DNA from: Prorocentrum cordatum
Taxonomy: Eukaryota
Reading direction: 5' to 3'
Assembly (NCBI GenBank): GCA_963575745.1
Contig: CAUYUJ010000259.1
Span: 62,001 to 126,000, forward strand
DNA: 64,000 nt
Shown here in pieces: positions 1 through 64,000 of the stretch (positions are counted from its first letter, which is position 1; every line of letters begins with the position of its first letter). A program made the translations under genes and the position numbers. Below the pieces are notes generated by a model. It was not told the origin of the DNA. It saw nothing but the letters and a program-made list of their open reading frames with translations, and did not search any database.

Positions 1-1031
1 GAGAAGGATGTGGAGGAGAAGCAAGAAGAGGAGAAGGAGGCAGAGGAGAGCAGGAGGAGGGTGAGCAGAGGGGGGGGATGATGATGAGGAGGAGGAGGAG
101 GAGGAGGAAGAAGAGGAGGAGGCCAGAGGCTTTCTTGGGAAAGTCCAGGGCTCTCTTGAGGCCATCTTGGGCAGGCCTCCTGGGCAATTTGGGGCTCTCC
201 TGGGCTGTCTTGGGGCAGTTTGGGGGCCCCTTGGGAGCCTCTTGGGGCCTCTTGGGGCTTCTTCGGGGCCTCTTGGGGGCCTCTTGGGGCTGAGAGCTCG
301 AACTGTCCGTTCGGGTCCCCCGTCTGGGCACTCTCCTGGAGCCGTCTTGGGGGCCTCTTGGGCCGTCTTGGAGGCGTCTTGGGCAGTCTTGGGGCCCTCT
401 TCGGCCGTTAGGGGACCCTCTTGTGGGCCTCTTGGGCCGTTTCGGGGCGATCTTGGGTGCCTCTTGGGGCCTCTTGGGCCGTTTTGGCGCGTCGGGAAGC
501 GGAAGAGGCAAGAACGCCAAAATCATTCAAACACGTATGGGAAATCGATGATTTTTGCCTCTTGGGGCTCTCGTGGGAAAGCTCCTGGAGGCCTCTTGGG
601 GCGCTCTGCAGGCCTCTTGGGCCGTCTGGAGGCCGTCAAGATGTCTTGGACGGATCACTTGGCGATTCGGGGTTCTCTTGGACTGTCTGTGGGGCCTCTT
701 GGGGGCACTCTTTGGCCCGTTTTGTGAAGTTCTTTTGAGCTCCGGGCTTCCCGCGGGGGGCGTCTGGCCCTGCTCCCCCGGGACGCCCCCCCCCCCTGGG
801 GGGGGGGGGAGGGATCGAAGGGAAGGGGCTTCCCTCCGACTCCATTACGGCGTTGCTCCATTTCGCTTCGGCTGGCGCGCTGAGGAGGTCCCTGGGAGAG
901 GGGGGGAGCTTCGACGAGCCCAGGGACGGGGGGGAGGCAGGGGAAGGGGACGACAGAGGCGACGACCAGCAATGAGGGGGATGACGACTTGAACGGACAA
1001 GCCCCTCGCACGCGCCGACAGGCTCGGCGGA
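1..1031 (-). mobile_element. Non-autonomous Helentron/HINE-like element, truncated by the window start; body of CCTCTTGGG-type repeats
   Basis: Ends in CACGCGCCGACAGGCTCGGCGGATT. Bases ~800-1031 align by eye with ~42900-43189, which ends CACGCGCCAACAGTGTCGGCGGATT. The interior is rich in CCTCTTGGG/GCCGTCTTGG motifs. Confidence 0.6.
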
Positions 1032-1441
1032 TTAGTTCTTGCTCCAACCATGGCATTTTGGACCAAGGCCACCTTCAGGCTCGGCGCTGTCCAGGCTACA
1101 GTGCCGTTTTTAATACATGCTCCGCGCGCGGACCATGTACAACAAATGCAGCGACTTAGTAGCAAAAACAACGACAAGTTCATGCATACATCTATTCATA
1201 TATAAATCATGTATGAATCCCATATTCTAAAAATCCAATGTGTTAAGACCTGCCCTGCAATCTCTGGGCAGGGCGGCCTCCGCTGCGGCTCGGAAGTCCG
1301 GTGGGGGGGGGGGGCGCTCCGGGGCGCTCCGGGGCGCCGCGGCGGCGCCCTGCGACGGCGGCGGGCGCCGAGGCCGCCGCGGGCACGCGCCGGGGCTCGC
1401 GATGGCGGCCGCCGGGGACCAGCGTTACGTATGCCGGGCGT

Positions 1442-1610
1442 GTCCCCCCTACCAGGGGGATTTTCGACGACTTTTATATACAACCCAAACACATACACCA
1501 AAAAGGTCAAAACATACCCCAAACATAGTCCCCGTACTTTTTTGGAATTTTGGTTTGATTCTTTTTGGGGCATTTTTAATGTTTCGTCGAAAATCCCCCT
1601 GTAGGGGGAC
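1442..1610. mobile_element. MITE-like element with ~27-bp terminal inverted repeats
   Basis: GTCCCCCCTACCAGGGGGATTTTCGACGA (1442-1470) is the near reverse complement of TCGTCGAAAATCCCCCTGTAGGGGGAC (1584-1610). The interior is AT-rich. Confidence 0.6.
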
Positions 1611-3104
1611 CGGCCCGACTTAAGACCAGCGCTCACTCGCGAGGCGCTGCGCCGTCGCGGGGCGGCCCTGGAGGCGAGGGGCGGAGAAGGCAGTTTCGGA
1701 GGATTTCGAAGGGCGAGTTCCCCCACTGCAGAGCGGGGGTCAAGCGCCTCGAGTTGGATCGCCCACGCGGAGTGCGGCCAGGTGCTCGTGACAGCCTAGC
1801 CAGCCAGGCGATGGAGGTCGACCTCTCCGCCCAGGCTCCCACCCCGCGCCCGTTCGGCGCGGGGCGGGCGGGAGAGTCCGCCGGGGGACAGCGCCGACGT
1901 CGGCGTTCAAAGGGGGGGGCCGCCCCCCCCCCCCCGCGATGCCATTCCCCCCTCGCTTCCCCGCCCTTGGGACGGGCCGGGCCTGCTCTGCCAGCGCAAC
2001 CTTGTGATCGGAGCCGAAGTCCCCGTCCTATCGTGTCTTGCCGGCCTGTCTCCGTGTTGCTTCGGGCTTTGAGCGCAGCGCGCGCCCTTTGGCGGACGTG
2101 AGTTCTTTGCGCCGAGCTTCTCGGGCGAGCGCCGAGCAAGCCAGGGAAGGCGTCCCTCCCTCGTTGCTCGCCCTCTTTAAGGTGTGCACCAAGAAGCGCG
2201 ATGGCGCTACCTCCCACCGCCACAAGGAGGTCGGCCAGCCGCAGTTCCGGAGCACGGCGTCGCGCCAGAAGTGCGGCGTGCGCGCGCCAACTTCAATTTG
2301 AACCTGGGCAACACGGAGGAGGTTTTGACGCTTCCACACACATTCCTCCACTGCCCTTCCTGGGGGCCCCGCAGGGGGCTCTAAGGTTTTAGTGCCTCCT
2401 GGGAAATCATGGGCGAAGCGCGACCAGTATTTTGAAATCCCGGTCTCATGTTCGCGGCTGGCGCCGCCGCGGTTTCCGCCGCATCTTTCCGTCTCCTTGT
2501 TGCACCGACGCTCCCCCGAGATGCTGCCCCCCCCCCGCTTCTCGGGCGGCGCGGGCCCGCGCTTGTCGCCCGGGCACGCGCCGTACTTCACCGGAGCCAG
2601 GGCGTTCGCGCGGCGTTCTGCGGGGACTGTTTGGAGTGGCTCGCGCTGGGGGGCCGGTGTGCTAGAGCCCCCCCACCGCGCTGCCGCGCCCGCGTCTGGC
2701 AACAGTATCCGCGGGCATCCTCTCACGCGCCGCCCGCGGCAACGCCCGAGCGTTGAGTGGAATGCGCTCGCGGAGGTCGTCCAGGGGGGGGCCCGCGGTG
2801 CCCGATGCGCGCGCCGTCGTCGGAGCGCGCGCGCGCGCGATTGCACTTCGCGCCGAAGGGGCCGCGCGTCTGCCCCGAGCGAGCGCCGAGGGCACCTGCT
2901 GTCGGTTTTCGTCAGGGCGGAATGCCACCCCCGACTCGCAGGAGGCGTCGGGAATCTCCTGCGGCAGATCGTGGATGGCCGGCCACCGCTGCGTCGTTGC
3001 GGCGAGGCGCCGGTGGAGATGGGTGCGCGCGGTGGCCCCCCGATCTCCCAAGGTCCAGCCGCGGCCCTGGGGCGCCTCGGGCGCCGCACTGCGCCGGGGC
3101 ACGT

Positions 3105-3300
3105 CGGCCGCCAGCGCGCTCCACTGCGGGCCTCCCCGCGCGGTGCTGCGGTCGGCGGCGGCTGTTCTCGAACAGTGGAAGGTGGTGTTGGCTGAGCCCG
3201 CCGCCATGTCCGCCTTCAGCAACCTGTGCGGCCGCCTCGCAAGGGGAGACCTGCCCGCCGGTGCCGCCAACGCCCTGGCACTCTCCAGACTCCACTCCTG
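3105..3300 (+). pseudogene. Fragment of a non-LTR retrotransposon reverse transcriptase (CRE/R2-like N-terminal region)
   Basis: Frameshifted LRASPRGAA.G...LEQWKVVLAEPAAMSAFSNLCGRLARGDLPAGAANALALSRL resembles the aGpsG.r.Eh.k...l..G.lp...a.arL segment that precedes RT domain 1 in site-specific non-LTR elements. Confidence 0.45.
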
Positions 3301-3794
3301 CAATGACCCGGCGGCGGCGTGCGACGGATGGCAGGTCCCAACTTCCTCCGCCGCCTTGCGATTAAATTCCCAGCCCGAGGGACGAGGTCTCAACCCGGGA
3401 AACCTCAGCTCCCGCCAGCCCTGGCATTGGCTGATCCCCAACCGTTGAAACGTTGTTCCCAACCGTGGAAGCGGAGAGGCCAAACACTGGAAACGGAAAG
3501 GTCGAGCCGTGGAACGGAAACGGAAAAAGGTGTAATGTGGTAGATTCATGGAAAGCGCGTTGGGTGGAATTCCTGCGGCTGGAGTGACGTGTCGTAGGGT
3601 TTTTCCAGCGTCTGGTGTTCGGCAGCGGTGGGGCTAACAATGGGAGGGCGTTGCGTTGCAATGGCGCAACAGTTTTGGTAAGAAACCAGGGGAGCGACGA
3701 CAAGGGGGATTCAGGGATGAACAGAAAGGGGAGGAGGAGGAGCAGGGGGAGGAGGATGATGAGGAGGAGGAGTTGGAGGAGTTGGAAAGGATGA

Positions 3795-3901
3795 GGTAGT
3801 GGTAGCAATAGTAGCCGTATCATGGGGGTAGTAGCAATAGTAGTAGCGGTCGTCGTAGTAACAATAGTAGTACCAGTCGAGTAGTAGTAGTAGTCGTAGT
3901 C

Positions 3902-3962
<61 letters not shown>

Positions 3963-4001
3963 GAGTAGGAGTAGGAGCAGGAGTAGGAGTAGGAGTAGTA
4001 G

Positions 4002-4036
<35 letters not shown>

Positions 4037-4145
4037 ATAGTAATAGTAATAGTAGTATAGTAGTAGTAGTAGTAGTAGTAGTGTTGTTGTAGTAGTACTA
4101 GTAGTAGTAGTAGTAGTGGTAGTAGTAGTCGTAGTAGTAGTAGTC

Positions 4146-4181
<36 letters not shown>

Positions 4182-4712
4182 ATAGTAGTAGTAGTAGTAG
4201 TAGTCGTAGTGGTAGTCGTAGTAGTCGTAGGAATAGTAGTATTAGTAGTAGTAGAAGAAGAAGAAGTAGTAGTAGTAGTAGTAGTAGTCGTAGTAGTAGC
4301 AGTTGTAGTAATAGTAGTCGTAGTAGTAGTAGTAGTAGCAGCAGCAGCAGTAGTAGTCGTAGTAGTAATAGTAGTAGTAGTAGTAGTAGTAGTCGTCGTT
4401 GTCGTCGTAGTAGTGGTAGTAGTAGTAGTAGTAGTAGTGGTCGTAGTAGTAGTCGTAGCAGTAGTCGTAGTAGTAATAGTGGTAGTAGTAGTAGTAGTCG
4501 TAGTAGTAGTCGTAGTAGTAGTAGTAGTAGAAGAAGAAGTAGTAGTGGTAGTAGTCGTAGTAGTGGTAGTAGTAGTAGTAGTAGCAGTAGTAGTCGTCGT
4601 AGAAGTGGTCGTAGTGGTGGTAGTGGTATTAGTAGTCGTAGTGGTAGCAGTAGTAGTAGTAGTAGTAGTAGTAGCAGTAGTCGTCGCAGTAGTTTTAGTA
4701 GCCATAGTAGTC

Positions 4713-4751
<39 letters not shown>

Positions 4752-4799
4752 ATAGTAGTAGTCGTAGTGGTAGTGGTAGTAGTAGTAGTATTATTATTG

Positions 4800-4835
<36 letters not shown>

Positions 4836-4908
4836 ATAGTAGTAGTACTCGTAGAAGTAATTGTAGTAGTAGTCGTCGTAGTAGTAGTAGTAGTAGTAAT
4901 AGTAGTAC

Positions 4909-4942
<34 letters not shown>

Positions 4943-5097
4943 CGTAGTAGTCGTAGTAGTAGTAGCCGGTGTAGTAGTAGGAGTAGTAGTAGTAGTAGTA
5001 GCAGTGGACGTCGTAGTAGTAGTAGTAGCCGAAGAAGTCGTCATCGTAGTAGTTGTGGTAGGAGTGCTAGTAGTCCTGGAAGTAGTAGTAGGAGTGC

Positions 5098-5131
<34 letters not shown>

Positions 5132-5166
5132 TGTAGTTGTAGTTGTGGTTGTAGTAGTAGTGTAGC

Positions 5167-5212
<46 letters not shown>

Positions 5213-5414
5213 ATGGTGGTGGTAGTAGTAAGAGTAGTAGTCATACTAGTAATCGTAGTGTTTGTATTGGTAGTCTTAGTCGCCAGCGTAAAAAGAAGAA
5301 GAAGTAGTAGTAGTACTATTTCAGCTACTGGTAGTGGTAGTCGTAGTGGTAATAACAGTAGTTCTGATAATGGTAGGGGTAGTAGTGTAGTAGAAGTAGT
5401 TGTAGTGGTCGTCG

Positions 5415-5445
<31 letters not shown>

Positions 5446-5528
5446 GGGGCGAGTCAAAGTAGTAGTGGTCGTGATACTCGTATTATAGTCGTAGTAGTAG
5501 TAGTGGTCGTAGTAGTAGTAGTGGTAGC

Positions 5529-5566
<38 letters not shown>

Positions 5567-5742
5567 CGGTAATAGTAGTAGCAGCAGTAGTAGTAGCAGT
5601 AGTAGTAGCAGTAGTAGCAGTAGTAGCATTAGAAGTAGGAGTGGTAGTAGCGGTCGTAGTTTTAGTTGCAGTTTTCGTTGAAGTCGCAGTCGTACTCGTT
5701 GTAGCAGTCGTTGCAGTAGTCGTAGTAGTAGACGTTGTAACC

Positions 5743-5794
<52 letters not shown>

Positions 5795-5844
5795 CATTAG
5801 TCGTAGTACTAGAGGTAATAGTAGTAGTAGTAGTAGTAGTAGTA

Positions 5845-5884
<40 letters not shown>

Positions 5885-6471
5885 CAGTAGCAGCAGTATT
5901 AGTCGCAGTAGTGGTAGTATTTGTATTAGTCGTAGTAGTCGTTCTGGTAGTAGTTTTAGCACTGGTAGTGGACGTAGTAGTCGTAGTAACCGCACTCGCA
6001 GCAGTCGTAGTAAGCGTACCCCAGCAGCAGTGGTAGTAGTAGTAGCAGTCGTCGCAGTGGTAAAAGTAGTAGAGATAGTAGTTGCTGTAGTGGTAGCAGT
6101 ACTGTTAGTTGCCGTAGAGGAACAATGCGTAGTAGTAGCAACAGTCCTTTTGGTAATACGTCCTCGTAGTAGTTGTTGTGGTCGTTGTTGGCGTATCCGT
6201 ACTCGTACTCGTAGTGGTACTAGTCGTAATTCGTGTAGTTTTGGTACTTGTAATAGTCTTAGTCGTCGTGCTCCTAGCTGTCGTAGTCGTATTACTAGTC
6301 GTTGTAGTCGCAGTACTGGTAGCAGTACTAGTGCTCGTAGAGGACGCAGTAGCAGACGTAGTAGTACTCGGAGTAGTAGTAGGATTAGTAGTTGTAGTAG
6401 TAATAATACGATTTGTAGTTGCAGTATTCTAAGTAGTAGCGGTCGTGGTTGTCGTAGTCGTAGTAGCAATC

Positions 6472-6504
<33 letters not shown>

Positions 6505-6621
6505 ATAGTAGTAGTAGTAGTAGTAGTAGTAGTAGCAGAAGTAGTAGCAGAAGTAGTAGCCGTAGTAGTAGTAATAATAGTGGCGGGGGTGGTAGTAATA
6601 GTAGTAGTAGTAGTAGTAGTC

Positions 6622-6658
<37 letters not shown>

Positions 6659-7075
6659 CAGGCGTAGTCGTGGTAGTCAGTTTCGCGGCCGTTATCGTTT
6701 TACTAGTAGTAGCAGTCGTGGTGATAGTAGTCGTAAAAGTAGTGGTAGTAGTGGTTCTACTTGCAGCACGTATGGGTAACACTACCCGTCGCATGCGTAT
6801 TGGTCGTATCCGTAGTCGTAGTAATACCAGCAGTTCTGCATGCAGTCCGTGCCACTTGTAGTTTGCGCATATTTAGTCGTATTAGCTGTAGCTGTTGTAG
6901 TGCCTGTTGCCGGTATATGGGTATTCACTGTAATAGCCGTAGTAGTTGGAACCGTATTCGCTGGTACACGTAGTAGAAGTAGTAGTAGTGGTCGCGTTTG
7001 TCATGGTGTTAGTCGTAGTCGTAGAAGCCGTAGTACTAGTATTATGCGTAGAAGTAGTAGTAGTAGTAGTAGTCA

Positions 7076-7120
<45 letters not shown>

Positions 7121-7276
7121 TAGTTGTAGTAGTAGCAGTAGTAATAGTAGTCGTCTGTAGTAGCAGTAAAAGTGGTAGTAGTAGTATTAGTAATAGTAGC
7201 CGTAGTCGTTGTAGTAGCGATAGCCGTTGTTGGTGTAGTGGTAGTTGTAGTAGTCGTATACGTAGCAGTAGTAGTC

Positions 7277-7323
<47 letters not shown>

Positions 7324-7476
7324 CATAGTGGTAGTAGTAGTAGTAGTAGTCGTAATCGTAGTGGTAGTAGTAGTAGTAGTAGTAGTAGCAGTAGTAGTAG
7401 TAGTAGTCGTCGCAGTAGTACCAGTAGTACTAGTCGTAGTCGTAGTCGTAGTCGCAGTAGACGTAGCATTAGTTGC

Positions 7477-7527
<51 letters not shown>

Positions 7528-7791
7528 CCAGTAGTAGTTGTAGTAGTAGTAGTAGTAGTAGGCGTCGTTGTCGTAGTAGTAGACGTCGTAGTAGTAGTGT
7601 TAGTGTTAGTGTTAGTGTTAGTGTTAGTGTTAGTGTTAGTGTTAGTGTTAGTGTTAGTGTTAGTGTTAGTGTTAGTAGTAGTAGTAGTAGTAGTAGTAGG
7701 AGTAGTAGTAGTAGAAGTCGTAGTAGTAGTACTAGTAGGAGTCGTAGTCGTAGTCGCAGTAGACGTACAAGTAGTAGTAGTAGTAGTAGTC

Positions 7792-7823
<32 letters not shown>

Positions 7824-8203
7824 TGTAGTGGCATTCGTAGTAGTAGTAGTGATAGTAGGGCTAGAACTGGTCGTAGTAGTACCCGTAGAAGTAGTAGTCG
7901 TATTGGTAGTCGTAGTAGTGGTACTATTTGCAGCCGTGGTCATAGTCGTAGTCCTGGTGGTCATTGTCGTAGTGGTAGTCGTAGTCGTGGTAGAAGTGCT
8001 CGTCATTATTGTAGCCGTAGTCGTACTCGTACTTGTAGTTGTAGTAGTCGTAGTTGTAGCTGTAGTAGTAGTAGCAGGAGTAGTGGTAGTAGTCGTCGGC
8101 GTGGTCGCCGTCGTGGTATCCATGATTGTAGTAGTTGCGATAGTACTGGTAGTCGTCGTCGTCGTCGCCGTGGCAGTGTACCTCGTAGTAGTCGTAGTGG
8201 TGA

Positions 8204-8237
<34 letters not shown>

Positions 8238-8295
8238 CGTAGTAGTAGTAGTAGTAGTAGTAGCAGTAGTAGTAGTAGTAGTAGTCGTAGTCGTC

Positions 8296-8335
<40 letters not shown>

Positions 8336-8496
8336 ATGTAGTAGTCGTAGTAAGAGTAGAAGCAGTAGTTTTATTCGTAGTAGTTGTAGTAGTATTAGCC
8401 GGTGCAGTGGTAGTAGTCGTAGAAGTAGTAGTAGTAGTAGTTGTTGTTGTTGTCGTAGTAGTCGTAGTAGTAGTAGTAGTAGTAGTAGTAGGAGTA

Positions 8497-8534
<38 letters not shown>

Positions 8535-8668
8535 CGTAGTAGTAGTAGTAGTAATAGTGGCCGTAGTCATAGTAGTAATAGCAATAGCAGTAGTAGCAGC
8601 AGTTAGTAGGCGTAGTAATCGTATTGCTAGTAGTAGTAGTGGCAGCAAATGCAGTAGTAGTACTTGTG

Positions 8669-8725
<57 letters not shown>

Positions 8726-9069
8726 CTAGCAGTAGTACTAGTAGCAGCAGTAGTAGTAGTAGTAGTAGCAGTCGTAGTAGTAGTAGTAGTAGCCGTAGTA
8801 GAAATAGTAATAGCAGTAGTGAAAGGAGTAGTCGTGGGGGTGACAGTAGTAGTCGTAGTAGTAGTAGTAGTAATAATAGGAGTCGTAGTAGCCGTAGTAG
8901 TCGTAGTAGAGGTAGTAGTAGTAGTGGCAGCAGCAGCAGTAGGAGTCGTAGTAGTAGTAGTAGTTTGGATCGTAGCCCTAGGAGCCGTAGGAAAACTGTT
9001 CGTAGTAGCATTAGTCGTAGTAGTACTAGTGGTTGTATCTGTAGTAGTAGCCGCGGCAGTTGTAGTGGC

Positions 9070-9107
<38 letters not shown>

Positions 9108-9180
9108 TGGTAATAGTGGTGAGTGTAGTCGTTGTAGGTGCCTTTCTAGTAGTCGTCATATAGTAGTAGTTGTGGTAGCC

Positions 9181-9214
<34 letters not shown>

Positions 9215-9461
9215 CAGCCGTCGTCGTCGTAAAAGTAGTAGTAGCAGTAGTATTATGAGTCGTAGTGGGAGTCGTATTAGTAGTAGAAGTAGTAGTAGTA
9301 GTCGTAGTAGTAGTAGTAGTAGAAGTAGTAGTAGTAGTAGTAGTTGTAGTAGTAGTATTTCTGGTAGTCGTAGTAGCAGTAGTAAAAAAATGATTGTAGT
9401 CGAGGTAGTAGTAGCAGGAGCAGCAGCAGCAACAGTAGTAGTCGTCATAGTAGTAGTAGTC

Positions 9462-9492
<31 letters not shown>

Positions 9493-9555
9493 CAGTAGTA
9501 GTAGTAGTAGTAGTAGCCGTAGTCGTAGTAGTAGTAGTAGTCGTAGTAGTAGTAT

Positions 9556-9611
<56 letters not shown>

Positions 9612-9629
9612 ATAGTAGTAGTCGTAGTG

Positions 9630-9661
<32 letters not shown>

Positions 9662-9795
9662 CGTCGTAGTTGTACTCGTAGTATTCGTCGTTTCTGATCG
9701 TAGCCGTCGGAGCCGTAGGATAATTGTTCGTATTCGCATCAGTCGTGGTAGTAGTAGTGGTTATCTCAGTCGCAGTAGTAGCTGTAGTTGTAGTT

Positions 9796-9854
<59 letters not shown>

Positions 9855-9943
9855 CGTAGTCGTACTGTAGTAGTAGTGATTGTAGTAGTTGTAGTGCATT
9901 TCTAGTTGATGACATCTAGTAGTAGGATTACTAGTAGTAGCAC

Positions 9944-9977
<34 letters not shown>

Positions 9978-10008
9978 CGTTGTAGTAGTAGTAGTAGTAG
10001 TAGTAGTC

Positions 10009-10043
<35 letters not shown>

Positions 10044-10075
10044 CGTAGTAGTAGAAGGAGTAGCCGTAGTCGTAG
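3795..10075. repeat. Degenerate (GTA)n/(TAG)n microsatellite, ~6.3 kb
   Basis: Visible trinucleotide tract with GTC/GCA/GTG variants and a (GTGTTA)n patch at ~7597-7675. Confidence 0.98.
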
Positions 10076-11820
10076 TTTTGAAGGTGTTCTTGGCTCGTCT
10101 CGTCTTCCAACAAGAGCGTTATATCACTTGGACCAGATTTGCACCAGGCGCGGTCCCAGCCGCCCGCGGCTGGACGGACACAAACACTATCGTAGTAGTT
10201 TGGGGACTTGGTTGCATATAGTCAGAATCTTGCTCGAACAACAGAAAAATGACTGCTTTTCTGACGGGTTGTAAGCGAGAGGCTGGCAGCCAACAGGTTG
10301 CTAACATTCCAGCGCGCATTTCCTGGACGGGGAACGGCGGCCGCATCGGCCGGGGCCCCTTCTCGTCGACGACCATTTGCCGACGGCAAAATCGCCGCCA
10401 ATCCAGCAGTCCCAGGCCCCCGACAGTCATGAATTATTCATGGCGTTCGTTTTGTACTTTTTATTGCGATGTCCTGAATATTGTGTTTCATGTTTCCTTG
10501 CTTTGGTTTTTTTCATCAAGTGCCGATTTTTCTGGTCAGTGACACCGCGTGACAAGACCTTTTCAGGGTTGCTCGCCCTTGTCAAGCCTTGATATCCCGT
10601 GGCAGCCCTTTGCAGGCCTCAAGCAGCGTCGGGGCCTGTCAAGGCTCACGGCTGTTGTCAAGGGTTGAATGCTGACCGATTTGGTCGTAAATGCCAGACG
10701 ATGGGCGATACAGGGCTCCCCGCGAGCGCGTGGTGTTCTGCTGCGCGCAATCGACTAGTCGCCATGTTGGTAGGGAAGCTAGTGTGCATCCTTAGCAGTG
10801 GCCGACACGATTTCACATGGCCTGCGCGGTGCGCGGGTCATTCGCCGCGCGTGCGCGAGACCGTGGCGAGTTCTGTAGTGTTCATTACCGGAAAGTCGCC
10901 ATGCTGGCTTGGGGAGTAAACTGAACGCTTCGCGGTGACAGATTTTATATTGAAGTGAACATGGGTTCTGGTGTACGATTTCACGCCTCATCAATAAGGA
11001 GACCCCAACACGCACGTGCGCGTGAACACTTCTGTTATGTCCACGGTGGGAAAGTCGCCACGCTAGCTTGCAACCCAAAAAGGCTCCTCAGCGTTGATTG
11101 ACAGGACTTCGGGGGACCCGCGCCGTGGGTGGGTCACCCGCCGCACGTGCTCGCGTGCATGAGGAGTTCTGCAATGTCCACGGCAAGACAGTCGCCATGC
11201 TGGCTTGGCAACCCAAGCAAAACCTTCCAGTAACCGACAGGATTTCGGGTGGCCCGTGCGGTGGGTGGGTCACCCGCCGCACGTGCGCGCGCGTGGCGAG
11301 CTTTGTCATGTCCACAATCCGGCGGTCGCCATGTTGGCGTGAAAATCAAGATGGAGCCTGAGCGGTGGCATATTTGACGTTGAAGTTGGTTTGGGTTCTG
11401 GCGTCAGAATTGCCCACAAGCGCGTGAAACGTCTTGCGTTGTCCACAATGGAAAAGACGGCGGCTCGTGAAGTGAACTCTTAGCGGCGGCCTACAGGATT
11501 TCGGGTGCCCCGCGCGGTGGGTGGGCCACCAAACGCGCGCGCAAGTGGCGTGCTCTGTAGTGTCCACGGTAGGAAAGCCGCCACGTTGGTCTTGAAGCTG
11601 AAAGTGCGCCCTTACCGGTGACCTTAACATGTTACGCATTGCCGAAGATAGCAAAGACATCCTGTTTGCGAGAAACTTAAAGCGAACCCGTTCCGTTCAC
11701 CCAGCGCGCGCGGGTCACGCGTGTCACTCGCCAGGCGCGTAGAGAAGATTTCGACCTCGTCCAATAGCAGCTACTTGCAGTGCGCGTGGCCCTTGCAAAC
11801 GCAAAACAAACGGCCCTCTC
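10076..11820 (+). repeat. Left terminal inverted repeat (~1.7 kb) containing subterminal repeats with a ~130-150-bp period
   Basis: GTTGCTAACATTCCAGCGCGCATTTCCTGGACGGGGAACGGCGG (~10297) reverse-complements to ~35857. GGCTGTTGTCAAGGGTTGAATGCTGACCGAT (~10649) reverse-complements to ~35571. TTGAAGTGAACATGGGTTCTGGTG (~10951) reverse-complements to ~35257. Confidence 0.85.
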
Positions 11821-12069
11821 TCTTCCTCCTCGTCTTCTGCCTTCCCCTCCTGCGCCTTAGGGAAAAGGAAAAGGATGATGAGGAGGAGGAAGAGACCACG
11901 ACGACGACCACGACCACGACCACGACCACGGTGACAACGACGCCGACGATGACGACGGGGAAAAATAGGGGGGAACAGGGGGGGGGGAAGTGGGGGAGGG
12001 CGACGGATAGGCCCCGAGCAAGCCAGCGTCGTGGTTCGAGATTGCGCGCCCACATATCACATATTCTCC

Positions 12070-12470
12070 ACTGCGGTTGATGTGGTTCTCCGTTTCTGCA
12101 TTTGGCCTCGTTCTCGGTTGTTAACGTTGGTTTCGTTTTTGAATTCTACATGTGGCTTCGTTTGTGGAGGCTACGTCTGGCTTTGTTTTACTACACCTGG
12201 CTTCATTTTCGGTTGCTGCAATTGACTTCGTTTTTGACTCGCTGCACCCGGCCTCGTTTCTGATTGGCTTTGTTCAGGGGTTGCTACATGTGACCTCGTT
12301 TGTGAATTGCTAAACTTGGCCGTAGTTTCGTTCAAACTCGTGTACTGCAATAGTGAATTGGCTCGTGGTTTCGACCTTTACTACAGTTGGCCTCGTTTTT
12401 GAGTTAATACATTTGGCCTCGCTGCTGCTTGCTACAGATGGGCTCGTCTATGGCTACTACACTTTTGATT
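12070..12470. repeat. Degenerate tandem repeat with a TTGGCCTCGTTTT...GCTACA core
   Basis: TGGC(C/T)TCGTTT recurs every ~35-40 bp. Confidence 0.6.
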
Positions 12471-12959
12471 TCGCCCGGCGAATACCGGGCCTGTTGCTAT
12501 ACTTCCCCCCGCCGCGCGCCGGGGGAATCCGATGCCGGGGCCCCCGGCATGTTTCCCGGGCGCGGGGCTCCCCCAGACGAGCGGGCCGCGCGGGGGGCGC
12601 CAGCCGACGAACGGCCGTCAGGCGAACCCTCGAGCGGGCCCCACCCCTGGGAACGATGGGGCAAAAACGCCGCGCACGACGGGGGCCAGTGTTCCAACCT
12701 GGTTACACTCCAAAGCCCTGGAGCCAACACAGGGAAAAGGATGAGGGGGAGGAGGACCAGGAGGAGAAACAGGAGTGAGAGGAGGAGGAGGAAGGTGAGG
12801 AGGAAAAGGAGGAGGAGGAGGGGGAGGAGGAGGAGGAGGAGGACGAAGAGGAGGACGAGGAGGAGGATGATGATGAGGAGGAGGACGGGGAATACCTCGA
12901 GGCCCCCCTCAAACTATCTGAACTATCCATTAACCATTTTTTTTCAGAGTTATGTTAAT

Positions 12960-13560
12960 AACCTATAGTGAATATATACTGAAATTATAATACAACCACA
13001 ACGCAATAACAATCCAAACCAAAAAACCACAACCAACACAAACAAAAAAACACACAAAACACAAAACAAACACGAACGAAACAAAACAAAACACAACCAC
13101 AACCAACAAAAAACAAACAACCAAACACACACGACCCACACCAAAAAAACACACAAACGAAACCAACAAGCAACACCAAAACAGCAACACAACCCAAACC
13201 ACAAAACACAAACACAAACAAAAACAAACAAACCAAGAACAACGCACACAAAACCAACACCAACAGTAAACAAGACAAAACCCATCGACCAAACATCAAC
13301 CAACCACCTCAACCAAAAACACACCAACCCTATCAACCACACATCAACCACATCAACAAAACAAGCCACCAACCACATCAAACGAAATCAAACCAACCAC
13401 ATCAAATGAAATCACCAATTCACCTCGACCAACCGGAAAAATGAAATCACCAACCACACCAAATGAAATCACCAACCACATCAAACACCCGAACACATTG
13501 AAATCACGAACCACATCAAACGAAATCAAACCAAAAGCACGCACATACAAAACGAAAGCG
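12960..13560. repeat. A/C-rich low-complexity tract (CAAAA / ACCACATCAAA)
   Basis: Directly visible; it produces spurious V/C/F-rich minus-strand ORFs. Confidence 0.85.
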
Positions 13561-13789
13561 GCCAAACACACGCCATGCCGATGCGCCGCTGACGTCGTCG
13601 CCATCGAAAGAGGAGAAAGGGAGGGAACATGATGAGGATGAGTGAAGAACAGGTGTGCGATGAGTGTTTTCGATGTTGATGTTAATGGTGATGGAATGCT
13701 TGCAATGGTGATGATGGCGACGATGACGATGATGATAGTTATGGTGGCGATGCTCATTGCCATCATGATGGTGAGTTGGATGATGAGGG

Positions 13790-13930
13790 TGATATGGCGA
13801 GCGTGCTCGCCAAGGTTCGTGCCGATATGGCGAGCATTGAGGATGATAGTTGCGGAATGGAGGCTGATCTGGCGAGCATGCTCGCCGAGGTTCGTGCCGA
13901 TATGGCGAGCATGCTCGCCAAGGTTCGTCT
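13790..13930. repeat. ~33-bp tandem repeat containing the palindrome GGCGAGCATGCTCGCC
   Basis: GATATGGCGAGCATGCTCGCC(A/G)AGGTTCGT occurs in about four copies; perfect 16-bp palindromes at 13871 and 13904. Confidence 0.8.
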
Positions 13931-16900
13931 GTTTCTGCCCATCGTCCCCCCGACCTCAGCATGGCCATCATCAGCAGCGTCGCCGTCGCCGACATCTACG
14001 TCGCTATCGGTGCGCGCGCTCTGTAACACGCACTTATATAGTGAGGCGCGCGGTGGCGGCGAGGCTCCAGCTCGCTAGCCGCGTGCTTCAAATGAAGTAC
14101 TCGCGGGGCCCCATGGCGCCCGCGGAGCATTTGCAACCGCGCCTCGATCTGGAGCCCCCCGACGGCGCGATGGCGAGCCAGCTGGCGAGCGGCGCGTGCT
14201 TGGCACGCGCTTGCACGCGCCGCTCGCCGAGTACAAGCTCCGCCAGGACGAGGGCCCGAATTCGGGTGAACCTCGCCGAGCGGGCGAAGCAGACCTGAGC
14301 GCGACGCTCCCCGTCCCCCTCCATACCACATGTGCGAACATTGTGTGGGAGCAGAGCTCTACTGCAACATGCATGTCTGCCCTCTCCGCCGAGCAGAGCT
14401 CGCGCAATGCCACCTCCATAAATCGTCACCCACCACTCCTTCCCCTTATCCCTCCCCCATGTACCCGCGGGGCGCCGCGCTCAGGCCCACCTCATCCGCG
14501 CGGCGAGGTTCACCTTCGGGTCTTCGCCCCTGAGGGGCTGCAGGTGCTCGGCGAAGGGCGCGTGCAACGCGCGCGACGCGCCCGCCAGCTGGTCCACCAT
14601 CGCGCCGCCGAGGAAGTCCTCGATCAAGCGCGGCGCCGAGTGCTCCGCGGGCGCCATGGCGCCCCACGGGTACTTCAGCCGCGCGATCTTCGCGAGTTTC
14701 TCGTCGCTCGCGGCGCCAGCTCCCCAAGCGGCGGGGCGGCGCGCCGGGCGAGGGGCCATGGCGGGCGAAGCCGGCCTCGAACGGGGGGGTGGATGCACGC
14801 AAACGCGCCAAGCCTCGAGCACGACGAGGCGGCGAATGCATCCAAAATCAATTCATGTGCGAGGTGCGCTCGCGTACAATCGTATGAATACAGCGCATGT
14901 GGTCGCATGTGACAGCATGACATGCGCACGTACTTGCATCGCGAATCGCGTCATATGCAACCAACGGTCGCACGATTGCAGCGCGCGTGATCACGCGTGA
15001 CAGCGCGGGATGGCGGAATGGGCGAGCAACGCTCGCGAGCATGTGTACATGCGCCCACATTTTTTCACGGCCGCTTGCGGTCGTCGAATGGCGCATGCGC
15101 CGCGTCTTCGCTATGCGCAGTGGCGCATTGCATGCTCTGGGGCTTCACGAGCTTCAGAGCCGAGTCGCCCTTAAGGGCGACCCACCGCCCGCGCGATAAG
15201 GCCTCGTATTGCATGCGCTGAACGAAGGCCAGGTCCACGCCGTCTACCTCGACGAGCTCATGGACCTTCCCGAACTCGACGTTGCCCGCCTCTCGGTTCG
15301 ATCGTTTACGCGCGACGCGCCGCAGACGCCGAGAGAGAATTCGCGCGTGCATCACTGACATGCGAGAAGCCAGCATTTCCGAAGACTGTCGGCGTGCGAA
15401 GAACGCCGCGCAAAGTAGCGGTCGGCGCAGCGATGGCGACGATCCGATGGAGGATCGATGGGCGATCGACGGGTTGATATCGGAAGCGATTACACAGCAT
15501 AGGCGCGTGAAAAGCACGCGATTGGAATCGTTGAGGGCGCGCGCATCACGCCGCGTGGGCAAGGGTCATGGCGCCGGCGGCGGCGACGGGGTCGATGGGG
15601 GAGGGGCGAAGTGGAGGGTGATGCACGCGAAGCGGTCGAGGGGCCGCGCAGCTGCACCGCTGCGCCGCCAGGCGCTCTTATACTGGCGAGCGCGCGAGCC
15701 TGTCGCTCGAGCCGCGCTCGCAGGGGACGGCGAGCGAGGACGAGCTTGTCGCTCCAGCCTCGCCCGCAAGTGGCGGCGAGCGGGGGGCCTGTCGCTCCAG
15801 CCTCGCTCGCAAGTCGACGCCGTCGTCGTCGTCGACGTCGTCGCCCCTCGTCGTCGTCCTCCTGCTCCTCCTCCTGCTGCCGCTCCCCCTCTACCTCCTC
15901 CTCCTCCTCCTCCCCCCCCCTCCGACGTCGGCGGGCCCCGCTCAGAGGGCGGGCCCATATGGGCCCGCGCGCGGCCCCGCGGCGGCGCGCGCGGCCGCTT
16001 CTGCCTTCAACAGCCTCGCGGGCGGCGCCTTGGGCTGCGGCGCGCCAGGAGGCGTCGGCGGCGGCGCAGCCCGCTGCTCGAAGGTGGCCACCGCCGCCCT
16101 ATGGCGGGATGCAGCGCGCTGCTGCTGCGCGAGCTCGCGCGCCGCGGCCTGGCTCGCCGCCTCCTCAGCGCGGCGAACCATCCGCGCCTCCGCCTGCAGC
16201 CCTCGGCGGTGGAAGCCGCGAGCCCAGCCCTGCTCCTGGCGCTCCTGCAGCGCCTCGCGGGGGCCCTGCAGGCGCTCCTCCCCCGCGCGCTCTTCCGCCT
16301 CGTTGAAGGCTGCCTGTGGGAGAAGCGGGATGAATGAGAAGGAGGAGGAGGATTAATGAGACGAGTTCAGGGGAGGGCGAGGAGGGGGTAGGGGGGGCGA
16401 GCGGTGCTCACAGGGGGAAGGGCAGGCGCCTGCGCCATGAACGGCGGCGCCTGCAGCCCGCGCACGCGGGCGACCGCCTCCATGCGCTCGCGCAGCACTT
16501 CCCCCTCCCCCCTCGCCTGGCGCGCCGCGACGGTCTCCGCGTGGGCGGATTCCGACGCCGTCGCCACCAGCTGCGCCATCCCGACCAGGGCCTGGTCCTG
16601 CGCCGCCTCGCTGGCCCTGACGCTGACCAGCGTCTGCTGGTCAGCGTGGTGCTGGTTCCTGAGCGCCAGCTGCCGGCGCCCTTCCTGCTCCTCGCGGCAG
16701 TGGGGCTCCGCGAAGCGCAACTCGCGGACCGTATCCACGATGTGCTGCACCTCCAGGCGCGAGACGCGCGCCTCCTGGCGTGCGTGAAGGGAGGATAAAG
16801 GGAAGCAGACACGTATAGATCATCATCGGTTTGTTCGGGGAGAGCAACGCTCCGTCTGACCAATCCACTGAGATACACACCCTTCAGCGAGCTAGCTCGC

Positions 16901-18115
16901 AAGCATGCGTGCATGCATAGAGACACGCGCCTCTTGGAGCTCGTACCGCAGCTCAGCAGCGTCGAAGTCTCCGTGTGCTCGGCCCTGCGGGGGGGGGGGG
17001 TCGTGACGTCGGTGGGGGGGTGGGTGGGCGGGGGGGGGGGGTTGATCTGATGTCCGGCTCGATCGAGCAAAGCTCGCGATTAATAACGCACGCGAGAACA
17101 GCTCGCTAGACAAAACGTCATACACCGATGGATGTGGTGGTGGGGTACTATATTGTTAACGCCCGATGCGGCGGCGGCGACGGCGGCGGCGGGAACTCGC
17201 GCTGCGCGGCGACCTCCTCGAAGCCGCGCTGCGACCGCTCTGCGCGCCGCCGCGCGGAGTGCTGCCACCTGTCGGCGCGGGCGGTCGCATCCTCGGCGCG
17301 GGCGGCCATCTCCGCCGCCTCTGGGGCGAAGGCCGCCCAGTTCAAGCGGCCGATGGCCGCCTCCAGGCGGCCGCGCTGCCCGCCCGCGCTGGCGCTGCCG
17401 CGGGGGGGGGGGGGGGGGGGGGGCGGCGCCTGCGGCGAGGGGGGGCGCGCGCCTGCGGCCGCGGGCGGCGGCGGCGGCGATGCCATGGCGCGCAGCAGGG
17501 CGCGCGGCGGAGCCGAGGGGCGGGGGGGGGCAGGGGGCGCGCCTATAGGGTCGACTCGACCTCCGCCCCTGTGGCCGAGCGGCAGCGGAGTGAAGTAGAT
17601 TGAACGGAGTGGGGGGTGAAGACGAGAGGGGCGAGACTACGGGAAGACGAGGGGGGTGAAAACGAGATTGAAGGCGAGAAGATTGAAGTAGGGTGAGCGA
17701 AGAAGAAGATTGACGGAGATAATATTGAAGGAGAGAAGGAATGAAGGAAGGAGAGACGAATGTGAATTGTTGCCCTGCGCTCCCCCTCCACCCACCCTGC
17801 TTCCGAGCCTGGATGATGACCGCGTCGCCGGGGCGCGCCGTGCCGCGATCGAGAGCCGCGGCGGAGCTCGCGCGCGCAGTGGCGTCACCAAATATCCGCT
17901 CGTCCAACGCACGGTAAGACAAAATGCCAATGCATGATGGGTCGCATCTCATGGCGAGCGTCGCTCGACATCATTCGTAAGATGATCTACGTGCAGCGGG
18001 AAATGCGATGAGCCTTATGGATTTCCCGCATGACTTTCTGGCGCATGGCCCGCGGCGGGCTGGGCTTGATCAGACCGCGTATGGTCTCCTGTGCAGTTGG
18101 AGATTCACCGAAGCA

Positions 18116-20306
18116 TCAGCCGACACTTTCATCAGCGAGCGCTGCTCGCTGCGCCACCCCACCGCCGATGTCATCAGCGAGCGTTGCTCGCTGCGCCACT
18201 TCCGCGTCGCAGAGCTGCCACAACCCGAAGAACGCCATCTCCCCCATTGCGCCGAGCTCGAAGGAGGTGGGCGCGCGGCGCGGCCGCAAGTACCGCTTGA
18301 CTACGCGGTGCTTGCGCTCCATCGTCATGGTTGCGACGGGGAAGCCGTGGCGGTGCATCTGGAGTGGGTGGTGGAGGGCGGAATGGTGTTTTGGTCGAAA
18401 TGCTACAGCACCATGCGCCTCCTTGAACAATCCGCGCGTCAATTGGTGCGACCCCCAGCGCATCCGATGGACCGAGCAATGCTCGCCGATAAACATGTGC
18501 GGTAGCAGCAGGCTGTCGCAGCACTCACTGAGTGAATCGCCGACATGCTACTTGAACTTACGACGAGCAACGCTCGCTGCATAAGCTGACACTGGAAGTT
18601 CGTGCAGAACGTATGCGTCCAGATGCCGCTTGGTCGCGGCCGCTAGCTGCGACGGTCGCACCATGCCCGCGTTGCGTGCGGCCATCAGCAGCTCCAGCAC
18701 GTCGAAGGCAGCCAACATGCTCCGCACCCTTCGGCTCGTCGGAGCGCGTCATCACTACCTGTCCAACGCGCGTGGGGCCCCGATGGGATAGTTCATCCAT
18801 CATGACAGGTACCGCACCTCCCCGACCCATATATCCTCCCATACCTCCCTCCCATGCGGCGCGCGTGCGTGCCACCTCGCGCAGATATCGCGATGCGATT
18901 TGCGCAAGCGTGCAGAACTCGCCGCAATCGCTCTGGAACTTCTCGTTCTTCAGGGCGCTGCGGATCTTGTTCGGCTCGAATAGCGAGCTGAGGCGCGGAA
19001 ATACGCGCGGCGGCGCGATCGCACGCGCGAGCTCGCCGAGCTCGGCGTAGGACGCGACCGTCCTACAGGATGACATGAAGGTGCCGAACTCGGCGTGGCA
19101 GATGCCATCCTGCTGGTCGGTGCGCGACCAGTCGTACATGATTGATTGCGACGGCCGAACCAGCATGTCCCCGATGAGCTGGTACGGGGTGTGCGAGAAG
19201 CCGTTGTGCAGAGCGACGCGATCGTCCAACGGGTTCTCCTGGGCGCGCCGCACGGCATCGACGATGGTCTCGTCGGTGTGCAACCTAAGTTGGCGAGCTC
19301 ATACCGATCGCGCCAGCGTCGACCGTGCGAGCTTCGCTCGCCATCCCGATTGCGATCCGACCACAGCCTGGCGCGAGCGACGCTTGCGTCACGGGGTGCA
19401 CCCCGCAATGCTAATCTGGAGAAGCCGGTCTCCGCGATGCTGGCGATCCAGTCGCCGTGCTGGTGGGGCCCATTTCCTCGCTCGGCACGTGGGTGCGTGT
19501 GAAGCGCGCGATTGTGACGCCATGCGCAAGGTTTCGCGCCACTATGTCCCTTGGATGCCAGTATCTCCTTGATACCAGGCTCGTCGCCCGCAATAACGGC
19601 GAGCTCCAAGAAGACGCGGACCTGGCGCCCCCCCTTGATCACCAAGTTGATGCTGACGTCGGGCACGTCGGTCCCCGTGCGCTCGAAGAACCACTTGATG
19701 CACTCGTGGGCAACCTGCGTCAGCTGGCCCTCGGCCTTCGCACAGACATGCTGTCGGACGCCGCATATTGTCAGCCAGCTATGTTCGCGCCCAAGTGCCA
19801 GCGGACCGAATCCGCCGACAGCCACATGCATGGCGCACCAGAAGCACCAGCGGTACGAGCGTAGCTCGCCGATCTACTGATATCACCGTTGACCTTGGCG
19901 GAGTTGGGCAAAGCCGTGCGTTATTCCATACTCGACCAATAGAAGAGGCCAGACTTACGCGCGTGGCTCTTCGAGGTGGCGTCACTGGGGTTCACGCCGT
20001 CTAGGCCCGCGCGCCTCATTGTCGAGGCAGGGTGGCGTGCATGGCGCGCGATGCCAGCAGCGCTCGCTCCCTGCTGCGAGCAAAGCCCGCGTTAGAGACG
20101 TGGCGGCGGGAGGTCAATGAGACGGATGAATGCAACACGATCGACCACGGCTTCTCGCGACTACACTGCGTCGCGTCGAAGGTCGCCGCCAGCAGGTCAG
20201 AGAAGTGCGTGTTGCGTTCCGTGACATAGTGCAGCATCTCCAGTGGGTTCTGGATCGCGATGTGCACGCTTTCGCATGAATCAATGGTCAGGGGCGCAGA
20301 CCCCAC
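18116..20306 (-). pseudogene. Decayed, intron-containing CACTA/EnSpm (CMC; Plavaka-like) DDE transposase
   Basis: Minus-strand motifs in order: KPWSIVL; LDGVNPSD...RKSGLFYWSSME (~20003-19923); FGPLALGREHSW; AGDEPGIKEILASKGHSGAKPC; IMYDW; RPKHHSALHH...GF....MERKHRVVK. These match the DG, D.PA..KG..G..CxxC, DxMH and PKxHxxxH..ER pattern of CMC transposases. The CxxC and DxMH motifs are eroded. Confidence 0.75.
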
Positions 20307-20900
20307 GAGTCTACCATGCGCACCGCGCGCTTGGCACTGCGCCTTGCGCGCGCGGTGCTGGGCGCCCCTGGTTTCAGGGGCGTCGCCGCTACCAGCAAGA
20401 TTAAGTCCGCTGGGCCAGCGCGTTGCAACCGCGATGCTGGCATACGGTACGACATGTCACTATGCACATGTATTGCGCGAGCCAAACTCGCACATGCTGT
20501 TGAGGAGCGGGTGCCGCAAGGCAGTCGGATAGATGTGTGATCGCGCGCTGGCTGGCCCAGCTCTCTTTCCCCAGCCGCAGCGCCTTCCACACCTGCGTTT
20601 CTCGTGGTCAATCGAAGGGCGCTTTGGCATGACAGTCCATGCGGCGCGCGCGGTGCGTCAACATGCGTCCACCTTGGACCAAGCCTACGGAATGTATCGC
20701 GCGGTCGCCAGACGAGCATAGCTCGCTGAACCTTAACAAGGTAGCATTGGGTGGGGAGCTGGTGGCATTGATGACGATGGGAAGTGCGCAGTAAAGCGAG
20801 TGCACTGCAGTTGAACTGACATGCGTTTTCGGTGGCAGTCGCGCAACGCACGCACTGCCGTCGCGCGGGCACCGCCGCGCAGCCGCGCCCGCGGGCGCGA

Positions 20901-22893
20901 CTACTCTGGGGGGCCCCAGCGCTCAATCCACATGGTCTTGAGCTTGCGGTACCACTCGCGCGCCACGCCCGTGGCGGTGTCGCGTGAGAAGCCCTCCTTC
21001 TTCATGCCCTTGCGGACCTTTTGGCAGCCCCACGACTGGGAGACGGCCATCGTGGATGACGTCTCCAGCTTCTCCTCCACCTGGGCGGTGTCGAGCTGTC
21101 CCGCCCAGGCGGCGGGGATGGATTGTTTGCCGGCCAGCCGCCGCCGCGCGCGAAGCGCGCGCGCCGCTCCCGTCGGGGAAGCGGCGGCGGCGGCTGGGCG
21201 CAGCATGGGCGCCGCTGCCGCCGCGCTCCCCGCCGCTGCGGGGCGGCGCTTGGCCGCCGCAGCGCTGAGGTGGCTGTCGTGGGCCGGTTTGAACCGCTCC
21301 TCAATCTCCCTGACAGAGGCTGCGGCGGCGACTGATGCGACCGCTGTCTCGCCTGGCCCCTCCCTCCACGCACCGAGGACGGCGCGGGGGCCGAGGTCCG
21401 TCTTCGTCAACACGCCGAAGCTGTTGATGTTCACGGCAGCGGGGCATGCCCGCTCCACATCAGCAGGCGGTGCCGCAGAAGCAGGCGATGCCAGCTCTGG
21501 CTGCTCGTGCTTCACCTCCTGTGTCACATCCTGCTTTGCTTGTCCTCGTCGTCATCCTTCTTCTCGGCCTTCACATATTCCTTTTTTGGTTTCTTGTGCT
21601 CGCTGGCGATCTGATCTCTGGTCGCCTGGCGGTGCTGTTCTGGCGCCGCGTCCAGAAACGCGGGGTCTTTCTGGCGATTCAGCTTTTCAGCGCGGCAGCT
21701 GAACGGCAGGATCGCGTCCAGCTCTGGGATCCGCGCTGTCCATTGCATGGGCCAATCACGGCGCGTAATGCGGCGACGCATGCCAGCGAGCGACGCTCGC
21801 ACGCCTCACCAAAGCGAGCGCTACATGCGCCTGAGAGCGACGCTTAATATACAATACCACCCCTACATTTTACCCCCGCTTCCCGACGTAGACCGCACGG
21901 GAAATATGTCGCGTCAGTGCCGTGTATGTTGACTGATGGCGGCAGCTTCGCGTCGCCGCACGCGAAGCGGCGGGTCGCGTCGTCGAGCTCGCTCAGCTCG
22001 CCGTGCACCAAGATGCGCTGCAGACTGGGGTCACGAGGTCGCTCCTTGGCACACGTGTTGGTGATCGGCCCCAATGGCGCTTTGTGCTTCAGCGCGTCAT
22101 CGCGCGAGAACTCAAGGTTCAAGGCATACGCCATCGCCGCGACCAGGCGAAACACGGTGCCCTCGCACGGCTTGAACAGCCCGATGCGCCACGCTCGGTT
22201 GGCTAAAATACGCATCCCCGCGCTATAATGGGGGGGCCACGCTGGCGAGGACCTGCCGAAGTTGCGAGCAAAGCCCGTGCCGCGCACAACATGCAACGGT
22301 GCAGCATATGGCGTTCTGGGATCAGCGGCACGCGTGGGAACAAGCCCAGCGTATCGCACGTAGCGTGGACGATGGGCTTCGAGCGGAGCTTCGCCCACTC
22401 CTCCTGGGTGGTGTGGTTCTCGAACCTGAGGGTGTGCGAGCAAACCTCGCATATTGTCTGACACCATCGCGAGCGAAGCTCGCTTGCGCAGTTGTATACA
22501 TGGCACGGGGGTGCACATTATTCGCACGATGTGCCTCAAGCAGTGCTGGTGCGGCTGCTTGGCGGTCTTCGTGGGGCTGGCGCCGATCGTCTCGACGATA
22601 TTCCGAAGTCCGTTCTGCTGGCGATCGGACCACAGACCGATGTCGATGGCCGTGACCAGATCCTGTACGGTCGCGGCGTCGGGCCCGACTAGCTTGGCCA
22701 GGCGGGCGTTGAGAGCGATGTACAGCTTGGCGATAGTTCGCTCCCGCTCGCCGCCGAGGGTGCCCACCGGCGAGCCCGCGTCGCGGAGCTCGTGCTCGAG
22801 CTCGTGCGCGAGCTCGAGCGCGGTCGCGGGCATGGTCCTCCGCCGCGCCCGCGGTGATGTCGGTCCACGGAGCGCGCGGGCTGTGGCGGCCAC
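20901..22893 (-). pseudogene. Uncharacterised transposon cargo gene (multi-exon, probably decayed)
   Basis: Protein-like segments: LAHELEHELRDAG...QHCLR|FENHTTQEEWAKLR; ANRAWRIGLFKPCEGTVFRLVAAMAY; C-terminal KKEGFSRDTATGVAREWYRK. A clean in-frame GC-AG intron lies at 22534-22426 (AG|GC donor, CAG|G acceptor). Confidence 0.55.
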
Positions 22894-23434
22894 TCACTCG
22901 GGCCACCAAACGGCTGCCAAATTCGGCAGTGAGCGAAGCTCACAGGCATGTGTTTGCGACGCAAGAGAGGGTTGTGCTGACAGCGCGAGCATAGCTCGCA
23001 ATTGAGCCCGAGGTGATTCGCAATACCGCAACTGCGAGCATGCTCGCAGTTGCACGTGGCAAACACTAAAACCATTGTGGTGCTTATGCTGGATGGTTGA
23101 CACATGATCGGCGTGGAGAAGAATGAGGCAGAAAGGGGGCGACATTTCTGCCTAGCGCGGCACTGCTCTTACCTCCATCCGCGGAGCACTGGCACGCGGG
23201 CGCCTATGCAAGACTGGGTGGACAGGCGAGGTAGTGACGCATTTGCTGATGTATTTATGCGCACGGTGGCGGTGTCACGATCGTGTGTAACAGCGCATTT
23301 GCACATGTACACACGACGACGCCGTTACCGCACGCATGAAACACGACGACGGTATGCCGCATACGTAGGGAGTATGTCTTTGCATCGCTTGTGAAATCAA
23401 ATTGACAAATAACGAACCAGAAACACACAATTCG

Positions 23435-23700
23435 AAACTGCAATGTATAGCAAGCTATACGTTGCAGATCTGCAATGTATAGCAAGCTTCACGTTGCAGA
23501 TCTGCAATGTATAGCAACCTTTACATTGCAGATCTGCAGTGTATAACAATCTATACTTTGCAGGCTTGCAATCTATAGCTTGCTATAGTTGTGTAGTAAC
23601 AGATGCTTCTGAGCGAGCTATACATTGCAGATCTGCAATGTAGTGCTTGCTGTACATTGCAGATCTGCAATGTATAGCTTGCTATACATTGCAGTGTCGC
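23435..23700. repeat. Tandem array (~30-bp period) of the palindrome ACATTGCAGATCTGCAATGT
   Basis: Perfect 22-bp palindrome TACATTGCAGATCTGCAATGTA at 23621-23642; further copies at ~23459, ~23491, ~23523 and ~23653. Confidence 0.9.
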
Positions 23701-24983
23701 AGTGGTTTTGATCGTGACCTGATTTCGTAACTCAAAAAAACTGAAACGCAACCAATCAAAACTCACAGATCAGATATCTAACGCAGTGTGCGGCATATCA
23801 CGTCATCGTCGTCGGACTAGCGCGCGCCACACCAAATTGAGAAGCGCATGGTGTGGCGCGCGGAAATTAGCTGGCGGCCGTGGCTCTGATGTCGACATCG
23901 TCGACGTGGTCGCTATCGTCATATGTCTCATCGTCGTCAACATTATGATCGTTGTCGCCGCCATCGTCGTCGCCATCGTCGTATCAGCATCGATGACGTC
24001 TGTGTCGTCGTTGGTGTCGTCGTTCTAGCATCGTCGCATTAACCGTTATCGTCGTAGTCGTCACTGTCGTCGACATTGTCGTTGCCGTCGGTGGCGTGGA
24101 GGAGGAGGATGGCTCACCACGCGCGCCGCCGCCGCCGCGGCCGCGCGCGCCGCCGCCGCCGCGGCCGCCGTGGCTCGCCACGCGCGCCGCCAGCGCGCCG
24201 CTCAGCGCGCCGCTCAGCGCGCCGCTCAGCGCTCAGCGCCAGCCGCCGCCGCCGCGGCCGCCGCCGAGGCCGCCGCCGCGGCCGCCGCCGAGGCCGCCGC
24301 CGAGGTCCGAGCGCCAGCCGCCGCCGCTGGTGCGACACTCATTTGTATGTGTCGCACCAGTCCGCGTAGCTGATGCTGCGCTGCGCGCGGTTGCGCCGCG
24401 ACGCAACATGCGGCGGCGGCTGGCGCTCGGGGGTGGCCGCGCCCACCGTGCCGCGCGGCGCGGGGCGGCTGCGGCTGCGGCTCGGCGCAGCACCGCCCGC
24501 GCTGCTGCTCGCCGCAGTCGGCCTCGTCGGTGCAGCGCCGCCCCCGCGCCGCGGCGGCGTCGTTGGCCTCCTCGGCGGCGGCGTGCGCGGCGGCGGCACG
24601 CGGCGCCTGGTCGTGGGCGCAGTGGTCGGGCGCGGCTTCGGCGCTGGCGGCGGCGGCGGCGGCGGTGGCGCTGGCGGCGCCGCCGTGCCCGCAGCCTGGG
24701 CGACATAGTCCGATGGCGACCGCAACGAGCTATGCTCAATGCGACCGCCATCGGAAGACACGGCGCACACGAACAATGCTCGCGCGACACAACGCGACAG
24801 GACGACTGACTTGCATTGGCGACCGCCGCGGCGCCAGAGCCCTGCGCCAAGGCGGCCTTGATCTCCTGCAGGCGCGCAGCCGCCGCCCGCTCGCCGCCGC
24901 GGGTCTTGGCCCGTGGGATATGCAAAGGCCCCGCCCCCCCCCCCGCCCAAACAAAAAAAAACACTCACGACAATCTCCCAGTA

Positions 24984-25058
24984 GGGGTGGGGTAGGATGA
25001 CGCCACTTGGGGGTGGGGCGATGCCAAACCCCCAAGTGGTGTAAGCCTACCCCACCCC
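24984..25058. repeat. 75-bp foldback (inverted repeat)
   Basis: GGGGTGGGGTAGGATGACGCCACTTGGGGGT pairs with ACCCCCAAGTGGTGTAAGCCTACCCCACCCC with about three mismatches. Confidence 0.75.
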
Positions 25059-25878
25059 CTCCTCCGATATCATTTCCACATGGCGAGCGATGCTCACCAA
25101 ACTCACCCATCCCCCGACTTTGTTACCCCCTGCGGCCTTCCTGAACGTGACCTTGAAGGTGCTGTTCAGGTAGGCGCCGAAGGCGCCCGAGGTGGTCTCC
25201 GCCCAACGCCACCCCGTGGGCGGCGGCACGGGCACGCCGTACCGCGTGGGCGGCCGCGCCCCGACGTCCTCCTCCTGCGGGGGGCCGGCCGACTGGCGGA
25301 ACTGCGGCGGGTCGTCGCCGTGCTTCCACCGCTCGAGCGGCCCCTCCTCGGGCGCGACGGGCGCGCGGCCCTCGGTCGCGGGCGGCAGGTCCTACGATCG
25401 CAACTATCAACGACCTGGCCGATCACATCCGCGATCGAAGATCGCGGCGGCGATCGGCAATTTCGTTGGTAAGCATATATACGAACACCAGCGAGTTTAA
25501 AGCTCGCAGTGGGCTCGTATATATACATATATGTGGAGGGTGATGTACATTTGATACCCGCTGTCCTCCCACATCACCTGCGGGTCGCCGTGCCTGGCCC
25601 TCTCGAGCCCCGCCGCGTCCACCTGCCCGATGGTCTCGCCCTGCTGGGGCAGGGCGACCGCGCGTGTAACGCACGCGATGCTGACGCATACCATGCACGA
25701 GCAACGCTCGCACACGGTCTGCGTGAGCTTGAACGACATCGACCGAGCGAAGCTCGCGACACGTCTATGTAAGCCTTGAGCCCGTCGCCAGTCTCCGCCA
25801 GCGGGAACTCCTCCAGCCAGTCGCCAGTCTCCGCCTCGGGCGCCTGCTGGAGCGCGCAATGGCCACAGTTGGGACACC

Positions 25879-26028
25879 CCCATGCCCCGATGCGATCACA
25901 TCGGCGTCGCAACCCAACTGCTACTACCAGATCTCTGTCATCCCATACTGACTCGTCAGTACGGGATGGCGGCGATCTTGTAGGAGCGCGTGGGTTGCGA
26001 CGCCGATGTGATCGCATCGGGACATGGG
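25879..26028. mobile_element. 150-bp MITE with 38-bp TIRs
   Basis: CCCATGCCCCGATGCGATCACATCGGCGTCGCAACCCA (25879-25916) matches the reverse complement of 25991-26028 at 37/38 positions. The interior also folds back. Confidence 0.8.
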
Positions 26029-26704
26029 CGCGGCCACTCGGTGGTCATCACACCCTCGCTGGCCTCGCCACCAGCGTCGGCAGGCTCCGAGACACCGCAT
26101 GGGGTCCTGTGAGCTCGGAGAAAGGCGGGGTGGGGAGGGGCGTCCCGCCGAGCGTCATCCTCTTCATCGTCCTCAACATCCTCATCCTCATCATCCTGCT
26201 CATCATCATCCCCCCATTCTCCGCTCCGCCTTCTCCTCTGATCACCCGTCTCCGCTCGTCCGCCTCCGCTCCTCCTCCTTCTCATCCTCTTCCGAGCCTC
26301 TCCCCCCCCCCGCTCCTCCTCCGCCGCTCCGTCTCATCCCCTGATTATCTTCCCCATCCTCCTCCTTCTTCTACTGCTCCCCCCGTCCTCCTTATGCTCC
26401 TCCTCCTGCTCCTCCACTATCCATGCCGATGCCATCCACCGCGGCAGTCCTGCGTCGCACCCCGCGGCAGTGGCGCGGGTTGCTGGCTGTGGCGCCGCGG
26501 CGGTTTCACCGCTGGCGCGCGCGGCGCCGCGCTGGTGCTCGCAGCACCTGCGAGAGCAGCCGGTCCCCGCGCTTCCTCCTGGGGATGCGGATGTCATGCC
26601 AACATGCGCGATGCACGTGTGTGAAGGCATGCATGCGTGCCTCCACATACGCGCACCGCCTGCACGCGGGTCTGCCCGCACGTAATGGCGAGAATGCTTT
26701 CCGA

Positions 26705-40469: not shown

Positions 40470-40610
40470 TGTAGTAGTAGTAGTAGTCGCAGTCGTAGTC
40501 GTAGTCGTAGTCGTAGTCGCAGGAGTAGTAGGAGTAGCAGCAGTAGTAGTTGCCGTCGTCGTAGTAGAAGTCGTCGTGGTTGTCGTCGTCGTAGTAGTAG
40601 GGTCAGCAGT
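36136..40610. repeat. Degenerate (GTA)n microsatellite, ~4.5 kb, containing an assembly gap
   Basis: Directly visible; same strand orientation as 3795-10075. Confidence 0.98.
36862..36961. other. Assembly gap (100 N)
   Basis: Run of 100 N. Confidence 1.
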
Positions 40611-42125
40611 ATTAGCAGACGTGTTCGCCGCAACGTGTAGTTGTCGCAGAATGAGGGGGGCGAGGGCAAGAATTGAGATGACGAGGGGGGGTGACGAGGT
40701 GGAGGTGGAGGAGGAGGTGGAGGTCCGGCCAGGCGGCGCTTGCCATGCTCCGCGACCTGGGCCCGCAGGCGCTTCTGCTGGCGTGCCACGAGGGCGTGAG
40801 CGAGTGCGTGGCGCGCGTGCCTTCCTCTCCTCGTCGCTGTCGTCGTCGGCGGCGTCGTTGTCGGCGTCGGCGCCGCCGTCGCCGTCGTGGCGAACGCCGT
40901 CGCCGTCGTCGTCGTCGACGCCGCCGTTGCGAGCGCCGCCGTCGGTTTCGTCGCCATTGCCGCCATCGTCGTCGTCATTTGTGTCGCCGTCGTGGCGAGC
41001 GGCGTCGTCGTTGTGGTGGTCCTCGTCGTCGTCGTCGTAGTTGTTGTCGTCATCGTGGTCGCCGTCGCCGTCGCTGTCGCAGTCGCAGTCGCAGTCGCCG
41101 CCGCCGTCGCCGTCGCCGTCGCAGTCGTCGTTCCTTTCTTCCGCCTCATCTTTCATTTGCCTGGGAAGTGGTGGAAAGAGAAGCATGCTAACCAGAGGCT
41201 GCCCTCAGCGTGGTTGTCAGTTGGAGTTGACGGAGGGCGTTGGAATTTGAGGAGGAGGAGAGGAGAAGGCGGAGGATGAGAACCCGGATAGAGGATCGAT
41301 GTCAGTGGGGTTCCTTTGTTCGAGGGTTCTCGGCTGGACCCGCCATCAAATTTTAGCCAGGACCCCTATGTGCAAACAACGCGCCTCAGATGCTTGGCGT
41401 CAGAGGGTAGTGACTAGACATTGGGACCGTCCTGGCGTCTTGCGTCCGAGGGCCGTTTCTGGACACTGGGGCCGTCCATAGACGGCTCAGGATCAAGTCG
41501 GCTCCACGGAAAGGGTCGAGGGATCCGGTGGCCATTTGCTCTAACAATGTCGAGTCTCGGGGGGGTTGGGAGGCGGAGGAAAGAGGAGGACGAACGCCGT
41601 CGTGTTGGAGGGGCTTGCCGATCTTTGCGCCCTGTAAGCTTCTTTCCTCCAGGGACTGTTGCATCTACGCTGTGCGCGTGCTCTGGCACATCACTTCAAG
41701 ACTTCACGCTTGGAACGTGCTCTTCTGCCTTTCCGCCCTTGGTCTTCCTCCTGTGCCCGCTGTGCCGAAGTAGGCCCCGCTGCATGCCACGGCCGCGACC
41801 AGAAGTCGTTGCGCTCTTCTCCTCGCGGGGCCCGCCCCCGACGGTTTCTTCCTGTCTTATCTCAGGCATCCAGGGGCTGGTGCATTTGGAGGCCCGTGGG
41901 GAACTCCGTGGGGGACTTCGGGTCCCACAGTCCCGTGCGATCAGTGGGAGGCCGCAGTCGTCGGTGGCTTGCCTGCTGGGGCTTCGTGTGTTGGCCTCCT
42001 GGGCGCCCGGCAGTCTTCGGGGGCCTCTCGGGCTATCGCGGAAGTCAGTTGGAGGCCGTTTTGGCAGTCTCGGGGGCCTCCCGTGGATTTTCCAGCAATC
42101 ACATGCCTCCTGGATCCCTCTGGCG

Positions 42126-43188
42126 ATGGCGAAGGCCTTACGGCCGGGGCCGCCGACCCTGAATGGGGAATGACAATGGTGGCGGCCACAACGACGACGA
42201 CGCTGACGTGGGTCAGAGTCCTCATGGATGCTTTTTGGGGTCTCTTCGAAGCGCTCGCTCTCGGTGGCCTCTGGGGGATAGTTTGGGGGCCTCTTGGAAG
42301 CCTTTTGGGGGCCTCTCGGGGCTTCTTGAGGGTCTCTTGCGGGCCTTCTGATTCCTGCTGGGAGCCTCTGGGTGCCGGGCTCGAAATGTCCGTTCTGGTC
42401 CCTCATTTGGGTACCCTCTTGGAGCCGTCTTGGGGGCCTCTTGTGTCGTCTTGGAGGCGTCTGGGGCCGTCTTGGCGCTCTTTTTGGCTGTTTTGTGTCC
42501 CTCCTGGACCCCTCTTGGGCCGTTTTGGGGCGATCTGGGGGGCCCCTTGGGCCGTCTTGGAAGATCGGGAAGCGGAAGAGGCGAGAACACCGACAATTTT
42601 AAGAACTGAAGGAAAATCTGTGATTTTTCCTCTTGGTGCCCTCTTGGGAGTGCTCCTGAAGGCCTCTTGGAGCGTCGTGCAGTGCTCTTGGGCCGTCTGG
42701 AGACCGTCAAGGCGTCTCTGACAGATCGTTCGGCGATGCGTGGCCCTCGTGGACCGTCTTTGGGGCCTCTTGGGGCACTCTTGGCCCGTCTTGGGGCTCT
42801 TTTGGGCGACGGCCCCCCCCCTCCCGGGACCCGGGACCCCGGACCCCCTGCCGGGACCCCCTGGGGGTAGTCGTATCTGACCCAGGACCCCCCCCCTTCC
42901 CGGCGGGGGAGGGATCAAAGGGAAGGGACTTCCCGTCGAGTCAATTGCGACGTTGCTCACTTTCGCTTTGGCTGGTGCGCTCGATGAGGAGGGCCTGGGG
43001 AAGAGGGGGGAGCGACGATGGGCCCAGCGATTGAGGAGGAGGGTGCAGGGAAAGGGGCGTTGAGCGGCGACGGGCCCAGGGAACGGGAGGGCGCAGGGAA
43101 GGGTGACGACAGAGTCGATGACTAACGGTTGACGGAGACGACGACTCCAACGAACGAGCCCCTCACACGCGCCAACAGTGTCGGCGGA
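42126..43188 (-). mobile_element. Non-autonomous Helentron/HINE-like element (~1.06 kb)
   Basis: Left end: hairpin GGCC-TTAC-GGCC (42134-42145) then CCGCCGAC (42150-42157). Right end: CACGCGCC...GTCGGCGG-AT (43180-43189), the inverted partner. CCTCTTGGG-rich body. The left boundary is approximate. Confidence 0.65.
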
Positions 43189-43324
43189 TTAGTTTTCAGT
43201 TTTCTTGGTGACGTCTTCGAGATCTAACAGGCCATGTGGATTCTTGGAAACAGTAGGGAGGCCATGCTCAGAACCCATGTGTTCCTTTCGAGGCCATCTG
43301 GGACGCCCCACAGGGGCAATTGTT

Positions 43325-43620
43325 CGGTGGTACATCGTCTACGTACCGAATCCATAATATCAGTTTCTTTTCACATCGTCCGCGTCATCTGTCTCACAGG
43401 GGAAATATGAAGCCTTTTGGCATAGAATTCCACCGAAGCTGAGATCAAGAGGAGGGGACAGGATCGCACGGACTAGAGAGAGCAGCTTGTCACTACCCGC
43501 CACAGGGCTGGTGGAATTGACATCCCTCTTAGTTGAAATCGATGCTCTCGCCCTTGCGCCAACCAGATTCCTACTTGCACGAGATTGTCCTTCAATCGGG
43601 TCACCAGCGGCATCCAGGAA
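43325..43620 (-). pseudogene. Reverse transcriptase fragment (Penelope-like)
   Basis: The minus strand at 43354-43331 reads WIRYVDDV (YxDD catalytic motif), downstream of a FQLRGMSI segment that resembles the QxxG motif. Stops and frameshifts are present. Confidence 0.4.
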
Positions 43621-43706
43621 ATCCGCGCGGACCTTGGAAAGTTGATGTTCCTGCAGTTTTTATGTTCCTCTAACTTCACCCTTATCCCAGGCTGGTAATG
43701 CTGCTG

Positions 43707-43728
43707 TCTGTACTCATCTTGGCTCGGG
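43707..43728 (+). other. Degenerate relic dinoflagellate spliced leader
   Basis: TCTGTACTCATCTTGGCTCGGG matches DCCGTAGCCATTTTGGCTCAAG at 16/22 ungapped positions and ends 37 nt before the ATG at 43766. Confidence 0.5.
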
Positions 43729-43765
43729 CTGCTGAAAGGGCTGGCCGGCGTCTCGAGTGCAGCAG

Positions 43766-44899
43766 ATGCGGTCCTTGCGAGGTGTATTTGGCAACACTTG
43801 GTTAGTCCTGCCGATTTTGGGTGCGGTCTTGATTGGTGGCACCGTCTACCCGAGCTTGTATGCCCAGCGCGCCAGTGCCACTTCGCAGTATGTGGCCGCT
43901 ATACCTGGTTCTCTGGGAACGTTGGGGTCCGTTGGTTCGAACTCACTTCCGATCCAAACGTTGGAGAACGTCGGGATATTGAACATTGGGAGTGTCGGAA
44001 GACTGAACTTGGCTGGGTCCCCCAACGAGGTAAACGTGACCAAGTCTCCGAAAGGGACAGACGCTGCTAGTTCTCCCAACCATGGAGACGTGGATAAAGA
44101 CAAGGTGGAAGAGGCGAATGCTGACGTGGCTAGGTCTTCCAACGAGGTAAGCGTGACCAAGTCTCCCAACAAGAAAGAATCGGCTACTTCTCCCAACCAT
44201 GGAGACGTGGATGAAAACAATGCGGAACGGGCGAATGATGACTTGGTCAGGTATTTTAACGAGAAGCGCGTGGCTATGTTTCCCAATGAGGAAGATATGT
44301 TTTGTTTTGAGGGGCAATGTTCGTTGCGCCTTGATCGCGAGAGCGCGGAGTTCCCAAACTTTTTTCTTGGTGTCGGTCCTGGGAGATCTGGAAGCACTAG
44401 CCTTATTTCCGCACTGAGAGATCATCCAAGTGTGATTGTAGGCGACGCACGAAATCATCCGACCCAGAAGTGCTGCTACTACGAGCTGTACATACTGGAC
44501 AAGGTGAGGGAGTGTGCGAAAGGTCAGAGCGCGTACGTGGATTTCTTCACCAGCGACACGAAATCAAAAAGGAAAACCCATTGGTTCGGGGAGAAAACTC
44601 CCATGTACTCGTCGCACCGGCTGGTCCCCTTCCGGGCGAGGGCCATGTTTGGCCCCTCGCTCAAGTTGTTTCTCACCTGGCGCAATCCAGCCCAGATCTT
44701 CGCGTCGCGGTATCTTCAATTGTATGAAGAGTCGAGGGCAACTTTGAAGGATGCAAATTTTAGGCAGTGGGCGGATCGTCACTTGGACACTTTCAGGGGA
44801 ATTGCACAGTGCCGCAAGGACCTGCTGCAGAAGTTTAGTTTGACGGAGCGGATGATTTACGATTCGACGTTTACCATTCATGCGACAGCCGCAATGGAA
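43766..44899 (+). CDS. PAPS-dependent sulfotransferase (heparan-sulfate 3-O-sulfotransferase-like, type II membrane), 5' part/exon 1
   Basis: N-terminal hydrophobic anchor WLVLPILGAVLIGGTVY; 5'-PSB motif FPNFFLGVGPGRSGSTSL...HP; FGEKTPMY; 3'-PB motif LKLFLTWRNPAQIFASRY. Confidence 0.88.
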
Positions 44900-45695
44900 G
44901 ATTCTATAGGCTTACGCCACATCCGCCGACCCCTATAAACTACTGCGTTTCCAGGACTGCATTTCACGAGGCTTGTCCGAATCATGACACGGCGCTCGAC
45001 ATCGTTCCTGTTGCTTCGTTGCTGTCATCGTATCTCTTGGTGCTCTTTTGCGGCCTTTTGGTGGCATCTTGGCCTGTCTGCAGGCCATATCCGGCCGCCT
45101 CGAGGCATCTTGGGCCAAGTTTTGGGGCCTCTTGGGGGCTTCCTGGGGGCTTCTTGGAGGCCTTTGAGGTTCTCTTGGGGGTCCCTCAGGGCCTCTTGGG
45201 TTGTTCTTGGAGCGCTGGGGGCGTCCTCGGGCCGAAGGCTCGAAACGGTGCCCTGTGGGCTCCGTCTTGGAGCCGTCTTGAGCGCCTCTTGTGCCGTCTT
45301 GAGCGCCTCTTGGGCTGTGTTGGCAACCTCTTGGGCCTTTGTGGGGACCTCTTGGGCGCTTCTTGGGCCGTCTTGGGGCGGTCTTGTGGTCTTGTGAGCT
45401 TCTGGAGCCGTTGTCGACGCCGTGAAAGCTCAAAGACCGTGTATATATATATATATACATATCAAAAAGGTGCGTTTTCCCATCGGAAATGGATGAGTTT
45501 TGCTTGTTGGGGACCTCTTGGGGCGCCTCTTAGTCGCATATTAAAGCCTTGTGGACGCGTCTGGGACCGTCTTGGAGGCGTCTGAGATCGTCTGAATGCC
45601 ATCTGGGGCGTCTTGGCTCGATCTGTCGGCGACTCGGAGCTTTCTTGGACCGTCTCGGGGGCCCGCTGTCGACGCCGTGAAAGCTATACATATAT

Positions 45696-45730
<35 letters not shown>

Positions 45731-45733
<3 letters not shown>

Positions 45734-46091
45734 GAGGTTGGGGGGTGAGATCGAAGTGGAACGGAGAGCCCCCCTACCGGGAAATCGATTTCGGTTTCGT
45801 GTTCGTGCGTGCCGTGCGGGCGAGGCGAAGCTGCGTGGGCGGGTGAGAGAAAGTCTCCTGTGGCTGAGGTGCGGCCGGACCAAATGACTTCCTTCCGGGC
45901 GGCCGGGGCCCCGCGGTGTCCCGCCGGTGTCCCGCTGGTGTCCCGTGGCTGAGGCGCAGCCGGACCAAATGATTCCCTTCCGGGCGGCCGGGGCCCCGCG
46001 GTGTCCCGCCGGTGTCCCGCGGTGTCCCGCGGTGTCCCGCGGTGTCCCGCCGGTGTCCCGCGGTGTCCCGCGAGGATGATGATGATGATGA

Positions 46092-46166
<75 letters not shown>

Positions 46167-46318
46167 GATGATGATGATGAGATGATGATGATGATGGTGT
46201 CCCGATGAAGATGATGATGATGTTGATGATGGTGTCGATGATAATGATAGTGTCCCGATGATGAGGATGATGATGCTCATGATGGTTATGTTGATGATGA
46301 TGACGATGATGGTGTCCC

Positions 46319-46361
<43 letters not shown>

Positions 46362-47227
46362 CCGATGATGTTGGTGATGATGATGTTGATGGAACTGGTG
46401 TCCCGGCGATAATGATGTTGATATGATGATGTTGATGATGATTATGGTGTCCCGATGATGATGCTGATGATGATGATGGTGATGCTGATGGTGTCTCGAT
46501 GATGATAATAATGATAATGACAATGTTGATGATGATGTTGCTCATGATGATGATGGTGCCCCAATGATGATGATGTTGATGATTCTGATGACGATGATGA
46601 TGCGATGTTCATGATGATGATGGTGCCCCGAAGGTGATGACGATGTTGATGATAATGTTGTTGATGCGAACGATGGTGATCATGATGGTGTCCTGATTAT
46701 GATGATGATTATGATGATGCTGCTGCTGATGATGATGATGATGACGATGACTGTGTCCCGATGATGATGATGATCATGATGAAGATGATGATGTCGATGA
46801 TGAGATGATGATGGTGATGATGATGATGATGTTGTCCCGATGATGATGCTGACGTTGATGATGATGTTTATGATGATGATGACGGTGCCCTCATGATGAT
46901 GACGATGTTGGTGATGATGTTGATGATGATGATGTTGATGATGGTGATGATGATGATGATGATGATGACGTTGATTGTGAGAGCGATTGTGATATCGATA
47001 GTGAGATCGATATTGAAACCGAATGTGAGATCGATTGTGTGATCGATTGTGAGATCGATTGTGAGATCAATTGTGAGATCGATCGAATGAGATATATTGA
47101 GATCGATTGTGAGATCGATCGAGTGAGATCGATCGAGCGAGACCGATAGTGAGATCGATACTGAGATCGATAGTGAGACCGATCGAGTGAGACGTTGGTT
47201 CCCTTATCACCCGAAGGGTGGTCGTAT

Positions 47228-47265
<38 letters not shown>

Positions 47266-47634
47266 GAGGTTGGGGGGTGAGATCGAAGTGGAACGGAGAG
47301 CCCCCCTACCGGGAAATCGATTTCGGTTTCGTGTTCGTGCGTGCCGTGCGGGCGAGGCGAAGCTGCGTGGGCGGGCGAGAGAGAGTCTCCTGTGGCTGAG
47401 GCGCGGCCGGACCCAATGATTCCCTTCCGGGCGGCCGGGGCCCCGCGGTGTCCCGCCGGTGTCCCGCTGGTGTCCCGTGTGGCTGAGGCGCGGCCGGACC
47501 AAATGATTCCCTTCCGGGCGGCCGGGGCCCCGCGGTGTCCCGCCGGTGTCCCGCGGTGTCCCGCGGTGTCCCGCGGTGTCCCGCAGTGTCCCGCGGTGTC
47601 CCGCCGGTGTCCTGTCCCGCGAGGATGATGATGA

Positions 47635-47690
<56 letters not shown>

Positions 47691-47939
47691 GATGACGATG
47701 ACGGTGTCCCGATGAAGATGATGATGTTGATGATGGTGTCGATGATACTGATAGTGTCCCGATGATGAGGATGATGATGCTCATGATGATTATGTTTATG
47801 ATGATGACGATGATGGTGTCCCGATGATGATGATGATTCCGATGATGTTGGTGATGATGATGTTGATGGAACTGGTGTCCCGGCGATGATGATGTTGATG
47901 ATGATGTTGATGATGATTATGGTGTCCCCATGACGATGC

Positions 47940-47970
<31 letters not shown>

Positions 47971-48688
47971 GATGGTGATGCTGATGGTGTCTCGATGATG
48001 ATAGCAATGATAATGACGATGCTGATGATGATGCTGCTCATGATGATGATGGTGCCCCAATGATGATGTTGTTGATGATGATGCGATGATCATGATGATG
48101 ATGTTGCCCCGAGGATGATGACGATGTTGATGATGATGTTGCTGATGAGAACGATGGTGATCATGATGGTGTCCCGATTATGATGATGATTATGATGATG
48201 CTGCTGGTGATGATGACGATGACTGTGCCCCGATGATGATGATGTTGATGTTGATGATGAGATGATGATGGTGATGGTGATGATGATGTTGTTCCGATGA
48301 TGGTGCTGACGTTGATGATGATGCTTATGATGATGATGACTGTGCCCTCATGATGATGACGATGTTGGTGATGATGTTGATGTTGATGATATTGATGATG
48401 ATGATGATGAGGATGACGTTGATTGTGAAAGCGGTTGTGATATCGATAGTGAGATCGATATTGAGACCGAATGTGCGATCGATTGTGTGATCGATTGTGA
48501 GATCGATTGTGAGATCAATCGTGAGATCGATCGAATGAGATAGATCGAGTGAGATCGATCAAGTGAGATCGATCGAGCGAGACCGATAGTGAGATCGATA
48601 CTGAGATCGATAGTGAGACCGATTGAGTGAGACGTTGGTTCCCCCCCCCCCCCCCGAACCCTTATCACCCGAAGGGTGGTCGTATAGG
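45731..48688 (+). repeat. Two direct copies (45731-47230 and 47263-48688) of a ~1.5-kb element containing (GGTGTCCCGC)n, (GAT)n and (GAGATCGATTGT)n blocks
   Basis: Both copies start TCGGAGGTTGGGGGGTGAGATCGAAG after (TA)n and end CCCTTATCACCCGAAGGGTGGTCGTATAGG. Confidence 0.85.
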
Positions 48689-48889
48689 TATACACGTGGC
48701 ACGTGTGTGCCCAGGCTCATACAACAAACTGAAGGGGCGTTTGGAGCAGGAGTGAAATGCAACATCGAAGTCGCACTCGAGCGCAAGTGGGGTTGCCACA
48801 CCTTGCGATGTGTGTACCAGGGCCCCCAGGAAGCCTTAGGAGGCCTGGCTTGGATACCAGAAGAGGCTCCAGGAGGCCCCAGGATTGTG

Positions 48890-51240
48890 AGTGTTATTGT
48901 TTTTTCCCTGTCGCGCTGGCCTCTACAGCATGTTTCCCATTGAGGGCCTCCACAAAAAGGATTACGTACGATTGAGAGCCTTCACAAAAGGATTCCTGGT
49001 GAGAGCCTCCACAAAAGGAGTCCTATTGAGAGCCTCTACAAAAGGATTCCTGGTGAGAGCCTCTGCAAAAAGGATTCCTATTGAGTGCCTCTACAAAAGG
49101 ATTTCTATTGAGGGCCTCTACATAACGATTCCTATTGGAAGCCTCTACAGCGTGATTCCTACTGAGAGCCCCAACAAAAAGGATTCCGAATCAAAGCCAA
49201 TACAAAACGACTCCTATTGAAACCCAAAACGTATGGATTCCTATTGAAAGCTTGTGCAAGAAGAATGTTGCTGACAGCCTCGGCAAAATGATTCCTATTC
49301 AGAGCCTCTACGAAAAGGATTCCTATCGGAAGCCTTTACAACAACATTCCTATTGAAAGCGTTTGCGGAAGGTTTCCGATTGAGAGCCTCTACGAAACGG
49401 ACTCGTATTGAAAACCAATACAAAATGATTAGTATTGTAACGCAGTGCACATGGCTTCTTATTGAGAGCCTCTACAACCTGCTTCCTATTGAGAGCCTCT
49501 ATAACAAGAATTCCTGTTGAATTCCCCGACACAATGGATGCTTCATTGAGACCCGATACACATGGAATTCTTTTGGGAGCCTGTGCAAAAGGCTTCCTGT
49601 TGCGAGTTTCGACGAAAGGATCCGGTTGAAAGCCTTTTACAAAAGGATCCCCATTGAAACCCAATGCACATGTATTCCTATTGGGAGCCTGTGCAAAGGA
49701 TTCCTGCTGAGAGCCTCCACGCAAAAATCCCATTGAGAGCCTCTACAACAAGGATTCCTATTCAGAACCTCTGCGAACAAGGATTTTTTCGAAAGCCTTT
49801 TACAAACATATTCCCATTGAGAGCCTCTACAAGAATGATTCCTATTGAAAGCCAGTGCATAATGAATACTACTGGAAGTCAATACACATGGTTTCCTGTT
49901 GAAAGCCTGTGCAAAAGTATTCCTGTTCAGACCCTCCACGACAAGATTCCCATTGAGAGTCTCTTCGAAATGATTCCTGTTGAAAACCTCTACACAAGGA
50001 TTCCGAACCAGAGGTTCTTACGAAAAAGATTCCTATTGAACGCCCAAACCAAAGGATTATTATCGAAACGCGATACAAATGACTTCCTACTGAAAGCCTG
50101 TGCAAAACCATTCATGTTGACAGCCTCAACGAAAACATTATCATGGAGAGCCTCTTCATAAGGATTCCTACTGAGAGCCCCCCAAAAAGGAATCCTAGTG
50201 AGAGCCTCTGCAACATCATTCCTAGCGAGAGCCTTTACAACACGATTCCTATTAAGAGCCTCTACAAAAAGATTCCTATGGAGAGCCTCCACAAGAAAAT
50301 CCCAGTGAGAGCCAATACAAACATGATCCCGACTGAAACACAAGACCACTGCATTACTATTGAGATCCGGTGCAAAATGATTCCTGTTGAGAGCCTCCAC
50401 AAAAGGATTCTCATTGAGAGCCTCTACAAAAGGATTCCTATTGAGAGCCTCTTCGCAACGATTCCTATTGAAAGCCTCTACACAAGGATTCCTAGTGAGA
50501 GCCTGTGCAAAAAGTATTCCTATTGAAAGCTAATGCAACACGAGTATGATCGAAACGCAATACAACTTGCTTCCTATTGAGAGCCTGTGCAAAAGGATTC
50601 CTGTTGAGAGCCTGTGCGCAATGGGTTCCTTTTGGGAGCCTGTTCAAACGGATCCCTTTCTCAGCGCGTTCAGTTTCTCATCCTCAGCAGTCCTGCTCAT
50701 CATCATCATCGTCATCGTCATCATCAGCATCATCATCTTCGTCATCATCATCATCGTCATCATCATTCTCGCCATCATCGTCGGGATCGCACTCGTCTTA
50801 TCTAGCTCCTCTTCCCCCTCGATCATATTATCGAGTTTTTCACTCTCCTGATCCCTTTCCTCCTCATCCTCATTCCCCTCCTGAGGGTGCACAGGGACGG
50901 GGATCCAGCGCGAGAGAATATTAAAAAGCGTGCCGCCCTCAGCCCGAGGTTGCAGTGCCCCGCCGCCGCCCTCAGCCCGAGGTTGCACGGCCCCGCTGAT
51001 GGATGGATGGATGGCACGCTCATCAAGGCAGCGACTGAAAGCAAGCTTGCAAGCGAGAGAAAATATTACGTCGATCAGTAAATCGTTTTGTCCTTGCCGC
51101 CCAAGGAGAGGAGCAGCTGACGGGACAGGCCCCAACGCACCCCGCTGAAGGAGGATAAAAGGATGAGGCAGTGCGACGGAGAACATGGAGCAGATGAGGG
51201 AGGGGATACTATGCACGACCATGTGCGGGGGGGGGGGCAA
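48890..51240 (+). repeat. ~30-bp satellite (GATTCCTATTGAGAGCCTCTACAAAAG) plus a unique tail, copy 1
   Basis: Many tandem units; the block and its tail (50560-51240) recur at 53290-54715. Confidence 0.88.
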
Positions 51241-51537
51241 GTGTATATATATATATATATATATATATCAAAAAGGTGCGTTTTCCCATGGGAAATAAAT
51301 GAGCTTGGCTCGTTGGGGACCTCTTGGGGCGCCTCTTGGCCGCGTATTAAAGCCTTGTGGGCGCGTCTGGGACCGTCTTGGAGGCATCTGAGATCGTATG
51401 AATGTCATCTGGGGCGTCTTGGCTCGATCTTTCGGCGACTCGGGGCGTTCTTGGGCCGTCTCGGGGGCCCGCTGCCGACGCCGTGGGATCTCATGTGCCG
51501 TGTGTGTGTGTGCGTGTGTGTGCGTGTGTGTGTGTAT

Positions 51538-52572
51538 ATTGCAGTGGCCTTTGGCCAGCGCCGCCGATCCGGGGCGCTCGGTGTTATTCTCCAGACGCAG
51601 ACATTATGGGCGCACATTCAACCGCGCAAACTTCTCGGGCTACATGCGAAAGGACGTAGGAATGCAGTTGGGTCAATAGAGCCATATCGCAACAGTGGTT
51701 CTATCAACGGCGGGGCGCTGGCAGTGACCGTGGGGGCGGGGAATGATAATGCCATGCAAATTCCATACAGGATGCCGATCATTATGGAAACTCACGATAC
51801 GTCTTGCGCGGAGTTTTGTTACGAAACATGTGGCCTGGGCGATGTGGTGCGAGCGGTGGAGGCGAGCCTATCGGCGCAAAGGCGCCCTCGTGGGGCGTTT
51901 TTTTGAGCCATCTTAGGAGCTCGTCAGGGCGTCGTGGGGGCTTCTTGGGGGCTTTCGGAGGCCCTATTGGAGGCTCTTGGGGCCTCCTGGGGGCCTCGCG
52001 GGCTGGAAGGTTAGATTTTTTTTCGCTGTTCGTCCCTCTTTTGGGTCCTCTTGGGGCCGTCTTGGGGGCCTGTTGGGGCCGTTTTGGGGTTGTCTGGGGG
52101 CTTTCTGGCCCGTCTTCGAGCGGTCTTGGGGGCCTCTTGGGCCGTCTTGGAGCGCCGGAAAGCAGCAAAAAAACGACGACCCCAAAACATTTTAAAAGAA
52201 ACCAGTGGGAATCAACAGTTTTTGCTTCTGGGGGCCATCGTGGGAGGCCTCTTGGAGGCCTCTTCAGACGTCTTGGCAGGCTCTTGGGCCGGCTTGGGGC
52301 CATCCTGGGCGTGTCCGGGCGATCCTTCGGGGCCTCGGGACTTTCTTAGACCACCTTCAGAGACTTTTGCGGCCGCGGCCACCCTTCCAGCGCACCCTCG
52401 AGAGTAGAGCCTTCTGTAAACGCAGCGCCCCGCATCCGCCGGAAACTCGCACCCCCCCCCCCCCATCCCCCCTTCCCCGGCAGAGCCACCCCGGCACTCC
52501 CCCCCCAGAGGCTGAGGCTCAGCCTCGAGGCCGTAGCTGAGACTCCTTGAAACTCACGCGCCGGATTGGCGG

Positions 52573-52573
<1 letters not shown>
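51538..52573 (-). mobile_element. Non-autonomous Helentron/HINE-like element nested in a (TG)/(TA) tract
   Basis: Left end: ATTGCAGT-GGCC-TTT-GGCC then CCGCCGATCCGG (51561-51572). Right end: CACGCG-CCGGATTGGCGG-AT (52561-52574), an 11/12 inverted match. Confidence 0.7.
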
Positions 52574-52606
<33 letters not shown>

Positions 52607-53289
52607 ATATATATATGGTAGCCCCCCACATGATCATACATGTTTTTCTTATTATGTTTATTATTGCTCGGCGTCGCTCCTCCTCCTCCTCCTCCTCCTC
52701 CAAATCCCCCTCCTCCCCCTCCTCTTCGAACGCCTTCGAAGAATTGCGAGAAATCATCGGCATTGCGGAAAACAGCAAACACCCTTGGAGAAAAACAAAA
52801 AAAATCAAAAAAAAAAAAAACAAAAAAAAAAAGCCAAACAAAACTAAACAACATTATGATTTCGGGAGAACCTTGCCCCCCCCCCCCAACCCCAGAATCT
52901 CCCAGGTTTTTTTTTTTTTTTGGGGGGGGGGGGGTTTATTTCAAGCGTTTTCGCTGACTCCTCCACCCCACTCCGCCTCCCCCCCCCTCCCCCTCCTCGG
53001 CCTTCTCCCCCCTCCTCCTCCCCCCCTCCCCCTTCCCCCCCCCTCCTCTCCCTCCTCCCCCTCCTCCCCCTCCTGGCCCTCCTCCTCCTCCTCGGTCCTC
53101 TCCTGTCGCAGTTACTGTTTTGCTGTGCTTTCTGAACGGCGTTCTGTTTCATCGCGCAAGCCCTTTCGGGTGGGTGGTCGGCATCGACCGTTTCGCGGGC
53201 AAGACGGCTTGCAAGACGGCTTTTTCGCTTTCCAGTCTTAAGGCTTTGGTGTCTTTGGTTTGGTTTGTATTTCCTTGTGAGTGTTCTTG

Positions 53290-54715
53290 TTTTTTTTCCT
53301 GTCGCGCTGGCCTCTACAGCACGATTCCTATTGAGGACCTCTACACAAGGATTGCGATTGAAAGCCTCTACAAAAGGATTCCTAGTGAGAGCCTCCACAA
53401 CAAGGGGTCCTATTGAGAGCCTCTACAAAAAGGATTCCTAGTGAGAGCCTCTGCAAAAGGATTCCTATTGAGAGCCTGTACAAAAAAGGATTCCTATTGA
53501 GAGCCTCTACGAAACGATTCCTATTGAAAGCCTCTACAGCGTGATTACTACTGAGAGCCTCAACAAAAAGGATTCCGAATCAAAGCCAATACAAAACGAT
53601 TTCTATTGAAACCCAAAACGTATGGATTCCTATTGAAAGCCTGTGCAAGAGGAGTGCTGCTGAGAGCCTCGATAAAATGATTCCTATTCAGAGCCTCCAC
53701 GGACAAAAAGGATTCCGATCGACAACTTTTACAACAAGATTCCTATTGAAAGCGTTTGCACAAGGATTCCGATTGAGAGCCTCTACAGAACGGACTCCTA
53801 TTGAAAACCAAAACAAACATATTAGTATTGTAGCGCAGTGCGCATGGCTTTTTATCGAGAGCCTTTTACAACCTGCTTCCTATTGAGAGCCTCTATAACC
53901 AGAGTTCCTGTTGAATTCCTCTACACAAAGGATGCTTCATTGAAACCCAATACAAATGGAATTATCTCGGGAGCCTGTGCAAAAAAAGGCTTCCTGTTGA
54001 GAGTTTCGACGAAAGGATCCAACGCTATACAGATGGCTTCATATTGAGAGCCTGTCCAAAAAGGATTCCTGTTGACAGCCTGTGCACAATGGGTTCCTTT
54101 TGGGAGCTTGTGCAAAAGGATCCTTTTCTCAGCGTGTTCAGTTCCTCGGCCTCTGCAGTCCTGCTCATCACCATCGTCATCGTCATCGTCATCATCATCA
54201 GCATTATCACCATCGTCATCATCATCATCATCGTCATCATCATTCACGCCATCATCGTCGGGATCGCACTCGTCTTATCTAGCTCCTCTTCCTCCTCGCT
54301 CATATTATCGAGTTCTTCACTGTCCTGATCCCTCTCCTCCGCATCCTCATTCCCCTCCTGAGGGTGCAGAGGGACGGGGATCCAGCGCGAAAAAATATTA
54401 AAAAAACGTGCCGCCCTCGGCCCGAGGTGGCAGTGCCCCGCCGCCGCCCTCAGCCCGAGGTTGCACTGCCCCGCTGATGGATGGATGGATGGCACGCTCA
54501 TCGAGGCAGTGACTGAAAGCAAGCTTGCAAAGCGAGAAAAAGTATTACGTCGATCAGTCGATCGTTTTGTCCTTGCCGCCCAAGGAGAGGGGCAACTGAC
54601 GGGACAGGCCCCAACGCACCCCGCGGAAGGAGGATAAGAGGATGAGGCAGTGCGACGGAGAGCATGGAGCAGATGAGGGAGGGGATACTATGCACGACCA
54701 TGTGCGGGGGGGGAG
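53290..54715 (+). repeat. ~30-bp satellite plus tail, copy 2 (shorter array)
   Basis: Collinear with 48890-51240; both end GACCATGTGCGGGGGGG followed by (TA)n. Confidence 0.85.
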
Positions 54716-54719
54716 TGTC

Positions 54720-54778
<59 letters not shown>

Positions 54779-56589
54779 CAAAAAAGGTGCGTTTTCCAAT
54801 GGAAAATGAATGAGCTTGGCTCGTTGGGGACCTCTTGGGGCGCCTCTTGGCCGCGTATTAAATAAAGCCTTGTGGACGCGTCTGGGACCGTCTTGGAGGC
54901 ATCTGAGATCGTCTGAATGCCATCTGGGGCGTCTTGGCTCGATCTTTCGGCGACTCGGGGCGTTCTTGGGCCGTCTCGGGAGCCCGCTGGTGCGATTTTG
55001 GCGCGTCGCGTGGCCCTCTGCTCCCCCGTGGCGCGTTCGGGCATGGGTTCCCCGGGGGCCGAGGGGGGGCCCTCGTGGGGTTGTCTCGGGGCCCTTTTGC
55101 GCAGTTTTGAGCGGTTCTGGGGCTGCGTTTGCGCCCTCTTGGGCCTTCGTGGGGGCCTCTTGGGCGCTTCTTGGGCCGTCTCGGGGCGGTCTTGTGAGTT
55201 TCTGGAGCCGTTGTCGACGCCGTGGGGGCTCAGAGACCGTGTCTATAGCAGCGGGGTGCGTTTCCCCATGGGAAATGGGTGAGCTTTGCATGTTGGGGAC
55301 CTCTTGGGGCGCCCATTGGTCGCATGTTAAAGCCTTGTGGGCGCGTCTGGGGCCGTCTCGGAAGCATCTGAGATCGTCCGAGTGCCATCTGGGGCGTCTC
55401 GGTTCGATTTTTCGGCGATTCGGGGCGTTCTTGGACCGTCCCGGGGGCCCGTTGGTGCGCTTTTGGCCCGTCGTGGGGCCGTCTGCCCCCCCGTGGCGCG
55501 TTCGGGCATGGGTGCCCCGGGGCCGGGGGGGGGCCCTTTTGGGGTTGTCTCGGGGCCCATCTTGCGCCGTCTTGAGCGCCTCTTGGGCTGCGTTGGCGCC
55601 CTCTTGGGCCTGTGTGGGGGCCTCTTGGGCGCTTCTTGGGCCGTCCTGGGGCGGCCCTGTGAGCTTCTGGGGCCGTTGTCGAGCCCGTGAAAGCTCAAAG
55701 GTCGTGTATATATAATAGTAATAATACCAATGATAATACAAAACTAGTAAATTGTGCGTTTTCCCATCGACCATGGATGAGTTTTGCTTGTTGGGAACCT
55801 CTTGGGTCGCCTACTGGTCGCGCATTAAAGCCTTGTGGACGCGTCTGGGACCGTCTTGGAGGCGTCGGAGATCGTCTGAATGCCATCTGGGGCGTCTTGG
55901 CTCGATATTTCGGCGACTCGGGGCGTTCTTGGGCCGTCTCGGGGGCCCGCTGGTGCGCTTCTGGCGCGTTGTGGGGCCCCTCTGCTCCCCCATGGCGCGT
56001 TCGGGCATGGGTGCCCGGGGGCCGAGGGGGGGCCCTCGTGGGGTTGTCTTGGGGCCCATCTTGCGCCGTCTTGAGCGCCTCTTGGGCTGTGTTGGCGCCC
56101 TCTTGGGCCTTTGTGGGGGCCTCTTGGGCGTTTCTTGGGCCGTCTTGTCGCGGCCGCGTGAGTTTCTGGAGCCGTGGTCGACGCCGTGAAAGCTCAAATG
56201 CCGTACATATATATATACGTGTATATAGACATGTGTACATATATATATATAAATATATATAGTTATGTATATATCAAAGCAGTGCGTTTTCCTTCCAGAA
56301 ATGGATGAGTTTGGCTCGTTGGGGACCTCTTGGGGCGCCTCTTGGCCGCATATTAAAGCCTTGTGGACGCGTCTGGGACCGTCTTGGAGGCATCTGAGAT
56401 CGTCTGAATGCCATCTGGGGCGTCTTGGCTCGATCCTTCGGCGAGTCGGGGCGTTTTTGGACCGTGTCGGGCCGGGGGCCCGTTGTCGACGCCGTGAAAG
56501 CCCAAAGGCCGCATATTCCCCAACCAGAGCTTGCTCCTGTAGGGGTCCTAGCGGATATAAAGCTGAGGTGAGGTCGGCGGCCGATTTCG

Positions 56590-56970
56590 GTGGCCGGGGC
56601 CGGGTGCCCGGGTGCCTGGGGGTGCCCGGGTGGCCGGTTTCGGTGGCCGGGCCCGGGTGCCCTCGTGCCCGGGGGTGCCCGGGTGCCCGGGGGTGCCCGG
56701 GTGCCCGGGGGTGCCCAATGGCCCAGTGGTCCTATAGCCCCATAACCCTATAGCCGTATAGCCCGATAGCCCTGTAGCCTTAAACCTTTGTATCCTTATA
56801 GCCGCAATAGCCTTACATCCCTATAGCCTTATAGCCCCATCGCCCATATAGCTCTATAGCCCCATAGCCCTATAACCCTATGGCCCTATAGGTCACACTC
56901 CTATAGCCCTATAGCCCCATAGCCCTAAGTCCGATCGCCGTATAGCCCTATAGCCCGATAGCCCTATAGC
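56590..56970. repeat. (GGTGCCCGG)n followed by (TATAGCCC)n short tandem repeats
   Basis: Directly visible. Confidence 0.8.
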
Positions 56971-57004
56971 CCGAACAGAAATTTGATTGGGGCTTTATTC
57001 CGGT

Positions 57005-57074
<70 letters not shown>

Positions 57075-57519
57075 ATAAAGGTGCGTTTTCCCATAGGAAA
57101 TGGCTGAGTTGTGCTGGTTGGGGACCTCTTGGGGCGCCTCTTGGTCGCACATTAAAGCCTTGTGGACGCGTCTGGGACCGTCTTGGAGGCGTCGGAGATC
57201 GTCTGAATGCCATCTGGGGTTCGATCTTTCGGCGAGTCGGGGCGCTCTTGGACCGTATCGGGGGCCCGTTGGTGCGCTTTTGGCGCGTTGTGGGGCCCTC
57301 TGCTCCCCCATGGCGCGTTCGGGCATGGGTGCCCCGGGGCCGAGGGGGGGCCTTCTTGGGGTTGTTTTGGGGCCCTTTTGTGCCGCTTTGAGCGCCTCTT
57401 GGGCTGTGTTGGCGCCCTCTTGGGCCTTTGTGGGGGCCTCTTGGGCGCTTCTTGGGCCGTCCTGGGGCGGTCTTGTGAGCTTCTGAAACCGTTGTCGACG
57501 CCGTGAAAGCTCAAAGACC

Positions 57520-57559
<40 letters not shown>

Positions 57560-57826
57560 GTATATATACATATTGATGTATGTATGTATGTATGTATGTC
57601 TGTATGTATTTTTTTGTATATCTATATATGTATATACATGCATTTGTGTGTATGCATGTATGCATGTATGCATATGTATGTGTATATGTAGATGTAGATG
57701 TATATGTATATGTATATGTGTATGTATATGTATATGTATATGTACATGTATATGTATATGTATATTTATGTATATATATGTATATATGTATACATATATA
57801 GATACATATATATGTTTATATATTTG

Positions 57827-57861
<35 letters not shown>

Positions 57862-58319
57862 CATAACGGTACGTTTACCCATGATAAATGGCTGAGTTCT
57901 GCTTGTTGGGGACCTCTCGGGGCGCCTCTTCGTCGCATTTTGAAGCCTTTTGGACGCGTTTGGGACCGTCTTGGGGGCGTCTGAGATCGTCTGAATGCCA
58001 TCTGGCGCGTCTCGGTTTGATCTTTCGGCGACTCGGGGCGTTCTTGGACCGTCTCGGGGGCCCGTTGGTGCGCTTTTGGCGCGTTGTCGGGCCCTCTGCT
58101 CCCCCATGGCGCGTTCGGGCATGGGTGCCCCGGGGCCGACGGGGGGGGGGCCTCGTGTGATTGTCCTGGGGCCCATCTTGTGCCGTCTTGAGCGCCTCTT
58201 GGGCTGTGTTGGCGCCCTCTTGGGCCTTTGTGGGGGCCTCTTGGGCGTTTCTTGGGCCGTCCTGTCGCGGCCTCGTGAGCTTCTGGGGCCGTTGTCGACG
58301 CCGTGGAAGCTCAAAAACC

Positions 58320-58351
<32 letters not shown>

Positions 58352-58766
58352 CACAAAGGTACGTTTTCCCATAGAAAATGGATGAGTTTTGCTTGTTGGG
58401 GGCCTCTTGGGGCGCTCTTAGTCGCATTTTGATTGAAGCTTTTTGGACGTGTCTGGGACCGTCTTGGAGGCATCTGGGATCGTCTGAATGCCATCTGGAG
58501 CGTTTTGGCTCGATCTTTCGGCGATTCGGGGCGTTCTTGGACCGTCTCGGGGGCCCGTTGGTGCGATTTTGGCGCGCTGTGGGGCCCTCTGCTCCCTTAT
58601 GGCGCGTTCGGGCATGGGTGCCCCGGGGCCGAGGGGGGGTTCGGGCTTGGGTCCCCGGGGCCGGGGGGGGGGTCGAATCTCCGGTTTGGGGTCCCTATGG
58701 GGGGGGGGGGGGGTATGGGGGGTGAGCCATCTCACGCGCCTAGAGACCCACGAGGGGTCGGCGGAG

Positions 58767-59147
58767 TACCTTGTTCGATTGTGTGGCCACATGGGTGATG
58801 GTCCGCATGCAGCTTTGGAAGGTCGAGGGATGTTCCGTCGGTGGGCTCACGTTTTTGGTAAAAGTCAAGTGTTGTGTGTAGATCTGGAAGACCAGAACAC
58901 TAGAATGAACTGGGTGCTCGACCGGATTGCAGCGCATCTGGGCGTTGATCGAAAAGGTTTCACTGATCAGCCTAGTGCCCACAAGCGCCTCAACGCCTCG
59001 TTCGACATTCTTGCGCGGAACCAGATGCGCTACGGCTCACAAGCGGTCAAGGAGATGTGGGGCAGCATCATGGAGATCCAGGCCATGGATCGTGATAGTT
59101 TGACGTTAGAAGACCTGCGCTTATTCTCAGAGTTGTGCGGTCAGTGA
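58767..59147 (+). CDS. Sulfotransferase 3' part/exon 2
   Basis: YLVRLC...FRRWAHVFGKSQVLCVDLED...VLDRIAAHLGV matches the l.rW...F..eQ+l....E...l..+..fLG+ C-terminal pattern of HS3ST-like enzymes, which exon 1 lacks. TGA stop at 59145-59147. Confidence 0.8.
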   Translation, partial: YLVRLCGHMGDGPHAALEGRGMFRRWAHVFGKSQVLCVDLEDQNTRMNWVLDRIAAHLGVDRKGFTDQPSAHKRLNASFDILARNQMRYGSQAVKEMWGSIMEIQAMDRDSLTLEDLRLFSELCGQ

Positions 59148-59389
59148 TCGCGCTCTTGTTTCACCCGCACTCCTCTCTTGCCGCCCCCCTCAGCCCTGGC
59201 CAGCCCTGGCCGCTTCCACTTTCACTGACTTTCGAACTTCCCCAGTTTCACTCGTCACGCGTCGCCAGCGTGCACGTCTTGAAAGGTGTTTGCCTCTGGA
59301 GGCCTCGCGCGGCGCGTGATAGTAGTATGATCTAGTCCATATCAGTTCCGCAAGCTATGGGTCGACTCCCGCGCGGCGATGCTCCAGAG

Positions 59390-59470
59390 TCAGTCCGACG
59401 TGAATCCGACGTGCATCCGACGTAGTCCGATGTGGACCCGGCGTGCATCCGACGCGGATCCGACGAAATC
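59390..59470. repeat. 11-bp tandem repeat (GTGCATCCGAC)
   Basis: About six degenerate copies. Confidence 0.65.
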
Positions 59471-60329
59471 GGGTCTCAAATTGCCGCGGGAGGCCTCCAT
59501 AAGATTCTTCATTAGCTCCTTGCGGCCAGTGAATGTGGGCTCTCGAGGCCCATTCGCCAATGCGGAGGGAATGAGTTGCATAACAGGCAGGTCGGGAGCT
59601 TGCAGCCGAACAAAAGCGTGAACATCCTCTTTCCGAGGTCCGCGCGGACCTCCGACAGTTTATGTCTACGCCGTCGTTGTTATTCCTCTACAGTCGGGCC
59701 GCTGAGAAAGAAACCCTGTTCGTTCGGGAGGTACTCGGTGTTCCTTAGTTGTTTTACAGTCTGTCTTAGGTGTTTGTTCGGCTTTCTATGGGAGATCGAA
59801 GTTCAATTGACTGGGTTTCTTCATAAGCGTGGGGCGTACCCCTCCGACGTGGGTCAACCTCGCCTCGTTGTCGCGCCGCGACTGGGGTCGGCTACCCGCG
59901 ACAGGGGGTCGTTGTGGGGCTTTCGGCGGGGGTGACGCCCCCCCGACGCTGATTAAGAAACTCGGAGTACGTAAAAAGGTGCCTCGTTCCTTATCTTGGG
60001 TTCCTTATGCCAGCGTTTCGCCTGTATATGCATGGCGGTTGCTGCACAGGTTGATCGTGAGAGGGGGCTCGAGGTTAGACGTCCGCGGCTCTCAGGGAGC
60101 AGGCCCTGGGTGAGTGAGGCCTGCCCAGATTGAGGAGGAGGAAGGAGTACGATGAGAGTGAGGATGCTCGAGGAGAAGAGTAGGTATCGCTCGGACGTGT
60201 GATTTTTGTTTCTCGTCGAGGCGAGGACCCTCGAAGAGCCGTTTGGGGCACTCTGCGAAGCACAAGACACACGCACGAAGCCGGACAATGCCCGGGGAAG
60301 GGACCCCCAAGCGACGGGGACAACGTGGG

Positions 60330-60949
60330 AGGCGGAGTTGGAGGAGGAGGAGGAGGAGGAGGAGGAGGAGGAGGAAGACGAGGAGGCGGAGGAGAATGAG
60401 GAGGAGTGGGATGAGGAGCAGGAGGAGGAGGAAGAGGAGGAGGAGGAGGAGGAGGAGGAGGAGGAGGAAGCAGGAATTGGAGGAGGAGGAGGAGCAGGAG
60501 CAGGAGGAGGAGGAGGGGCAGGAGGAGGAGGAGGAGGAGGAGGAGAAGTTGGAGGAGGAGGAGGAGGAGGAGGAGGAGGTCCGCGCAATAAAGCATTTTG
60601 GAAGAGCACGGTGTTGGCTCGACAGTTCTTGCGCTTTCTCCCTATTCTCTCTCTCTCTCATTCCTTGTCTCTCCGCGAGAGCGAAGGGTGCAGGTCCATC
60701 CAGTGGATCAAGCGGCTTCGCCTCCCGCGGCCGAGCTCTGCGGGAGCGCCTGGCCCTTCACCCCCCGCCTCCCTCCTCCCACTCCCTTCTCCCCACAACC
60801 TCCTGCGCCCCAAGGCGAAGGAGGAGGAGGTAGAGGAGGAGGAGCAGGAGGAGGAAGATGAAGATGAAGATGAAGATGAAGATGAAGATGATGATGATGA
60901 TGATGATGATGATGCTGATGCTGATGCTGCTGCTGATGATGATGATGAC

Positions 60950-60995
<46 letters not shown>

Positions 60996-60996
60996 C

Positions 60997-61027
<31 letters not shown>

Positions 61028-61038
61028 GGTGGTGGTGG

Positions 61039-61103
<65 letters not shown>

Positions 61104-61570
61104 CTGCTGCTGCTGATGATGCTGATGATGATGGAGGAGGAGGAGGAGGAGGAGGAGGAGGGGGGGAGGGGGAGGGGGAGGAGGGAGGAGGAGGGAGGGA
61201 GGGAGGAGGGAGGAGGGAGGAGGGAGGGAGGGAGGGAGGGAGGAGGAGGGAGAGGAGGGAGGAGGAGGGAGGAGGAGGAGGGAGGAGGAGGAGGGGAGGA
61301 GGAGGAGGAGGAGGAGGAGGAGGAGGAGGAGGAGGAGGAGGAGGAGGAGCAGGAGGAGGAGGAGGAGGAGGAGGAGGAGGAGGGAGGAGGAGGAGGGGGA
61401 GCAGGAGGAGGAGGAGGAGGAGGAGGAGGGGAGGGGGAGGAGGGGGAGGGAGGCGGAGGCGGAGGCGGAGGCGGTGGCGGAGGCGGAGGTGGAGGCGGAG
61501 GAGGGGGAGGAGGCGGAGGAGGAGGAGGAGGAGGAGGAGGAGGAGGAGGAGGAGGAGGTGGAGGAAGGTG
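60330..61570. repeat. (GGA)n and (GAT)n microsatellites
   Basis: Directly visible. Confidence 0.95.
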
Positions 61571-62321
61571 CGTATCCATTGTGGCCCAACCCCATTTCCC
61601 CCCCTCGTGGGGGGCGGGTCGCTGCGGGAATGGACCTCATGGGCGCCAGCCTGGCGCGCGGGCGGCAGCTCTGCGCCAGGGCCGGCCCCGAGCCATGGAA
61701 GCACAACGAGACGAGGAACGAGGGCGGCTGCCCGAACGAGTGGCGGCCTTCGAACCAGCGCCAGAGAGAAATCGACCGCTTCGGCGCCTGCAAGGCGCGC
61801 CGACTCGCCCGCAGGCGGCGCCGCGACGCCTGCGAGACGGGGCTTCGCGCAGCTGGCATCAACACACAGACGAGGTACATCGTGATCCAGATCCCCAACC
61901 AGAGTAAGCCCCATGATGGGCACCAGAGCGACTGGAAGGGCGACGTGCAGCCCGAGGAGCAGAACGCGCCGCCCGACACGGACCTCGAAGCGGAACGGCT
62001 CCTGGGCGAACCGCTAGACCTCGCGCGCCCTGCGCCGCCAGCGGTCGCCTACCCCACGGAGGTCTACCTGCAGGCGCGTGCAGAGGTGGCTACCCGAGCT
62101 GCCGCACGCCGGGCCGAAGCTGCTGGACAGGCAAAAGCCGAACGCCAGTCGAGGGCTGCACTACCAGACCCACCCACACCAGCGCAGCAACCCCCGATTG
62201 CTGGCAAGACGTCCTGTGCGGGGAGGGCGCGAATACGCCAGCGCAGCAATCCCCGCTTGATGTGTGCAGTATGTATAGTGCGAGTGGCACATGGGCACCC
62301 GTGGCGGGCATGCTCGCACCG

Positions 62322-62343
62322 TCCGCGGCCATTTTGGCTCAAG
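62322..62343 (+). other. Genomic copy of the dinoflagellate spliced leader
   Basis: TCCGCGGCCATTTTGGCTCAAG matches DCCGTAGCCATTTTGGCTCAAG at 20/22 positions. Confidence 0.85.
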
Positions 62344-62413
62344 CGCTGACGTGCGGCTCTCGTTGTGTCCCTGCCGGTCGATCTTGGGCTTCTCTCGGCT
62401 CTCGCGATTGCGA

Positions 62414-63805
62414 TGGATTCCGGCGGCTTCCCCGACGCGCCGCCGGCTCCAGCCACCGTCGGGGGTGGTGCTCTTCGCGGGCCTTTCCCCAAGGCAGCGG
62501 CGGCGCCGCGTGGCACGCCGTCGGCAATGGCGGGGCTCACGCCAGACAATCCTCGAGACAACCGGTTTCGGCGGTGACTTGGCTAAGGCGTTGGTGGCGG
62601 CCGTTGGCGGGGACTCGGGCCCTGCCGTCGCGGACTTCGTGGCCATCTTGGAGCAGGTCTTGGTCAACGTGCTCAGCCAGCTCGAGGTCGAGGGCATTCC
62701 GGCGTCGCCCATCGTCCACGGCCGCGCTGTGCGGGCGATTCGGGCCGTCTTCGACGCGGCGGGGCTGCCGCCGCCCAGCTTGGGCGCGCCAGTGTCCACG
62801 GCGGCTGCGGCTCGGCCTTCTGGGGCCCCGCAGGACGAGCCCTCGCCCGCGCCGGCGGCGGGCGACAAGCCGCGGTTCTCGGACATCATCGACCCGGGGG
62901 CGGAGGGCGCCTTCAACCACCTTCTCTCAAAGGACGACGTGACGGTGGCGCGCGAGAGGCGCGTCGCGGTCACAGGGGGGCCCCCGCCCGAGCACGCGCG
63001 GCCTTCGGCCGCGCAGATCTCGGGGCTCGCGGCGCTGCTAAAGGCCAAGGCCTCGCCCTATGTCGATTTCGCCGTGTTCGGGACGTTTGGCCGCAGGAGG
63101 GCGAAAGCCGGGCAGTTCGAGGCGCAAGCCTTCGTGGACGGGCGCCTCGAGACGAGGGTGCTGTCGGGCCCCTCGAACTTCGAGGCCTGGCGGTCGTCCT
63201 GGCAGGTCTTGCGCTCGTGCTTGATCTGCCTGGGAGCCGCCCCGTCCGCGGCGTCGGACGCGTGCGAGGATGGCACCCGTCAGCTCTCCATCCTGTGCCC
63301 GTCCAACTGGGGCGTCATCCTCGGGGCCGACGACGCGGTCAGGTCCGAGAAGTGGGGCGCTCTCCTGGAGGGGCACCTCGCATTCAACCCGGATGACGAC
63401 CAGGCGCGGGCGCACGTCACCAGCGCCACCGCCCCCGGCGGCGAGCCGCCGGTTGCCCGGTCGGCCCACCGGTGGTGGATGCGCGTCGGCGCCCCCTGCA
63501 CTCCCCGCCGCGGATGGGGGGGCCAGACGGGCTCTCTGGTCGACCGTCTGGAGGGCGCCCCAGCCGGGACGCTTCCGGACCCCTCAGCCCCGCCGCCCCG
63601 CGCCCAGGCGGGCCGGCAGCGTGGCCCGCGGGGCGGCGGCGGCCAGGCTGGCGGCCAGCAGCGGGCGCAGCCGCCGCCGCAGCGGCAGCCGCAGCAGCAG
63701 GGCCCGGCAAGGCAGGGTTCGAGCGCTGGCGGGGGCGGCGCCCCGGCCGCTGACAAGCCCACCGAGGCGTGCAACCTCTGCTTAGAGATTCTTCGCGCCT
63801 GTTAA
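62414..63805 (+). pseudogene. Gag-like ORF1 of a retroelement (possibly DIRS/tyrosine-recombinase class), decayed and 3'-truncated
   Basis: TGGPPPEHARPSAAQISGL...PYVDFAVFGTFGRR...LSGPSNFEAWRSSWQVLR...NWGVILGADDAVRSEKW, then a G/Q/P-rich linker and a truncated EAC segment. No RT is visible before the window ends. The ATG at 62414 is out of frame with the long ORF. Confidence 0.5.
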
Positions 63806-64000
63806 GTGTTATAGGGCTGTTAGACATCTTAATATGAGATAACATGAGATATCTGATGTATGTTATAGAGGAAGTTGTAAGACTTATAGCTCGACTTACT
63901 ATCTCAGATATCTCAGTGGTCCACAGCTGGCGTTTCCCCTAAGCGGTGGGCAAGCCGCGTAAATCCGATAAATTTGGCAGCCCGCGTTTCGCCCCAGCGG

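What the first reader, a model, noticed from the sequence alone, without database searches (positions are those of the whole stretch)
43766..59147. Sulfotransferase split by a 13.9-kb rolling-circle-type element that may act as a GA-AG intron
Seen: the two halves of the catalytic domain are 13.9 kb apart. The junctions are ...GCA ATG GAA|GATTCTATAGG and GGGGTCGGCGGAG|TAC CTT GTT. Excising 44900-58766 gives a stop-free ~504-aa protein (AME-YLV). The likely empty site is GAA GAG TAC, with no long TSD. Known: dinoflagellates use GA and GC donors as well as GT. Inference: intron gain by a Helentron-like element that then grew by tandem amplification and nesting. Caveats: the acceptor is AG|T rather than the usual AG|G, and the gene may simply be disrupted.
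Basis: partly seen in the sequence, partly recalled or inferred. Interest (0 to 1): 0.85.

Follow-up and report, generated by a model that had tools for sequence, protein, structure and literature searches.

The report
Transposon-derived intron with non-canonical ends
A sulfotransferase-like gene of the red-tide alga Prorocentrum cordatum is split by 13.9 kb of repeat DNA that is missing, to the base, from its messenger RNA although its ends do not look like normal splice sites, which hints at a class of introns that current gene annotation cannot see.

Summary
The split gene is real. Exon 1 (to 44899) and exon 2 lie 13.9 kb apart in a Prorocentrum cordatum-type genome. RNA-library contigs from 4 of 4 runs laid (4 studies) join 44899 to 58764 with no mismatch. 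They skip 13,864 nt and restore the conserved AME-E-YLV. The removed piece ends GA..CG (equally AT..GG or TT..GA), so the acceptor is not AG.

Two of the contigs also lack a 208-nt piece of the 3' UTR (59295-59502). It ends TC..AA and is closed by 17-nt inverted repeats.

The large insert starts with a 35-nt terminal motif that three environmental contigs share. Its last bases are a perfect 13-nt complement of that motif. Inside are only tandem repeats and satellites, with no Rep/helicase, so the Helentron reading is unsupported.

Best reading (about 0.6): both pieces are transposon-derived, inverted-repeat-bearing non-canonical introns removed from RNA, as in Amoebophrya. Main rival (about 0.27): the RNA comes from an identical uninterrupted copy that is not in the assembly. 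The public annotation models exon 2 alone.

The parts
43737..43738 (+). AG acceptor for spliced-leader trans-splicing; the mRNA body starts at 43739
   Evidence: the contig of run X1 carries 9 loose letters (TTTTGGCTC) before 43736, followed by window AAG. The spliced leader ends in TCAAG (Farhat et al., passages); the rest of the leader is recalled.
43739..44899 (+). Exon 1. CDS from ATG 43766, 378 codons: N-terminal repeat region and the first two thirds of the sulfotransferase-like domain, including GPGRSGST.
   Evidence: covered without a mismatch by RNA-library contigs.
44010..44286 (+). 117-nt coding tandem repeat (2.0-2.3 copies) inside exon 1
44900..58763 (+). Piece missing from RNA (intron 1), 13,864 nt. 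Ends GA..CG; equally 44901-58764 (AT..GG) or 44902-58765 (TT..GA).
   Evidence: table 5: one contig in each of 4 runs, 'both' = 2, no other letters.
44900..44934 (+). 35-nt terminal motif of a repeated element family (GATTCTnnAGGCTTACGCCACATCCGCCGACCCCT). It starts exactly at the 5' cut.
   Evidence: three metagenome contigs (L001-L003) share it with unrelated upstream flanks. L003 also holds its reverse complement; a 362-nt contig of X19 shares 44905-44937 with a different left flank.
44922..44934 (+). 5' arm of the perfect 13-nt inverted repeat (TCCGCCGACCCCT)
58753..58765 (+). 3' arm of the 13-nt inverted repeat (AGGGGTCGGCGGA). It ends at the 3' cut and is the inner part of the family's terminal repeat; the outer 22 nt are missing.
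45246..45690 (+). First copy of a unit of about 470-500 nt (called 'U' here)
45700..48692 (+). Two tandem copies of a 1.5-kb block (86% alike), each with an 85-87-nt repeat, a long (GAT)n tract and a 12-nt repeat
48885..50660 (+). 27-nt satellite (about 64 copies). 49883-51474 is duplicated at 53342-54989 (80% alike), with a second satellite block at 53310-53804.
54720..58640 (+). Array of about 8 'U' units (start-to-start spacing 465-800 nt; blast identities 81.4-89.0%), broken by an 8-nt CCTATAGC satellite (56731-56972) and TA-rich tracts
58764..59294 (+). Exon 2. CDS GAG + 58767-59147 (stop codon 59145-59147), then 3' UTR.
59295..59502 (+). Second piece missing from RNA (intron 2), 208 nt, in the 3' UTR. 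Ends TC..AA, with no ambiguity and no flanking direct repeat.
   Evidence: loose ends behind 59294 in X13 and X19; the loose letters are window 59503 onward.
59297..59313 (+). 5' arm of the 17-nt terminal inverted repeat of intron 2
59483..59499 (+). 3' arm of that repeat (16 of 17 complementary)
59503..59586 (+). Exon 3 (3' UTR), seen for 79-84 nt in two contigs. Its true end is not determined.

Best explanation
The window holds a trans-spliced, expressed, sulfotransferase-like gene of a Prorocentrum cordatum-type dinoflagellate. Its transcript loses two transposon-derived pieces at the RNA level, and neither has standard splice-site dinucleotides.

Piece 1 (44900-58763, 13,864 nt) began as the insertion of a member of a repeated inverted-repeat element family. 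Its 5' end is the family's 35-nt terminal motif. Its 3' end keeps only the inner 13 nt of the opposite terminal repeat. Its interior is now mostly tandem arrays.

Piece 2 (59295-59502, 208 nt) is a small element, like a miniature inverted-repeat transposon, with 17-nt terminal inverted repeats.

In the pre-mRNA the inverted repeats of each piece can pair and bring its two ends together. The piece is then cut out at or near the foot of that stem, which restores the ancestral codon string GAA GAG TAC exactly.

Shown: the anatomy, the absence of both pieces from RNA-library contigs that match the exons base for base, the inverted repeats, and the element family. Inferred: that removal happens on RNA made from this locus, that pairing is needed, and which machinery acts. 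One candidate is a tolerant dinoflagellate spliceosome using the GA donor and a non-AG acceptor. The other is a structure-guided cut-and-ligate pathway.
For: (1): I laid 4 of the 24 runs listed, from 4 studies; two are poly-A RNA libraries. In all 4, one contig joins 44899->58764 with 0 other letters over 760-1,729 nt.
(2): the X1 contig starts with the end of the spliced leader, so it is a processed mRNA.
(3): two of the contigs (X13, X19) also skip 59295-59502.
(4): the joined product equals P0012, and the junction Glu-Glu is gap-free in 7 of 7 homologues.
(5): inverted repeats sit at the ends of both pieces. Piece 1 has 13 nt perfect; a stretch this long occurred in 2 of 2000 random window pairs. 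Piece 2 has 17 nt with one mismatch; 2 of 3000 random pairs reached that.
(6): the minimum-energy and centroid folds of piece 2 both close on the terminal stem.
(7): piece 2 has no flanking direct repeat, and the RNA lacks 2 and 3 extra bases outside the repeats. An 'empty site' of an inverted-repeat transposon should keep one copy of a target duplication.
(8): the 90% cluster holds only two NCBI models, a diverged paralogue (P0003) and an exon-2-only model of this locus (P0009). No intact identical copy is annotated.
(9): the internal duplications of the insert are only 80-89% alike, while the exons show 0 differences from RNA. A long-dead copy should have drifted (inference; it assumes the duplications arose in place).
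(10) Precedent: more than 60% of Amoebophrya introns are non-canonical, and 11-30% of those carry 8-20-nt inverted repeats (passages). P. cordatum introns are reported as enriched in inverted-repeat 'introner elements', but its gene callers allowed only G[T/C/A]..AG (passages).
Against: No DNA-level test was possible. An identical uninterrupted copy therefore cannot be excluded, and it would explain the base-perfect restoration without effort.

The tool warns that RNA libraries can hold DNA and that contigs drop rare variants.

The geometry is not uniform. In piece 2 the cuts lie 2 and 3 nt outside the stem. In piece 1 the 3' cut lies at the stem's end but the 5' cut lies 20-22 nt before it.

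The Amoebophrya definition also asks for 3-5-nt direct repeats. These are absent (2 nt and 0 nt).

Canonical in-frame alternatives exist nearby (GA at 44900 with AG|G at 58754, or with AG|T at 58766), and nothing explains why they are not used.

Only two cases, in one transcript, were seen.
Confidence: 0.62

Rival explanations
1. The window copy is a transposon-disrupted, silent copy or allele. The mRNA comes from an identical uninterrupted twin, for example a recent tandem or segmental duplicate, that is missing from or collapsed in the assembly.
For: This explains the base-perfect 'empty site' for both pieces without any new mechanism. Dinoflagellate genes are often multi-copy (Mendez et al. 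and Bachvaroff & Place, passages). At least one paralogue exists (P0003). BUSCO recovery for the predicted proteins of the published assembly is 61.4%. No contig crossing exon 1 into the insert was seen in the 4 runs laid.
Against: The RNA shows 0 differences from this locus over up to 1.7 kb, UTRs included, in 4 studies, whereas the known paralogue differs at about 15 residues. No intact identical model is in the 90% cluster. Piece 2 lacks any target-site duplication, and the RNA lacks extra bases on both sides of its repeats. Both of two independent insertions would have to be absent from the twin.
Confidence: 0.27
2. The joints are artefacts. Either reverse transcriptase jumped across the paired inverted repeats during cDNA synthesis, or the insert is an assembly error.
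For: Both skipped pieces are closed by stable GC-rich stems, a known cause of template switching (recalled). Piece 1 has a 2-nt microhomology.
Against: The same single joint appears in 4 runs of 4 studies. Piece 2 has no microhomology at all. A 15.6-kb unspliced poly-A RNA would be needed as template. The joint restores a conserved reading frame exactly. The insert starts at the exact terminus of an independently attested element family, which is not what a misjoin looks like. There is no N gap in the region.
Confidence: 0.04
3. Piece 1 is an ordinary dinoflagellate GA..AG spliceosomal intron. Either it is cut as the first reader drew it (44900-58766), or base 58762 is miscalled or polymorphic (A rather than C), giving GA..AG|GA.
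For: The donor GA, the 'GATT|CT' start and the downstream exon starting with GA all fit the introner pattern described for Symbiodinium and Polarella (Roy et al. preprint, parts 1-2 read). GA donors make up 23.8% of P. cordatum donors.
Against: All 4 contigs skip 13,864 nt. The C at 58762 is part of the perfect 13-nt repeat and of the family motif, which also appears in L003, so a miscall is unlikely. Piece 2 (TC..AA) cannot be rescued in this way.
Confidence: 0.04
4. The insert is a Helitron/Helentron-type rolling-circle element.
For: None beyond the lack of a long target-site duplication.
Against: Of 36 ORFs of 110 aa or more in or over the insert, 0 match a Pfam family above its cut-off, and none matches Rep or a helicase. 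The terminus belongs to a family with inverted terminal motifs. The flanking bases are A|G. The 3' end is ..GGCGGAG.
Confidence: 0.02

Closest known systems
Non-canonical introns / introner elements of Amoebophrya (Syndiniales dinoflagellates; Farhat et al. 2021, PMC7789003, passages read)
   Same: They are removed from RNA without GT-AG or any fixed dinucleotides. They have 8-20-nt inverted repeats between the 5' and 3' ends that can form a hairpin joining the exon borders. The position of the cut relative to the hairpin varies. They are transposon-like and non-autonomous, with no transposase inside. The host is also a dinoflagellate.
   Different: Here there is no 3-5-nt direct repeat at the borders (2 nt and 0 nt). 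Piece 1 is 13.9 kb, whereas that study analysed introns of 40-1000 bp. In piece 1 the 5' arm lies 22 nt inside. The host is a core, photosynthetic dinoflagellate whose published introns are all G[T/C/A]..AG.
Introner-like elements of Symbiodinium and Polarella (Roy et al., preprint 10.1101/2020.10.14.339549, parts 1-2 of 4 read) and the 'introner elements' reported in P. cordatum (Dougan et al. 2023, PMC10666404, passages read)
   Same: The origin is a DNA element. The inverted repeat ends at the 3' cut. The intron starts G-H-N-N followed by CT (GATT|CT). The donor is GA, which that preprint links to young introns. The next exon starts with GH.
   Different: Those introns use an AG acceptor and a repeated 4-8-nt target duplication that supplies a splice site. 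Here the acceptor is CG (or GG or GA), the tetramer is not repeated, and the outer 22 nt of the right terminal repeat are missing. Piece 2 (TC..AA) fits none of the described classes.
SOS splicing of DNA transposons from animal mRNAs (Nature 2025, PMC12779559, abstract and passages read)
   Same: Inverted-repeat-bearing transposons are removed from mRNA, UTR insertions included, at sites that are rarely GU-AG and lie in or near the repeats. Repeat pairing is the trigger.
   Different: SOS splicing is imprecise, with many isoforms and indels. Here a single exact joint is seen, although contigs hide rare forms. Its factors (AKAP17A, CAAP1, RTCB) were not looked for here. It is known only from animals.
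Nonconventional introns of euglenids (as reviewed in PMC11282704, passages read)
   Same: They have non-canonical borders and no polypyrimidine tract (the last 100 nt of piece 1 are 51% G). Terminal inverted repeats bring the ends together. A miniature-transposon-like origin is suspected. Length ranges from tens to thousands of nt.
   Different: The euglenid consensus pairing (CAG/CTG at +4..6 / -8..-6) is not present, and the lineage is unrelated. Their excised form is a circle, which could not be tested here.
Identically repeated intron boundaries of core dinoflagellates (Mendez et al. 2015, PMC5032977, passages read)
   Same: There is a 2-nt repeat (GA) at both borders of piece 1, so the cut cannot be placed to the base. 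That paper also records a very long (26-kb) intron in a dinoflagellate gene.
   Different: Those boundaries always contain GG or AGG and fit AG|G. Here there is no AG at the acceptor, and piece 2 has no repeat at all.

Membership tests
Standard dinoflagellate spliceosomal intron (G[T/C/A]...AG, usually AG|G) | Donor dinucleotide GT, GC or GA | tested here: inconclusive
   Piece 1: GA in one of three equivalent placements. Piece 2: TC, not met.
Standard dinoflagellate spliceosomal intron (G[T/C/A]...AG, usually AG|G) | Acceptor dinucleotide AG | tested here: not met
   Piece 1 ends CG, GG or GA. Piece 2 ends AA. The nearby AG|G (58754) and AG|T (58766) are not used.
Amoebophrya-type non-canonical intron / introner element | Absent from RNA, with borders other than GT-AG | tested here: met
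   (4 of 4 runs) for piece 1. (2 of the 4 runs) for piece 2. It is not shown that the RNA is made from this very locus.
Amoebophrya-type non-canonical intron / introner element | Inverted repeat of 8-20 nt between the two intron ends (within about 30 nt of each end) | tested here: met
   13 nt perfect (5' arm at intron positions 23-35, 3' arm at the very end) and 17 nt with one mismatch (positions 3-19 from the 5' end; 4-20 counted back from the 3' end)..
Amoebophrya-type non-canonical intron / introner element | Direct repeat of 3-5 nt overlapping the exon/intron borders | tested here: not met
   2 nt (GA) for piece 1 ('both' = 2). 0 nt for piece 2 (read).
Amoebophrya-type non-canonical intron / introner element | Member of a repeated family | tested here: inconclusive
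   The 35-nt 5' motif of piece 1 is found in 3 metagenome contigs and in 1 further RNA-run contig. For piece 2, no other copy in the window, and it was not searched elsewhere.
Symbiodinium/Polarella introner-like element (class with 4-nt GHNN duplication) | GHNN tetramer at the 5' end, repeated after the 3' end; CT at +5/+6; AG acceptor at the end of the inverted repeat | tested here: not met
   GATT|CT is present and the repeat arm ends at the cut. But the tetramer is not repeated (GAGT/TACC follow) and AG is not the site used.
Helitron / Helentron | Rep-helicase ORF (autonomous copies) | tested here: not met
   0 of 36 ORFs of 110 aa or more match a Pfam family above its cut-off. A non-autonomous copy cannot be excluded by this test alone.
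Helitron / Helentron | 5' TC and 3' CTRR ends with a 3' hairpin; insertion at A|T or T|T (features recalled, not from a call) | tested here: not met
   The insert lies between GAA and GAG, starts GATTCT, and ends GGCGGAG.
SOS splicing (animals) | Pairing of inverted terminal repeats in the mRNA; cuts in or near the repeats, rarely GU-AG | tested here: met
   Pairing is predicted, not shown.
SOS splicing (animals) | Imprecise, many isoforms; needs AKAP17A, CAAP1 and RTCB | not tested
   Contigs show one joint only but drop rare variants. The factors were not searched for, and no genome is held.
Self-splicing group I / group II introns | Match to the Rfam intron models | tested here: not met
   all 61 matches at E<=1 fall below their gathering scores, and all are miRNA, snoRNA or other small-RNA models (most in the TA- and GAT-rich tracts). 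None is to a group I or II family.
Sulfotransferase (Pfam Sulfotransfer_3 / Sulfotransfer_1) | Score above the curated cut-off | tested here: inconclusive
   24.2 bits against a cut-off of 27. 3 of 7 homologues match at E<=0.01. PDB heparan sulfate N-deacetylase/N-sulfotransferase E=0.0028, with a second weak stretch in the exon-2 part. The profile search against PDB found nothing. Atlas: 22 of 30 hits. The structure model was too poor to use.

The most novel reading that the evidence does not exclude
Core dinoflagellates have a hairpin-guided way of cutting transposons out of mRNA that does not depend on splice-site dinucleotides. It may not depend on the spliceosome at all, like SOS splicing in animals or the nonconventional introns of euglenids. 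It is exact enough to heal coding sequence. If so, a whole class of introns has been invisible to P. cordatum gene models, which admit only G[T/C/A]..AG. This would explain models such as the exon-2-only protein at this locus.
Probability: 0.2. Interest if true: 0.85.

Novelty: new member of a known kind. Interest (0 to 1): 0.55.

Why it matters
If the removal happens on RNA, non-canonical introns bounded by inverted repeats are not a peculiarity of parasitic Amoebophrya. They also occur in a bloom-forming core dinoflagellate with a 4.75-Gb genome, and they can be 14 kb long and lie inside a coding domain.

This has a practical side. Gene callers restricted to G[T/C/A]..AG will truncate or split such genes. 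Here the public model is 118 aa of a 505-aa protein.

It also has a conceptual side. The case links introner biology, euglenid nonconventional introns and animal SOS splicing. It offers a concrete, expressed locus for asking whether the spliceosome or another machinery does the cutting.

If instead an intact twin copy exists, the finding reduces to an ordinary transposon-disrupted duplicate.

Tried and rejected
- **Own genome.** Not held, so I could not search for paralogues or an empty site.
- **Metagenome scan with the protein.** The search for related loci with P0012: 62 pattern matches, none confirmed.
- **Earlier findings.** Nothing for this genome, for the sequence, or of relevance by words.
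- **Structure.** The AlphaFold2 model from the 7-sequence alignment had mean pLDDT 37.1, so I ran no fold search. The profile search against PDB gave 0 hits.
- **Relict spliced leader just upstream of the gene (43717-43728).** At 3 mismatches the window has 34 such matches against 32 expected. Rejected as chance.
- **Rfam at E<=1 over 43400-59700.** Only sub-threshold matches, mostly in the TA- and GAT-rich tracts.
- **Pfam on 14 other ORFs of the window, 13 outside the gene.** No family, so no second gene was available for comparing intron types.
- **RNA cover inside piece 1.** None in the 4 runs, apart from short pieces at 47272-47510 and a 33-nt piece at 44905-44937 that belong to repeats.
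- **No contig crossing an exon-insert border** was seen. The same caveat applies.
- **Complex prediction, the search of protein representatives and the viral and genome contig scans.** Not used; they do not bear on the question.
- **Papers.** PMC1838650 is not held. The full spliced-leader sequence was not found in PMC2488372, so the leader beyond TCAAG is recalled.
- **Supplements not read.** The Supplementary Note and Tables S1-S2 of Dougan et al. on introner elements, and the supplements of Farhat et al., may bear on whether non-G[T/C/A]..AG introns were ever noted in P. cordatum.
- **Literature searches for such a report** found none in the held library.

Full report
**What is there.** Frame 43766-44899 is open for 378 codons. 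Frame 58767-59147 is open for 126 codons and a stop. The window's one assembly gap (36862-36961) lies far from the region. If exon 1 is read on into the insert, it stops after 12 more codons.

**The gene.** A search with residues 170-378 of exon 1 found 6 proteins at E<=0.001 among 156 candidates. The best is an 'unnamed protein product' of Prorocentrum cordatum (P0003, 495 aa). The other five come from short, transcript-sized contigs of 1.3-1.8 kb. All six run on into a sequence that matches exon 2.

The 90% cluster of P0003 holds a 505-aa protein (P0012) that equals exon 1 + Glu + exon 2 exactly. It also holds two shorter proteins with the same join, one labelled as an MMETSP transcript and one from JGI/IMG. 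The last member is a 118-aa NCBI protein on a 663,409-bp contig (P0009). The tool marks P0009 as encoded by the window itself, and it covers exon 2 only. So the public annotation of this locus models less than a quarter of the protein.

In the alignment of P0012 with the six homologues, 7 of 7 cross the junction without a gap, and E378 and L381 are invariant.

The sulfotransferase label is likely but below threshold:
- Pfam Sulfotransfer_3 scores 24.2 bits against a cut-off of 27, and 3 of 7 homologues match.
- The sulfotransferase domain of heparan sulfate N-deacetylase/N-sulfotransferase matches at E=0.0028 over the GPGRSGST loop, with a weak second stretch in the exon-2 part.
- 22 of 30 Atlas hits are sulfotransferase clusters.
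- A profile search of PDB found nothing, and the structure model was unusable at pLDDT 37.

**RNA evidence.** A 650-nt piece of exon 1 is held in full by 20 of the 24 listed runs, from 9 studies; 4 of the 20 are on record as poly-A RNA. I laid 4 of them (X4, X13, X1, X19; 4 studies) on 43400-59400 at 98% likeness.

Each run has one contig that joins 44899 to 58764 and skips 13,864 nt. There are no other letters over 760-1,729 nt. The joint can be shifted by up to 2 places, so the ends are GA..CG, AT..GG or TT..GA.

The mRNA therefore reads GAA GAG TAC. His GA..AG excision would skip 13,867 nt and lose a Glu. Canonical in-frame choices exist close by (GA at 44900 with AG|G at 58754, or with AG|T at 58766), but they are not what the contigs show.

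The X1 contig begins with 9 letters that are not in the window, followed by the window's AAG. Together these are the end of the dinoflagellate spliced leader (TCAAG; the rest recalled). So this is processed mRNA, trans-spliced at the AG at 43737-43738.

**A second removed piece.** The X13 and X19 contigs leave the window after 59294 and continue for 79-84 letters. These letters are window 59503 onward. The skipped 208 nt (59295-59502) lie in the 3' UTR and end TC..AA. The cut cannot be shifted, and there is no flanking direct repeat. The piece is closed by 17-nt inverted repeats, 16 of 17 complementary (59297-59313 and 59483-59499). The minimum-energy and centroid folds both close on this stem (z = -1.87).

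**Anatomy of the large insert.**
- It is a mosaic. It contains a 1.5-kb block present twice in tandem (86% alike) with long (GAT)n tracts. It has a 27-nt satellite in two blocks and a 1.6-kb segment present twice (80% alike).
- It has about 8 tandem units of 470-800 nt (81.4-89.0% alike), which also have weak relatives upstream of the gene at 42.3-42.5 kb.
- Of 36 ORFs of 110 aa or more in or over the insert, none matches a Pfam family above its cut-off. Rfam gives nothing above threshold and no group I or II intron match.
- The two ends are unique in the window, but they are related to each other. The exact 11-mer CCGCCGACCCC occurs only twice in the 64 kb, in opposite orientation, at 44923-33 and 58754-64. 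The perfect complement is 13 nt (44922-34 with 58753-65), a length reached by 2 of 2000 random pairs of window pieces. With one mismatch allowed it is 14 nt (5 of 3000 random pairs); piece 2 reaches 17 nt (2 of 3000).

**The element family.** A scan of metagenome contigs with 25 nt of the left end found three contigs. All three share a 35-nt motif that begins exactly at window 44900, the 5' cut. Their upstream flanks are unrelated. Downstream they diverge and then run into the same CTCTTGGGGCC-type repeats as window 45060-45400. One contig (L003) also carries the reverse complement of the motif, so the family has long inverted ends. A 362-nt contig of run X19 shares 44905-44937 with yet another left flank.

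The window's right end keeps only the inner 13 nt of that inverted end; the outer 22 nt are missing. The insert is therefore a right-truncated member of an inverted-repeat element family, without a target duplication. It is not a rolling-circle element.

**How it most likely works.** Two readings fit.

(A) Both pieces are removed from the RNA of this locus.

(B) The RNA comes from an identical copy without either insertion.

For A:
- The RNA is identical to this locus over up to 1.7 kb, UTRs included, in four studies. The known paralogue differs at about 15 residues.
- No intact identical model is in the protein cluster.
- Piece 2 has no target duplication, and the RNA lacks 2 and 3 extra bases outside its repeats. 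An empty transposon site should not look like that.
- The insert's internal duplicates have drifted to 80-89% while the exons show no change. This is an inference and holds only if the duplications arose in place.

For B:
- It explains the base-perfect restoration at no cost.
- Dinoflagellate genes are often multi-copy.
- The assembly is incomplete.

I put A at about 0.62 and B at about 0.27.

Within A the machinery is open. Piece 1 looks like a dinoflagellate introner in every respect but one. It has a GA donor, GATT|CT at the start, a repeat arm ending at the 3' cut, and a next exon that begins GA. Its acceptor, however, is CG. Piece 2 has no standard dinucleotide at either end. That suggests either a very tolerant spliceosome helped by end-pairing or a structure-guided cut-and-ligate route. 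The position of the cuts relative to the stems differs between the two pieces, as reported for Amoebophrya.

**Comparison with what is known.** The closest kind is the non-canonical intron or introner element of Amoebophrya. More than 60% of its introns lack GT-AG, and 11-30% of those have 8-20-nt inverted repeats and 3-5-nt direct repeats. The inverted repeat and the non-canonical borders are met here. The direct repeat is not.

P. cordatum introns are published as long (mean 4,709 bp) and enriched in inverted-repeat introner elements. But all the gene callers were limited to GT, GC or GA donors with AG acceptors. Introns such as these two could not have been modelled.

Introners of Symbiodinium and Polarella use AG acceptors and target duplications. 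Animal SOS splicing and euglenid nonconventional introns work in a similar way on paper. However, SOS splicing is imprecise, and the euglenid introns carry a different consensus.

My literature searches found no report of non-G[T/C/A]..AG introns in Prorocentrum in the held library. The supplements of the two key papers were not read.

**Verdict.** 'Acts as an intron' is supported by RNA contigs. 'GA-AG' and 'Helentron-like' are not supported. I file it as a new member of a known kind, the inverted-repeat-bearing non-canonical introns of dinoflagellates. Interest is moderate, and it hinges on one DNA-level test that I could not run.

Noticed in passing
window 62319-62343: A near-complete spliced-leader sequence is written in the genome: ..CCGCGGCCATTTTGGCTCAAG, with an exact match to the 12-nt leader end. 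It lies near the start of a 508-codon open frame (62279-63802) with high third-position GC (0.86) and no Pfam match. It looks like a relict leader of a retroposed gene.
   Followed up: partly
P0003 (paralogue, not in the window), opposite window 44453-44482: The annotated P. cordatum paralogue lacks the 10 residues HPTQKCCYYE, which all five other homologues that cover this place keep. The 30 nt concerned have no canonical splice ends in the window copy. This could be a real deletion, or a gene model trimmed around another insertion that could not be modelled.
   Followed up: no
window 59503-59508 and 44900-44905: The exon after piece 2 begins with the same hexamer (GATTCT) with which piece 1 begins. 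Both downstream exons start with GA. With two cases only, this may be chance.
   Followed up: no
window 56731-56972: An 8-nt satellite (CCTATAGC, about 30 copies) inside the insert resembles the CTATAGGC near the tip of the 35-nt terminal motif, read on the other strand.
   Followed up: no
window 3760-10080 and 36964-40620: Two blocks of 3.6-6 kb of degenerate trinucleotide repeat (GTA/GAT type, GC skew about +0.6) are 70-75% alike. The second block starts right after the 100-N gap at 36862-36961.
   Followed up: no
window 208-949, 42266-43057 and 45100-45400: CTCTTGGGGCC-type low-complexity repeats occur on both sides of the gene, inside the insert, and in all three metagenome contigs. This is evidently a very abundant repeat of this genome.
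   Followed up: partly
window 44010-44286: Exon 1 holds a 117-nt coding tandem repeat (2.0-2.3 copies, 79-82% matches) that encodes the SPNHGDVD-type N-terminal region. That region is absent from the more distant homologues.
   Followed up: no
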